This document shows positions 1 to 64,000 of a DNA stretch of 64,000 nt, in pieces. The notes under the pieces were generated by a model that saw only the letters and a program-made list of their open reading frames with translations, made no database searches and was not told the DNA's origin. Position 1 is the stretch's first letter. Each line of letters opens with the position of its first letter. The position numbers were made by a program, and so were the translations under genes. This DNA comes from a virus (lineage: Duplodnaviria; Caudoviricetes). The DNA is taken from IMG/VR virus record IMGVR_UViG_3300025924_000001, positions 1 to 64,000 of that record; one strand, given 5' to 3'.

Positions 1-200
1 CGCTCGAGCCGCCAGTCAACCGCGTCCAGGGCGACGTCCGCCGCGGCCACCGTCCGGCCAGCCTCGGTCTCCACGTCGCTCCTCGACCCCAGCAACCGCG
101 CGGCGGCGAGCTGCACCTCCAGGGCCAACGTCCGCGCGTGGTGCAGCTTCAGCCGCAGCTGCCTCAGCTGCCTCTGCCGCGGCGTCTCTCGCTCGCTCAT
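1..200 (-). CDS. hypothetical protein (runs off window start)
   Basis: ATG at 200 overlaps the stop of the upstream gene (ATGA) and has an AGGGAGG-like RBS; translates MSERETPRQRQLRQLRLKL... Confidence 0.6.
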   Translation of the reverse strand, partial: MSERETPRQRQLRQLRLKLHHARTLALEVQLAAARLLGSRSDVETEAGRTVAAADVALDAVDWRLE

Positions 201-391
201 CGACCCTCCCTCGCGGCCTGAAGGTTGTCTTTCACCACGGCATCGGTGTGCGCGAGCTCAGACGCCGCTCGCGCGATCGCACCGCCACACCGCTGATCAC
301 GAGTGAGGTCGAACGCGTCGATCAGCTGTCGGCGAGCCTGCCTCACCAGCTCCAACGCCTGCTCCAGTCTCACGATCCGTTCGCTCGTCAC
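197..391 (-). CDS. hypothetical helical protein
   Basis: GTGA overlap start at 391 (VTSERIVRLEQ...). Confidence 0.6.
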   Translation of the reverse strand: MTSERIVRLEQALELVRQARRQLIDAFDLTRDQRCGGAIARAASELAHTDAVVKDNLQAAREGR

Positions 392-927
392 TTCCAGTCC
401 CTTCCCTCGCGCCACGGCGGCCCAGCGCCGCCGTCGCCCCACGTCGCGACGTAGTCCAGCTGCGGCAGGGTCAGGCCCACCTGAGGGTTACAGCGGATCA
501 GCAGCGTCTCGCCGCGCTTCCACGCCCAGCGCTCGTCCTCGGCGTTGAGCTCGTCGTCGAGCCACGCCAGCGGTCGGTACCCAGCCCAGACCCGAACCGC
601 GTCGGCCTTCCAGTGCTCGTACCGCGACCGCCATCGAAACGGCGGCGTCACGTGGATCACCGGCAGCTCCGGCAGCCCCACTCGCGGCGCGACCTCCGCG
701 TTCGCGTGCTCGTTCCACGTCGTCGCCCAGACGAGCTCCGCGTCGAGGTGTGCCGCGAGCGTGAGCAGGCGCTCCCCGTGGCCGGGGTGCAGCCACAGGT
801 CGAACCGGCCGTTGCCCGCGGGCACGTCGCGGTGCCTGACGAACCCCCGTCGGTTGAGCTTCGCCGGGTTGCCGCTGGGGTTCAGCACCCCGTCCACGTC
901 CAGGGCGATCACGGTTCGGTCGCTCAC
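388..927 (-). CDS. HAD-superfamily (Swiss-army-knife RNA-repair-like) phosphatase domain protein
   Basis: IALDVDGVLN (motif I DxD), LVWATTW, AWLDDE (motif IV); start re-assigned to the GTGA overlap at 927. Confidence 0.8.
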   Translation of the reverse strand: MSDRTVIALDVDGVLNPSGNPAKLNRRGFVRHRDVPAGNGRFDLWLHPGHGERLLTLAAHLDAELVWATTWNEHANAEVAPRVGLPELPVIHVTPPFRWRSRYEHWKADAVRVWAGYRPLAWLDDELNAEDERWAWKRGETLLIRCNPQVGLTLPQLDYVATWGDGGAGPPWREGRDWK

Positions 928-1163
928 CCTCCAGCCCCCCAGGCTCGCCTCGCGGTCCCGTAGGCCGCCGTTCGCTGGCACCGCCCACAGGTCACCCGCG
1001 TGGGGTCATCGGTCAGGTCCGTGCGGCTCGCTCCCTGCAGGTCGCGGCCGCACGCCGGGCCGGGAAACGCGGTGTCCGCGCCGACCCGGAGGTGCCACTT
1101 CGCGCCGCGGGGGTTGTCGGTTCGCTGACCAACGTTCGGTTGGATTCGTCTCAGCTGCGTCAC
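924..1163 (-). CDS. small putative Zn-binding protein (paralogue A1)
   Basis: HLRVGADTAFPGPACG...LTDDPTRVTCGRC. Confidence 0.7.
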   Translation of the reverse strand: MTQLRRIQPNVGQRTDNPRGAKWHLRVGADTAFPGPACGRDLQGASRTDLTDDPTRVTCGRCQRTAAYGTARRAWGAGG

Positions 1164-1224
1164 CGCCGGTCACCGCCCGGCCTCGAGTCGGCCACGGGAC
1201 TCATCACGACCTCACTCACCGCTC

Positions 1225-1476
1225 TCACCTCGATCTCGTCATCAGGAAGTAGCCCAGCGACCGCCTGCACTTGGTGCAGGTCACCTGGTCGGGGTCATCG
1301 GTCAGGTTCACCTTGCCCGGTCGACCGAGCCGGCTCTGGACTCGGCTGTCGATACCGCAGGCCGGTCCCGGGAACGATGTGTCGGCTCCGGTGCGAAGGT
1401 GCACGATCTGTGGTGGCCGCGGCTGCGTGGGGCCCGCGTTGTAGGCGCCGTGGCCAACCCGCTGTCGTGGGCTCAC
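1225..1476 (-). CDS. small putative Zn-binding protein (paralogue A2)
   Basis: HLRTGADTSFPGPACG...LTDDPDQVTCTKC. Confidence 0.7.
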   Translation of the reverse strand: MSPRQRVGHGAYNAGPTQPRPPQIVHLRTGADTSFPGPACGIDSRVQSRLGRPGKVNLTDDPDQVTCTKCRRSLGYFLMTRSR

Positions 1477-1667
1477 CGCTCGCTTCCCTTACCCGCGACC
1501 TCGATCGCGCGGCGCGCGGCCTCGAGGTGCCGGCGCGCGTCCCGGACCTCCTGCCACGCGGTCGGGTCGACGGTGACCGCCGCCCGGGACAGGTCAGCCA
1601 CGAGCTCGAGCGCGGCCACGGTGCGCTGCAGCAGCTTGAGGCGCTGCCCCTCCTCGTCCCAGCTCAC
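1473..1667 (-). CDS. hypothetical helical protein
   Basis: GTGA overlaps at both ends. Confidence 0.65.
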   Translation of the reverse strand: MSWDEEGQRLKLLQRTVAALELVADLSRAAVTVDPTAWQEVRDARRHLEAARRAIEVAGKGSER

Positions 1668-1951
1668 CGGCCCGACCCCAGCCCGCGAAGCCAGGAGCGT
1701 CGGCGCGTCTCAGCTCGCTTGGGCGCGCTGCCGGCCACCGGTCGCTCCACGGTCACGTCAACCTCCACGCCCTCGCGGTTCACGAGCCACGTCACGGGGT
1801 GCGACCGACCCTCGAGGTCGACGACCGCGACGTGACGCGAGCGCACGCGATCCGACCGCAGGGCGACCAGCTCGTGGCCCCACGGCTTGTGGCATTGCCC
1901 GCGCTCGCCGGTCGCGAGCGTGATCGCCGCGGGGCAGCGGCGGTCGTTCAT
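1664..1951 (-). CDS. hypothetical Cys/His protein (paralogue B1)
   Basis: MNDRRCPAAITLAT...C....GH...VTWLVNREG; coupled start. Confidence 0.6.
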   Translation of the reverse strand: MNDRRCPAAITLATGERGQCHKPWGHELVALRSDRVRSRHVAVVDLEGRSHPVTWLVNREGVEVDVTVERPVAGSAPKRAETRRRSWLRGLGSGR

Positions 1952-2211
1952 CACGGCACCTCCACCAGGTTGTCGGGGGCGAGCAGAACCGCGTGCCCGT
2001 GCCGGTTGACCTCCCAGACCACGCTGAGCGGGTGGTGCTTGAGCTGCGTGGCGACGCCGTGGTGGTTGGTGGGGTTCAGCTTCACCGCGTGGCCCTCCTC
2101 CTCGAGGCACCAGACGGTCTCCCCCTGGGTGCGGCGTCCCAGCAGGGACCGGGTCGCAACCGTGATCACGGCGGTGCAGCGCTTGCGGCCGAGCAGCAGC
2201 TTGCGGCTCAC
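1951..2211 (-). CDS. hypothetical Cys/His protein (paralogue B2)
   Basis: KRCTAVITVAT...C....GH...VVWEVNRHG; GTGA overlap start. Confidence 0.6.
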   Translation of the reverse strand: MSRKLLLGRKRCTAVITVATRSLLGRRTQGETVWCLEEEGHAVKLNPTNHHGVATQLKHHPLSVVWEVNRHGHAVLLAPDNLVEVP

Positions 2212-2393
2212 CGGGCCGTCACCGGCTTGATGATCGTCGCCGTCAGTGCACCGAGCGCGAGCGTCGTGGGAGCGCTCAAGAAGAGCAACATGGGGCTCGC
2301 GGTGATCCATCCCACCACGAACAGGGATGGCCCACTCAGCAGCGTCAACCACATCAGCACATTCTCGACCGCGTTGAGCCATCGCGCACTCAC
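2208..2393 (-). CDS. small membrane protein
   Basis: two hydrophobic stretches; GTGA overlap start. Confidence 0.6.
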   Translation of the reverse strand: MSARWLNAVENVLMWLTLLSGPSLFVVGWITASPMLLFLSAPTTLALGALTATIIKPVTAR

Positions 2394-2608
2394 CGCGCAC
2401 CGAACCGACGCTCGTCGTCGCGACGCACGGCGGCCTCCGCCGCCTCTCGCGACACGTAGATGCCGCCGTCCCACCCCTCGCCGCCCGTGATCATCGTCAG
2501 GTCAGGACGGGCCGCCTGCCAGTGACCCAGAAAGGTCTCCCAGCAGACGCCGATCTCGGTCTTGCCATCGACGCTCATCACGGGAATGTGTCTTCCAAAC
2601 CTGGCCAT
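2390..2608 (-). CDS. hypothetical protein
   Basis: ATG preceded by a GAGGAAG RBS and a promoter. Confidence 0.7.
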   Translation of the reverse strand: MARFGRHIPVMSVDGKTEIGVCWETFLGHWQAARPDLTMITGGEGWDGGIYVSREAAEAAVRRDDERRFGAR

Positions 2609-2648
2609 CGCCGCTCTTCCTCTCGTTCCTCGTTCCTGGTCTGAGGTG

Positions 2649-2677
2649 ACTTTACCAGCTCACGGCTAGAATGTAAA
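2649..2677 (-). promoter_or_regulatory. phage promoter TTTACA-N17-TAAAGT
   Basis: matches the motif repeated at >=8 sites; TG extended -10. Confidence 0.7.
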
Positions 2678-2680
2678 CCC

Positions 2681-2947
2681 CTATCGGTCGCGCCAGCGCA
2701 GCCGCGCGCCCTGCGCGTCGTTGCACGGCCGGCACGCCGGCTGGATGTTGTCCCGGCGGTAGGTGCCGCCCTCGCACCTGGGCACGATCCGATCCACGGT
2801 CAGCGTCTCGAGCGTCAGGTCCATCTCGCAGCGATCTGACACCTCGAGGTGGCACATGGCCGTGGTTCCGTCACCGAAGGTGTCGAGCAGCCACTGCCGA
2901 CGGGCCCGTCGCTGCGCGGCGCTACCCCGTTGGTTGCCGTTTGGCAT
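2681..2947 (-). CDS. HNH endonuclease
   Basis: C...C...TVDRIVPRCEGGTYRRDNIQPACRPCN, typical small actinophage HNH; GAGGAG RBS. Confidence 0.85.
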   Translation of the reverse strand: MPNGNQRGSAAQRRARRQWLLDTFGDGTTAMCHLEVSDRCEMDLTLETLTVDRIVPRCEGGTYRRDNIQPACRPCNDAQGARLRWRDR

Positions 2948-3200
2948 GCCACTCCTCGTCGGTGGCACCCGATGCCTGGCACCGGGTGTGGGGCTTGGGG
3001 ATGGATGGGTAGCCGGGCTCCGGTGACGTGCCAGCTGGTGTCAGCTTCCCGTGCCACCTCATCCAGAAGGTGCCATCCGGTGGCACGAGTGGCAGGTTGT
3101 GCCGCAGGATCCGCCCCGTGGTTGGCACCCGACAGATGGCACGGCCGCACGCGGGGCACGGTCGGGCGAGGCCGTAGCCCCGACGGTGCCGCCGCGTCAC
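2922..3200 (-). CDS. hypothetical Zn-finger protein
   Basis: CPACG...RH...C motif. Confidence 0.55.
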   Translation of the reverse strand: MTRRHRRGYGLARPCPACGRAICRVPTTGRILRHNLPLVPPDGTFWMRWHGKLTPAGTSPEPGYPSIPKPHTRCQASGATDEEWHAKRQPTG

Positions 3201-3559
3201 CGGGGCTCGAGGTCGGTGCCGGTGCCAACCTCCACCGGCGGTGACGCCAGCTCACCCCTCACGTCGACGACCTCGCCGTCGACGGTGCCGCGAAGCAGCA
3301 GCTCGTACTTGAGGGCCTTGATCAGCGGCCGGCGCTCGAGCCACGCCGCGGGGTCGTCCTCGAGGCCCTGCCACTGGGTCACGCGCTGGTTCAGCGCGTC
3401 CCACCAGGCGCGGTGCCGCTGCAGGTCCGGGGCGCGTCGTCGCAGAAAGGCGAGGGTGTTGGTGACGTGGCTCAGCTCCATCTCCTCGATGAGGTACGGT
3501 CGACCGTCCTGGCCGTACCACATCTTCTCCTGCTCCAGGGTTTCCACGATGCTCGGCAT
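3197..3559 (-). CDS. hypothetical protein
   Basis: TAATG coupling; MPSIVETLEQEKMWYGQDG... Confidence 0.7.
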   Translation of the reverse strand: MPSIVETLEQEKMWYGQDGRPYLIEEMELSHVTNTLAFLRRRAPDLQRHRAWWDALNQRVTQWQGLEDDPAAWLERRPLIKALKYELLLRGTVDGEVVDVRGELASPPVEVGTGTDLEPR

Positions 3560-3834
3560 TAGCTGCCTCCCTTCACGTTCGTCGTCCTCGTCGAGCCTCG
3601 GCGATCTCGAGCGCAGTCGGCGTGAGCCGTCTTGCAGGGTCGACACCTGCAGCCGTAGTTGACGTAGCCGTTGTCCGTGCCGTGCACGTGATCTGGAACC
3701 GGCTCCTGGTATCTCTCGCGTCGCCTCACCGCAATGTTGGCTGAGTGCGCGGTCGTGCACGGCGAGCAGCGACAGCCGTAATTGCTGTACCCGTTTCTCG
3801 TTCCGTGAACGTGGTTGGGGATCGGTCGGCTCAC
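3559..3834 (-). CDS. tandem HGT-x-GCRC-x2-C repeat Zn-binding protein
   Basis: two copies of HVHGTxNGYxNYGCRCxPC. Confidence 0.75.
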   Translation of the reverse strand: MSRPIPNHVHGTRNGYSNYGCRCSPCTTAHSANIAVRRRERYQEPVPDHVHGTDNGYVNYGCRCRPCKTAHADCARDRRGSTRTTNVKGGS

Positions 3835-4133
3835 CGGCGGTTCCCCCAGCGCTCCCGGACGTCGAGCCACCAGCTCTCCAGTCGCCACGCGGCCCGTCGC
3901 GTGACGACGCCCCACCAGTCCACGCTGATGACCCACCGCAACGCGAACGGCAGCGTCACCACGTCGCAGGTGTTGCAGCGGTGGAACCACAGGTGCGGCC
4001 AGCGCTGCTCGCCGTGGTTCCACCCCAGCATCCGGCCGCCCTCGCAGCGATCGCGCTTGGCGTACCGCATGCCGCCGCCGGCCCAGCCCGGGCAGCGCCA
4101 CGGCTTGTCGTAGCAGGGACGGCTCAGCCGCAC
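3831..4133 (-). CDS. hypothetical Cys/Trp-rich protein
   Basis: CYDKPWRCPGWAGGG...CxxC; GGAGG RBS. Confidence 0.6.
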   Translation of the reverse strand: MRLSRPCYDKPWRCPGWAGGGMRYAKRDRCEGGRMLGWNHGEQRWPHLWFHRCNTCDVVTLPFALRWVISVDWWGVVTRRAAWRLESWWLDVRERWGNRR

Positions 4134-4384
4134 GTCAACCTCCACTCGCCGGTTCCCGTGACGTGGTGCTCCCACAGGTCATCCGCCTCCAACCGCTGAA
4201 GGCTCGCGTCGGACAGCCACAGCTTGACCGTGCCGCGGTCCGAGTTCGTCGCGACCGCGAAGCTGCTACCGTTCGCGTACCGGTGGTCGGCGCTCGCGAG
4301 CAGCTCCGCGATCCGCGGCACGTGGTGGCGGCTCACCACGATAACGTGGGGGAACACCTGCGGCAGCGCCTGGTCGTAGCTCAC
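4124..4384 (-). CDS. hypothetical protein
   Basis: GTGA overlap start (VSYDQALPQ...). Confidence 0.55.
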   Translation of the reverse strand: MSYDQALPQVFPHVIVVSRHHVPRIAELLASADHRYANGSSFAVATNSDRGTVKLWLSDASLQRLEADDLWEHHVTGTGEWRLTCG

Positions 4385-4518
4385 TCCGTCACCCCCGTCC
4401 GCAGCTTCCGCGCGATCTGCCGCGCCTCGTGGGACGCCGCCGGGATCTCCAGGGCCAGCGCCAGGTCCTCCACCAGGTCGCACAGCTGCGCGACCAGCCT
4501 CAGCTCGTCCTCGGTCAT
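4381..4518 (-). CDS. small hypothetical protein (not in ORF track)
   Basis: MTEDELRLVAQLCDLVEDLALALE...; coupled at both ends. Confidence 0.55.
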   Translation of the reverse strand: MTEDELRLVAQLCDLVEDLALALEIPAASHEARQIARKLRTGVTE

Positions 4519-4655
4519 CACTTGGTCCTCGGTTCAGCCGTGAACGTGCCCTCGTTGGGGTTCACGCTCGTGACGACGTGCTCACTGACGACGCCGCGTA
4601 CCTCGAGCATCAACACGTCACCCACCTCGGGCAGCGTCACTCGCTTGTCAGTCAT
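4518..4655 (-). CDS. small hypothetical protein
   Basis: MTDKRVTLPEVGDVLMLEV... Confidence 0.55.
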   Translation of the reverse strand: MTDKRVTLPEVGDVLMLEVRGVVSEHVVTSVNPNEGTFTAEPRTK

Positions 4656-4672
4656 CGTTGGTTCTCCGCTTC

Positions 4673-6088
4673 CTACTTGTTCCAGTTGACGACCACGAGC
4701 TTGTCCTTCGCTCGGGTCATGGCGGTGTACAGCCACCGCCTGGGCTCCGGTGGCTTCGTGTCGAGCACGACGACCTTGCTGAACTCGGAGCCCTGCGCCT
4801 TGTGCGCGGTGAGCGCGTAGGCGAGGTCCCACAGGTGGCGGCCGTCCGGGTACTCGTTGGGGGCGAGCCGCTGCTCCGCGCCGAGCTGCTTGACCACGAG
4901 CTGCGTGAGCACGTGGCAGCCTGGCTTTCCGCGGCGGTCCGCGTCCAGCTCCACCACGCAGGTCACCCATCGCTGCCCGGGACGCTCCGGCTTGCGAACC
5001 GAGCGGATCGTGCCCGTGGAGCCGTTGAACACGAACTCCATCTCACCCGTCGGCCGCCAGCCGTCCTCGCCCCGACCCAGGCCCTCACCCGGCTGCACGA
5101 TGACGCGGTCCCCGTTCTGCAGGGACACGACGCGGTCGTCGATGACCGGCTGGCCGGGTGCGGCGAGGTGCGCCGGCGTGTCGCGGTAGCCGCGGTTCAC
5201 CGCGGACCGCAGCTTGTTGGTGTGCGTGATGATCGCGTGGTTCGGGGACGGCGGCAGCCGGTCCCGGGACGCAACCGCGAGCACCTCCGGTCGCAGCGCC
5301 GCGGAGACGCACGCCGTGGAGCCGTCCCCGTACGTGCCCAGCGGCAGGCGGCCGGTCTCCCGAACGTGCCGGGCCGCGCTGATGATGCCCGTGACGTCGC
5401 TCTGCCGGTGGTTCGTGGTGAGAACGATGTCCGGGCTCTTCATCCACCGGTTCATCTCCTCCTTGACCGGCGCGAGCTGCCCGTGGTCCCCCACCAGCAG
5501 CACCGGCACGCCGAGGGACGCGATCTCCTTGACCCGCTCCTCGGACACCATCGACGCCTCGTCGAGGATGATCAGGTCGCGCCGGCCGCCGACGGCGGTC
5601 CGCAGCGTGAACTTGAGGTCCTCGTGCACCTGGCAGGTGTGGTCCGCGTTCTTCACGCACGGCTCAAACCTCAGCGCACAGTCGCACTCCTCGGGGTCGG
5701 GGCAGCCGCACGGGATGACCGTCATCGGTTGGTTGGTGCGCAGGCAGCGGTACGTGGAGCGAGCCATGTACAGCAGGGAGTGGTAGGTCCGCACGTTGAG
5801 GGCGTCGCGCTCACCGAGCTTGCCGCGAAGGACTGCGGCGGCCCGGTGCGTGGGCGCGCCGTACGCGCAGCGGGCCCCGAGGACCTCGCTGAGCTGTCCG
5901 GTCAGCCACGTCTTGCCGGAGCCGGCGAGCCCGCCGATCGACAGGACTGGGTATCCGTGGGCGTTGCCGTGCGTGTGCGGGTACTCTTCCTCGCAGAGCT
6001 CACCCTCGCAGTACGTGGACGCCGGCGCGCCCTGAAACCAGTCGGTGACGCGGTCCAGGGCGTTCGCCTGGTCCTCACTCAGTTCCAC
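4673..6088 (-). CDS. RecD/Dda-like SF1B DNA helicase
   Basis: GLAGSGKT (Walker A), APTHRAA, TYHSLLY, DEASMV, GDHGQL, AYALTAHKAQGSEF, LYTAMTRA. Confidence 0.92.
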   Translation of the reverse strand: MELSEDQANALDRVTDWFQGAPASTYCEGELCEEEYPHTHGNAHGYPVLSIGGLAGSGKTWLTGQLSEVLGARCAYGAPTHRAAAVLRGKLGERDALNVRTYHSLLYMARSTYRCLRTNQPMTVIPCGCPDPEECDCALRFEPCVKNADHTCQVHEDLKFTLRTAVGGRRDLIILDEASMVSEERVKEIASLGVPVLLVGDHGQLAPVKEEMNRWMKSPDIVLTTNHRQSDVTGIISAARHVRETGRLPLGTYGDGSTACVSAALRPEVLAVASRDRLPPSPNHAIITHTNKLRSAVNRGYRDTPAHLAAPGQPVIDDRVVSLQNGDRVIVQPGEGLGRGEDGWRPTGEMEFVFNGSTGTIRSVRKPERPGQRWVTCVVELDADRRGKPGCHVLTQLVVKQLGAEQRLAPNEYPDGRHLWDLAYALTAHKAQGSEFSKVVVLDTKPPEPRRWLYTAMTRAKDKLVVVNWNK

Positions 6089-6263
6089 GCTTGAACCACC
6101 CCTTGTTGGTGAGGAACGTGTCGAGGGTACGACGAAGCTGAAGCGCCTGCTCCACGGTGAGGTAGACGTTGTCGGCGTCACAGCAGGAGTTGAACCACAG
6201 CTCGCCGTCCTCGTTGAGCCCGATCGAGTGACCGTCCCGGGTCGTCACGTGAAAGTCGCTCAC
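6075..6263 (-). CDS. hypothetical protein
   Basis: GTGA overlap start (VSDFHVTTRDG...). Confidence 0.55.
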   Translation of the reverse strand: MSDFHVTTRDGHSIGLNEDGELWFNSCCDADNVYLTVEQALQLRRTLDTFLTNKGWFKRGTE

Positions 6264-6502
6264 TTGTTCAGCTGCCGGCTGGTGACGACGCGGCCCTTGA
6301 CCTCGACGCTCGTACCGTACGCGCCACCGTGGTAGCCGCGCAGCACCATCGCGATCTTCTCCGCGTCGCTGCCGACCGCGGGGTTGATCGTCGTCTCGAA
6401 GAGCCGACCGTTCTCCACCAGCCTCGTGTCGATCACCGCGACCGCGAGCCCCGCGTGGTGAAGCGCGTTGCCGAGCAGCTGGCTGATCGTGTTGGGGGTC
6501 AT
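6260..6502 (-). CDS. hypothetical protein
   Basis: AAGGAG RBS. Confidence 0.65.
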   Translation of the reverse strand: MTPNTISQLLGNALHHAGLAVAVIDTRLVENGRLFETTINPAVGSDAEKIAMVLRGYHGGAYGTSVEVKGRVVTSRQLNK

Positions 6503-6517
6503 TGTCTCGCTCCTTAC

Positions 6518-6763
6518 CTATCGGTCCCACTGCACGAGCACGAGGGCGTCGCCCTCGACCTCGAGCCTGACCCACGCGCGGTCCAGCAGGTACACCGTCA
6601 GGACCGCCCGGGCGAGGTCGAGGTCGACGCCGCGGATCCACGTCGTGAACTGGTAGCCGACGTAGCTCGTCTCAACGGCGAGCGCGTCGTCGGGGTTGAG
6701 CCCCGCGTGGTTCACGATTCGCGTGATCTCGCGGTTGACGTCGTCGGTGCCCTGGTAGCTCAC
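6518..6763 (-). CDS. hypothetical protein
   Basis: GTGA overlap start (VSYQGTDD...). Confidence 0.6.
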   Translation of the reverse strand: MSYQGTDDVNREITRIVNHAGLNPDDALAVETSYVGYQFTTWIRGVDLDLARAVLTVYLLDRAWVRLEVEGDALVLVQWDR

Positions 6764-7086
6764 CGGTTCAGCTCCGACAGCAGCCCCTGAGCGCGCAGCG
6801 CGTCCTCCGCGGTCGGCAGGTCGTCCCAACGGCTCACGGCCACGTCGAGCGAGACGATCACTGGATCGGGTGAGCCCTGAACCTTCAGCAGCGCCCGCGT
6901 CCGGTGGTGCGCCACGGTGTGGCGGCCGTCGCGGTGGTGCCGCGTGGTCAGGATCAGCACGTGGTAGCCGGCCGGCTCGAGCTGGCTCAGCAGCTCGGGC
7001 TTGAGCCGGGCGTCGTAGGTGTGGATGTCGCAGGCTCGAGCGATGCCGGCCAGCTGCTCGGTGGACGCGACGCGAAGGTCACTCAC
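6760..7086 (-). CDS. hypothetical protein, first gene of leftward operon
   Basis: GAGGAAC RBS and promoter upstream. Confidence 0.65.
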   Translation of the reverse strand: MSDLRVASTEQLAGIARACDIHTYDARLKPELLSQLEPAGYHVLILTTRHHRDGRHTVAHHRTRALLKVQGSPDPVIVSLDVAVSRWDDLPTAEDALRAQGLLSELNR

Positions 7087-7134
7087 GGGTTCCTCGATTC
7101 CTCGTTCGGCGGTCTCGGTCGACCGCTGCTGGAT

Positions 7135-7164
7135 ACCGTACCACGGCGCACCGCAGCTTGTAAA
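7135..7164 (-). promoter_or_regulatory. phage promoter TTTACA-N18-TACGGT
   Basis: motif match, TG extended -10; divergent from a + strand -10 (TGGTAGGAT, 7199-7207). Confidence 0.7.
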
Positions 7165-7231
7165 CAGCAATCTCAGCGCTGGCTGATCGTCCGCCGCGTG
7201 GTAGGATCACCACAGGAAGGGAGCAGGAATC

Positions 7232-7792
7232 ATGGAAGACATTCGCGCGGTCAAGCTGCCGCCACCCCCGTCCGGCTGGGTCCGGGTACGGGACACCAAG
7301 GAGGTTCTCGAGTTCCAGGGAGAGCTGGTCACGGACTCGTCGAGCGACGACCGCAGCCAGCCCCGCTGGACCGAGCTCGTTCTCTACCGACTGACCGACG
7401 GCACGCAGCGCTACGTGCTGCAGGTGATCGGCCGATCCACCGTGTACCACGCAGCCAATGGCTGCGAGCGGGGGGTCCCGATCCCCCTGGTCGACCTCGC
7501 CGACCGCTACCTCGACGAGGCCTGCACCGAGCCGATCCCGGAGCCCTGCGAGGAGTGCCGGCCCCTCGACGTGGAGGCGGTCGACCCCGGTGACCCAACC
7601 GTCGTCAAGATGGAGATCGACTGGTACTCGGCGTACGAGTGCCGGGACGTGGAGGAGCTGCTGCAGCGGCTGCGCCTCACCAAGGGCCGCTCGATCGGCC
7701 AGTTCAGCATGCCGGCGCTGCTGCTTCTCGATCGGGCGAAGAGCGTCGACCCCGTCATCGCCGTCGCGTTGACTCAGGTGCGCCGGCTCTGA
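7232..7792 (+). CDS. hypothetical protein with Cys/His cluster
   Basis: RBS, strong GC3; RWTELVLYRL...H...C...C...CEEC. Confidence 0.8.
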   Translation: MEDIRAVKLPPPPSGWVRVRDTKEVLEFQGELVTDSSSDDRSQPRWTELVLYRLTDGTQRYVLQVIGRSTVYHAANGCERGVPIPLVDLADRYLDEACTEPIPEPCEECRPLDVEAVDPGDPTVVKMEIDWYSAYECRDVEELLQRLRLTKGRSIGQFSMPALLLLDRAKSVDPVIAVALTQVRRL

Positions 7793-7797
7793 CTCTG

Positions 7798-7826
7798 TTT
7801 ACAATAGACCGTCCACGTGGTACGGT
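7798..7826 (+). promoter_or_regulatory. phage promoter TTTACA-N17-TACGGT
   Basis: motif match, TG extended -10. Confidence 0.75.
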
Positions 7827-7855
7827 TTCACCAGCACCACCCGGAACGAGAGGAA

Positions 7856-8299
7856 ATGGAATTGAAGACGGAACGACGCACCGGCGTGACCCGACAGCTC
7901 CTGCAGATTCTCCAGGACAACAAGGACCAGGTCCTGACCACGGAGCGGCTCGCTGAGCTGACCGACTACGATCGGGGCAACGTCAACACCCTCATCCACC
8001 AGCTGCGCCGGAACAAGCCCAACCTCATCATCGAGGTTCCCACCTCGGGCGCGTTCATCTTCCGCGGCACCAAGTCGGTCAACGAGATCACCGGTGACGA
8101 CGTCCCGGAGCCGATCGAGGTCCCGGTCCGAAAGGCCAGGGCGGTCAAGGCTGTCGCGCAGCCGACCCCGGCGTCACCCACGCCGTTCGGTTTCGCGATC
8201 GGCGTCGGCGAGCTCGTCGAGGTCATCGGGTACGGCCAGGACGGCACCCCGCTCGTCCGCGACACCGCCGGTCGGATCTACCTGCTGCAGCCCCTGTAG
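7856..8299 (+). CDS. winged helix-turn-helix DNA-binding protein
   Basis: LLQILQDNKDQVLTTERLAELT...NVNTLIHQLR...GAFIF resembles a wHTH; start at ATG 7856 after GAGGAA. Confidence 0.65.
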   Translation: MELKTERRTGVTRQLLQILQDNKDQVLTTERLAELTDYDRGNVNTLIHQLRRNKPNLIIEVPTSGAFIFRGTKSVNEITGDDVPEPIEVPVRKARAVKAVAQPTPASPTPFGFAIGVGELVEVIGYGQDGTPLVRDTAGRIYLLQPL

Positions 8300-8308
8300 G
8301 ATCACGGC

Positions 8309-8405
8309 TCCCCCCAACTGCAATTGGGGGACGACGCGGCGGCGGTGCGACGCCCCGCGTCGAGGGGGTCGTCCCGGTCCTATGGGCTCCGGGACCGGGA
8401 CGACC
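8309..8405. terminator. three back-to-back stem-loops (terminator or structured RNA)
   Basis: arms 8311-17/8324-30, 8332-39/8355-62, and a perfect 14-bp pair 8367-80/8392-8405. Confidence 0.6.
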
Positions 8406-8473
8406 GTTCACCAATCGTGTCGTCGACCAGCTCACGCGGTACGATCTGGAATCAGGAACGAGAGGATGGAACC

Positions 8474-8683
8474 GTGCCCGAACCAAGCAGGCTTCAGCTC
8501 GAGGCTGAGGCGCTTCTCCCGCGGATCCCCCGCGACCGAGCCGAGGCGATGGTCTTCTGCTACGGCTTTCTCGACCAGGCCGTCAAGTGCCACCTGCGCG
8601 GTGACCAGACCAAGCGTGACCTCGAGCGCACCCGGGAGCTCCTGGAGCTCGTCCTCGACCTGCACCGTGACCAGAGAGGCTGA
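8474..8683 (+). CDS. hypothetical protein
   Basis: GTG after a GGAAC-repeat leader; -10 TACGAT at 8440. Confidence 0.65.
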   Translation: MPEPSRLQLEAEALLPRIPRDRAEAMVFCYGFLDQAVKCHLRGDQTKRDLERTRELLELVLDLHRDQRG

Positions 8684-8689
8684 CCGTCC

Positions 8690-9643
8690 TTGCTGATCAC
8701 CATCGAGGGACCCGACTGCGGGGGCAAGTCGACCCTCACCCAGCAGCTGATCGAGGCGGCCGCCGAGCGCGGCTGGCTCGGTCAACGCGTCCACAAGGGC
8801 CCACCGGCCCCGGACGCCGACCCGTTCACCGAGTACGAGAGCGTGCTCGACGTCGAGCCGCTTCGGGGGCTCATCGACTCCGACCACCACCTCGTCGTGA
8901 TGGACCGCTGGCACGTCGGCGAGGCGATCTACGGCCCCCTGTGGCGCGGCCACAGCCGGCTCAGCACTGCTGGCCTCGCGCACGTCGAGGCCAGCCTCGA
9001 CGCGCTCGGCGCGGTCCGCGTCATGTGCCTGCCGGCGTACCACGAGCTGCAGGCGCGGTTTCTCACCCGCGGTGACGACCTCACCAAGTTCGACGAGCTG
9101 CCGCGCATCCACGCCGAGTACCAGGCGCACGCCGAGCGCTTTGACTGGATCGTTCTCACCGGCCTCGAGGGTCGTCGAACCACGCTTCAGGGCCTGCTCG
9201 AGGTCGCGTGGAACCGCCACGTTCGCGCCCTGAACGTCGTTCACCGAAGCCAGCGAACCTACGTCGGCCCCCTGTGGCCCAGCTTCCTGCTCGTCGGCGA
9301 CGAGCGCAACCACCGGCCCCGGCCCGATCTCACCCGACCGTTCACGCCGGTAAACGGCGCGGGCTGCAGCCAGTGGCTGTGGGACGCCGTCATCGCGACC
9401 GAGTACCACACCGAGGTTGGGCTCATCAACTCGAACGAGACCGACGTCGACGTTCGTCAGCTGTGGCGTGAGCTCGACGAACCCAACGTCGTTGCCCTCG
9501 GTTCCAAGGCCAGCGCTCGGCTCACGATGGCGGGCGTCGTTCACCGCACCGCTCACCACCCGCAGTTCGCCAAGCGCTTCAGGAACAAGAACTTCGACGG
9601 TTACGTCGCGTCCCTCAAGGAGGCCCTGCATGGAGATCGTTGA
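8690..9643 (+). CDS. dNMP (thymidylate-like) kinase fused to a UDG-superfamily-like domain
   Basis: N-term ITIEGPDCGGKST, MDRWHVGEAIYG, RGDD; C-term LLVGDE...PF...VVALG...HPQF. Confidence 0.75.
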   Translation: MLITIEGPDCGGKSTLTQQLIEAAAERGWLGQRVHKGPPAPDADPFTEYESVLDVEPLRGLIDSDHHLVVMDRWHVGEAIYGPLWRGHSRLSTAGLAHVEASLDALGAVRVMCLPAYHELQARFLTRGDDLTKFDELPRIHAEYQAHAERFDWIVLTGLEGRRTTLQGLLEVAWNRHVRALNVVHRSQRTYVGPLWPSFLLVGDERNHRPRPDLTRPFTPVNGAGCSQWLWDAVIATEYHTEVGLINSNETDVDVRQLWRELDEPNVVALGSKASARLTMAGVVHRTAHHPQFAKRFRNKNFDGYVASLKEALHGDR

Positions 9644-10580
9644 GGAAACCGGCTCGGAGGCGTACGCGACCCTGCTGCACCACCTCGCGACCAGCAGTCA
9701 GGTTCGTCGGGTCGCCCCCCGCGGCCTCGCGACGCACGAGGACCTGAACGTCACCCTGCGGATCACCGACCCCGGTGAGGTCCACGTCCTGCGCACCCGT
9801 CGCAAGCCAAACCTCAGGATCGCTGCCACCGAGGCGATGCACCTCGTCGGCGGCATCAGCAGCCTGAACCAGCTCGACCGCGCCAGCGGCGGTCGGTTCA
9901 GTCAGTTCGCCAACGGCGGCCGCCTGCTCGGCGCGTACGGTCCCCGAGCCCACGACCAGCTGCTGGCCGTGGAGCGGCTGCTTAGGCGCGACCCCGACAC
10001 CCGACAGGCCGTGGTCAGCCTGTGGACCGGCCACGAGCACGACGTCGACTCCCGCGACGTTCCCTGCACCACCACGCTGCAGTTCTTCATCCGCGGCGGG
10101 GCGCTGCACCTCCGCGTCACGATGCGCAGCAACGACGCGTGGCTCGGCCTGCCGTACGACCTCATGATGTTCAGCTGCCTGCAGCGAACGATGGCGTGCG
10201 CGCTCGGCGTTGAGCCCGGCGAGTACTCGCACAGCGTTGGCTCCATGCACCTCTACGAGCGCGACCTCGACGCCGCCTACCGCGTTCTGGACGGTGACTT
10301 CGACGCGAGGATCGATGACTCGGTCATCAACGTCGGCCTTCCCGTTCCCCTCTTCCACATCGAGCACCGGTCGTTCACCGATCTCTCAATGAACGCGGTC
10401 GCCGCCTGCTTCAACGAGCTGCCGACCTGGGAGAACCCCAGCGCCGCGTGGCTGTCCCAGCACGTTCCACCGCTCAACCCGGACGACGAGGCTCTCTGCC
10501 TCACCTGCCGCTACGTGACCCCGGGTCACGTCTGCGGCACGTGCTTCACCACCGACAACGAACTGGAGACCACCCCGTGA
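9630..10580 (+). CDS. thymidylate synthase homologue, probable dCMP hydroxymethylase/methylase
   Basis: AYGPR, DTRQA, DVPCT (catalytic Cys), MRSNDAWLGLPYD (Asp at the specificity position), GSMHLY; C-terminal CxxC-x8-CxxC. Confidence 0.85.
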   Translation: MEIVEETGSEAYATLLHHLATSSQVRRVAPRGLATHEDLNVTLRITDPGEVHVLRTRRKPNLRIAATEAMHLVGGISSLNQLDRASGGRFSQFANGGRLLGAYGPRAHDQLLAVERLLRRDPDTRQAVVSLWTGHEHDVDSRDVPCTTTLQFFIRGGALHLRVTMRSNDAWLGLPYDLMMFSCLQRTMACALGVEPGEYSHSVGSMHLYERDLDAAYRVLDGDFDARIDDSVINVGLPVPLFHIEHRSFTDLSMNAVAACFNELPTWENPSAAWLSQHVPPLNPDDEALCLTCRYVTPGHVCGTCFTTDNELETTP

Positions 10581-10840
10581 CCGACCTCGACCGCCTGCAC
10601 CGCTACGCCGCCGACCTCATCCTCGACCACGCCACCGACGTCGAGTACATCACCATCTCCGAGGTCGCCGAGAACCCCGAGCACGGCTTCCCCAACGGCG
10701 TGATCAGCGACGAGGACGTCAAGGTCGTCGACGACCTGATCGAGCGCGCGACCGTGCGCGTCAGCTGGCCCGACCACGAGTACGTCTACGGCAACACCTT
10801 CGAGGACGAGACCGACGACGAGGGATCGTCCAGCAAGTGA
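10577..10840 (+). CDS. hypothetical acidic protein
   Basis: GTGA coupling at both ends. Confidence 0.7.
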   Translation: MTDLDRLHRYAADLILDHATDVEYITISEVAENPEHGFPNGVISDEDVKVVDDLIERATVRVSWPDHEYVYGNTFEDETDDEGSSSK

Positions 10841-11325
10841 CCGACCTCGTCGACGGCCGACCCACGTGGGACCAGACCTGGCTCGCGATCGCGCAGACCG
10901 TCGCGTTCCGTAGTCGGTGTGACCGGATGAGGGTCGGTGCCGTGATCGTCACGTCGGACAACCGATCCATGCCACCGTCCTACAACGGCCCACCACGGGG
11001 CCAGCAGCTCACCGGCACCTGCGCCGACTGGTGCCCCCGCGCGCAGCGAGGTGACACCGGTTCGTCCTACGACGAGTGCTGCGCCATCCACGCAGAGGCG
11101 AACGCGTTGATTCGCGCCAACTTTACTGAGATCCAGGACGGCACGATCTACGTCTCCGCGGCGTGCTGCATCAACTGTGCCAAGCTGATCGCGAACTCCG
11201 GGATCCGACGGGTCGTGCACGTCGTCGGATCCCGAGACGAGCACCGGCAGCCGGACGTCGTGGAGGCTTACCTCCGTGAGTGCGGGCTGACCGTGGTGCG
11301 AGCCAACCGAGTGGAGAACCTGTGA
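10837..11325 (+). CDS. dCMP deaminase
   Basis: RPTWD, RSRC..VGAVIV, YNGPP, HAEANA, CCINC. Confidence 0.9.
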   Translation: MTDLVDGRPTWDQTWLAIAQTVAFRSRCDRMRVGAVIVTSDNRSMPPSYNGPPRGQQLTGTCADWCPRAQRGDTGSSYDECCAIHAEANALIRANFTEIQDGTIYVSAACCINCAKLIANSGIRRVVHVVGSRDEHRQPDVVEAYLRECGLTVVRANRVENL

Positions 11326-11522
11326 GCGATACCGCCAAGAAGCCGATCGCGCTGAGCCTCACGGAGCTCAGCCGGCTGCTCGATCAGCTTCAGTCCCAGC
11401 ACGACATCGCGCCGGGAAGCCCGCTGTGGGTCAACCTCGCGGAGGCCCTGTTCGACGCGTGGGCCGACGGCTACACCACCGGATTCGCCGACTCGAACGG
11501 ACCGCTTCGTGAGCGAGCTTGA
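11322..11522 (+). CDS. hypothetical protein
   Basis: GTGA coupled start. Confidence 0.6.
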   Translation: MSDTAKKPIALSLTELSRLLDQLQSQHDIAPGSPLWVNLAEALFDAWADGYTTGFADSNGPLRERA

Positions 11523-13383
11523 GGTCTACCAACCCCCCACCGTCGCGCCCACCGCGGTCGTGGAGACCGCGGTCGCGGTTCCCGAGCGGTCACCCGCGCG
11601 AACGAGCGGCAGCCCACTCGACCACGTGCAGCTCAAGCTCGTTGAGACCCTCGACGACGCGTTGGAGTTCGCCCGCTGGCTCGGTGAGCGCCGACGAATC
11701 CTCGCGTTCGACACGGAGACCGGCGGCCTCAGCCACCACACCGACGACCTTCGGCTCATTCAGGTTGGCGACCTCGACACGGGGTGGGCCATCCCGTGGC
11801 CGCTGTGGGGCGGCCTCGCCCGGGAGAAGCTGAACCGGTACGAGGAGCTCACCGTCGCGCACCACCGCAAGTTCGACCACGGCTTCCTCAAGCACCGCGG
11901 CGACATCGACATCCCGTGGGCCAACGGCCACGACACGATGACGCTCGCCGCGATCTGGGACCCCACCGTGCCCAAGGGCCTCAAGCCACTGTCGGCTCGG
12001 CTCATCGACAAGAAGGCGACCGCCGGCGAGCGCCTCCTCCACGAGGGCATGCGGGACAACGGCTGGACCTGGGCCACCGTTCCCTACAACTTTCCGATGT
12101 ACTGGGTCTACGGCGCGCTCGATCCCGTCCTGACCGCCCACCTCTTCGAGAAGCTTCACCCGGTTCGGGAGCGGTCCCAACCGGTGTACGAGCTCGAGCT
12201 CGCCACGTCCCGAATCTGCGGTGAGATGTCCCACCGTGGCGTCATGATCGACCGCGACTACGTCAACGACGCGATCACGCGGCTCAAGCGGTACGCCGGC
12301 GAGACGCGCACCTGGCTCAAGGACAACTTCAACGTCACGAGCCTCCTGTCGGCCAAGCAGCTCGCGGCCGGCTTCGCTCAGGCCGGCCTCACCATCACCA
12401 AGACCACGCCCACCGGTCAGCCCAAGCTCGACAAGGAGACCCTCGAGGCGATCGTCGCCTACGAGGGCGTCCCCGAGGCGGCCCGGCAGCTCGCCAAGAC
12501 GGTCATCGAGGCGCGGCACGCGGAGAAGGTGATCGGCAGCTACCTCGAGAAGTTCCTCGAGCTCTGCGACGCCAACGACGTCGTTCACCCGCAGATCAAC
12601 ACCATGCAGGCTCGAACCGGCCGCATGTCCGTCACCGAACCCGCGCTTCAGACCCTGCACCGCAACGACAAGATCGTCCGTGGCTCGTTCATCCCTCGAC
12701 CCGGCAAGGCGTTCATCACCTGCGACTTCAGTCAGATTGAGATGCGCCTCGCGGCCGCGGTCAGCGGTGACCAGAACCTCATCGACGTGTTCCGCGCCGC
12801 GGATGAGGGTGACGGCGACATCTACTCCGGGATCGCCAGCCGCATGTACGGCGAGACGATCACGAAGCAGGATTCCCGCCGACAGGCCGTCAAGACGATG
12901 TCCTACGCGAAGCTCTACGGCGCGAGCCTCGTCACCATGGCTCGCTCCATCGGCTTGCCGGTTGAGCAGGTCAAGCCGATCCACGACGACTTCAACGAGC
13001 AGTTCCCCGGTCTCGAGTCGATGGCCAAGGCCATCTACCGGGAGGCCGCCGCGGAGAAGCGAGCCAACGGCAAGCCTGCCACGTGGACGTCGATGGGCCG
13101 CTACCTGCCCGCCGACAACGGCCGCGACTTCGCGTTGCTCAACTACCGCCTGCAGGCGGAGGCCGCGGACGCGTTGAAGCGCTCCATCATCGCCTGCTCC
13201 AACGGCGGCTTCGACGACGCGATGCTGCTTCCCGTGCACGACGAGATCATCTTTGAGGTTCCCCTCGAGGACGCTGAGGACGCGAGGCATCAGATCATCG
13301 AGCTCATGACCGACCGCGACACGTACGCCGTGCCCCTGCTCTGCGAGGCCTCGATCCTCACCGAGCGGTGGAAGAAGACCTGA
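11509..13383 (+). CDS. polA: DNA polymerase family A (3'-5' exonuclease + polymerase)
   Basis: FDTET exo I, ARTGRMS, DFSQIEMR (motif A), RQAVKTMSYAKLYG (motif B), VHDE (motif C). Confidence 0.95.
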   Translation: MSELEVYQPPTVAPTAVVETAVAVPERSPARTSGSPLDHVQLKLVETLDDALEFARWLGERRRILAFDTETGGLSHHTDDLRLIQVGDLDTGWAIPWPLWGGLAREKLNRYEELTVAHHRKFDHGFLKHRGDIDIPWANGHDTMTLAAIWDPTVPKGLKPLSARLIDKKATAGERLLHEGMRDNGWTWATVPYNFPMYWVYGALDPVLTAHLFEKLHPVRERSQPVYELELATSRICGEMSHRGVMIDRDYVNDAITRLKRYAGETRTWLKDNFNVTSLLSAKQLAAGFAQAGLTITKTTPTGQPKLDKETLEAIVAYEGVPEAARQLAKTVIEARHAEKVIGSYLEKFLELCDANDVVHPQINTMQARTGRMSVTEPALQTLHRNDKIVRGSFIPRPGKAFITCDFSQIEMRLAAAVSGDQNLIDVFRAADEGDGDIYSGIASRMYGETITKQDSRRQAVKTMSYAKLYGASLVTMARSIGLPVEQVKPIHDDFNEQFPGLESMAKAIYREAAAEKRANGKPATWTSMGRYLPADNGRDFALLNYRLQAEAADALKRSIIACSNGGFDDAMLLPVHDEIIFEVPLEDAEDARHQIIELMTDRDTYAVPLLCEASILTERWKKT

Positions 13384-13392
13384 TCAAACCTG

Positions 13393-13421
13393 TTTACAAT
13401 TGATCACCCACCTGGTAGGGT
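13393..13421 (+). promoter_or_regulatory. phage promoter TTTACA-N17-TAGGGT
   Basis: motif match, TG extended -10. Confidence 0.75.
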
Positions 13422-13451
13422 TGATCTCAGGAACGACCGGAAGGAGGAACC

Positions 13452-13964
13452 GTGGCGCGAGCTAGCCTGAACAGTGGTCGCCTCACCGACATCGTCGCCG
13501 AGCAGCACGCGGTCAGGACGATCATCTGGGTCGACCCCGGCAAGTCGACGGGCTGGGCGCTGTGGAACACCCTCGGCACCTTCGCCAGCGGCCAGGACGA
13601 CGCCTTCAGCGTCGAGTGCGAGCTGCACTCGATCACCTCGAGCGCCGCCAATCGCCTCGCGATCGGTTGGGAGCAGTACCTCATCACCGGTAACCGGGTC
13701 AAGCACGACGACAGCGCGCTGCTGGTGATCGGCTACCTCGAGTGGGTCACCCGGTACTACAGCTGTCAGGTGCTCAAGCCGATGCCGAGCTCGGCCCGCA
13801 ACCTCGGTCAGGACGGCGGCAAGCTCGAGATCCTCGGCTGGCGCGTTCCCGGACGGAAGGACGCCAACGCGGCCGCGGCTCACCTGCTGGCCTACCTGTT
13901 GCGTGAGGGGCTGCTGCCCCCGGAGACGCTCCAGCGGCTCGTGAGTGAGGGCCTCGATGGCTAG
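13452..13964 (+). CDS. RuvC-like Holliday junction resolvase
   Basis: IIWVDPGKSTGWA, conserved E, C-terminal DA..A..H. Confidence 0.7.
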   Translation: MARASLNSGRLTDIVAEQHAVRTIIWVDPGKSTGWALWNTLGTFASGQDDAFSVECELHSITSSAANRLAIGWEQYLITGNRVKHDDSALLVIGYLEWVTRYYSCQVLKPMPSSARNLGQDGGKLEILGWRVPGRKDANAAAAHLLAYLLREGLLPPETLQRLVSEGLDG

Positions 13965-15780
13965 AGCGCGCGTCGACCGTGACCTCAACCGCATCGTCAT
14001 CACCGCCGGCCTCGCCGACAAGGACCGCCTCGCCACGGTTCCCGGCTGCGCGTGGCACAAGCCGACCAACACCTGGCGGGCCCCGCTCACCTGGGCCGCG
14101 TGCCTGCAGCTTCGCGGCGTCTTCAGGGGCGACCTCGAGCTCGACGAGAGCCTCATCGCCTGGGCCTGGGAGTTCCGCCGGGACTTCCTGCAGCCCGTTG
14201 AGGTCGTTCGGGAGGCGATGGACCTGAGCTCCGCGGACGGCGCCGTGTTCGCCGCCATCAACGCCACCATCGACCGGATCGAGGCCGGCGACCAGCTCAA
14301 CCTCAAGCCGTTTCAGCGGGCCGGCGTGGCGTACCTCTACCTCACCGGTCGGGCCGGCCTCTACGACGAGATGGGAACCGGCAAGACCGTTCAGCTGATC
14401 CGCACGCTGCAGGTTCTCGAGAAGCTCGACCGTGAGCCGTTTCCCGCGCTCATCGTCTGCCCCAACAGCCTCAAGAACACGGTGTGGTTGCGGGAGCTCG
14501 CTGAGTGGGCCCCCGAGCTGGACGTCGTCGTCGTCGACGGCTCCATGGCCAAGCGCCGCGAGCAGCTCACCACGCCCGCCGACGTGTACGTCATCAACTA
14601 CGACCTGCTCAAGCTTCACTCTCGGCTCGCGCCCTTCGGCTCGGTGCGGCTCACCGAGGCGCAGAAGACCCCCAAGGAGCTCAACCAGCTCGGACACCGC
14701 ACCATCATCTTTGACGAGGCGCACCGGCTCTGTCACGTGGGCGGCAAGCAGGTCCGCAATGACGACGGCACCAAGACCACCGTGCCCTCGTCGCAGCAGA
14801 CCCTCGCCGCGTTCGCCGTCGCCCACCAGGCCGAGCACCGGTTCGCGCTCACCGGCACCCCCGTCAACGACCACGTGGGTGACCTGTGGGGCCTCCTGCA
14901 CGCCGTGCTTCCCGACTGGTTCCCGTCCCGGACCCGGTACCTCGACCGCTACGCGGAGAAGTCCTACGGGCTCTGGGGTGGCTCCGAGGTGATCGGGATC
15001 AACCCCGCGACGGAGCCCGAGTTCCGCGCCGTGACGACGCCCCTCTTCCGGCGCGTCCTGAAGCGCGTCGCGCTGCCTCAGCTGCCGCCCAAGCTGCCCA
15101 CCGTCTACCGTGAGACGCCCATGGGCGCCAAGCAGGCCAAGGCGTACCGGCAGATGGAGCTGACCATGCTCGCGCAGCTCAACGAGATCCTCGTCGCTCG
15201 GACGCCCATCGAGCAGTTCACCCGGCTCGTGCAGTTCGCGTCCGCGGCGGCGGAGATCGACGAGGACGGCAACGTCCGGCTCACCGGCGCGTCACCGAAG
15301 GTCGACGACCTCGTCGACTTCCTCGGCGAGCTCGACCCCAAGCCGCTCGTGGTCGCCGCGGAGTCCCGGCAGCTCATCGAGCTCGCCGCGGAGCGCCTCA
15401 AGCGGGAGCGGGTCAGCCACGGCCTCGTGACCGGCGCGCTGTCGCCCTACGAGCGGGCGGAGAACGTGCGCCGCTTCCAGGAGGGTCGCCTCCGCGTGAT
15501 GCTGCTCACCCTGGGAGCCGGCGCGGAGGGCCTGACCCTGACCCGGGCCGACACGATGCTGTTCATGCAGCGATCGTTCAGTCCCCTGCGCAACACGCAG
15601 GGAGAGGACCGGATCTACCGCATCGGCTCCGAGATCCACGAGGCGATCACGATCGTGGAGCAGATCGCTCCCGACACCGTGGAGGAGCGCCGACGCGACA
15701 CCCTGGAGCGCAAGGGAGTCCGCATCGAGGAGGTCCTGCAGGACGAGACAACCCTGCGGCGACTGTTGGGAGGTAGCTGA
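13957..15780 (+). CDS. SNF2-family (SF2) helicase
   Basis: DEMGTGKT, DEAH, LTGTP, GAEGLTLT, QGEDRIYRIG. Confidence 0.92.
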   Translation: MARARVDRDLNRIVITAGLADKDRLATVPGCAWHKPTNTWRAPLTWAACLQLRGVFRGDLELDESLIAWAWEFRRDFLQPVEVVREAMDLSSADGAVFAAINATIDRIEAGDQLNLKPFQRAGVAYLYLTGRAGLYDEMGTGKTVQLIRTLQVLEKLDREPFPALIVCPNSLKNTVWLRELAEWAPELDVVVVDGSMAKRREQLTTPADVYVINYDLLKLHSRLAPFGSVRLTEAQKTPKELNQLGHRTIIFDEAHRLCHVGGKQVRNDDGTKTTVPSSQQTLAAFAVAHQAEHRFALTGTPVNDHVGDLWGLLHAVLPDWFPSRTRYLDRYAEKSYGLWGGSEVIGINPATEPEFRAVTTPLFRRVLKRVALPQLPPKLPTVYRETPMGAKQAKAYRQMELTMLAQLNEILVARTPIEQFTRLVQFASAAAEIDEDGNVRLTGASPKVDDLVDFLGELDPKPLVVAAESRQLIELAAERLKRERVSHGLVTGALSPYERAENVRRFQEGRLRVMLLTLGAGAEGLTLTRADTMLFMQRSFSPLRNTQGEDRIYRIGSEIHEAITIVEQIAPDTVEERRRDTLERKGVRIEEVLQDETTLRRLLGGS

Positions 15781-15781
15781 C

Positions 15782-16735
15782 GTGTACGAGATCAGCAACA
15801 GTGAGATGCAGTCATTTCAGCGGTGCCGCCGGCAGTGGGCGCTCACCTACCACTGGCACTGGCAGCCCCGTCCCGAGAGCACGTCACCCGTGGGCGTCGC
15901 GCAGCTCGGCAGTCGGATCCACCTCGCCCTCGAGGCGTGGTACGGCCACGGCATCGACCCCCTCGCGGCGCTTCGGTGGATCTACGAGACGGCCGCCCTC
16001 GAGCGCCCCGACTTCGCGCTCGAGCTCGGCAAGGAGCTCGACTGGGCCCTCGCGATGGTGGAGGGCTACGTCCAGTGGCTCGACGACGAGGGCGTCGACG
16101 TCCTCCTCGAGACCATCGGCGTCGAGCGCGAGCTCAAGCACGTCGTCGACACGTACCTCGGGCCGGTCACCCTGCGCGCCAAGCTCGACCAGCTCGTGCG
16201 TCGCCGGACCGACGGCGCGCTCCTGCTGCGGGACTTCAAGACCGTGGGTTCCCTGAGCAAGGCCGACCGGCTCGTGCTCGACCAGCAGATGCGGTTCTAC
16301 TCCATGCTGCTCGCGCTCACTCACCCAGAGCACCGCGTCGACGGCGCGCTGTACACCATGCTCAAGCGGTCGAAGCGCACGGTTCGCGCGAGCCCACCGT
16401 TCTACCAGCAGGTTGAGATCAGCTACAACCGGCACGACCTCAACGCAACCTATCAGCGGGTCACCGCGGTCGCGGGTCAGATCCTCGAGGCTCACCTTCG
16501 CCTCGACTCCGGCGACCCCGCGGATGACCACCACGGCGTGGTCTATCCGACCCCCAGCGACTACTGCGACTGGGGCTGCCCGTTCAGCCAGGTCTGCCCG
16601 CTCATGGACGACGGCAGCCGGTGGGAGGCGGCCCTGCGGGCGAACTTCGTCGTCGGGGATCCCTATCAGTACTACGAGCGCGATACTATCCAGACCCTGG
16701 TCGCGGACCTCGGAACGGTCGGAACCGGAGAGTGA
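15782..16735 (+). CDS. PD-(D/E)xK exonuclease (Cas4/RecB-like)
   Basis: SNSE...C, GSRIH, KLD..., DFKT, C-terminal CDWGCPFSQVC. Confidence 0.85.
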   Translation: MYEISNSEMQSFQRCRRQWALTYHWHWQPRPESTSPVGVAQLGSRIHLALEAWYGHGIDPLAALRWIYETAALERPDFALELGKELDWALAMVEGYVQWLDDEGVDVLLETIGVERELKHVVDTYLGPVTLRAKLDQLVRRRTDGALLLRDFKTVGSLSKADRLVLDQQMRFYSMLLALTHPEHRVDGALYTMLKRSKRTVRASPPFYQQVEISYNRHDLNATYQRVTAVAGQILEAHLRLDSGDPADDHHGVVYPTPSDYCDWGCPFSQVCPLMDDGSRWEAALRANFVVGDPYQYYERDTIQTLVADLGTVGTGE

Positions 16736-16741
16736 GGAACG

Positions 16742-17512
16742 GTGGCGGACAACCACTATGGTTTCAACTGCATCGTTTTCGGTGCGTCTAAGAAGGGCAA
16801 GTCCTGGCTCGGTGACACCACGCCGGCGCCCCGCGTCGTGCTCGACGCGGAGGCCGGCAGCCGGTGGACCCCGAGCCGCAAGGTGATCTGGGACCCCAAG
16901 AGCCAACCGCCGCCGGTTCACGACGGCACCTGGGACACCGCGCTCGTGCCGGTTCGTGAGTACAAGGACGTGCTCAAGGCCTACGAGTGGTTGAACAGCG
17001 GCAAGCACCCCTTCCGCAGCGTCGTCATGGACTCCATCTCGGAGATCCAGCAGCGCGCCATCGACGACATGGTCGGCTCCAGCGCCATGAAGGTGCAGGA
17101 CTGGGGACAGCTCCTGCGGGTGGTCAGCGACCTGGTCCGGAAGTTCCGCGACCTCGTCACCAACCCCCTCAAGCCGCTCGATGCCGTGCTGCTCATCGCG
17201 ATGGCCAAGCAGCGCAACGACGGCGCGTGGGGGCCCCACATCCAGGGCTCGCTCGCGACCACCCTGCCGTACTACGTCGACGCGTGCTGCTACCTCGACG
17301 TCGTCGTCGGCGAGGACGGGACCCAGACCCGTCGGCTCTTCTGCGGCAACTTCCCGGGCTTCGAGACCGGGCACCGCCTGCCGGAGCAGCTCCTCAGCTC
17401 CCACGTCGACAACCCGAACATCAGCGAGATCCTCGCCAAGATCCGCGGCGAGGGCGAGCTGCCCACCACGTCCTCGACGGCCTCCCTGACCGTCGACCTG
17501 AGCGAGAAGTAG
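16742..17512 (+). CDS. AAA_24/Sak4-like phage ATPase
   Basis: GASKKGKS, LDAEAG, VVMDSISE, QDWG; lies between exonuclease and SSB. Confidence 0.8.
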   Translation: MADNHYGFNCIVFGASKKGKSWLGDTTPAPRVVLDAEAGSRWTPSRKVIWDPKSQPPPVHDGTWDTALVPVREYKDVLKAYEWLNSGKHPFRSVVMDSISEIQQRAIDDMVGSSAMKVQDWGQLLRVVSDLVRKFRDLVTNPLKPLDAVLLIAMAKQRNDGAWGPHIQGSLATTLPYYVDACCYLDVVVGEDGTQTRRLFCGNFPGFETGHRLPEQLLSSHVDNPNISEILAKIRGEGELPTTSSTASLTVDLSEK

Positions 17513-17526
17513 GAGCAACGACACCG

Positions 17527-18099
17527 ATGGCAAGCATCAACTGGCAGGACCTGCAGAAGGCCGCCGGCGACGCCGCGTTCACGCCCGTCCCGGTCGGCGT
17601 CTACGACGTCTACGTCGACACCGCGGAGGCGACCCAGTCCTCCACCGGCAAGGACATGATCAAGGTCACGTTCAAGGTGCAGAACGGCCCTCACGAGGGC
17701 CGCGGCATCTTCAACCAGTTCGTCATCTCGCCCGACAGCGCGAACGCCCTCGCGTTCTTCTTCCGGCACATGGCGGCCCTGGGCCTCGACGAGGCGTTCT
17801 TCGCGGTCAACCCGCCGCTCGAGACGGTCGCCGCGACCCTGGTCGGCCGCACGTGCCGGGTGAAGGTCGGCATCCGGGAGTACCAGGGGCAGGACCGGAA
17901 CGAGGTGCAGCAGGTGCTGCCGGCGACCGCCGGCACCGCAACCACCGCCCCGCCGGCGTCGGCTCAGCTGCCGACGCCCACGGCGAACCAGCCGGCGGCC
18001 CCCGCGGTGTCGACCTCTCAGCCGTCGCCCGCGGCACCGACCGCGCCGCCGGCGAGCCCGGCCCCGGTCGCCCCGGCGTCGCCCGAGCTGCCCTTCTGA
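17527..18099 (+). CDS. DUF669-type single-stranded DNA-binding protein
   Basis: PVPVGVYDV, SSTGKDMIKVTFKV, REYQGQDRNEV, Pro/Ala tail ending ELPF. Confidence 0.8.
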   Translation: MASINWQDLQKAAGDAAFTPVPVGVYDVYVDTAEATQSSTGKDMIKVTFKVQNGPHEGRGIFNQFVISPDSANALAFFFRHMAALGLDEAFFAVNPPLETVAATLVGRTCRVKVGIREYQGQDRNEVQQVLPATAGTATTAPPASAQLPTPTANQPAAPAVSTSQPSPAAPTAPPASPAPVAPASPELPF

Positions 18100-18102
18100 C
18101 CG

Positions 18103-25905: not shown

Positions 25906-26732
25906 CAGACCACGAACTGCTTGTAGTCGATGTAGCCGGCGAGGGACTGGAGGGTCGACAGGTGAACCCGGAAGGAGCCGCGGTCGCCCCAGCTCGAGCT
26001 CCACGAGTTCCGGACTCGCACGACGCTGTTCTCCAGGTCGAGCCGGTGCGGGGTCGCCCAGCTGAGGCGCTCCGCGGCGGTGACGCAGGTCTCGTGGCCG
26101 CCGGCGACGCCGGACTCCATCGCGCGCTGCAGCGCCTCCACGGAGCCGTCGCCGTCGATGAACCCGTTCGCGTCCGGCTCCATCCACGCGTTGAACCACG
26201 GTGATCCCATGATGACGGTGCCGGTCTGCAGCAGGGAGATCAGACCGTGAGCGTCGTGAGCGCTGCGGTGACCCCGGATGAGGCCCTGGGTCTCCAGCTC
26301 GTGGCAGACGTAGAGGCCCGTGGAGCCGCAGTCGGCGGGCGGCCACTCCTGGGACGGATCACCGGTCTGCCAGGTCACCGAGTGGTAGAGCCTGATCGCG
26401 AACCGCTCGTTGGCGACTGGGTCGGTCAGGGACAGGCCCGCGTCGACGACGGCCTGTGGCCCCACCTTGCCGGCGAGGTGCTCAGCGAGCGAGACGGTGC
26501 CGGCGTTGCAGGTGCAGGAGCCGAGCGCGTCCACGTCCGCCGCCCCCGGGACGAGCTCGCTGACGCGGATTCCCTGTGCGATCAGGTCCTCCTGGTCGAG
26601 CACCGGCACCGGTGGCTCGTGGTTGACCTCCACGAGGGGCTCACCGCGATGGAAGTGGAACGTCTCGAGCCGCAGGGACTCGGCTACCTGGTAGCGTCCG
26701 AACTTGGTGCGCGTCGTGCCTTCATAGGTCAT
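25905..26732 (-). CDS. papain-like (C1) cysteine peptidase
   Basis: VLDQ...GSCT (Gln, Cys), GGHE (His), RNSWSSSWGDRG (Asn). Confidence 0.85.
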   Translation of the reverse strand: MTYEGTTRTKFGRYQVAESLRLETFHFHRGEPLVEVNHEPPVPVLDQEDLIAQGIRVSELVPGAADVDALGSCTCNAGTVSLAEHLAGKVGPQAVVDAGLSLTDPVANERFAIRLYHSVTWQTGDPSQEWPPADCGSTGLYVCHELETQGLIRGHRSAHDAHGLISLLQTGTVIMGSPWFNAWMEPDANGFIDGDGSVEALQRAMESGVAGGHETCVTAAERLSWATPHRLDLENSVVRVRNSWSSSWGDRGSFRVHLSTLQSLAGYIDYKQFVV

Positions 26733-27069
26733 GCTGTCGTCCCGTCTGGTCGCTGACGCCGAGGTGGTCGTGAACGGCGTTGAGCTTCTTTCCGTGTGCC
26801 TCGAGCTTCTTTCCGTGAGCCGCCTGCTGGATCGCGATCAGCTGCTGCCCAACCATGATCACGCTGAGCATGACGAGCTGAATGAGCGTCTGCGACAGCC
26901 ACTGCACGTAGCTTGACACGTCCCGCGAGCCGTAGGGAAACCCGAGGACCGCGAGACCCACGAAGACGTACGCGCACCACATCGTGCCGACGAGCCTGGT
27001 GAGGCGGATCGCGATCCACTCGTTGAACCGTCTCGCGGCGTCAGCTGGCCCACGGCCTTGAGCGCTCAT
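26722..27069 (-). CDS. DUF1003-like membrane protein
   Basis: RFNEWIAIRLTRLVGTMWCAY...LIQLVMLSVIMVGQ. Confidence 0.65.
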   Translation of the reverse strand: MSAQGRGPADAARRFNEWIAIRLTRLVGTMWCAYVFVGLAVLGFPYGSRDVSSYVQWLSQTLIQLVMLSVIMVGQQLIAIQQAAHGKKLEAHGKKLNAVHDHLGVSDQTGRQHDL

Positions 27070-27464
27070 CGCATCACCCGCTGGTCACCGTTGCCCTCGA
27101 GCTTCGTGACGCGCTTGTTGACGTCCTCCACGACCTCGCGGATGTGCTTGAGGTTGCCGTCGACGCGGTGCACGATGTCCCTCATCGACTTGCCGCTGTT
27201 GGGGTTGACCTCGAGCTCAACGCTCACGAGCCGATCGTTGATGCACCTGAGCGCCTCGTCCTGCTGCGACAGTCGCTCCATGACGCCGGGACGGTGCGGT
27301 ACGCCCGGGCGAGCGTCGGCCCCGTTCCAGTCCTTCATGAACTCGTCGAAGCGATCGTTGAACCGGTGAAGCTTGCGCACGACCCACGAGATGCCGCCCA
27401 CCAACGCGATCGAACCCGCGCCGAGGGAGCCGATGATCGTGGCTACCGTGTTGAAGTCGGTCAC
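27066..27464 (-). CDS. membrane protein with coiled coil (lysis-cassette associated)
   Basis: N-terminal TM helix, DWNG..RPGVMERL, PNSGKSMRD. Confidence 0.7.
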   Translation of the reverse strand: MTDFNTVATIIGSLGAGSIALVGGISWVVRKLHRFNDRFDEFMKDWNGADARPGVPHRPGVMERLSQQDEALRCINDRLVSVELEVNPNSGKSMRDIVHRVDGNLKHIREVVEDVNKRVTKLEGNGDQRVMR

Positions 27465-27500
27465 GTTGGTCCCCTTACGGCTTGTCCCGGTGGAGCGGTC

Positions 27501-28418
27501 TCACGCGGTGGGACCGCTCGTGACGGTGACGTGGATCGCGGCGAGCGCCTTGGCCACCGCGTCGTCGATCGTCTGCTGCACGAGCGCCGGGTCGAGCCCC
27601 TGGTGAGCCGCCAGCTGCTGAACGGCCGCGGAGACCGCGTTGACCACGCTGAGAACCTGCTGAGTGAAGAAGTCGCCGTAGGTGAGGTAGGCACCGGCCG
27701 CGAACGTCTGCTTGCCGGGTCCCGTGTTGGGGTCGGCGTTGGGGTCGTAGCCGGGGTTCGTCAACTGGTACTCCCACACCGCCTTGGCGATGTCCTGCGG
27801 ACTGGTCATGATCACTCCGTTCTGTCCGTAGTCGACCTGCCGTGCCTCGTTCACATCGCAGGCGACGCCGCCGACGGTGACCTCACCGAGGCGCTGAAAC
27901 AGGTTGATCCTGGGGTCCACGTTGCCGCCGGACCACGCGGTTGACTGCCAGCCGTACGTGACCAGGCCCGCGTCGAGCAGCCGCTTCACGGCCCAGTAGC
28001 CACCGTAGCCGCCGACTCGACTCGCGGGTAGGACCCCGTGGATCCCGTCGAAGTACTCAGCCACGGGGCCGAGCTTGGCCCGAGGGTCGGCGCTGACCGG
28101 CGCGTAGTCTGGCAGGTCGAAGTCGACCGTGAAGTAGATGGGCCAGCCGTCGAGACCCACCGCCGTCGCGGCGGCGGCCGCGGCCACGGCGTCCGCGGTA
28201 CCGGCGCCGTGACCGGCGAGCGCGCGGGTCGCGGTCGTCTCCCAGATGAGGACGACGCCGACGCCGCTGGCTCGCAGGTTCGTCGCCTCGCTGGCGGTGA
28301 GGTTGGAGCGACCGGGGAGGCCGTTCTCGAGGTAGCGAGCCACGAAGCCGTAGCCGGCCGCGGTCACGGCGGCACCGGGAAGCAGTCCCGCGGAGTAGTC
28401 GAGACCGAGGGTGGTCAC
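27501..28418 (-). CDS. endolysin, GH25-like DUF1906 (Rv2525c-like) catalytic domain
   Basis: GLDYS, FVARYL, IWET, PIYFTVDFD, GGYGG, WQSTAWSGG, CDVN. Confidence 0.85.
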   Translation of the reverse strand: MTTLGLDYSAGLLPGAAVTAAGYGFVARYLENGLPGRSNLTASEATNLRASGVGVVLIWETTATRALAGHGAGTADAVAAAAAATAVGLDGWPIYFTVDFDLPDYAPVSADPRAKLGPVAEYFDGIHGVLPASRVGGYGGYWAVKRLLDAGLVTYGWQSTAWSGGNVDPRINLFQRLGEVTVGGVACDVNEARQVDYGQNGVIMTSPQDIAKAVWEYQLTNPGYDPNADPNTGPGKQTFAAGAYLTYGDFFTQQVLSVVNAVSAAVQQLAAHQGLDPALVQQTIDDAVAKALAAIHVTVTSGPTA

Positions 28419-28431
28419 GGGGTCTCCCTTC

Positions 28432-28965
28432 CTACACGTGAACCCAGCGAATCTGAAGGCCGCTGGCGTACTGAGTGGTAGTCACGGTGTTCAGCGAGCC
28501 ACCGGAGTCCTGGAACATGACGACCTCGACGTAGTCGTTCACGGCCAGGAAGAGCTGAACCGAGGGGGTCGACATGACGCAGTTGAAGTCGGAGCTCGGT
28601 GGCTGCTCAGCCGCGGAGGTTGGGATCTCCGTGCTGCCGTTCTTTCGAAGCCTCACGAGCCGCCCACCGACGCCGTTCACCTGAAGCGACCCGGTGCCCA
28701 TCACCTGGTAGTAGCCGGCGACCTGCGCAGTGTACCGGGTGTTGTTCGTGGAGTTGGAGTGACCGCCGTACGTGTCGATGACCGTGTTGTTGAGCTGAAG
28801 CGCGACGTCGGTGTTGTTGGCGACCGCCTGAACCGACCCCGACTGGTACAGGATCGCGATCGGTGGGTTCTCCAGGAACGAGATAGCGCTGTAGTAGGTG
28901 TTGATGTTCGCGCTGGTGACGGCCTCAGCGACGGTGAACTGGTGAGGCAGGGGCACGGACGCCAC
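28432..28965 (-). CDS. minor tail protein (C1q-like beta domain)
   Basis: DTYGGHS..NNTRYTAQVAGYY, LAVNDYVEV..FQDSGG. Confidence 0.75.
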   Translation of the reverse strand: MASVPLPHQFTVAEAVTSANINTYYSAISFLENPPIAILYQSGSVQAVANNTDVALQLNNTVIDTYGGHSNSTNNTRYTAQVAGYYQVMGTGSLQVNGVGGRLVRLRKNGSTEIPTSAAEQPPSSDFNCVMSTPSVQLFLAVNDYVEVVMFQDSGGSLNTVTTTQYASGLQIRWVHV

Positions 28966-29010
28966 GTCATCTCCTTCGCGGTAGCCGGTCGTTGGATCGG
29001 TGAAGCGTCG

Positions 29011-32000
29011 CTACCATCCGATGACGTTGCCGTCGTCGAGCAGGTCGAGCTGAGCGGTGTCGAGCGTGAAGGTGATCGTCTGCAGGGCCGCGACGGACTG
29101 CGGCATGATGTCGAACTTGATCGTCCACGTGCCGCTGGCGTACTCGATGTCGTGGCTCACACCGATGATCATGACGTTGATCGAGATCGCGGGCGCGCCG
29201 ACGGGGCGACGGTTCACGGTGATCCGGTCACCGATGTCGAGACCGAGCAGGGTCGAGAACGACGTGGGGTTCGACATCGGCGTCGTCGTGACCTGCGCGA
29301 CGCGCAGCGACGGCTGACGGTACTGGTTCACCAGGTAGTTGCCGAGGTTGTTCGTCTGATCGAAGTCGATGACCTGCTGGTTCACCGACAGGCTTCGATC
29401 GCCGTACTGCTTGGTGGACGGCTGGTCAGCGAACGTGACGAGGGTGCCGTTAAGGGTCGCCGTCTTCTGAGCGTTGGACGCCCCGTCGTAGGTGACCTGC
29501 ACGTCGTTGAAAATCTGCGATGGGTCGTAGTCGAGCTCGATCGACACGAGGTAGGGGATCTCGCCGGCGGCCGTGTTCTCACCGAGCACCGCCTGAATGC
29601 CGCGGTCGGTCGCGTTCTGTCGGGCCCGGTACACGAAGTAGCCGTTGCGGTCGATGTAGTTGAACGCCGCCTCGGATGTCACGACCTCGTTGATCGCCGA
29701 GCCGACGTTCTGCCCCTGCTGGTTGTATGACCCCACGAGCTGGGTCTGCGAGGAGCGGACGTCGTAGTAGACCCGCGCGGGAACGGGCTGGAAGTACGAC
29801 AGGTACCGGCAGACCCGCCAGTCACCGTAGTCGTTGATCGCCCCATACCGCGACGCGATGATGGTTCTCATCCGGGTCGCGGGAAGAAAGCGGTCAAAGA
29901 CCGCGATGTTGTTGACGGCGACGAAACCAAAGCCGCCGTCGGCGTTGTACGCGTCGATGCGGCCGATCGCCTCGAACGTGTTCCACGTGGTCTCGAGGGT
30001 GTCGATGCCGTTCTGCGTCAGCACGAAGTTGAACGGGTCGAGCGCGTAGATGGTGAACCCATCGCTCGCGATCTGCAGGAAGAACGGCAGGTCGTTGGAG
30101 GTGCCCGCCGTCGCGTCACGTAGAGTGTCCCACGGGCCGGTGACGGGACCCCACGTCGTGGTCGCGCCCGTGTTGGCGTTCCACGTCTTCACGTAGAGGT
30201 CGTGCGTCGACGCGGCCAGGTAGACCTCGATGATGGGCTGGGACTTGCCGAGCGCCGTGAACAGGGTCAGCTGGCTCGACACCTGAGAGCTGTGACCGTG
30301 CGAGGGAGAGCCAAGACCCGTGAACATCATCACGGTGACGCCGTTGGAGATGGGAGGCAGGTCCGGTGGAATGGTGATCTCACGGATCGGCCCGTACACG
30401 AGCGTCTGACCGATGGACGTGTTGAGCGTCGAGCTGTGGGGGTTGAACACGTAGTCGGTGCCGCCGTACCCCAGCGAGGCGTCACCGAACGTCCCGTAGA
30501 AGGCGGTGGGGTCGTTGCCGATGATGCCGGCCGTCTGCAGCGGTGTCTTCGTTGCCTCGCTGCCGATGTTGATCGCGATGCTCGACATGGAGTTGTCGTT
30601 GCACGGCCAGTAGCCGAACGGCTGATCGGCGAGGATCTCCTCCTGCGGCATGGTCTGCAGCGTCTTCGAGAACAGGGCCCAGCAATCGACCGCGACGGCG
30701 TTGACCTCACCCCAGTGGGGGTCGGTCCAGACCTGCGGCCAGCGCTCCATGAAACCGGTGAAGATCCCAAACACCTTGCCGTTGTTGACCGCGGTGAGGC
30801 GAATGGGGTTGTAGACGTCGCACTCGTAGGGACTCTGAGCGTTCTTCGGTGTCAGGTACCCATCGTCGTTTCGAAGAACAAAGTTCGCGATCCCTGCCTG
30901 CAGGCTGTTCAGCTCGTACTGCCGGCCGCGCTGCAGGTTCACCGAGAGCAGACGGTTCGAGATGTCGGTCCATTGGATCTGATCCGGTGGCGTTGAGGAC
31001 GGTTGACCGAACCCCACCTCGAGCCGCACGTTGGGCCAGTTCGGGTTGATGACGGCGGGGGTCGCCGGCGTCAGCTGGAACGCCGCGGTCGCCTGCGCGA
31101 TGCCGACAGGTGACAGCTCATTGACGATGTTGACGGTGCCGCGGCCGACGTAGGTGACCGCGCTGGTGGGTGGCGTGCCGTTCTGAAGGAGAACCGGCGT
31201 CACCGTGAACGCCGCGTTGGGTGCGGCGGCAGCCACGTAGTTGTTCGTCCACGTGTTGGCGGTAACGGCGAATGACGCGCTCGTGACCGACGAGATCAGG
31301 GTGTGGCCGCTGTCGTAGAAGCGAAGCTGCACCTGGTAGTTGGACCAGCCGGTCGGTGAGTAGAGGTAGAACTCGGCGAGGTACCGGAAGTTGCTCAGCG
31401 CGTCCGCTCCCGACGTCGACGTGACGCCGAAGTTGTTCGAGACGGAGCTGCCGTTGGGGGTCAGCTTGGCTGACTTGGTCGAGACGAGAAGGGGGTCCAA
31501 GCTGTTGGTGGGCCACGTGAACGCGGAGGAGGACGCGGCCGTGACGTTCGTCGCGGTCCAGCCCGACACGTCCGTCGCGAAGACCGGGTTCGCGTTGAGC
31601 GGCGCCGCTGAGTAGAAGCTCTCCGTCAGCGCCGCACCGGTCACCTGCCACGTGGTGACGTTGAACGAGGCTGAGGAGGAGAAGAGACCGTTCGTCGACG
31701 CGGCTGACGCTCGCTGTTGCCAGCCGTTGAGGCTGACCCGGTCGAGGGTGTACTGCGTCGCGACGTTCAACGCGGCCGTGGAGATGACCAGGGAGCTCTG
31801 CGTCGGCGTCGCGGCGAGGGACGTCACGCTGGACCCAACGCAGTAGGACGCGACCGCGTCGTCCACGGTGAGCCAGGGCGGCATTCCAGCGAACTGAAGC
31901 ACGGACGCCGACACGCCGTTGACGTCACCGAGGGGCTGAACGAAGACCTGCGTCGTGGCGCTCGAGACGTTGGGGGCGGCCCAGATCGCGCACCGCGCGA

Positions 32001-33198
32001 CGCTGCTCAACCCCTGACCGGACCTCAGCGTCATCTGAGCCACGTAGACCGTGTCCCACGCCTGAGGGTGGTTGTTGAGAACGAACCCAGCCGCGGCGAG
32101 GGCGGCTCCGGTGGGTGCCTGCGCGGTGACGTTCGCGTTCGACCACCCGTTGGGTGTGACGGCGGTGGGGTTGCCGACGCTCGTGGAGATCAGGGAGCCG
32201 CCGGCGGTGTACCAGTTGATCTCCACCGCGGTCTGGCTGTAGCCCTGTGGCGCGAAGAGCCAACCCGATGCGGTGTAGAAGCTGCTGCCGGTGACGGGTG
32301 ACCGGTTTCCGGAGGAGGCGAGCAGGGTGACGTTGCTCGCCGTCCCGGCCGGCGTGATCTCGATCGCTGGCTGGCCGTTGAACGCGACGTTGGTTACGGC
32401 AGCGGCTGACGCGTTGCTGACCGTCCAGCCGTCGAGCGCGGGGTTGTTCGTGAAGAACGGGTTGTAGTTGATCGCCTCCGGCAGGTAGAGCTTCGCCTCG
32501 GAGACGTAGAACACGTTCGACGCCGCGGGCGTGCCGGTGAGCTGCACGGTGATCGAGGCCGTTACCGCACCCGATGGGGCGGTCGTCGTGTTCGTCGTCG
32601 GCGTCCAGGTGTTCGCGGCCGCCGACTGAGCCGCACCGGTGACCGACGAGATCAGTGAGCCGCCGGCGTCGTAGAACGAGATCACCAGCGAGAACGCGGT
32701 CGTCACGGCCTGGGTGAAGTACCCGTACGCCGACGCCGACACGGTGCCACCGGCTCGGGCCTGCACGCTCGCCTTGTTGGAGGTGATCCCCGCCGTCGCG
32801 CTCGACCCGTTCGGCGTCACCCGCGCCGCGTAGCCCTGGGGAACGTGCGTCACCGCGCTCTGCACGCTGAGCGCGGAACCGGCGGCCAGCGTCCACGGTG
32901 AGGACGCCCCGGTCGCGAAGTTGGGGTTGCCGTTCACCGCGAACGAGTCCTGCGTGGGGTCCGTGGGCGACACGACGACCGGCACCCAGTAGTTCGCCGC
33001 GTCATCGCTGACGCACATCGTGGAGGGAACCTGAGGGAAGGCTCCCCAGCCAACCGTCGCGACGAGCCAGTTGCCGCCGGTGATGCCGGTGATCGGGATG
33101 TTCAGTGCCTGGTTCGCGGGCGCGATGGTCGGTGACGTGCTGCCGTTGGGGTCAACGCTCCACGAGGAGCTCCACGTGTTGGGGTTCGTGACCGTCAC
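29011..33198 (-). CDS. large minor tail/baseplate-receptor protein with three carbohydrate-binding-like repeats
   Basis: directly after tape measure (GTGA overlap at 33198); three NPxF...W...TPxG repeats; WTDIS..RGRQYEL hub-like segment. Confidence 0.8.
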   Translation of the reverse strand: MTVTNPNTWSSSWSVDPNGSTSPTIAPANQALNIPITGITGGNWLVATVGWGAFPQVPSTMCVSDDAANYWVPVVVSPTDPTQDSFAVNGNPNFATGASSPWTLAAGSALSVQSAVTHVPQGYAARVTPNGSSATAGITSNKASVQARAGGTVSASAYGYFTQAVTTAFSLVISFYDAGGSLISSVTGAAQSAAANTWTPTTNTTTAPSGAVTASITVQLTGTPAASNVFYVSEAKLYLPEAINYNPFFTNNPALDGWTVSNASAAAVTNVAFNGQPAIEITPAGTASNVTLLASSGNRSPVTGSSFYTASGWLFAPQGYSQTAVEINWYTAGGSLISTSVGNPTAVTPNGWSNANVTAQAPTGAALAAAGFVLNNHPQAWDTVYVAQMTLRSGQGLSSVARCAIWAAPNVSSATTQVFVQPLGDVNGVSASVLQFAGMPPWLTVDDAVASYCVGSSVTSLAATPTQSSLVISTAALNVATQYTLDRVSLNGWQQRASAASTNGLFSSSASFNVTTWQVTGAALTESFYSAAPLNANPVFATDVSGWTATNVTAASSSAFTWPTNSLDPLLVSTKSAKLTPNGSSVSNNFGVTSTSGADALSNFRYLAEFYLYSPTGWSNYQVQLRFYDSGHTLISSVTSASFAVTANTWTNNYVAAAAPNAAFTVTPVLLQNGTPPTSAVTYVGRGTVNIVNELSPVGIAQATAAFQLTPATPAVINPNWPNVRLEVGFGQPSSTPPDQIQWTDISNRLLSVNLQRGRQYELNSLQAGIANFVLRNDDGYLTPKNAQSPYECDVYNPIRLTAVNNGKVFGIFTGFMERWPQVWTDPHWGEVNAVAVDCWALFSKTLQTMPQEEILADQPFGYWPCNDNSMSSIAINIGSEATKTPLQTAGIIGNDPTAFYGTFGDASLGYGGTDYVFNPHSSTLNTSIGQTLVYGPIREITIPPDLPPISNGVTVMMFTGLGSPSHGHSSQVSSQLTLFTALGKSQPIIEVYLAASTHDLYVKTWNANTGATTTWGPVTGPWDTLRDATAGTSNDLPFFLQIASDGFTIYALDPFNFVLTQNGIDTLETTWNTFEAIGRIDAYNADGGFGFVAVNNIAVFDRFLPATRMRTIIASRYGAINDYGDWRVCRYLSYFQPVPARVYYDVRSSQTQLVGSYNQQGQNVGSAINEVVTSEAAFNYIDRNGYFVYRARQNATDRGIQAVLGENTAAGEIPYLVSIELDYDPSQIFNDVQVTYDGASNAQKTATLNGTLVTFADQPSTKQYGDRSLSVNQQVIDFDQTNNLGNYLVNQYRQPSLRVAQVTTTPMSNPTSFSTLLGLDIGDRITVNRRPVGAPAISINVMIIGVSHDIEYASGTWTIKFDIMPQSVAALQTITFTLDTAQLDLLDDGNVIGW

Positions 33199-36100
33199 GT
33201 CGTCCCCCTTCCGAACAGCGACAACCCGTTGGTGGGATTCCGGTTGTTGTACCGAAGCGTCTGCGTCTGGTTCACCGTGGCGAGCCGGCTCTCCGCGATG
33301 ACCGACCCCTCGACGTTGTTGTTGATGATGAGAACGCCACCGCCGGCGCCGGCAGCGAGCCCGGCGAGGCCACTGGGGATCCCGAGGGACCTCGGGTTGA
33401 GGCCGAGGTTGCCGCCGCGGGTGAGCTCCGACGCGATCGCGTTGACCGCGGATCGGATGGCGGGCATGCCGTTCAGCATGCCCATCGCGATGCCGGTGCT
33501 GAGGTGGATGCCGACCTCGTCGGCCATGCGCTTCGACGGTGAGCCGTGCTTGAACGCGTCCTTGAAGCCCTGAATCACGCCGGCCGCGAAGTTCATGATC
33601 TGGTCGTTCAGCCAGCCGGCAGCGTTCAGCATGCCGTGCACGAGGCCCTGAACGATCGCGAAGCCGGTGTTGATGAGCCAGGTGTTCGCGTTGCTCAGCA
33701 GGTTGAGGATCTTCCCGGGAAGGTCGCGGAACCACTTCCAGATGGCGTCGGCCGCCTGGTTGACGCCGTTGAGGAAGCCGGCGATGACCTCCATCGACCG
33801 GGCGAAGAGCCAGTTGCTGGCTCCCGTGAGGAAGTCGTCGATCCTCTTGGGCAGGTCGTTGAACCACTTCCAGAGCTCGAGAGCCTTCTTCTCGATCCCG
33901 TTCAGGAAGCCGTTGATCACGTCCTGGCCGTTCTTGTCGATCCAGTCCTTCGCGGTTGAGGTCGAGTCCTTGATCTTCTTAGGCAGGTCGACGCTGAAGT
34001 ACTTGACGACGGCCTCCGACGCCGACTTGATCCCGTCGATGATCGCCTGGCCGAGCTTGTTGCCCTCGCGCTGAATCGTTCCGACGAGCTCACCGAGCGC
34101 GTAGCCGATCTTGTAGGGCAGGTTGTTGAACGTGTCGATAACCAGCTTGCCGGCGTCGCTCGCCTTTCGCTGCAGCGTCCTCATCGCCTCGTCCCACTTC
34201 GAGCTGAGGCTGCTGCCAAGGCTGTTGAGGGCGTCACTGATCTTCTTCGGAAGACCCTGGGCCCACTGAATGAGGGACAGGCTCAGGTCGCCGAGCTTCT
34301 TCGGCAGGCTGACGAGCCACTCGCCAACCGCGGCCTCGTTCTTCATGAAGTCGGCGAAGCCCTTGCCGGCCTTGTCGAACGCCCACACGAGCCCCTCGAT
34401 CAGCTTGACCGAGATCAGGGTGATCACCTCGAGGAGGGGAACCATCTGCTTGACCAGGTCGGTGACGACCGGGATCAGTGGGGCAAGCGCTGGGATGATC
34501 TGCATCCACGCCTTACCGAGGTCCTCGAGCGCGGGCGACAGCTTCTTGATCATGTCAAGCGCCTCAGCGAGGAGGACCTTGACGAGCTGGGTGAGGGGTG
34601 GCAGCAGCGGCTTGATCGCCTCGACGAACGTCTTCATGTTCGTCCCGAGTTCCTCGCCGAACGCCTTCGCGATGTCGCTGATGAGCGGCAGCAGGGGAAT
34701 GATCGCCTTCGCGATGGCGTCGAGGCCGTCGAACAGTGCGCCGAGCGCCGGTGAGACCGCCGCGAGCACGTCGACGAGCAGCTCGCCGATCACCTTGACG
34801 AGGTCGCGGAACAGGTTAGCGAGCGGGGCCATCATCGGTTCCATGGCCTTGAAGGCCTCACCGATGACGACGACGACCTCCTTGAACGCCTCGCCGATCG
34901 CGTTGTTTCCCGACATGGACTTGAAGGTGCCGTCGAGCAGCTTCAGGAGGTCGATCATCGCCGGCATCATCACGTTGCCGATGCTGATGGCGGTCGCCTC
35001 GAGCTGAGCCTTGAACTTTGCGAACGCGAAGCTGAGGTTGCCCTGGACCTCGGAGAAGCCGAGAACGTCACCGTTCGCGTCCGTCGTCGCCGCACCCACG
35101 GCCTTGATCGCGTTGGTCAGCGAGTCGGCGCCGTCACCGGTTGCCTCCAGGGCCGCCTGCAGGCCGGGTGACGTGCCGATCAGCTTCTTCATCGCCTCGG
35201 GAACGGACTGCCCGACGGCGGCGGCGTTCTTCTCCGCAACCTGTCGCAGGTACTCGAGGGTGCCGGCGAGGCCGTCGGTGCCGAGGTGCTTCTTCACCTC
35301 GTCCTCCGAGGTGCCGAGCTCGGCGAACTCCTTCTTCATCTGCGTCGTGGGTGCGATGATGCTCTTGATCGCCGCGGCGACGTCCTGCGCGGCGCGCTGT
35401 GCGGTGGTGCCGTGGGCGGTCATCGCGGCCTCAACCGAGGCGACGTCGGCGAACGACAGGCCGACCGACGCGGCGATGGGCAGCACGGTGGCGAGGGACT
35501 TCGAGAAGGCGTCGAAGTTGGTCTTACCGAAGGAGATCGCCTCAACCATCTTGCTGGTGATGTCACCCGCGTCGCTGGCGGTGAGGTTGTAGTCCTTCAT
35601 GACCGTGGTGACGGCGTCCGCGACGTGGGACAGGTCGGCGCCCTCGTCCCTCGCGCCCTGCGCCGCGGCCTGCATCACCTTGAGACCATCCGCGGCGTGG
35701 TAGCCGGCGGACTCGATCGGGTACATCGCCTGAGCCATCTCGTTGGCCGTGAAGCCAACCTTCGTGGACATGTCCAGCAGGCCCTGGCTGACCAGGCCCA
35801 CGGCGCTCGACGACTCACCCGCGCTGGTCACGAGCCGGGTCACCGCGGCCTGGAAGTCACCGGCCATCGTGAGGCTCGCGGCACCGACCGCGGCGACCGC
35901 GAGGCCGGCCTTCTCCGCGATGGAACCGATGGAGGCTCCCGCGGCACCGAACGCCTCGCTCGAGCCCGCGGTCTTCGCGGCGGCTCCCTCGGACGCGGCC
36001 GCGGCCGCGTCCTGCGCCGCCGCGGCCGCGTCCGCGGCCTCACCGAGACGCGCGAGGGCGGCTGAGGCCTCGTCGGAGGACAGGACGATGCTCGCCGCGG

Positions 36101-36293
36101 CCTCGTCCATCGCGGCCGCGGCCTCGGTGGCGCCGGCGGTCAGCGCCTCCGAGAAGTCCGCGGCCATGGCCACGGTCTCGGTGATCGCGGCGTCGAGCTC
36201 CTCGAGGGACGCGATCGACGTCTGCAGGCTCTCCACCCACTGAGCCGTGTTGACGATCAGGTCGAGGACCGCGGGTGGAAGCTCCTCAGCCAA
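33195..36293 (-). CDS. tape measure protein
   Basis: 1032 aa, Ala-rich, TP901-type core (AMYPIESAG, GKTNF), periodic amphipathic repeats, SPSK motif. Confidence 0.92.
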   Translation of the reverse strand: MAEELPPAVLDLIVNTAQWVESLQTSIASLEELDAAITETVAMAADFSEALTAGATEAAAAMDEAAASIVLSSDEASAALARLGEAADAAAAAQDAAAAASEGAAAKTAGSSEAFGAAGASIGSIAEKAGLAVAAVGAASLTMAGDFQAAVTRLVTSAGESSSAVGLVSQGLLDMSTKVGFTANEMAQAMYPIESAGYHAADGLKVMQAAAQGARDEGADLSHVADAVTTVMKDYNLTASDAGDITSKMVEAISFGKTNFDAFSKSLATVLPIAASVGLSFADVASVEAAMTAHGTTAQRAAQDVAAAIKSIIAPTTQMKKEFAELGTSEDEVKKHLGTDGLAGTLEYLRQVAEKNAAAVGQSVPEAMKKLIGTSPGLQAALEATGDGADSLTNAIKAVGAATTDANGDVLGFSEVQGNLSFAFAKFKAQLEATAISIGNVMMPAMIDLLKLLDGTFKSMSGNNAIGEAFKEVVVVIGEAFKAMEPMMAPLANLFRDLVKVIGELLVDVLAAVSPALGALFDGLDAIAKAIIPLLPLISDIAKAFGEELGTNMKTFVEAIKPLLPPLTQLVKVLLAEALDMIKKLSPALEDLGKAWMQIIPALAPLIPVVTDLVKQMVPLLEVITLISVKLIEGLVWAFDKAGKGFADFMKNEAAVGEWLVSLPKKLGDLSLSLIQWAQGLPKKISDALNSLGSSLSSKWDEAMRTLQRKASDAGKLVIDTFNNLPYKIGYALGELVGTIQREGNKLGQAIIDGIKSASEAVVKYFSVDLPKKIKDSTSTAKDWIDKNGQDVINGFLNGIEKKALELWKWFNDLPKRIDDFLTGASNWLFARSMEVIAGFLNGVNQAADAIWKWFRDLPGKILNLLSNANTWLINTGFAIVQGLVHGMLNAAGWLNDQIMNFAAGVIQGFKDAFKHGSPSKRMADEVGIHLSTGIAMGMLNGMPAIRSAVNAIASELTRGGNLGLNPRSLGIPSGLAGLAAGAGGGVLIINNNVEGSVIAESRLATVNQTQTLRYNNRNPTNGLSLFGRGTT

Positions 36294-36711
36294 GGCTCAC
36301 CGCCTCCGAGATGATCTCGAGCGCGACCTGGTACGCCTCCACGGCGGCGAGCTCCCACGCGGGGATGAGGTAGGGACGCGACGGCACCTCGGTCGCGCCA
36401 CCGGGACCGGCGGTGCCGCCCAGCTCCTGGATGCGCGAGTACGCGGTCGTCGCACCGACCTGAACCGTGCCCGGCCCGAGGACCTTCACCTCGATGCTTC
36501 CCGCGAGCCGACCGGTGATCATCGACGGCGGCTCACCGGGCGGGGCGGGGCTCGGCGTTCCCGGTGCGTGCGAGGACCGGCTCAGCTGAGCTCTCGCCTC
36601 GCGCGCCACGGCCTCACCCATCGCCTCCGCGGCCGGCTCGGCGGCGGCGACACCCGCGGTCATGATCAGGCCAAGCGCGTCGATCGCACCCTTCGCGCCG
36701 CTCGTCGCCAC
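36286..36711 (-). CDS. HK97 gp10-like tail completion protein
   Basis: PGEPP..TGRL..SI, Y..IQELG, PSRPYL.PA. Confidence 0.75.
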   Translation of the reverse strand: MATSGAKGAIDALGLIMTAGVAAAEPAAEAMGEAVAREARAQLSRSSHAPGTPSPAPPGEPPSMITGRLAGSIEVKVLGPGTVQVGATTAYSRIQELGGTAGPGGATEVPSRPYLIPAWELAAVEAYQVALEIISEAVSLG

Positions 36712-36717
36712 GGTCGG

Positions 36718-37292
36718 TCACCTCCTGGGTCCCATGCTTGTCTGGGTAGCTCGACGGCTGAGGAACTCGCTCGCCTCGTGCGCCGCCTCCTCGATCACGG
36801 GAAGCCAGTCCAGTGCCTCGAGCGGTAGGTTCTCAACCTGTTCGGGTGTCCAGCCGTAGACCTTCGCGTACCACCGCCACGTCAGCAGGATCGTCGGTAG
36901 GTCGCTGGGAAGGGGCACGTCCTGCTGTCCCTGCGCCAGGTAGAACGCGACGAGCTGCCGACGGGCGGACCTCAGTTTGGGGCCTTGAAGTTCACCTTCT
37001 TCATCAGATCCGCGGTCTTCAGGTGAAGCTCGTTGTAGTCGTCGATGTCGAGGTCGGCGACCGCGTCGGCGCCGCCCTGCTCAGCCGGGATGGGAGCCTC
37101 GAGGGACCAGGCGGTGATGATGTTGGCCAGCAGCGAGTCGTGCATGCGGTCCGACAGGTCCGCGCCGACCTCCTGCCCCTGCTGGCCCTCCTTGACGGTG
37201 ATCCGAAGCGCGGCGTGCACCGCGGTTCGATCACGCCCCTTGAGGTTGTCCCTCATCTCAACCCAGTTGCCGCTGGGCAGCTCGACGCGCAT
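36718..37292 (-). CDS. tail assembly chaperone, long form via programmed -1 frameshift
   Basis: slippery CCCAAAC (36981-36975) just before the stop; the -1 frame is open into ORF 36718..36918 (YGWTPEQVENLP). Confidence 0.75.
36972..37292 (-). CDS. tail assembly chaperone, short form
   Basis: between major tail and tape measure; IITAWSL motif. Confidence 0.8.
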   Translation of the reverse strand: MRVELPSGNWVEMRDNLKGRDRTAVHAALRITVKEGQQGQEVGADLSDRMHDSLLANIITAWSLEAPIPAEQGGADAVADLDIDDYNELHLKTADLMKKVNFKAPN

Positions 37293-37304
37293 AGCTCCTC
37301 CGAC

Positions 37305-38531
37305 CTAGTACGGTGCGTAGTTGTTGGTGACGATGACGGTGATGGGACCGAGGCCGCCCGAGCCGCCGACGTTGCTCGTGTTCGCGACGGTCTGCACGTC
37401 GTCGTCGTAGCCGACGAGGACGCCGCTTCGCGTGATCTTCGACTTGACGAACGCGGCCTGAGCGAGCACGAACGTGTAGTTGATGTGGTTCGTCCCGCTG
37501 AGGCCGTTGTCGACGTTGATGACCACGGACGGCTGAGTGTTGTTCAGGAACTGCAGGAGCGCGGTCTCGTCGTAGGCGACGCTGAAGTTCAGGGTCGCCG
37601 TGGCGTCCAGGGTGCCGCGGGCGATGATGTACGGGTTCTGGAAGCCCTGGTTGGTCCAGTAGACCTGCAGCTGGCGCTTGATGGCGACCGCCCACTGGCC
37701 GATGTCGTAGATGGCCGACGAGCCGATGGTGAGGTTGGTGCGCCAGGCGGGGATGGGGACCACGAAGTTCGTCGAGTTCGTCGGCGTCGACGCTGCCGGC
37801 TGGCTGATCCACGAGTTGCCGGTGACCTTCGCCATGAACAGGGCCTCGGCGCTGCCGGTGAAGTCGACCTGAGAGACGCAGAGGGACGGGTAGGAGCGAG
37901 CCCCCACGGTCGTCGTCAGCGCCGTGTAGTCCGTGGCGGTGTGGGTCGGCGGCTGACCGGTGCCGCTGTTGAGAAGGTTGAACCGGTGGGTGTAGGACCC
38001 GGTGACCGTCTGGACGGTCGCGTTGTTCGCGTGGTTGAACCGCAGCGGGTAGCCGGTGAACGTGATCGAGTTGCCGGCCGCGGCGGACAGCTTGACCACC
38101 TCAGCGAGGGTGCCGCTGTCGATCTGCACGTTCTGGTTGGCGGCGAAGCCGGCGGTCGTGCCCACCGTGACGTTCGTGTTGCCGGCAGACGAGGCGGCCG
38201 ACGTGTTGGAGGTGCCGCCGATCGCGGGCTGGCCACTGGTGGAAAGGTCGCCGAAGGCGTTGTCGAGGAAGTACCCGTAGACGTCGCCGAAGACGGGGCC
38301 GCCGTAGTTGAACGACGCGTCCTCGACGCCCTGGATCTCGGCATACATGAGGGCCATGTAGCCGCGGATCGCCTCATCCGGAAGGTACTTGATCAGGTCC
38401 TCAGGCTCGTACGTGCCCTTGTCGAGGGGGATGGTGACCACCGGGAGGACCGGGGTGCCAACGACCGTTTCACGGGCGATCCCCAGCCAGTTCTTGGTGG
38501 AGGGAGAGACGAAGGGGGGAACGTTGCTCAT
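37305..38531 (-). CDS. major tail tube protein with inserted beta domain
   Basis: LGIARETVVGTPV N-terminus, position, size. Confidence 0.8.
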   Translation of the reverse strand: MSNVPPFVSPSTKNWLGIARETVVGTPVLPVVTIPLDKGTYEPEDLIKYLPDEAIRGYMALMYAEIQGVEDASFNYGGPVFGDVYGYFLDNAFGDLSTSGQPAIGGTSNTSAASSAGNTNVTVGTTAGFAANQNVQIDSGTLAEVVKLSAAAGNSITFTGYPLRFNHANNATVQTVTGSYTHRFNLLNSGTGQPPTHTATDYTALTTTVGARSYPSLCVSQVDFTGSAEALFMAKVTGNSWISQPAASTPTNSTNFVVPIPAWRTNLTIGSSAIYDIGQWAVAIKRQLQVYWTNQGFQNPYIIARGTLDATATLNFSVAYDETALLQFLNNTQPSVVINVDNGLSGTNHINYTFVLAQAAFVKSKITRSGVLVGYDDDVQTVANTSNVGGSGGLGPITVIVTNNYAPY

Positions 38532-38595
38532 CGAGCTCCTCCGGTGGGGGTGAAGAGCGCCGCGCGCTCGCTGGCTGAGATCACACAGCTCCTCA

Positions 38596-39114
38596 TCAGG
38601 CCGCGAAGACCTCGTTGATGACGCACGTGATCAGGGCGTCGTATCGGTTGTAGCGCTGGTCGGTGAGGGCGCGCACGGTGATTTGATAGCTCATGTCCTC
38701 GCCGATGTCGATCAGGTAGCTCTCCCGGTTCGTCCACGGGTCGAGCAAAGCCGGCGTGGTGTCGGGGGCGAGCCGAAGCTTCTCCATCACCCAGTCGACC
38801 ATGCCGGGAAAGAGGGTGTCGGCCTCGGGGTCGTCGTCCTGACCGAACCACACGAGGTAGACGTCGAGGCGGTGCTGCTGGGTCTTGAGCCCGGAGGGCG
38901 AAGTCGCGGACGTCGCGCGGGGAACGGTGCCGCCGCGAGCTGGGTTGCGGTCCTCCCGACCGCGGGACGGCCACACGTACGCCTGAGGGATGTTCGCGTC
39001 AACGTTGGGGTCGGGCGGCGTGATCTGGCTCTGCAGCGGCGGCAGGTTCGTGATCGGCCACACCAGGCCGTTGATCAGGTCGTTGACGTAGACCTGGGTG
39101 GTATTGATCGGCAC
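38596..39114 (-). CDS. putative tail terminator/neck protein
   Basis: position immediately before major tail. Confidence 0.55.
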   Translation of the reverse strand: MPINTTQVYVNDLINGLVWPITNLPPLQSQITPPDPNVDANIPQAYVWPSRGREDRNPARGGTVPRATSATSPSGLKTQQHRLDVYLVWFGQDDDPEADTLFPGMVDWVMEKLRLAPDTTPALLDPWTNRESYLIDIGEDMSYQITVRALTDQRYNRYDALITCVINEVFAA

Positions 39115-39132
39115 CGAACGCTCCCCTCAGCC

Positions 39133-39558
39133 TCACCGGCGCCGTCGGTGACGGCGGCCGTGGTAGCCCGCGTGCTTGCGGTGCGCGTGGTGAACGACGT
39201 GGGAGTGCTTGACGTGGTGGAAGCCGTGCTTCACGATGCGACGCTTGGTGTAGTGAGCCGCCTTGCGGTCCACGTGCGCGGCGCGTCGTCGCTGCCGCTG
39301 CGTGTGCTTGCGACGAGAGTAATGCTGACGCACGTCTCGGTGAGCGAACGCGTGACGGGTGCCGCGACGCTCCCGGTGGGGGTGCGGTCGACCAGCGACG
39401 CGGTGGACCCGCTGACCCCGGTGCGACGACGCTCGTCGGGACGCGGCTCCCCGGCCGCGGGCGAGCTGGTGACCGCGCAGCCGGCGCTTGAAGAGGTGAC
39501 GGCGACGCAGCGTGGTCTGCCTGGCGAACGAGGGCCGGTGGATTCGGAGGTACGCCAC
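39133..39558 (-). CDS. extremely basic Arg/His-rich (protamine-like) protein
   Basis: 141 aa with about 39 R, 24 H, 7 K and 3 acidic residues; high GC3 in this frame; TAGTG coupling. Confidence 0.7.
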   Translation of the reverse strand: MAYLRIHRPSFARQTTLRRRHLFKRRLRGHQLARGRGAASRRASSHRGQRVHRVAGRPHPHRERRGTRHAFAHRDVRQHYSRRKHTQRQRRRAAHVDRKAAHYTKRRIVKHGFHHVKHSHVVHHAHRKHAGYHGRRHRRRR

Positions 39559-40505
39559 TAGACCGTTCGCCGGAAGGGGTTCAGGAGCAGCTCGGCCTCA
39601 CCCGCGAGGTCGGCGGGGCTCTTCACGCCGGAGCCACCGCTGCCGCCGCCGGGAATGGACTGCACCGTGGTGGAGGTCGCGCCGCGGGTCAGGGCCATGG
39701 AGCTGCCGAACAGGATGACCGCCCAGATCGCGGACTGCGGCAGCGTCGACACCATGACCCCGCTGCCGTGCCCGTACTGCAGCGGCGCGGCGAGGGTGAG
39801 GGTGCCGGGTCCCGCGGTCGCGGAGGCGCCGGTGACGTGCACGACCTCCTGGTTGCCGGAGTCGAACACGGTGCCGGTCGCACCGGTGACGCCGAGCGCC
39901 TCCGACGTGATCGCCCAGCCCGTGCAGTCGTCGACGTTGAGGACCATCGCGCCGGCGGAGGTGGGCTGCGTCAGGGACGTGTGCGGCCAGCCGTTGACGT
40001 ACTGGCACTTGACGACGTAGCCGTTGCGGCCGAGCGCCCAGTTGATGTACGCGCCGGAGAAGACGATGGACTGGCCGCCCTCGCCCGCGGCGGACGGCGC
40101 GTTGGAGCCGTAGACGCCGATGACGGGGTGCTCGATGTCGTACGCCGTGGCTGGCACGGTGACGTAGCTGCGGGGGAAGGTGTTGGGGGAGACCGCGAGG
40201 CTGACGATCTGCAGGACCGGCCAGCGCTGCAGGATGAAGCGGCCGTTGCCGGTGCCGTTCTGGATCGTGATGCGGAAGTCAGGCCCCTGCTGGATCTCCG
40301 TGTCGAGGGTCGCGCGGAGAACCTGATTGCAGTACGTGTCGGCCTGCGCGGTCGCGCGGGCGCAGATGTTGGCCTGCTCCGCGAGCTGCTGCGCCGGCGT
40401 GGTGCCACGGCCTGGTGGGATCGTGGACCACGAGATGCCGGTGGGCGCGGACGTGAGCAGCTCGGGCGTGACGTAGGGGGTGAGGGGTCCAACGGGCAGC
40501 GTCAC
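39558..40505 (-). CDS. head-to-tail adaptor
   Basis: PYVTPEL...ARATAQADTYC...LLNPFRR pattern; position. Confidence 0.7.
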   Translation of the reverse strand: MTLPVGPLTPYVTPELLTSAPTGISWSTIPPGRGTTPAQQLAEQANICARATAQADTYCNQVLRATLDTEIQQGPDFRITIQNGTGNGRFILQRWPVLQIVSLAVSPNTFPRSYVTVPATAYDIEHPVIGVYGSNAPSAAGEGGQSIVFSGAYINWALGRNGYVVKCQYVNGWPHTSLTQPTSAGAMVLNVDDCTGWAITSEALGVTGATGTVFDSGNQEVVHVTGASATAGPGTLTLAAPLQYGHGSGVMVSTLPQSAIWAVILFGSSMALTRGATSTTVQSIPGGGSGGSGVKSPADLAGEAELLLNPFRRTV

Positions 40506-40690
40506 GTGATCACCGTCCTCTTGGGCTTGCACTTACGGCACAGGTAGCCGTCGCGGTCGGTGGTCCAGATCGCGTGCTTGACGCAGAGCGGGGTCTGGCA
40601 ACTCACGCACTGAGTGAACGGTTGGGTGGAGGCGGCGCGTCTGCCTCGTCGGATGGTGCCACACCGGCCGCAGACGCCCCGCCTCGACAC
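40502..40690 (-). CDS. small Zn-finger protein
   Basis: CxxC, CxxC, CxxH, CxxC. Confidence 0.6.
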   Translation of the reverse strand: MSRRGVCGRCGTIRRGRRAASTQPFTQCVSCQTPLCVKHAIWTTDRDGYLCRKCKPKRTVIT

Positions 40691-40693
40691 CCT

Positions 40694-41350
40694 CTATCCA
40701 GCCTGAGTCAGCCGCTTGAGGAGCACGGCGCGAACGCCGGTGTCGGCCAGGCCGCGGTTCCGCGCGACCTGCCTCAGGTCCTTGACGGTGAGCTTGCTGA
40801 GGTCCTGAGCCTGCTCGCCACCGTCGTTGGGGTCGGCCGGCGTCGCGTCGTCCTCGAGCAGGTCGTCGACGAGCTCGGCGCGCTCGACCTCGAGCGCGTC
40901 GACCCGCGTTCGGGTGGGCGATGCGATGCCGGTGGGATTGTCCCTCGTTCCGTGCATCACCGGCTCAACGGTCAGGGCCGTGAGGGCCTTCGTGACCTCC
41001 GGGTTCAGGCCGGCGAACGCCGTGGTCATGATCGCCATCAGCTTCTGCATGCCCTCCTGGGAGGACGCGAGGCTGGCGATGGAGGCCTGCAGGCTCGAGG
41101 CGATGTTCTTCTCGCCGCGCTTCTCCTGGTTCTCGCGCAGGCGCACCTCGTCGGGGGTCTCCGGGATCTCCTCCGGGTCCACCGCCCAGTTCGGGTCGCC
41201 GCGCAGGTGGTTCTCGCAGGCGTGGCAGTCCAGCACCCACACCTTGACCGGTGAGCCGTGGGTCACCGGACGCGAGTGCGTGGCTCCACACCCCCCGTGG
41301 TCCCTCGACACGGCGACCCCCATGAGGTCGCTGCGTGCGTGCAGGGTCAT
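40694..41350 (-). CDS. protein with N-terminal Cys/His cluster and C-terminal SAP/HeH DNA-binding motif
   Basis: DLSKLTVKDLRQVARNRGLADTGVRAVLLKRL; GGAGGA RBS. Confidence 0.7.
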   Translation of the reverse strand: MTLHARSDLMGVAVSRDHGGCGATHSRPVTHGSPVKVWVLDCHACENHLRGDPNWAVDPEEIPETPDEVRLRENQEKRGEKNIASSLQASIASLASSQEGMQKLMAIMTTAFAGLNPEVTKALTALTVEPVMHGTRDNPTGIASPTRTRVDALEVERAELVDDLLEDDATPADPNDGGEQAQDLSKLTVKDLRQVARNRGLADTGVRAVLLKRLTQAG

Positions 41351-41365
41351 GCTTCCTCCTTTAAA

Positions 41366-41662
41366 TCAAACGGTACGAATCGGAATGCCTGTAAGGGGCA
41401 CCGCCAATACACACATACCAGTGTCAAACATGGTGACACGCTCGATTTTGATGATCGATCGCGTGATGGGATTGCGACATTCAGTCACATTTGGAAACAT
41501 TCCATTTGGAACCCGAATGACGCAAATTTCGTTGCGTCCGCCTTCCCACGCCGCTTTGCACGCTTCGGTGATCTCGTTCATGAAATCGGTTAGCGTATAA
41601 GGCGGAACGATTTCGTCCTGACTTCCATAGCGCACGCACGGGCTTCCGTCCAGGCTCACCAC
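41366..41662 (-). CDS. hypothetical protein in low-GC insert
   Basis: about 47% GC in a counted 60-nt line; atypical codons; start uncertain. Confidence 0.45.
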   Translation of the reverse strand: MVSLDGSPCVRYGSQDEIVPPYTLTDFMNEITEACKAAWEGGRNEICVIRVPNGMFPNVTECRNPITRSIIKIERVTMFDTGMCVLAVPLTGIPIRTV

Positions 41663-42279
41663 CGGTCACCGCGACCGGACGTGTTTCCTTGAACGCCGGG
41701 CGCGCCCACACCGTGGTGGTACCAGTACCATGTCCGACGGGGCACGTGGTGCACCCGCGCACCCAGCTGGCAGCAGTTCACGGTGAACTGGAAGTCCTCA
41801 CCGTAGACCTGCCCGTCAACCTCGTCGGCCTCGGGCGGGGTGAACCGGGCGGCCTGCGCGAGCTCGGTGCGAACGAGGGTGGTGACCGTCGTCTGGTGCG
41901 GGTCGGCGGGGTCGAACGGTCGGCCGAGGTGGCCGAGCGGGTCGATCTCCGGCCGGTCGTTGTTAGCGCCATCGCGCACCATGTAGTAGCTGTAGACGTA
42001 GTCGGCGTTCGTCTCGAGCGCGGCGCAGTACAGGATCTCGAGGTGGTTGGGCATGAACGCGTCGTCGTCGTCGAGAAACGCGACCCACTCGGTGCGGACC
42101 GCGTCGAGCGCCCGCTGCCGGGTGACGCCGGCACCGGCGTGGTTGACGTCCTGCGCGACCGACACGTTCCACGCGGGAAGGGTCTGCGTGCTGACCGACT
42201 GCAGGGCCCGGAGAAGGTGGTCTCGCCGCGGTGGGATCGTGGGGACGCAGACCGTGATGTCACCCTTGCCTGCCGCCAT
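41656..42279 (-). CDS. glycosyltransferase family 2 (GT-A)
   Basis: VCVPT, ALQSV..QT, GAGVTRQ, FLDDDD, EDF. Confidence 0.88.
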   Translation of the reverse strand: MAAGKGDITVCVPTIPPRRDHLLRALQSVSTQTLPAWNVSVAQDVNHAGAGVTRQRALDAVRTEWVAFLDDDDAFMPNHLEILYCAALETNADYVYSYYMVRDGANNDRPEIDPLGHLGRPFDPADPHQTTVTTLVRTELAQAARFTPPEADEVDGQVYGEDFQFTVNCCQLGARVHHVPRRTWYWYHHGVGAPGVQGNTSGRGDRW

Positions 42280-42923
42280 CACGTCGCGTCTCCCCTCACC
42301 GCGAGAACCACCTGGAACATCGACCACGTCTCGTGTCGAAGGATCACGTAGCCAGCCTGCTCCAGCAGCGACCGGTAGCCGTCCTGATCCCACGCCCAGG
42401 TGTGGTACCCGTAGTGTGACCGGTCGGTCTCAACGTGGGGGCTCGACGCGACCAGGTAGCGAGAGCGACGCGCGACCCGTCGAACGAACTCGTGCGGGTC
42501 GAGCAGGTGCTCCAGCATCTCCGTCGCGATCGCGAGGTCACCCCACGTCACCGACCGAGGATCGGTGACCACGTCCAGGTAGGAGACGTTGGTGAGGCCT
42601 CGCTTCGATCGTGCGGCTTCCACGTTGGCCGGCGCGAGGTCGTAGCCCCACGCCGTCCAGGGGAGAACAATCTCGCCCCTCGCGGCCTCCTCAGCCAGGC
42701 GGTCCGAGATCAGCTTCAGCAGTCCACCGTCGCCACAACCCAGGTCCACGACGGTTGAGGCACCGAGGCGCAGAATGGCGTACGTCGCGAGGTCGCAGGC
42801 GAGATCCAGTCGTCCCCGGTGCTCCGCCTGGTCCACGTGCGGGGCGCTCTCTCGATCCTCGTACCAGCCGGGCGTGGTCCACTCGGGAAGCGTTCCAGGC
42901 TCGAACAGCTGCCACTCGGTCAC
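42279..42923 (-). CDS. class I SAM-dependent methyltransferase
   Basis: VVDLGCGDGG, GYD, TEMLEHL.DP, SSP. Confidence 0.85.
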   Translation of the reverse strand: MTEWQLFEPGTLPEWTTPGWYEDRESAPHVDQAEHRGRLDLACDLATYAILRLGASTVVDLGCGDGGLLKLISDRLAEEAARGEIVLPWTAWGYDLAPANVEAARSKRGLTNVSYLDVVTDPRSVTWGDLAIATEMLEHLLDPHEFVRRVARRSRYLVASSPHVETDRSHYGYHTWAWDQDGYRSLLEQAGYVILRHETWSMFQVVLAVRGDAT

Positions 42924-43486
42924 CGGGACCGCCAGCAGGCGTGAATCTGGTAGTCGTAGGTGAAGTGTGGTCGCAGCTTGAGCTCGATGGTTGAGTGAGG
43001 CTCCCAGCCGGCGCCGCGAAGCATCGCCTTGACGTCGTCGACGCCCCACCCCCAGTAGTGCTCAGGGTTGCCGTCGTCTGCCTCATCGATGGGGGTCGAC
43101 ACGATGAGGTGGTGGGCGCGGCCGTGGATCCGACGAAGGACCGCGTCGGGGTCGTCGAGGTGCTCGATCGTCTCGGAGCAGATGAAGAGGTCGACCCCGC
43201 CGAGCTCCTCGAGGGTCTCCTCGATCGGCCCCACGTGAAGGTAGCCGGGCGCGTAGTCACCGAAGCTCTTGGTCACGCCCCGAAGCGACTCGAGGATCGC
43301 ACCGTCGCCGCAGGACAGGTCGGCGGCGGACGTGCAGCCGTGCTGGTCAATGACCCACTGCGCGAGCTCGGCGGTGACCCGCACGCGAACGAGGTGATCG
43401 GCCCAGCGCGTGTGGTTGTGCGGCGTCGCGTAGATCCGGGCGAGCTCGGCGTCGGAGTGCTTGGGACGCAACCGAACGCGGGTCAC
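42920..43486 (-). CDS. class I SAM-dependent methyltransferase
   Basis: ADLSCGDG, CSETIEHLDDP, STP, NPEH. Confidence 0.82.
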   Translation of the reverse strand: MTRVRLRPKHSDAELARIYATPHNHTRWADHLVRVRVTAELAQWVIDQHGCTSAADLSCGDGAILESLRGVTKSFGDYAPGYLHVGPIEETLEELGGVDLFICSETIEHLDDPDAVLRRIHGRAHHLIVSTPIDEADDGNPEHYWGWGVDDVKAMLRGAGWEPHSTIELKLRPHFTYDYQIHACWRSR

Positions 43487-44154
43487 AGGGCGTTCCTCAT
43501 CGTCGCGAGGTCGTCGTTGAGCTGGGTCACGCAGTACGTCTGATAGGCCGCCTGGTCGCGGTTGAACATGGTTCCCGTGTTCACGGCCTGGTAGCGCTCG
43601 TCGTTCTCGGCCTTGCCCACGATGGGGTGCAGGTGCTCGATGACGACGTCGTTGAGGTACGCGAGCCGACCGAGGCCGTAGCCCCAGTCCTTCCACACGT
43701 TGTCGACGTAGAGGTGCCTCAGCGTGGGCGGGGCCATGTAGCCGAGGGCCTGAACCAGCCGGGCGTCGAGCGCGACCGCGGTGGGCAGGTTGATCCCGTG
43801 CACGAGGTCGTTACCGTAGGCGACGCCACCGCCCATGAGAGCGATCGCGTCGACGAGCCGGGCGTCCCAGCCCTCGGTGCGCGGCACGTGGTCGTCGCCG
43901 AGGAACGCGAGGCAGGTGCTGTCCGCGGCGTGTCGCGCGACGAGCTGGTTGAGCGCGCCCACCATGCCGGGTCCCGCGGGCTCAACGACGGTGACCGGCG
44001 CGGCCTTGCGGTAGGCGTCGAGGTCCTCGTCATCGGCGTCGACGCCGAGCACGAGCTGCGTGTCGGCGCGGTTGAGCGCGGTCATCGCCTCCGCGAGGCG
44101 GATCGCGTTCGCGACGCGGCCTCGGGTGGGCACGAGAACGGTGAGATCGGTCAT
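43483..44154 (-). CDS. glycosyltransferase (GT-A, GT2-like)
   Basis: VLVPTRGR, FLGDDH.PRT.GWD, H.YVDN, IEHLHP. Confidence 0.82.
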   Translation of the reverse strand: MTDLTVLVPTRGRVANAIRLAEAMTALNRADTQLVLGVDADDEDLDAYRKAAPVTVVEPAGPGMVGALNQLVARHAADSTCLAFLGDDHVPRTEGWDARLVDAIALMGGGVAYGNDLVHGINLPTAVALDARLVQALGYMAPPTLRHLYVDNVWKDWGYGLGRLAYLNDVVIEHLHPIVGKAENDERYQAVNTGTMFNRDQAAYQTYCVTQLNDDLATMRNAL

Positions 44155-45068
44155 ACCAGTGACCTTAACGCACGGCTGATGCCGTCCTCGAGGGTGACCT
44201 TGGGAGCGTAGAACTTGAGCATCTCGGTGGGGTCGCCGACGCGGCTGGTGACCCCCACGGGCGCCTCGGTGAGGTGCTTGAGCTGGGGGCTGTAGCCGGC
44301 CGCCGTGGTGACGAGGCGCGCGAGCTCGTTGAACGACGTCGCGCGGCCGGTGCACAGGTTGACGGTGTCGGTGAAGCCCTGATCGACCGCGGCGAGGACC
44401 GCGCCGACAACGTCGTCGACGTGGATGAAGTCGCGAAGCTGCTCCCCGTTGCCCCAGACCTCGAACGGGTCATCTCGACGCAGGGCCCGGTGAATGAACG
44501 ACGGGAAGGGGTAGTCGAGGTCCTGATCGGTGCCGTAGCCGCTGAACGGTCGAAACACGTGGACCCGCAGGCCAGCGGCTCGTGCGTGCTCAGCGAGCAC
44601 CTCGCCGGTCAGCTTGGCCCAACCGTAGGTGAGGTCGGGCCTGCCGAACGCGTCATCCTCATGGTTGATCCACTTCTCGATCAACGGCATGCCGCGCATG
44701 AGGTCGTTCTCCCACGCCCGCGGCGAGAGGCCCTGCAGGTTCGTGGGGTAGGCAGCGGAGCTCGAGAAGTAGACGACCGCGCCGGGTTGGGTTCGCAGCG
44801 CCCACTGGAAGAGCTCGGCGTCGATCGCGAGGTCGACGGCGACCCTCAGCGGCGCGCCCTCGATCGTCGTGCGGCCACCGACCACGGCGGCGCAGTGGAT
44901 GACGAGGTCGTAGTGCCGCGAGTTGAAGCGGAAGAAGTCGCGGGCGTCGACGCGGTAGGCGTCCCGGACGTCGAAGCCGGTGACCGAGTAGCCGAGGGCG
45001 GTCAGTCGGTTCAGCATGTGACGGCCGATGAAGCCCTGATGACCGGTGACCAGCGCCCGCTTGCTCAC
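44151..45068 (-). CDS. NAD-dependent nucleotide-sugar epimerase/dehydratase (extended SDR)
   Basis: VTGHQGFIG, HCAA, SSSAAY, YGWAK, RDFIHVDD. Confidence 0.92.
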   Translation of the reverse strand: MSKRALVTGHQGFIGRHMLNRLTALGYSVTGFDVRDAYRVDARDFFRFNSRHYDLVIHCAAVVGGRTTIEGAPLRVAVDLAIDAELFQWALRTQPGAVVYFSSSAAYPTNLQGLSPRAWENDLMRGMPLIEKWINHEDDAFGRPDLTYGWAKLTGEVLAEHARAAGLRVHVFRPFSGYGTDQDLDYPFPSFIHRALRRDDPFEVWGNGEQLRDFIHVDDVVGAVLAAVDQGFTDTVNLCTGRATSFNELARLVTTAAGYSPQLKHLTEAPVGVTSRVGDPTEMLKFYAPKVTLEDGISRALRSLV

Positions 45069-46048
45069 GTCAGCAGCACCCTCTCCCACCGCCACAGGTT
45101 GTCCTCGATCAGGCTATTCGCAGCGACGTAGCTGCGGGCGTGCGCGCTCATCTTCTCGCGGAGCCGCGCGTCACCGAGCAGCTCGCGCAGGTAGATCGCC
45201 CACTCGTGCGGTCGGTCCACCAGGAAGCCGGTCTCGCCGTGACGAACGTAATCCGCGTAGGGGCCGCAGTTCGACGCGATGATGGGGATGCCGAGCGCGC
45301 CGTACTCCATCGCCTTCAGCGCCGACTTTGACTTGTTGAACAACGACGGCCGTAGGGGAGCGAGGCCGAGGTCGAAGTCGATCGACCGCAGGTAGTCGTC
45401 GATCTCGCCGTGCCACTCCGAGTGGCGCCACAGGTTCTTGGGCCACTTCTCGACGAGGTTGTGACCCATGATGTGCAGCTCCGCCTGGGGCACGCGAGTG
45501 AGAAACCGCCGCAGCTCGCTGCTGAGCTCGGTCCAGTCACCGACGTGCGTGGCGCTGCCCGCGTAGCCGACCGTCACGCGGTCGCTGACGTGCTCCCGCT
45601 CGTGGTCGATGAGCCAGCTCGAGACGTGGTTCGGGATCACCTCGATGGGCGCGGTGGTGTACTCGCTGAGCCGGTTCGCGAGGTGATCCGTCGTCGTCGT
45701 CACGACGTCGGCGACCGCGAGGTTCCGCTTGGCTCGTTCCTGCATCTCAGGCTTGAAGAAATTGTGCGCGATCGCGTTCGAGCCCTCGATGTTCCATAGG
45801 TCGTCATCGAACTCGAGAACGACCTTGACACTGCCCTTGCGGGCCGTCCTCTGGATCCACTCCGTGGGTCCCTCGAGGACCACGCGCTGCGCGATCACGA
45901 CGTCGACGTTGCCGAGCGCGACGTCCGCGGGCATGCTGCCATCGTAGAAGACGTCGTAGCCACGGGCCTTGAGCGCGTTGAACGGCTGCTTGACCCGATA
46001 GTAGCCGCAGCCGCTGTGGTCGCAGAGCCAGCCGAAGACGCGGGTCAC
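45065..46048 (-). CDS. glycosyltransferase (GT-B, GT4-like)
   Basis: GCGYYR, EFDDDL, GYAGS..H, FNKSKS.LK.MEY, HGETGFL. Confidence 0.88.
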   Translation of the reverse strand: MTRVFGWLCDHSGCGYYRVKQPFNALKARGYDVFYDGSMPADVALGNVDVVIAQRVVLEGPTEWIQRTARKGSVKVVLEFDDDLWNIEGSNAIAHNFFKPEMQERAKRNLAVADVVTTTTDHLANRLSEYTTAPIEVIPNHVSSWLIDHEREHVSDRVTVGYAGSATHVGDWTELSSELRRFLTRVPQAELHIMGHNLVEKWPKNLWRHSEWHGEIDDYLRSIDFDLGLAPLRPSLFNKSKSALKAMEYGALGIPIIASNCGPYADYVRHGETGFLVDRPHEWAIYLRELLGDARLREKMSAHARSYVAANSLIEDNLWRWERVLLT

Positions 46049-46386
46049 GGCTCGCTGACCGTTCTCACCGGCTCACGGGGCACCCAACGGCCGCGCGTCT
46101 CCCAGCTGTGCCTGATCCACTGCCACCACGAGCCATCCGTCGTGACGGTGATCTCACCGCAATCACCGTCCTGGTCGGGGTATCGGCTGACCATGAACGC
46201 GTGGGCCCAGTTCTGGGTGTACCGACAGTCGCTCTCGCGGCAGACCCACCCGTTGAGAACAGGAATCAGGGGGCCGTGGTCCGAGTCAATCCCACACGTG
46301 AACGGGTGAAAGTGGCCGCGCCGCTGAAAGGCGTCGAGGGCGTCGACCACCTCGCGGGACCACGGTGCGTAGACCTTGACGCTCAC
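46045..46386 (-). CDS. hypothetical protein
   Basis: APW...FQ...HPFTC...WVC..C.YTQNWAH. Confidence 0.65.
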   Translation of the reverse strand: MSVKVYAPWSREVVDALDAFQRRGHFHPFTCGIDSDHGPLIPVLNGWVCRESDCRYTQNWAHAFMVSRYPDQDGDCGEITVTTDGSWWQWIRHSWETRGRWVPREPVRTVSEP

Positions 46387-46670
46387 TCGTCATCCTCCGT
46401 GACGGTGGCTTCACCGCACCTGGGGCACTCGTGGCTCCACGCGTTCCACAGTCGAGCGCACGCGACGCACCAGCGACCGCGCTTGGTTCCGAGGAAGCCG
46501 CGGAAGCCGCCGGCGAACGCGAGGCCGCCCTCGCCGCCGACCTGCTTCTGAACCGCGGTCGCGTGGCGGTCCGAGACCTCGACGCTGCCGCGACTGTTGC
46601 GCGTGTACCGGGTGCCGTCCTCCATGTTGAGGCCGTCGCAGCCCGGCGGGAGGTTGACGCGGACGCTCAC
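46383..46670 (-). CDS. hypothetical protein with C-terminal Zn ribbon
   Basis: CVAC...CPRCG. Confidence 0.7.
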   Translation of the reverse strand: MSVRVNLPPGCDGLNMEDGTRYTRNSRGSVEVSDRHATAVQKQVGGEGGLAFAGGFRGFLGTKRGRWCVACARLWNAWSHECPRCGEATVTEDDE

Positions 46671-46891
46671 TCGTCGACCTCATCATCGACGGTGAAGGTC
46701 AGAGTGTACGCCTTGCCGACCTCGAACAGGTTGGCGTCCTTGACGGAGATGTTGACCGACAGCGTGGGGGTCGCGGCGGCCCACGCCTTGTTGCGGCCGT
46801 CGGCGTAGTCGACACCGAACTCGAACGCGGCGCCCTCGCTGCCCCAGATCTTCTTGCTGTTACACTTGACCTTCGCGGTCACCTGAGCCAT
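46667..46891 (-). CDS. small beta protein
   Basis: MAQVTAKVKC...NKAWAAATP...FEVGKAYTLTF. Confidence 0.7.
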   Translation of the reverse strand: MAQVTAKVKCNSKKIWGSEGAAFEFGVDYADGRNKAWAAATPTLSVNISVKDANLFEVGKAYTLTFTVDDEVDE

Positions 46892-46907
46892 CGTCGCCCT
46901 CGATTCG

Positions 46908-47516
46908 CTAAAAGTTGATGTGCTTCGGGTGGCAGTCACCGCGAACCACCCTCACCGGGATCCCGAGGCGCTTGGCGAGACGGTGCATGTTCAGGTCCAC
47001 GTAGGGGTAGTGCCACTCCTTGAGGCCCTCGATCACCGCCGCATCCACGAGTCGCCGCGGTAGGTAGGTGAAGCAGAAGGTGAACCAGTCGGGGTCGTCG
47101 ACGTCGGTCTGCCAGAGCCTGATCGTGTCCTGTCCGGTGGCTCCCGGTGACGGCTCCTTGCGGTGACCCCAGACCCAACTCGGCAGGTGGGTCGAGCGCG
47201 GCCACAGCTTCGCGGGGGCGGTCCACACCGAGGTGGTGTCTCGACCCACGTGAGAGATCATCGCTCCCAGGTCGGTGGGCTCGATCGCGACGTCCGAGTC
47301 GAGCAGCAGCATGCCGACGTCCGCGGGGGTCGCCATCTGTCGCCACGCGGAGGCGAGCACGAGGCCCTTGCGCCCCTTGGGGTGCGCCGGCTCCGGGTTG
47401 ACCTCGATGACGTGAAACGGGTGCTCGACGCTGGGGATCGTGCGGCCTCGCCACGCGACCTTGACGCAGATGAGATTGACCACGGCGCCGGCGGCACTCG
47501 TCTCCGGACCTGTCAC
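46908..47516 (-). CDS. GT-A-like glycosyltransferase (putative)
   Basis: MLLLDSDV (DxD), FCFTYLPRRL, D...H...H C-terminal pattern. Confidence 0.55.
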   Translation of the reverse strand: MTGPETSAAGAVVNLICVKVAWRGRTIPSVEHPFHVIEVNPEPAHPKGRKGLVLASAWRQMATPADVGMLLLDSDVAIEPTDLGAMISHVGRDTTSVWTAPAKLWPRSTHLPSWVWGHRKEPSPGATGQDTIRLWQTDVDDPDWFTFCFTYLPRRLVDAAVIEGLKEWHYPYVDLNMHRLAKRLGIPVRVVRGDCHPKHINF

Positions 47517-47610
47517 GCGACGCTCCCAGCTCGGGATTGAAGCGACGGCTCTCCCGTCGGCTTCACTATATCGCGTACCAAGATGGCGGAGACGAGATGC
47601 CGTCGGGCTG

Positions 47611-47895
47611 TTATCGAGGTGTCGTGAGAACGTAGCCAACGGTGCCCGACACGGCACCGCTGGCCACCGTGACGTACAGGTCCGTCGTCGACCCGGCTCC
47701 CTGACCGGTCAGCTTGATGGACTGACCGTTGGGGATGGGGCAACCGTTGCTCGACGACACCCGGCTGCTCGTGCCGAGGAACACGACGGCGCCGGCGTTG
47801 TTGCTGATGACCAGGTCGTACACGTCCCCCGGCGCGGACACCAGGAGAACCCCACTTCCGCTCACGGGGATCGCGACGTTCGTGATGACGGCCAC
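47611..47895 (-). CDS. head decoration-like protein, paralogue 3
   Basis: ISNNAGAVVFLG...G.PIPNGQSIKL. Confidence 0.55.
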   Translation of the reverse strand: MAVITNVAIPVSGSGVLLVSAPGDVYDLVISNNAGAVVFLGTSSRVSSSNGCPIPNGQSIKLTGQGAGSTTDLYVTVASGAVSGTVGYVLTTPR

Positions 47896-47897
47896 GG

Positions 47898-48401
47898 CTA
47901 CGACGTTCCCGCGACCGTCTTCACGGTTCCCGTCGAGGCCCCGGTCACCACCGCCACGGCGGCCCCGGCACGGTGGTCGTAGACCACCGCCGCGGCCAGC
48001 GTGAGGTGAGTGCTGTCCGGGATCGACGCGATGGTGCCGACCTCGCTGGTGCCACCGGTGCCGACCTGCACGAGGTTGCCGGCCGCGAAGTTCGCCGTCG
48101 TGCCGACGCTGATGTTGCTGGTCAGGCCGCCGGTTGCCGCCGCGGTCAGGTTGGTCGTCGCCGTGCCGCTGACGGTGACGCCGCCCGCGGCCGCGTAGAT
48201 CGCGTTGACGCCGTTCGCGAAGCTGAGCTCCGTCTGCGGCGGCAGCGCGAGGCCGCTCGAGGCGGTGACGCCGGCACCGCCGACGTACACCGTCGACGGC
48301 CCGGCGTTGAAGACCACGACGTGTGGCCTGCCGACGCTCGCGGGAGTGTAGACCTGGACCGGCGCCGCTCCCACGGGCGTGTAGATGGAACGGCTGGCCA
48401 C
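47898..48401 (-). CDS. head decoration-like protein, paralogue 2 (with inserted beta domain)
   Basis: VFNAGPSTVYVGG.GVT...GL.LPP. Confidence 0.55.
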   Translation of the reverse strand: MASRSIYTPVGAAPVQVYTPASVGRPHVVVFNAGPSTVYVGGAGVTASSGLALPPQTELSFANGVNAIYAAAGGVTVSGTATTNLTAAATGGLTSNISVGTTANFAAGNLVQVGTGGTSEVGTIASIPDSTHLTLAAAVVYDHRAGAAVAVVTGASTGTVKTVAGTS

Positions 48402-48402
48402 G

Positions 48403-48756
48403 TCACACCACCGACGGGTTGGACGCCAGCGCGGCGAGGATGGTCGCGGACTGCCCGTTGGCGACCGCGGCGTACAGGTTGTTGACGAGGCCCTGAACGG
48501 TCAGCTGCTCGCCCGGGTTGAGCTGAATGCCCGCGGCCGTGGCGGTGATGCCGGAGGCACCCAGGTAGGCGGTGTTCGGCCCCGTGTTGATCACGGTGTA
48601 GGCCTGCTGGGCCGGCGTGGACGTCTGGAAGTTCCAGGTGTAGCTCTTGCCGCCGTGGCTGACGTTGCCGCCGGTGACGGCGAAGACCTGGGTGGCACCC
48701 GACACGCTGACCGTGGTGTTCTGAAGCTGGGGGTAGTCCCCCTCGAAGATTGCCAC
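48403..48756 (-). CDS. head decoration-like protein, paralogue 1
   Basis: VINTGPNTAYLG..GIT...GIQLNPG. Confidence 0.55.
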   Translation of the reverse strand: MAIFEGDYPQLQNTTVSVSGATQVFAVTGGNVSHGGKSYTWNFQTSTPAQQAYTVINTGPNTAYLGASGITATAAGIQLNPGEQLTVQGLVNNLYAAVANGQSATILAALASNPSVV

Positions 48757-48789
48757 TTTCGTTCCTTTCGAGGACGAAGGTCGAGGAAG

Positions 48790-48817
48790 GCGCGACGGCT
48801 CGTGAGAGCCGTCGCGC
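48790..48817. terminator. stem-loop after major capsid gene
   Basis: 12-bp arms GCGCGACGGCTC/GAGCCGTCGCGC. Confidence 0.7.
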
Positions 48818-48823
48818 GACCGA

Positions 48824-50629
48824 TCACGTGTAGGGAGTGGTGCTGGTCTTCTGCAGGCCGGCCAGGTGCGCGGAGTACTGCGGCGCGTGAGCCACCATCG
48901 CCCCGTACAGGAAGATGCTGTAGCGGAAGGTGGCGTCGATGACCGGCCACGCGATGGACACGTAGTCCTGGACCGTGGTCATCTCCCAGGCGTTCGCGAC
49001 GTTCGTCCACGTCTGCGGGAGCTGGTAGGTCATGAGGTCGGCGTTGCCCTGCTTGTACCAGGGGTGAACGACCATCTTCATGATCGAGCGGGTGAACGGG
49101 TTGCGGAACTCGTCGACCGCGGCACCGGTCTGGATGCCACCGGTCTCCGACTGCTGGATGAACAGACGGTAGTTGGTGGCGGAGCCCTGCGCGATGACGT
49201 CGTCGGACAGGTTCGCGATGTCGGTCGCCGAGCTGAGCAGCTCGGCCGGGTCGGCCTTGAACGCGCCGGGGTTGTTGGACGAGCTGTCCCACAGCGCCTT
49301 CAGGGTCGTGTTGATGACGTTGTAGTTCAGCGTCGAGCCGACCGCGTTGTTGACGTAGCCGCCCTGCCAGCCGGACGGGTAGATGCCAGCGTTGGCCGAC
49401 ACGCCGGCGAGCGTCGGGATGACGCCCTCCATGCGGGTGCCCTTGCCGGTGCCGGTGTCGGCGGCCGGGACGGCGACCGTGGTCGCGGCGGTGCCCTGCA
49501 GGGTGAAGCGGGTGCCGCCGACCTGAGCCTGCTGCAGGAAGTAGCCGGCGCTCGCGTTGTTGGTGTAGATGTTCGTGAACAGCGCGCCCGCGACCGTGGG
49601 GATGGTCACGTCCACGACCTGGCCGGCGCCGACGGTGACGCTGTTGCTCGCCACGGACGGGGCGGTCTCACCCCAGTAGTTGCCGGCGGTGATCTCGACG
49701 GTCAGGGTGCCGGTGGTGAACGCGGTCTCGTTGCTGCCCGCGGTCCGGAGCGTGATGGTCGGCGCGGCCGGCGCGGCCAGGTTGATCGAGGTGCCCGCGA
49801 TCATCTGGTACTCCTCGCCGAGCATCATCTCCTGGAGGAGGATGAGGTTCGCGAGGGCCGAAACGTCCTCGAATCCCTGGCCACTGAACTGGGCCAGCCA
49901 GGACAGCTGCTCGGTGATGCCGAAGAACCGGTAGGGCACGTTGAGGGTGACCTCGGTCTGGCTACCCGACGGCGGCAGGTTCAGCGGCCAGGAGCTGAAC
50001 GAGCCCCCGGACGTGACCAGCTCGTCGATCGAGATGTCGAGGACGCCCTGCCCGCCGGTCTGGGAGCCGCTGATGCCAGTGAAGACGCGCTCGATGCGGC
50101 TGAGACCCTGACCCGCAGGACGGGGGAACTTGTTGCGGTACAGGGTGTAGACGGGGTAGATCAGTCGGGACGGCGCGAGCAGGTCGAACGGCACGAGGCC
50201 GTAGATGCTGCCGATGCCGAGGTTGCCGGCGGTGAAGCTCTTGTCCGCGCCGGGGATGCCCTGCAGCAGCTGGCCGATCTGCTCCCCGATGGACGGCGCG
50301 GTCAGCGCCGTCTTCAGGTTGCCGAACTGGTTGAGGAAGCCCTGGTTCATGGACTTCACGACCGAGCTACGGTTCTGGTAGCCCTGCATCGTCGCGGTGC
50401 GCAGGTCCAGGGCGGCCTGGTGCGCGCGGTAGGTGATGTCGGCCTGGTCCTCCAGCGGCTTGTTGGAGCCGATGGTCGCGAGGCCGGCGCCCTTCACCAG
50501 GTTCGGCAGCTGCGCCTTGATCGCGTCGCCGGTGGTGTTGCAGCGCGAGACGGTGTCCTGCAGGCCCGCCTTGAGCTCGTTCATGTCCGTGGGCGTCTGG
50601 GTGTCGGCGCCCTCGAGGAGTGCAGCCAC
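48824..50629 (-). CDS. major capsid protein (HK97 fold, with central insertion)
   Basis: follows the protease; 601 aa, strongly biased codons, terminator downstream; FDL.APS..IYP, VHPW.KQG. Confidence 0.8.
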   Translation of the reverse strand: MAALLEGADTQTPTDMNELKAGLQDTVSRCNTTGDAIKAQLPNLVKGAGLATIGSNKPLEDQADITYRAHQAALDLRTATMQGYQNRSSVVKSMNQGFLNQFGNLKTALTAPSIGEQIGQLLQGIPGADKSFTAGNLGIGSIYGLVPFDLLAPSRLIYPVYTLYRNKFPRPAGQGLSRIERVFTGISGSQTGGQGVLDISIDELVTSGGSFSSWPLNLPPSGSQTEVTLNVPYRFFGITEQLSWLAQFSGQGFEDVSALANLILLQEMMLGEEYQMIAGTSINLAAPAAPTITLRTAGSNETAFTTGTLTVEITAGNYWGETAPSVASNSVTVGAGQVVDVTIPTVAGALFTNIYTNNASAGYFLQQAQVGGTRFTLQGTAATTVAVPAADTGTGKGTRMEGVIPTLAGVSANAGIYPSGWQGGYVNNAVGSTLNYNVINTTLKALWDSSSNNPGAFKADPAELLSSATDIANLSDDVIAQGSATNYRLFIQQSETGGIQTGAAVDEFRNPFTRSIMKMVVHPWYKQGNADLMTYQLPQTWTNVANAWEMTTVQDYVSIAWPVIDATFRYSIFLYGAMVAHAPQYSAHLAGLQKTSTTPYT

Positions 50630-50669
50630 GGTGGTTCCCTTCCGGAAAGCAGCGGTTAGCGGTTGTGAT

Positions 50670-53570
50670 CTACTTGAAACCGGTCATCTTCTTCAGCTCC
50701 CGCCACGCAACTTCCCGCTGCATCGGGTCGGGGTCGTTCCGCCACTGGTGGTGCAGTGCCTGGAACACGGACTCCTGAGCGCGCTCCGCGCGGCTCACGG
50801 ACGGCAGCACCTCCGGTGCCACCGCCTTGTTGATCTGGTCGAACGCGACGCCGCGGTAGGGACCCACCGGGTCCGGCTGCTCGGCGAGCGCCTCCAGCTT
50901 CTTGCGGGTCTTCTTGAGGTCCTTCCGAAGGTCGGCGACCTCGGCGTCTCGGGCCGCGTTGACGTCGGCGACGGCCTTCGTGATCATCTCCTGGACGGTC
51001 ACGAGGTCGAGGGTGACGGCCTTGGTGACCTCGGTCGTGACGGTCTTCTCGGCCTCAACGACCTCGGTCGCCGCGGCCTCGACCCTCACCTTCTTGGGCT
51101 TGGCGGCCTTGGCCGCACCGGCACCGTGCGGTGCTGGGCCGCCGACCCCCACCGGCACCGGACGAGAGCCCGGCAGCGAGCCGCCGTAGGGGCTGCCGCT
51201 GGGCGCGGTTGGGCAGAGGTCGGGGAAGGTCTGCGCGATGTGGTCGTGCATGGCCAGCATGGCCTGCCGCGCGTTGTCCTTCATCGCGTTGGTGTAGTAG
51301 GTGCGGGTGGGGACGCCGGTCACCGACGGTGGGCTCACCGGTCGCATCGGGTTGCTGCCGCTCGCGGGTGTCTCGGAGGCGCGACCCGCGGTGAGGTAGC
51401 CGTGGTTGAACTGCGCCGCGGAGATCGACCCGAACGGGTTGGGCGCGGTGTTGGGGCCGCCGTGGCCCGGCGACGCGGCCTCGTGACCGGCCGTGACGAG
51501 CGGACGGTTGTAGGAGCGGCCGTTCATCGAGCCCGGGGCGGGGAAGGTGCCGGGACCGGGGTTCGCGTCGCGGAACTCCTTGTACAGCTCCGACTTCGCC
51601 TCGAGCAGGTAGCGCGGGTCGGTTCCCTTGAGGGTGACCACGTGCTGCCACAGGTCGTTCGCCTTGCGGGCCTGGTCGAGCGGCGCGGACGCGGCCATCT
51701 CGAAGGCCTTGCGCTGCCAGTGGTTCGGGTCGAGGCTGGACAGGTCGTAGCTGGGGTAGCTCTTCGCGACGTCGTCTGGGTGGAAGCACGGGCAGGTCAG
51801 GTCGTGCAGCACGCCGTAGTCCGCGGGAACGTTGAGCATCTTCAGCCGCATCGACGCCGAGCCCTCGTGGTCGCCGGGGAAGATGAGGTCCGCGGTCTTC
51901 ACGCTCGAGTCGGGAACGGTGGGCAGCTTCGCGTCGTGCTCGAGGGCCTCGATCGCGGGGCCGTCCGGCTCGCGGTGCGCCGGCACCGGGTCGGCGTCCT
52001 CGGTCTCCTCGACGCCGTCGGTGGGCGTCGCCTTCTTCTCGGCCTTCACCTTCTTGCCCTTGTGGCTCGCCCGGATCTTGCCGCCGGTGGCCTCGTCGTC
52101 ATCCCCACCGTCGCCGTTCTCACCGCCGGCGGCCTTGACCTTGCTGTCCGCCTCCGGCAGGTAGCCGGGGTGGGCCTTGCCGCAGGACGGGCAGAACTTC
52201 TCGCCCTTGTCGAGCTGGTAGCCGCAGCCGAGGCACGTGAAGTCGTGGTTCTTCTTGACCGCGAGCGCGCCCTTGAGCTTGCCGCCGCACTCGGGGCAGA
52301 AGTTGTGCTCGGCGTGCAGGTTCGCCCCACAGCCGGGGCACATGACCTTGTCCTTCTTCTCGACGGTGACGACCTTCTCGACGGTCGGCTCGACGGCCTT
52401 CTCGCCGTCGTCGCACTTCTCCGTCTCGTTCTCGTCCTCGTCGTCGGCCTTGGCGCTGCCGGCGCCGCCGGTCCCGGCACCGGCGGTGCCGCCGCCGGCC
52501 TCACCCGCGCCGGCGCTGCCGCCGCTCGTGCCGCTGCCGCCACCGGTGGAGCCGGCCTTCGCCTCGTCGGGCTCCTCGTCCTTCGTGGCGTCCGGCTCGT
52601 CCATGGTCTTCGCCTCGGTGACGTCGTCCTCGACGGTGTCGACGTCGATCACCTTCTCGCTGTCGCTCATGCCGAGCTCCTTCTTCCAGCTCTCGGGGAG
52701 CCGGGCCACGAAGGCGGCACCCTTGCGTCGGGCGATGCGAATGATGCTGCTCTTCAGGTCCTCGGGCGACTTGTTGTCGTCGCCGGCGCGGCCGATCGAG
52801 GTCGCGGCGTCGTGCACGTCCTGAGGGGTGACGATGGGGAAGGAGCGGTCGGTGCCCGCGAAGTCACCGGCGGGGATCGCGTCGCGATCGGTGCCGCCAC
52901 CCACGTTGGGGTCCACGTCGCGCTTCACGACGCCCTCGTGACCGGTGAGTGCCTTAGCGACGTCGGCCGGGGTGACGCGCTCACCCTCGTACGTGACGCC
53001 GCGCTTCACGACGATCTCGGTGACGTCGCCCAGCATCTTGCCCACGAACTCGGGGTCACCGTCGGCGCCGGCGGCCTTCACGAGCTGGAACTTCGAGTTG
53101 AAGTTGCTGCCGCGGTCGACGAGGCTGATCTCACTGATCTTGGTGAGGCCGTCGCGGCGGCCGCGGATGATGCCGTTCATGGCCTTGCCGGTGGGGTCCG
53201 GCACGATGTCCGGGTGCGTGATGCCCACCGAGTAGCAGGTCAGGACGCCCTTGCGAACGAGCTCCTTGGCCACGGGCTCCACGACGAGGGACTTGACCCA
53301 GTGCCCGTCGGGGGTCGCCTCCACCTCGAGGCCCCTGCCGGCCGGGTCCCGGCGAGCCTGGTGCTGCACCCGCACGTTGCCGCCGGTCTCGAGCCACTCG
53401 TGGATCGCCTTCGCGGACCAGTCCTGGTCGACGATCTGCAGGTCGCTGTCGACGGTGCCGTCGGTGGCCTTGCCGTAGACGATGAGGTCGCCGTCGGCCG
53501 TCTCCTCGGTCTTCTCGATGGGGAACGAGAAGTAGGTCAGCTCGCCGTCGGGGGTGAGGGTTGCGGCCAC
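50670..53570 (-). CDS. capsid maturation protease/scaffold multidomain protein
   Basis: HK97-type protease (VYGKAT, VRVQH, YSVG, EISLVDR); DUF6582-like DFAG..RSFPI; double Zn ribbon; C-terminal coiled coil. Confidence 0.85.
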   Translation of the reverse strand: MAATLTPDGELTYFSFPIEKTEETADGDLIVYGKATDGTVDSDLQIVDQDWSAKAIHEWLETGGNVRVQHQARRDPAGRGLEVEATPDGHWVKSLVVEPVAKELVRKGVLTCYSVGITHPDIVPDPTGKAMNGIIRGRRDGLTKISEISLVDRGSNFNSKFQLVKAAGADGDPEFVGKMLGDVTEIVVKRGVTYEGERVTPADVAKALTGHEGVVKRDVDPNVGGGTDRDAIPAGDFAGTDRSFPIVTPQDVHDAATSIGRAGDDNKSPEDLKSSIIRIARRKGAAFVARLPESWKKELGMSDSEKVIDVDTVEDDVTEAKTMDEPDATKDEEPDEAKAGSTGGGSGTSGGSAGAGEAGGGTAGAGTGGAGSAKADDEDENETEKCDDGEKAVEPTVEKVVTVEKKDKVMCPGCGANLHAEHNFCPECGGKLKGALAVKKNHDFTCLGCGYQLDKGEKFCPSCGKAHPGYLPEADSKVKAAGGENGDGGDDDEATGGKIRASHKGKKVKAEKKATPTDGVEETEDADPVPAHREPDGPAIEALEHDAKLPTVPDSSVKTADLIFPGDHEGSASMRLKMLNVPADYGVLHDLTCPCFHPDDVAKSYPSYDLSSLDPNHWQRKAFEMAASAPLDQARKANDLWQHVVTLKGTDPRYLLEAKSELYKEFRDANPGPGTFPAPGSMNGRSYNRPLVTAGHEAASPGHGGPNTAPNPFGSISAAQFNHGYLTAGRASETPASGSNPMRPVSPPSVTGVPTRTYYTNAMKDNARQAMLAMHDHIAQTFPDLCPTAPSGSPYGGSLPGSRPVPVGVGGPAPHGAGAAKAAKPKKVRVEAAATEVVEAEKTVTTEVTKAVTLDLVTVQEMITKAVADVNAARDAEVADLRKDLKKTRKKLEALAEQPDPVGPYRGVAFDQINKAVAPEVLPSVSRAERAQESVFQALHHQWRNDPDPMQREVAWRELKKMTGFK

Positions 53571-53585
53571 ACGGCTTCCTTTCCG

Positions 53586-56500
53586 TCAGTCCGTCGTCTT
53601 GTTGAGGTGATCGCTGCCGTGGTGAATCTGGAACGAGTGCGCCTCGTCCCACGGCCCGACCACGGAGTGGACGGTGCCGACGTACGCGTTGAGGGGCTTG
53701 CCGAGGCGCTGGGCGGCCAGGGCGCGGTGGTGACCGTCGATCACCTTGAGCTTGGGGTCACCGGGGGTGTCGACGAGGATCGCGGGGTGCAGGGTTTCGC
53801 CGGCCCTCAGTCGCTCCACGAAGCGGTCGACGGCGGCGGCCTCGTGGTGAGCCGCCCACCGAGCCTCGTTGCTGAAGTCGAGCAGGCTCGTGGGGACGTC
53901 GGTGGGGCCAACCCACCTCGCGTCGTCAACCCACGCGTAGCCCTCAGCGCTGAAGTTCCGGCTCATCAAGGCCGCGACCTCGTCGGCGGTCGCCGATCGC
54001 GTCCCATCCAGGTAGGTGTCTCGACCCAGCGCGCTGAGCACGAGCTGCAGGTCGTCACGGAGCTCGGCGCGAACCGAGGGGTTGTCGACCAGGTGAGCCG
54101 GGTCCCACCACGCGAGCGCCTCAACCTGGTCCCCGTCGGGGTCGTCGGGGTTGGTGACGCGGTCGCGGCCGTCGAAGATCGGCACGTCGGCCTCGGACGC
54201 AACCTCGTAGACGAAGCCCAGCCAGCGACCGCTCTCCGTTCCCCAACCGGGAACGAACCGCCCGACGGGGAGGACGCAGCCGGTCTCCTCCTGCCACTCC
54301 CGAACCGCGGCGCTGCGCGGCTGCTCACCGGGTTCCAGGCAGCCGCCGGGAAACTCCCACGTGCCGGCGGCCCGGTCGGGCGGCTCAGTTCCGACGAGGT
54401 CGGACACGCTCTGGTCACCGTAGGGCACGTCGTGGCTGATGGAGCCGTCGGCGTGGGACCACCAGTCACCGCTGTCCAGCCCCCACGCGAGCGGCAGACC
54501 GCAGGGGCAGTGCGTGGGACCAACCGCGCGCTGCAGCATGAGCACGCGACCGGTGTCGGCGGCGCGCACCGCGAGCCCGGCGGCGACGCAGGCGCCCTTG
54601 GTCGCGGTGCGACCCTCCCACCGGTCGCACACGTCGATCAGGTCGATCGAGCCCCACACGAGGTCGCACTCGTGGGTGTCGAGGTGGAACATCACGCAGG
54701 TGCCGCAGGATCGAGCGCGGCTCTCAGCCGGCCGGTAGTGAACCGACTCCTTGGACACCTTGACGCGCTTGCCGAGATCGCTCACGCTCGGCGCGCGGCC
54801 CCGGTCGTTCACGTCACCGGGAACGTCGCTGATCGCGGCCTGGCCGGCGCCGTGGCCACCCTGCGGCCAGTAGCCAGTGGGTCGCGCGTCGACGTCGGTT
54901 TGGTGGCCCTGGGTCAGGGGTACCCGGTCGTCGCGACCGCCGGAGGGGTGATGCGCTTGAGATCGGTCGGAACCATCGTAGAAGCCACCCATGTAGCCGT
55001 TGGGCGGCTGTGAGGTCCACCGTGGGGGCTCACCCCCGGCCGTGCCTCCCGGGACCCCACCGGGCACCTCGGTGCCGTCTCCCAGGTGCCGGACCGGGGA
55101 TCGACCGCCGCCGCCGGCCGCGTTGAGCGGCACGGCCGAGTCGATCCAGCTCTCCTGACCGTTGAGGCTGACCACGCGGCGGGTCGCCTTGACCACGCGG
55201 ATCGCGTCGTCGATCTCCAGGCCCTCAGCCAGGTGCTGAGCGATGCGAGCGAGCGCCGCCTGGTTGACGTTCCGCGGCACCCACGTGCTGACCTGCCGGC
55301 CCTTCTTGACGTGACGGCTCAAGGCCTCGAGCTCGCTGCTCACGGCCTTCGCGAGGGACGCCGCGTCCGCCTTCTTTGCGGGCGCGGCGGCCTGCGGCTT
55401 GGCCGCGGAGCGCGGCGGCGTCTTCTGGTCGCCGGTCGCCGAGGCGTGACCCGGCGTCTCGGGGTGCTGCGGTGCCGCTGCCTGGGTCGGAACGTCGGCC
55501 TGGCCGGTGCTCTGGGTCTGGGCGGTGCCGGTCGCGGTGACCGGCAGCTCCGGCTTCAGGCCCGACAGGGAGAGCTGGCCGGGGTCGCCGACACCGGGCT
55601 CGTCGGTCGTGCCAGCGGTGACCGCACCGAACGGCACGGGACCGTTCTTGCTGAGGAAGACGGGGCCGCTCGTCTCCGGTAGGCCCCACGGTTGCAGGTT
55701 GAGCTTGTCGCGGGCCTCGTCGACGCTGCGCAGCCCGTTCTCGACCTGCTTGATGAGCAGGTCGGTGATGAGGGCCTCGTCCTCCTCCGCCTCGAGGCCC
55801 TCGAAGACGAACTGCATGTCGTCCTGGCCACAGACGTACTCGAGGATGTTGTTGATGATGTCCGCGATGAACATGAGCGTCGGCTTGGTTGCCTTGCGCT
55901 CGCCCACGTTCTCGGCCATCTTCGCCATCTGGTGGGACGCGCCGGGCGACATCGACGTGCTGACCTTGGGGGCGATGCCCAGCTCCATGGGCATGATGTC
56001 GAACGCCATGCAGACCTGGGTCATGACGATCTCGTCGAACGCGTCGGCGAGCTGGACGCCGCGCTGCGGCTCCACCTTCGTCCCCGGCGGCAGAACAATG
56101 ATCTTATGGTGCCAGGCGGGGTCGCCGGCGAACGCGTTGAGCGCGTCCTGCAGCTCCCGAATCTGGTTCGGCGTCATGTTCTCGTCGCCGGGCGACATGT
56201 AGACGGCCGGGACGGTGCCCTCACGGAAGTAGTCGAGCTGGTAGCCCTGCTTCTGCAGCCCGGACAGAACGGGGATCATCGCGCGTTCGATGGGCGGGAA
56301 GCCGTACGGCGTCCACCGGCGAGGAACCATCGGCACATACAGCAGCTGGTCGCCCCGGAACTGACCGACCTCGCTGCCGCGGAGGCCGCCATCCTGGATG
56401 TCCATGTCCGTCAGCATTTTGATGAAATCGCTGCGGGGGACGCCGTAGAGGTACTGCTGGTAGGCCGGCGCCGGCGGAGCCGGGTAGCCGCCGTGCATGT

Positions 56501-57212
56501 CGTAGAGCGGGCGGATGGTCGGGCCGCTGATCAGGTTCAGGCTGTCGAGGTCGCTGCCGAGCAGGCCCTTCCGCATGCCACGGCCGCGCTTCGGCCGGAG
56601 GAACAGGGACAGGGCGTCGAACACGAACACCTCCTCGAGGAAGGCGTCGATGAACGTGCTCCAGCTGTAGTAGTCCGGGTCGGGCCGCTTGAAGAACTTC
56701 TTGGCCTTGGCGCGGCGCTCACCGAAATCCTTGAACCACGCCTTGTCGCCGCGGTTTGCCTTGGCGGCCTCCTGCGTGGGCAGGATGTCCCACTCGAGGC
56801 CGCGGATCTCCGACTTGCGAAGCTGAATGCAGGCCCGGGCCACGGAGTAGAGATCGGCGAGGGTCCGCAGGGTACTGAAGCTAGCGAGCTTGAGGCCCTC
56901 CGAGCCGGGCGTGCCGACGGGGAGGTTCCACCCGACGCGGTACTCCTCGCGGCGAGGGTCGGCGCGGCCGGACGCGGGATCCGGCTCGTCGACCGGCACC
57001 GGCAGGATCGGGCTGAACGGCCCGAACGCGCCCTGCGTGAAGGTCGCGGTTGGCCGTGGCAGGAAGCCGGCGTAGGCGTTGGCGTAGCCGTGCTGGTCAG
57101 CCAGCTGCATCGCGAGCGGTGAGATCGCGCCGGTGCCCTGCGGCGGTGGCGTGGGTCGGGCGCCGCCGGGTGAGTACCGCGCGGCGCGCAGGATGGACCT
57201 AGTTGACGCCAC
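53586..57212 (-). CDS. portal protein with C-terminal HiPIP-like, NUDIX and ParB-like domains
   Basis: portal motifs (LRTLA, YGFPPIE, YFREGTVP, PMELG, SVDEAR..L.L.P); CxxC-x8-C-x12-CxxW; GGxxEPGExxxxAAxRExxEETG; IDGHHR. Confidence 0.88.
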   Translation of the reverse strand: MASTRSILRAARYSPGGARPTPPPQGTGAISPLAMQLADQHGYANAYAGFLPRPTATFTQGAFGPFSPILPVPVDEPDPASGRADPRREEYRVGWNLPVGTPGSEGLKLASFSTLRTLADLYSVARACIQLRKSEIRGLEWDILPTQEAAKANRGDKAWFKDFGERRAKAKKFFKRPDPDYYSWSTFIDAFLEEVFVFDALSLFLRPKRGRGMRKGLLGSDLDSLNLISGPTIRPLYDMHGGYPAPPAPAYQQYLYGVPRSDFIKMLTDMDIQDGGLRGSEVGQFRGDQLLYVPMVPRRWTPYGFPPIERAMIPVLSGLQKQGYQLDYFREGTVPAVYMSPGDENMTPNQIRELQDALNAFAGDPAWHHKIIVLPPGTKVEPQRGVQLADAFDEIVMTQVCMAFDIMPMELGIAPKVSTSMSPGASHQMAKMAENVGERKATKPTLMFIADIINNILEYVCGQDDMQFVFEGLEAEEDEALITDLLIKQVENGLRSVDEARDKLNLQPWGLPETSGPVFLSKNGPVPFGAVTAGTTDEPGVGDPGQLSLSGLKPELPVTATGTAQTQSTGQADVPTQAAAPQHPETPGHASATGDQKTPPRSAAKPQAAAPAKKADAASLAKAVSSELEALSRHVKKGRQVSTWVPRNVNQAALARIAQHLAEGLEIDDAIRVVKATRRVVSLNGQESWIDSAVPLNAAGGGGRSPVRHLGDGTEVPGGVPGGTAGGEPPRWTSQPPNGYMGGFYDGSDRSQAHHPSGGRDDRVPLTQGHQTDVDARPTGYWPQGGHGAGQAAISDVPGDVNDRGRAPSVSDLGKRVKVSKESVHYRPAESRARSCGTCVMFHLDTHECDLVWGSIDLIDVCDRWEGRTATKGACVAAGLAVRAADTGRVLMLQRAVGPTHCPCGLPLAWGLDSGDWWSHADGSISHDVPYGDQSVSDLVGTEPPDRAAGTWEFPGGCLEPGEQPRSAAVREWQEETGCVLPVGRFVPGWGTESGRWLGFVYEVASEADVPIFDGRDRVTNPDDPDGDQVEALAWWDPAHLVDNPSVRAELRDDLQLVLSALGRDTYLDGTRSATADEVAALMSRNFSAEGYAWVDDARWVGPTDVPTSLLDFSNEARWAAHHEAAAVDRFVERLRAGETLHPAILVDTPGDPKLKVIDGHHRALAAQRLGKPLNAYVGTVHSVVGPWDEAHSFQIHHGSDHLNKTTD

Positions 57213-57402
57213 CGGTGACCCCCGTCTCAGCCTCGGCCCAGAGCTCGCGCTGCAGCCGTCGCGCCGTGACCTTGACCTCGTTCTTGAGCGCCTTCGCGCT
57301 CGCGTACCCCAGCGCCCTCGCGATCTCGGCCCACGTGGCGCCCCGCTCCTGCGCGTCGTTGATCAGGCGCAGCTTGAGCATGAGCTCGTCACGTGGGGTC
57401 AC
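57199..57402 (-). CDS. small HTH protein
   Basis: GATWAEIARALG. Confidence 0.65.
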   Translation of the reverse strand: MTPRDELMLKLRLINDAQERGATWAEIARALGYASAKALKNEVKVTARRLQRELWAEAETGVTGGVN

Positions 57403-57412
57403 GGGGCTCCTC

Positions 57413-58183
57413 TCACGAGCAGTAGGCGTAGAACGTGGGGCCGATCGCGGTGGGCGCGATGTAGGTGGTCGTTCCCACGGTTCCGGGCGTGCTCAACCCG
57501 GTGCTGCTGGTGCCGCCGAGCAGCGGCGTCGGCACGTTGGCGCCGGTGATGAACTGAGCTGAGGGGCTGAACGTGGGCGCGAGGACGCTCGGCCTCGTCC
57601 CGGAGAAGTTGAACATGAGCCCGATGTAGTGCTGACCCGTCGTGCGAGACTGGTATTGGCTGGCGAGTGCGAGCTTGTACCACGTGTTCGCGGCGACCGG
57701 CGTCGTCAGCTGGTCCGCGGTCACGGCCCGCAGCTGATAGGACGAGTTGAGGATGCAGGCCCACCAGTTGAGGGGACCGACGCCGGAGGTTGAGCCGGTG
57801 CAGAACCCGATGTTGCTCAGGGTCATGCCGGCGGTGAGGGTGATCGACATGAGGTACAGGGTGGCGTTGTTGGGGGTGCTCGGCACGCCGACCGTGTAGC
57901 GGTGGCAGGTCTCGGTGATCGCACCCGGCGTCGGCGCGGACTGATCGAGCGAGGGTGACTGCATCGTGTAGACGGCGCCGGTGCTGTCCTTGACGAACAG
58001 GCCGCCGCCGTACGCGAAGACCACGCTTCCATCCGGCGTGCCAGGCTGGGTCGGCAGGTTCGGCAGGTAGTGCTGCTGCGAGGTGAAAGCGGTGCCCGGT
58101 CGCACCTGAACGTCGTTGTCGAACCAGGTTCCCGACTTGATGAGCTGCGTGCCGGGAGGCGCGCTGCTGTCGGCTCCGCTCAC
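57413..58183 (-). CDS. putative virion beta protein
   Basis: Thr/Gly/Ser-rich; resembles the C-terminal domain of 58524..59924. Confidence 0.55.
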   Translation of the reverse strand: MSGADSSAPPGTQLIKSGTWFDNDVQVRPGTAFTSQQHYLPNLPTQPGTPDGSVVFAYGGGLFVKDSTGAVYTMQSPSLDQSAPTPGAITETCHRYTVGVPSTPNNATLYLMSITLTAGMTLSNIGFCTGSTSGVGPLNWWACILNSSYQLRAVTADQLTTPVAANTWYKLALASQYQSRTTGQHYIGLMFNFSGTRPSVLAPTFSPSAQFITGANVPTPLLGGTSSTGLSTPGTVGTTTYIAPTAIGPTFYAYCS

Positions 58184-58524
58184 GGTTCCTCGGTCTCCTC
58201 GCTGGGATCGTCGACGTCCTCGGGATAGACCACGCGGCTCGCGTCCCAGGTCGGCCAGTACGTGAACTCGGTGACGTCACCGTCGCCGTTGAGCTTGCCG
58301 CTCGCGAGCCTGGGGCACGCGGGGGTTGAGGAGCCGGCGTGGATGCCGGCGCAGAAGCGGCAGAGGCCGCCGTCGGCGGCGACCTTCTCGAGCTCCTCGC
58401 GCTCAGCCCGGCTGATCGGCAGGCGAGGTTGGCTGCCGAGCAGGCGCTGTGCGCTGCTGACCGCGGCGAGCGCGGCGAGGTCGAGCTGCGAGTGCGGTGA
58501 GGGGCTCGCGCCGGGCATCGTCAT
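58180..58524 (-). CDS. hypothetical Zn-binding protein
   Basis: CRFCAGIH...ACPR. Confidence 0.6.
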   Translation of the reverse strand: MTMPGASPSPHSQLDLAALAAVSSAQRLLGSQPRLPISRAEREELEKVAADGGLCRFCAGIHAGSSTPACPRLASGKLNGDGDVTEFTYWPTWDASRVVYPEDVDDPSEETEEP

Positions 58525-59924
58525 CAGTACGCTCCCACGAGGGGAATGAAGCCGGTGTTGGTGCCGACGCTGGTTGGGTTGAATGACGCCGGTAAACCAG
58601 ACTGGCCGTTGAGATAGAACGAGCGACGGTTGCCGGCGTTGCTGACGCCGAGGCCGAGCCACGGGGCGTTGAGGTCGTTGGCGCCGAGCGCGTACGGGAC
58701 GTTGACGCCCGTGAAGCCACCGAGGATGTAGAGGATGTAGACGAAGCGGCCGGTTCCCTGCGCGGCGACCGTGGTGATGCCGCCGCTGGTCCAGCCCGCG
58801 AGGTTCCACAGGTTGTTGTCGTTGGGCGACACCTGCAGCTGCGTGCCGCTGTCGTTGTAGATGCCGAGCTGGTTGGGCACCGCGGAGGAAGAGTAGGTGC
58901 CACCGGTCCGCACGGCCGCGACGAGCGTTGACAGCGCGGTGTTGGCCGGCACGTAACACCGCGCACCGAAGACGGTGCCGCTGGCGAGACCGGAGATGTT
59001 CTGGAACAGCATCGGGTCATCGCTCGCGGTCAGCAGGCCATAGCCGCTGAGGGGGTAGACGGGTCCACCGGCCGCGGCTGGTGCGGCCCACTTGACGCCG
59101 ACGGTCTGAGCGGCGTCCGCGGTGAGGACGAAGGTGTCGGTGCCGACCGGGAGGTGGACGGGCGCGCCGCCACTGATCGCGACGATCAGGTCACCCTTGG
59201 CGGTGAGGAGCGTGTTCTCGATGGCGTTGACGATGCGGCTGTCGTTGCCGGCCGCCACGGTTCCACCCGTGGTTCCCACGTTCAGGGTTGCGGCCCCACC
59301 GAGCCCCAGGCTGCCTCGGGCCCCGGTGACGCTGACGACGTCCGACAAGTTGTTGGCTGCCTGCAGGGACCCAGTGATGCGAGAGTCGTTCCCGGCTGCG
59401 ACCGTCCCAGCGGTCGTACCGACGCTCAACACCGCAGCGCCGCCGAGACCGAGGTTCGCGCGAGACCCGCTCGGACTGGCCACGTCGGACAGGTTGTTCG
59501 CGGCCTGGAGCGCGCCAGTGATGCGGCCGTCGTTGCCGGCGGCCGCAGTGCTCGAGCTCGTGCCGAGCTGGTAGAGCTGGTACCAGATCGCGGCGTTGGT
59601 CACGACGCTCTCGGCGACGAAGTACGCGGACGTGCTCGTGTTGAGCCACACCGACGTGATCGAGTAGCCCTGGGTGCCGTCGTCCGTCGCGGTGGGGTTT
59701 CGCGTCGCGGTGAAGTTGTTCTGAACGCCACTTCCGCCGCCGAACGGGGTGGGTGCCGGCCAGGCGCCGTTGGCCTTGGGACCATAGAACACGGACGTGT
59801 TGGACGTGTTGAGGTAGAAGTCGCCGTTGAAACCGAGCGAGTTGCTGGGGGCTCCCACCCCGGACAGCCAGCCGGTGCCGCGGGGACCGGAGGTGCCAGC
59901 GGTCGTGATGGTGACGTTGACCAC
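58524..59924 (-). CDS. fibre-like virion protein with [10 protein letters not shown] repeats
   Basis: GAPS..LG..GDFYL..YGPK..GAW N-terminus; two to three ~40-aa repeats ([28 protein letters not shown]). Confidence 0.75.
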
Positions 59925-59936
59925 CCGTGGTCCTCC

Positions 59937-60311
59937 CTAGGGCTGCGCGACCGTGCGGCCGTAGAAGACGCCGGCGACGAGCGCCGTGGCGTCGCTCAGG
60001 TTGGGGTCCATCCAGAGCGTGTAGCTCGCGCCGTACTCCGAGAGCAGGTTGGTCGCCGTGGGGGTCAGAACGACCTGCAGGGTCGACGTGCTGCTCGTGA
60101 CGGTGATCGTGCCGGCGCTCGTGGAGGCGGTGCTGTTGACGAGGAAGACGGTTGCGCCGGACTGGTTGCTGCGAACGACGAGCTCAAACGTCTTGTTGGT
60201 GATGTTCGTCAGGGAGCCGTCGTCGTTGGTGACCTGGTAGCTCTGCGCCCACTGCGAGCCGATGGGTGCGATGGCCTGGAAGAAGTTGGGCAGGGGAGCC
60301 GGCTGGGTCAC
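59937..60311 (-). CDS. BppU-like/Ig-like virion protein
   Basis: GT.TV...LQVVLTPTAT..L...Y.L pattern. Confidence 0.5.
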   Translation of the reverse strand: MTQPAPLPNFFQAIAPIGSQWAQSYQVTNDDGSLTNITNKTFELVVRSNQSGATVFLVNSTASTSAGTITVTSSTSTLQVVLTPTATNLLSEYGASYTLWMDPNLSDATALVAGVFYGRTVAQP

Positions 60312-61810
60312 GCGGCCTCCTCGATGCCGGCCCCGCAGTGCGGGCACTTGTCGCGGGCGACGCCGCCGCTGGTCTTGGTGAACGGCTTCTCGCACCGGTG
60401 GCACTTGACGACGCCGTAGGCGTCGAGCCACGAGCCGCCGATGAGGTCCTTGAGGTCGTAGAACGCCCAGACGCAGGCGTCCATTCGGTCCGGGGACTCG
60501 GGGTCACCCGGCGCCCAGGTACACATCTCGTCCTCGAGCTGGGGGAAGATCCCCACGTGGTGGATGCGGTGCTGCTCGTAGAGGGCGGAGACGGGCTCGG
60601 CGCGGGTGTTCTTGCCGCGGCTCGCCCGCACCGATCGGAACGACACGTTGTTGTCGACGGCGCGAAGGACCGTGCCGATGTAGTCGCCGCCGTTGTTGAC
60701 CTCGGCGACGATCCGGTCGGCCTCGAACTCGTGGTAGGCGTCCACGGCGCGGCGCATGCACTGCTGTGGGGTGCCGCGCATCGTGTAGTCGGCGAGGACG
60801 TAGCCGTTTCCCTCGCGGTCCGCGGCCGCGACGACGATGCCGGTGAGGTCGCTGGTCTCGCCGCTCGTGACGGAGGGGTCGACGCCGACGACGACGCGCA
60901 CCAGGTCGAGGTTCTCGCGGGCCTCAACGGGTAGACGGTCGTTCTCGAGCCACTCGCGCTTCCACAGGGCGTTGTCCCGGTTCTCGAGGATCTCGGCGTC
61001 GAGCTCCTGCAGGCCGAGCTGGGTGCCGAGCATCGGGGCGATGACGTTGGCCTTGTAGCTGTCGCTGAGGTTCTCGAGGTTGTCGACGGTGCGGCCGCGG
61101 GTGACGATGACGTTGTCGCGCTGCATGAGCCCCGGCGTCGCGAGCTTCGTGTCGGAGACACGGAGCAGGGCCACGGGGCGGGGCGTGGTGGCGACGACGA
61201 TCCGGCTCACGTAGTCGAGCGGCCAGTCGGGGCGGCGGGGAAGGCGGGTCGCGATGGTCAGGTTGGACCACGTGGTGTCGGCCGCGGTGCCCTTGTGGGC
61301 GTCGGCCCAGAAGCAGGACTCGTCGCCCCACCCGAAGTGAAACTGCGGACCGCGGAGCTGCCAGGGCTTCTCCGCGGAGTACGTGAAGAACTTGCTGCCG
61401 TTCTCGAGGTAGAGCTCACCGAGGGAGCGGTTCCACGCGCCGTTGATCTTGCCGCCGCGGAGCTCGGTCTGCTTGAAGCAGTTGAGCAGCCCCGAGTCGC
61501 CCTCGATCATGGTGTCGCGGGTGTCGCCGATGGTGCGGGCGACGAGCGCGATGCGGCAGCCGGGGTACCGCCGGGCCTTCTCCGCCATGAGCTCGGCGGC
61601 GGTGCGGGACTTGCCCCAGCCACGGCCGGCGAGGATCAGCCAGACGAACCAGTTTCCCTCGGGCTCGAGCTGGTCGGGGCGGGCGGTCTCGCGCCAGGTG
61701 CGCTTGTGACCGTCACCGTTGTCGATGTCGGTCTTCTTCTGCTGCAGCTCGCGGAGGCGACGCAGCTTGTCGAGCTTGACCTCCAGGAGAGTGTCGACCA
61801 CGGCGCTCAC
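60308..61810 (-). CDS. terL: terminase large subunit
   Basis: AGRGWGKS, LRGPQ, WGDE, TTPRP, GVDPS, KxxRAEP, SPDRMDA; C-terminal Zn ribbon. Confidence 0.95.
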   Translation of the reverse strand: MSAVVDTLLEVKLDKLRRLRELQQKKTDIDNGDGHKRTWRETARPDQLEPEGNWFVWLILAGRGWGKSRTAAELMAEKARRYPGCRIALVARTIGDTRDTMIEGDSGLLNCFKQTELRGGKINGAWNRSLGELYLENGSKFFTYSAEKPWQLRGPQFHFGWGDESCFWADAHKGTAADTTWSNLTIATRLPRRPDWPLDYVSRIVVATTPRPVALLRVSDTKLATPGLMQRDNVIVTRGRTVDNLENLSDSYKANVIAPMLGTQLGLQELDAEILENRDNALWKREWLENDRLPVEARENLDLVRVVVGVDPSVTSGETSDLTGIVVAAADREGNGYVLADYTMRGTPQQCMRRAVDAYHEFEADRIVAEVNNGGDYIGTVLRAVDNNVSFRSVRASRGKNTRAEPVSALYEQHRIHHVGIFPQLEDEMCTWAPGDPESPDRMDACVWAFYDLKDLIGGSWLDAYGVVKCHRCEKPFTKTSGGVARDKCPHCGAGIEEAA

Positions 61811-61842
61811 CCCCGCTGTTGACCTGAAGTCAGCCTAGATCG

Positions 61843-62394
61843 TTAGGTCAGGTTGATCCGCTTGGCCTCCGCGAGCTCCGCCTCGAGCTTCGCGATCTCC
61901 GCGTCGACGCTGTCGACGGTGAGGATCTCGGCCTTGGTGGGCGCGTCGAGCCCGAGGAGCCGCGCGCGCCGTTCCTTGATCTTGAGGATGCGGTCGACGA
62001 TCTCCATCAGGAGGCGCTTGTCCGGGACCGCGAACCCCTCCTCATCGACGATGATCCGACCCTGCTGCACGAGGCGGGGGTTGGCCTGCAGCTCGCGCCA
62101 GCAGATCGCCTCGAGCTCGTCGTAGCTCTGCAGCTCGAGCGCCCGGGTCTCATCCGCGGCGAATCGCACGGCGCGGGCCATGGCTCGCTTGACCGCGGCG
62201 CCGGCGCGGTCCGGTGAGGGACCGCTCTCTCGCTTGCCGTCGACCCACAGCTCGAGCCGTACCGCGATCTGCTCGAGGGACCAACCGAGCGCCTTGAGGC
62301 GCGCGGCCTCGGAGTCACGGGCGCGGCCGTAGCTGTCGACGGGGCCGATGGGCAGGGGGACCAGGAGCTGGTCGTCACCGTTGCGGTCGCTCAC
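61843..62394 (-). CDS. terS: terminase small subunit
   Basis: HTH GWSLEQIA, ERRARLLGLDAP; immediately upstream of terL. Confidence 0.75.
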   Translation of the reverse strand: MSDRNGDDQLLVPLPIGPVDSYGRARDSEAARLKALGWSLEQIAVRLELWVDGKRESGPSPDRAGAAVKRAMARAVRFAADETRALELQSYDELEAICWRELQANPRLVQQGRIIVDEEGFAVPDKRLLMEIVDRILKIKERRARLLGLDAPTKAEILTVDSVDAEIAKLEAELAEAKRINLT

Positions 62395-62426
62395 CGGGCC
62401 TCCTCGTTGGTCGTTCAGTTGACACA

Positions 62427-62467
62427 GGACAGCCCCACCTCTCGGGGGTGGAGAGGTGGGGCTGTCC
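62427..62467. terminator. stem-loop after Rpf gene
   Basis: perfect 17-bp inverted repeat GGACAGCCCCACCTCTC/GAGAGGTGGGGCTGTCC. Confidence 0.8.
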
Positions 62468-62486
62468 CGTTGAGCCGTCGCGATCC

Positions 62487-63212
<726 letters not shown>

Positions 63213-63352
63213 TCACCCGCTGACGTCGCCATCGACGCGCTGGGGTGCTGACCGCAACCACCGGCTTCCGTGTCTCGTGAGACAGGTCACCTCTTGGCGA
63301 TAGTATACCTCGTCACAACGGACGTTGCCATCAACCGGTGCTTGCGGTCCAA

Positions 63353-63381
63353 AACCTACCAACCATTGAAGATCAAGTAAA
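63353..63381 (-). promoter_or_regulatory. promoter TTTACT-N17-TAGGTT upstream of Rpf/late region (second -10 TATACT at 63307-63302)
   Basis: variant of the shared motif in an AT-rich intergenic stretch. Confidence 0.6.
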
Positions 63382-63406
63382 CAGTTGAGGTACGATTAAT
63401 ATCAAA

Positions 63407-63697
63407 TCAGTCCGCGACGCCCGTGAGGGCTGCGATCTTGTCGTACGCCTCGATCAGGTTCTCAGCCAGGTAGACCCGGATGTGTCGCCGCCTCGACCCG
63501 TTGTGGCGCTTCCCCGCCGGCTCCAGACCTGCCAGGTGGATCAGGTTCCGAACCTGGCCCTCGGTGAGCCTCGGCGGCCCGAGCAGGCTGGCCGCGTCGA
63601 ACACCGACCAGTACCTGGGATCGAGCAGGGGAACGACCTCGAGGTCCCTGGAGGACCAGCCGCGTCGCGGCTGGTTGGTCTTGTCTTCATCACTCAC
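63407..63697 (-). CDS. MerR-like HTH protein
   Basis: WSVFDAASLL...EGQVRNLI...VY. Confidence 0.6.
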   Translation of the reverse strand: MSDEDKTNQPRRGWSSRDLEVVPLLDPRYWSVFDAASLLGPPRLTEGQVRNLIHLAGLEPAGKRHNGSRRRHIRVYLAENLIEAYDKIAALTGVAD

Positions 63698-64000
63698 GAT
63701 GCGATCCCTACGTTGACGTCGTCGATGGTGGGCGGCGGAAGCCCCACGCTGCCGTCACGCCAGGCGAGAACCCAGCCCTGGATGACCGGCGAGTAGTCCA
63801 TGCGCGCGACCGGGCGGCGGTCGTCGCCGTCGCGGCAACCCGGGTTGACGCACCGGACCTCACCGCGGCTGGACCAGAAGCGCAGGGTGAGCTGGCCGCA
63901 GTAGGGGCACCGTGCCTCCGCCTGGCCGACGTTTCGGGGAAGCCGTTGAGGCAGGTCCCGCTCGCCGAGGACGATGAGGGAGCGCGCGCACCAGCCGCCC
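63694..64000 (-). CDS. Zn-finger protein, partial (start outside window)
   Basis: manual translation ...ARCPYCGQLTLRFW...VRCVNPGC...; GTGA coupled to the HTH gene. Confidence 0.6.
   Translation of the reverse strand, partial: GGWCARSLIVLGERDLPQRLPRNVGQAEARCPYCGQLTLRFWSSRGEVRCVNPGCRDGDDRRPVARMDYSPVIQGWVLAWRDGSVGLPPPTIDDVNVGIAS

Follow-up and report, generated by a model that had tools for sequence, protein, structure and literature searches.

The window analysed here is the whole stretch of 64,000 nucleotides taken from IMG/VR record IMGVR_UViG_3300025924_000001 (positions 1 to 64,000). The source genome is that of a complete soil-type phage, 111,864 bp in length with terminal repeats, and the host of this high-G+C, 112-kb phage is probably an actinobacterium. 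The gene of interest sits in a late-gene string on the minus strand that runs from terminase to portal and then to a possible protease/scaffold gene. Its features, and those of its neighbors, are as follows.

60308..61810, minus strand: terminase large subunit, located upstream within this late-gene string (phrog_979, E 1.6e-32)
53586..57212, minus strand: whole portal fusion gene, 1208 aa from GTG at 57212
57108-57110, minus strand: alternative ATG start (M35), where gene callers place the start, giving 1174 aa
55593..56975, minus strand: portal core, aa about 80-540 (Pfam PF04860 and phrog_2662)
55368..55595, minus strand: Pro/Ala/Thr/Gln-rich low-complexity linker, aa 540-615 (direct reading, GC3 0.92)
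55113..55370, minus strand: conserved helical "mid" module, aa 615-700 (motif EL..L.RH.RKGR....W)
54780..55115, minus strand: Gly/Pro-rich linker, aa 700-811 (direct reading, GC3 0.79)
54597..54779, minus strand: predicted mini-HiPIP domain, aa 812-872 (family profile, AF2 model, Foldseek, NCBIfam)
54015..54596, minus strand: Nudix hydrolase domain, aa 873-1066 (Pfam PF00293)
54432..54509, minus strand: Nudix insert CPCG ... HADGSISH (C902, C904, H920, H927)
54276-54344, minus strand: Nudix box, aa 957-979, read directly as G CLEPG E QPRSAAV RE W Q EE T G C
54129-54152, minus strand: family-specific NPDDPDGD motif of the Nudix domain
53589..53999, minus strand: ParB/Srx-type domain, aa 1072-1208 (phrog_1033, SerK profile, NCBIfam)
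53724-53738, minus strand: DGHHR motif of the ParB/Srx domain
53586-53588, minus strand: stop codon of the portal fusion gene
50670..53570, minus strand: next gene, 966 aa, 15 nt past the portal stop

A sequence-only reading of this DNA had described portal, HiPIP, Nudix and ParB segments as one continuous frame, and had named a stop codon hidden by a sequencing error as a hazard to that description. We found a single ORF of 1208 codons, and a masked stop can be ruled out because homologues P0003-P0010 (68-83% identity) align with the portal fusion end to end. The probability that two or more genes were merged by an error of assembly or sequencing is negligible: no point in its support was found, the unbroken architecture is found again, at 68-99% identity, on independent contigs from many samples, and GC3 is uniform along the ORF, staying at 0.79-0.94 across all segments, linkers too. 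We consider this artefact effectively refuted.

The portal assignment rests on Pfam PF04860 (Phage_portal), which scored 46 bits against a cut-off of 39.1 over aa 125-505 and covered model positions 3-321 of 321, and on phrog_2662, which matched aa 77-666 at E 1.8e-46. With this above-threshold match and the Pro/Ala/Thr-rich stretch at aa 540-615, the earlier proposal of a portal core followed by a Pro/Ala linker is upheld. The "mid" module that comes next is present in 80 of 120 homologues, and its N-terminal part lies under the portal PHROG matches, which extend to aa 666-673. A search of the complete genome of 111,864 bp with Pfam MuF (PF04233) found no match, in agreement with the earlier statement that a separate MuF gene is lacking; in relatives, MuF occurs within the same polypeptide. 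The 966-aa gene downstream carries a double zinc ribbon at aa 403-470 (Pfam DZR, E 8.9e-9) and has a C-terminus resembling a coiled-coil scaffold. Its N-terminus is possibly a prohead protease, for which there are weak leads (phrog_9427, E 0.0011; Atlas features, 0.94). Peptidase_S78/PF04586 has no match in the genome, and PDB sequence searches with this N-terminus and with the following 601-aa gene returned nothing useful.

The HiPIP-type domain is about 55 residues long, with the HiPIP-like motif at aa 824-865 (54618-54743 in the window). Residues C836, C839, C849 and C862 are predicted to be the cluster ligands, and Y826, F842 and W865 the shielding residues. A profile of the family matched PioC (6xyv) at E 5.3e-9 with all four ligand cysteines aligned, and further matches were to 3h31 (E 5.7e-7), 1isu (E 1.7e-3) and 1hlq (E 9.6e-3). 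An AF2 model of the domain from an 80-sequence alignment reached a pLDDT of 90.3 (a model from an 11-sequence alignment, with a pLDDT of 54, was dropped). When this model was searched against the PDB with Foldseek, 17 of 17 matches were HiPIPs, with TM values of 0.6-0.7 (TMq 0.48-0.67) and all E values at or above 0.049. NCBIfam Iro scored E 0.006 on the domain. The domain-wise profile and structure comparisons thus bear out the HiPIP-like motif at the place where it had been noted from sequence, the profile finding PioC and other HiPIPs and the pLDDT-90 model finding HiPIP folds only. Pfam HIPIP (PF01355) matched neither the domain nor the genome at E<=10, and it did not match the alignment members; sub-threshold matches (E 0.03-0.08) were obtained on two stand-alone HiPIP homologues. 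A single-sequence PDB search with the domain found no match. In 50,697 GenBank phage records, tblastn likewise found none, whether the query was the domain or either of two stand-alone homologues, and PHROGs has no family for the module. Homology of the module to [4Fe-4S] HiPIPs is supported.

The phage module is like PioC and the other known HiPIPs (6xyv, 3h31, 1isu, 1hlq; PMC7462912) in length (about 54 aa) and has in common with them the predicted fold and the ligand pattern Y...CxxCxxF...CxLVxGxI....VCxxW. The two differ before the last cysteine, where the phage domains have D/x-V and the known HiPIPs G-[WY]. They also differ in setting: the HiPIPs known so far, mostly from Proteobacteria, are exported by Tat and carry electrons as free proteins in the periplasm, whereas the phage module is an internal domain of a head protein. 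Even the stand-alone phage HiPIPs, at 55-65 aa, carry no signal, unlike their Tat-exported counterparts; on direct reading they start at the domain itself, without a leader.

This setting is one reason to ask whether the four-cysteine module might instead be a zinc structural knuckle, or metal-free, with the HiPIP likeness an evolutionary remnant. The blindness of Pfam HIPIP to the module would fit such a reading, as would the missing Tat signal in a phage of Gram-positive type, remote from the periplasm in which known HiPIPs occur, and the Trp found where the second ligand Cys is expected in homologue P0034. However, across 151 HiPIP domains the four ligand cysteines are 99-100% conserved and the shielding Tyr 99%, the profile match to PioC is full-length with every ligand aligned, and the high-confidence model matches HiPIP folds and no others. 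We therefore regard a zinc or metal-free module as unlikely, if still worth bearing in mind.

The Nudix domain is recognized by Pfam PF00293, which scored 52.6 bits against 21.1 on the excised domain. The box is intact and matches GX5EX7REUXEEXGU with its catalytic Glu residues. Across 120 homologues, conservation of the box and of the NPDDPDGD motif is 90% or higher. The insert pattern C902-x-C904 ... H920 ... H927 is kept in all 14 of the 14 insert-bearing homologues, and these four residues probably form a zinc site. A NUDIX hydrolase with an intact box and an H/C-rich insert, as earlier described, is accordingly confirmed. Likeness to named Nudix subfamilies is limited to the box region; a BLASTP match to T4 nudE, of the ADPR/FAD/Ap3A clade, is centred on the box and marginal (E 0.001, 26% identity over 82 aa). 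The alarm nucleotides and ADP-ribose suggested earlier are candidate substrates only.

Support for the ParB/Srx-like domain, also anticipated in the sequence-only reading, is moderate. The domain matched phrog_1033 at E 1.3e-6, and the family profile found SerK (5x0e, E 2e-4), 1vk1 (E 1.3e-3) and SbnI (E 0.1). NCBIfam gave SerK (2e-4) and parB_part (0.0085), both far under their cut-offs, and among Atlas features ParB_N appeared in 15 of 30 clusters. Pfam ParB families had no match at E<=1. The DGHHR motif does not vary in the family alignment, and its conservation over 116 domains is 90% or more. It lines up with the same motif in SerK and corresponds to the conserved G-x-x-R nucleotide-binding motif. 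The phage domain thus has the ParB/Srx N-terminal core and DGHHR in common with SerK (5x0e), PF0380 (1vk1) and SbnI (5ujd), with about 60 residues aligned to SerK-type kinases at E 2e-4, but lacks their C-terminal substrate domain and has a short conserved tail, PW.ETHS.Q, instead. A comparison of the family with the P1 DdrB ParB domain by hhalign gave a probability of 0.3% and E 0.2, a weak negative with a single-sequence template.

The combination recurs widely and in shuffled form. At E<=1e-3, 583 proteins join Nudix to a portal (PF04860), to MuF (PF04233) or to a Mu-type portal (PF06074), and some of these head-protein fusions also bear ART, zeta-toxin or 2H phosphoesterase domains. Among the first 120 fusion proteins, ParB-like and Nudix domains occur together in 114, in either order, and the HiPIP module in 47. 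A rule that the HiPIP module always touches Nudix held in these 120 and was dropped once Nudix-ParB-HiPIP orders and separate HiPIP ORFs were seen in viral contigs. In related contigs, Nudix or the HiPIP module is sometimes an ORF of its own directly behind the portal gene, and one stand-alone HiPIP gene adjoins a Phage_min_cap2 (MuF-like) gene. By sequence, the HiPIP domain is found on portal, MuF and Mu-like prohead protease proteins; by fold, it is found in uncultured-phage proteins named prohead protease, XkdF, SppA, zeta toxin and ParB/Srx. The phage mini-HiPIP family comprises at least 2,400 sequence clusters and has no entry in Pfam or PHROGs; a few phage proteins are labelled automatically as HiPIP in UniProt. 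A search of the genome collection with the family alignment found one locus only, in an Actinocrinis MAG, where portal, ParB-like and HiPIP segments share one ORF; prophage copies are therefore rare in species-representative genomes.

Fusions of portals to enzymes have already been published; what is fresh in the present one is the HiPIP module alone. Iyer et al. 2022 (PMC9503650, section 3.5.2) described Nudix fused to MuF, portal and head protease, and predicted that it is packaged and injected. The portal fusion differs from this "T4 NudE-like" class in having no Pfam MuF domain, and a specific relation of its Nudix to T4 NudE is marginal. Cultured counterparts are the gp3 proteins of Sonali and Mufasa8, two Arthrobacter phages, annotated as "portal and MuF-like fusion protein", in which a portal is followed by an in-frame Nudix in a terminase-portal late cluster. 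Identity is about 30% in the matched parts, which comprise portal and Nudix only (two segments within query aa 86-1055, covering 43-44%). No HiPIP-like or ParB-like module was found in these examples by tblastn. The concept of polyvalent proteins of phages and conjugative elements (Iyer, Burroughs, Anand, de Souza, Aravind 2017; PMC5512222) likewise involves several enzymatic domains on one chain, a head-protein anchor and a place among virion genes; here the portal and the HiPIP, Nudix and ParB/Srx domains lie in one ORF between terminase and head genes. Polyvalent proteins and the portal fusion family also share a free module order and ParB-superfamily domains as hubs, although the ParB domain of the portal fusion is not demonstrably of the DdrB type of PMC5512222. 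Neither PMC5512222 nor its 2022 successor PMC9503650 mentions an Fe-S or HiPIP domain, and our literature search found no paper linking HiPIPs to phage head proteins. Proteomics has detected a large polyvalent protein in phi24B virions (bioRxiv 10.64898/2026.04.10.717836). There is also precedent for an Fe-S cluster in a phage particle: as discussed in PMC10721106, the lambda tail-tip protein gpL carries a [4Fe-4S] cluster, in an unrelated fold and at the tail tip as opposed to the head interior.

In solved portals, the C-terminus is directed into the capsid. Taking the data together, we favor, with some reserve, the view that the portal fusion is a head-anchored, "polyvalent" carrier of enzymes whose cargo acts at the onset of infection. 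The N-terminal ~540 residues would form the dodecameric portal ring, and three globular modules, each in up to 12 copies, would be suspended within the head on long flexible linkers, because the portal C-terminus faces the capsid interior. The PioC-like mini-HiPIP would be expected to hold an air-stable [4Fe-4S] cluster, the Nudix domain is predicted to be a catalytically intact pyrophosphohydrolase with a probable zinc-binding insert, and the ParB/Srx-type DGHHR (SerK/SbnI-like) domain may bind nucleotide. Such a cargo would most likely target nucleotide-type small molecules, or nucleotide-capped or -modified targets, at the very start of infection, having reached the cell via the tail channel, probably after a cut in a linker. 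We infer capsid location, cleavage, ejection, cluster binding and the substrates of the modules. The packaging and injection of head-anchored Nudix and similar enzymes is plausible, and it is not new, since it is a published inference for portal/MuF fusions and polyvalent proteins.

The term "polyprotein", which the sequence-only reading had used, implies cleavage. The portal remains with the capsid, so delivery would need it, and passage of folded Fe-S and Nudix domains through the tail channel may be doubtful. It is conceivable, though we think it improbable, that the cargo is never freed and works inside the procapsid or capsid while tethered to the portal. The ParB-type domain might, for example, hold on to the DNA end that is packaged first or last, in a way that depends on nucleotide; Nudix might work on nucleotides close to the packaging motor, and the HiPIP might serve as a stable knot in the structure. 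That ParB N-terminal domains clamp DNA in cells in a nucleotide-dependent way lends this some weight, as do the covalent fusion to the portal, for which neither a cleavage site nor a secure protease was found, and the cohesion of the three modules over hundreds of head proteins. Yet the same modules are also carried by MuF-type proteins, which SPP1-like phages eject, and they lie beside ART, zeta-toxin and 2H domains that are meaningful only in a host cell; moreover, they also occur as separate genes, so tethering is not required. Less probable still is that the enzymes are active late in infection in the cell that makes the phage, prior to head assembly or in the course of it, with the portal fusion serving co-expression and stoichiometry only. 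One possibility would be the removal of nucleotide signals from defence systems that sense the portal or terminase. Expression from the late structural operon is compatible with such a role, and PMC9503650 considers that enzymes linked to the head might counteract immunity directed against the packaging machinery, but the use of three different head-internal anchors (portal, MuF and prohead protease) points to physical targeting into the head and away from simple co-expression.

Within the favored view of a head-anchored carrier, a "redox sensor" role for the HiPIP module, as once suggested for it, is speculation. One form that such a role might take, which we put forward only tentatively and consider rather unlikely, is that a family of signal-less mini-HiPIPs belonging to phages, in or beside head-internal proteins (portal, MuF, prohead protease and zeta-toxin carriers), holds an air-stable [4Fe-4S] cluster within the capsid as a redox switch or electron donor. 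On meeting the reducing cytoplasm, the cluster would turn on the neighboring Nudix and ParB-type enzymes or release the cargo.

Head-anchored enzyme cargo is supposed to be the first phage strike on host defences, and almost none of it has been tried experimentally. To the portal-Nudix design, the portal fusion adds two unstudied parts, the HiPIP-type module and the SerK-like ParB/Srx domain. The latter accompanies Nudix in most relatives, a pairing that suggests a two-enzyme nucleotide chemistry. The Fe-S module would be an unusual capsid cofactor, and a capsid is not where one would expect a family whose known members are all electron carriers of the periplasm. The phage mini-HiPIP family is large enough to warrant a family definition of its own.

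The virus record is complete (111,864 bp, direct terminal repeats) with a G+C content of approximately 68%. Minus-strand positions 57212-53586 form a single open frame of 1208 codons; public-collection gene calls start at Met35 instead of the GTG and yield 1174 aa (P0002). The protein aligned end to end with 7 homologues from other samples at 68-83% identity, copies of its C-terminal 400 residues that are 76-99% identical occur on viral contigs, and third-position G+C was 0.79-0.94 across all segments, both low-complexity linkers included. Since the full-length homologues, the contig copies and the even, coding-type third-position G+C agree, an assembly join is excluded, as is a sequencing error that hides a stop codon, which the homologues from other samples rule out. 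The sequence-only reading of portal and cargo in one frame was therefore correct, and its coordinates for all three cargo modules were right within a few codons. The late gene string runs large terminase, two further ORFs, portal and a 966-aa gene.

Late genes flanking the portal fusion and domain layout of the portal fusion
60308-61810, minus strand: large terminase (phrog_979, E 1.6e-32)
50670-53570, minus strand: 966-aa gene, starting 15 nt past the portal stop
aa 125-505: portal (Pfam Phage_portal, 46 bits, cut-off 39.1; phrog_2662 spans 77-666, E 1.8e-46)
aa 540-615: Pro/Ala/Thr/Gln linker (direct reading)
aa 615-700: conserved helical "mid" module (found in 80 of 120 homologues)
aa 700-811: Gly/Pro-rich linker (direct reading)
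aa 812-872: four-cysteine, HiPIP-type module (PioC/HiPIP profile matches, predicted fold)
aa 873-1066: Nudix (Pfam, 52.6 bits, excised domain)
aa 1072-1208: ParB/Srx-like (phrog_1033, SerK profile matches, DGHHR)

Four homologues (P0030, P0043, P0064 and P0114) carry insertions of ~360-380 aa at portal residue ~401 or ~432; precomputed Pfam annotation places Hint_2 in P0030 and P0043 and LAGLIDADG_3 in P0064, and these insertions are probably inteins.

The four-cysteine module was not detected by Pfam HIPIP or by searching the PDB with its sequence alone. In a PDB profile search, a profile of 11 homologous domains matched the whole length of PioC, a 54-residue HiPIP from Rhodopseudomonas palustris (E 1.8e-6). 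An 80-sequence profile matched PioC at 5.3e-9, the Rhodothermus HiPIP 3h31 at 5.7e-7 and five further HiPIPs, among them 1isu and 1hlq; its match list contained no convincing member of any other family. All four PioC/HiPIP cluster ligands line up in the profile alignment. The NCBIfam family Iro (Acidithiobacillus HiPIP) matched at E 0.006. AlphaFold2 on a deep alignment modeled the module at pLDDT 90.3, and all 17 Foldseek matches in the PDB were HiPIPs (TM 0.6-0.7), with E-values of 0.05 or higher that are modest, as expected at 55 residues. Conservation across 151 copies of the domain, taken from 148 cluster representatives, is 99-100% for the four cysteines and 99% for the shielding tyrosine. 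Taken together, the profile matches, ligand alignment, fold matches and residue conservation lead us to accept homology to HiPIPs. We infer that the module binds a [4Fe-4S] cluster; PioC is a documented [4Fe-4S] HiPIP (PMC7462912). In the homologue P0034, a rare variant, the second cluster cysteine is tryptophan (CGNW vs. CGNC), and this module may lack a cluster.

The Nudix box (G-x5-E-x7-REWQEETG) is intact; both it and a family-specific NPDDPDGD..EALAWW motif show conservation of 90% or more across 120 homologues. Fourteen proteins form a subset in which ~50 extra residues precede the box, and all 14 retain in this insert the pattern C-x-C-G ... H-x-D-G-S-x-S-H, which plausibly forms a Cys2His2 zinc site. 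Because named Nudix subfamilies match in the box region only and the T4 NudE match is marginal (E 0.001, 26% identity), the substrate is not readable from sequence. The excised C-terminal domain matched phrog_1033, a ParB-like partition protein (1.3e-6). A 12-sequence profile retrieved free serine kinases (SerK 2e-4; PF0380 1vk1 1.3e-3) and, weakly, SbnI; NCBIfam gave SerK at 2e-4 and parB_part at 0.0085. The domain's DGHHR is invariant, and 15 of 30 neighbors by language-model features lie in ParB_N clusters, which we weighed as a lead only. Thus the HiPIP-like motif, the Nudix domain with intact box and His/Cys-rich insert, and the ParB/Srx-like domain of the earlier reading all held up. Comparing a profile of the ParB/Srx-like domain with the single sequence of P1 DdrB, on which the ParB domains of polyvalent proteins (PMC5512222) are modelled, showed no resemblance.

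At E≤1e-3, residues 810-1208 retrieved 583 proteins. Almost all pair Nudix with PF04860, PF04233 or PF06074, and some additionally bear ART, zeta-toxin, AAA_33 or 2H domains. Among the best 120, a sample biased by a query containing all three modules, 114 carry both a Nudix and a ParB-like domain, whichever comes first, and 47 carry the HiPIP module. The commonest orders in 100 viral loci were portal-mid-HiPIP-Nudix-ParB (16), portal-mid-Nudix-ParB (14) and portal-mid-ParB-HiPIP-Nudix (8). At several loci, Nudix or HiPIP is its own ORF immediately 3' of the portal gene. In the viral contigs L020, L042, L070 and L080 the ParB-like domain ends the portal ORF and Nudix begins a separate downstream ORF. 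In L064, L065, L081, L089, L092 and L093 a mini-HiPIP ORF stands alone just 3' of the portal-Nudix-ParB gene, and in L106 (1109-1279) such an ORF overlaps the stop codon of a MuF-like gene (Phage_min_cap2); together they make up a gene fission/fusion series. Such alternation between fused and separate genes links the modules functionally to head proteins. Another stand-alone HiPIP gene sits amid phage replication genes, and one more on an uncharacterised phage-like contig.

The HiPIP-module profile matched 2,438 of 1.84 billion cluster representatives at E≤1e-3, of which 334 reached E≤1e-10. Roughly half of the 150 top-scoring matches are free-standing proteins, 48-70 aa long, that lack a leader and open directly with the domain; longer ones combine it with a portal, MuF, Nudix or Mu-like prohead protease domain. 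BFVD fold matches include uncultured-phage proteins named prohead protease, XkdF, SppA, zeta toxin and ParB/Srx, and a 67-aa Synechococcus phage S-SRM01 protein. Since UniProt already gives the latter a HiPIP profile label, the domain is detectable by automatic annotation. Pfam and PHROGs hold no family for it, and our literature search found no paper discussing it.

Other genes in the window include a 466-aa ORF between terminase and portal (58524-59924, minus strand) with tail-fibre and collar-fibre PHROG matches (phrog_2282, 2.6e-11), an unusual location for such a gene. Glycosyltransferase and NDP-sugar epimerase genes lie within the structural module (41656-46048, minus strand; phrog_7162 6e-62, phrog_540 6e-51, phrog_14775 3e-40), and a 1618-aa protein after the tape measure (29011-33867, minus strand) matches PHROGs of phosphodiesterase type and PHROGs for minor head or tail fibre. 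The high G+C, Arthrobacter phage portal relatives, Nocardioides-labelled homologues and one genome match, an Actinocrinis MAG, would fit an actinobacterial host.

Portals are dodecamers whose C-termini point toward the capsid interior, and MuF-type and Alt-type proteins are carried within heads. Nudix domains joined to a MuF, portal or head-protease protein have been proposed to be packaged and injected (PMC9503650), MuF- or portal-anchored polyvalent proteins have been interpreted as first-strike effectors (PMC5512222), and a large polyvalent protein was detected in phi24B virions (bioRxiv 10.64898/2026.04.10.717836). Given this topology and these precedents, a portal-anchored enzyme kit within the head seems the best reading, and a reasonably likely one. 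Release of the cargo would require a cut in a linker. The 966-aa gene might tentatively open with a prohead protease, as weak leads within aa 1-200 suggest (phrog_9427, E 0.0011; Atlas features); Pfam S78 had no match in the genome search. Its product also has a double zinc ribbon (aa 403-470), linkers rich in acidic residues or glycine and a C-terminus resembling a coiled coil; it may be a protease-scaffold fusion. HiPIP-type clusters are notably air-stable, which would suit a cofactor that has to survive outside cells. Lambda gpL offers a precedent for an Fe-S cluster borne by a phage particle (PMC10721106).

Finally, portal-Nudix fusions are already known from cultured Arthrobacter phages and the literature, and the general design falls under the polyvalent-protein concept (PMC5512222). 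However, the protein described here adds a HiPIP-type module, its Nudix domain carries a Cys/His insert, its ParB/Srx domain is SerK-like rather than DdrB-like and it lacks a MuF domain; PF04233 had no match anywhere in the complete genome, in keeping with the earlier observation that there is no separate MuF gene. The main value of the finding is an uncharacterised family of phage mini-HiPIPs.
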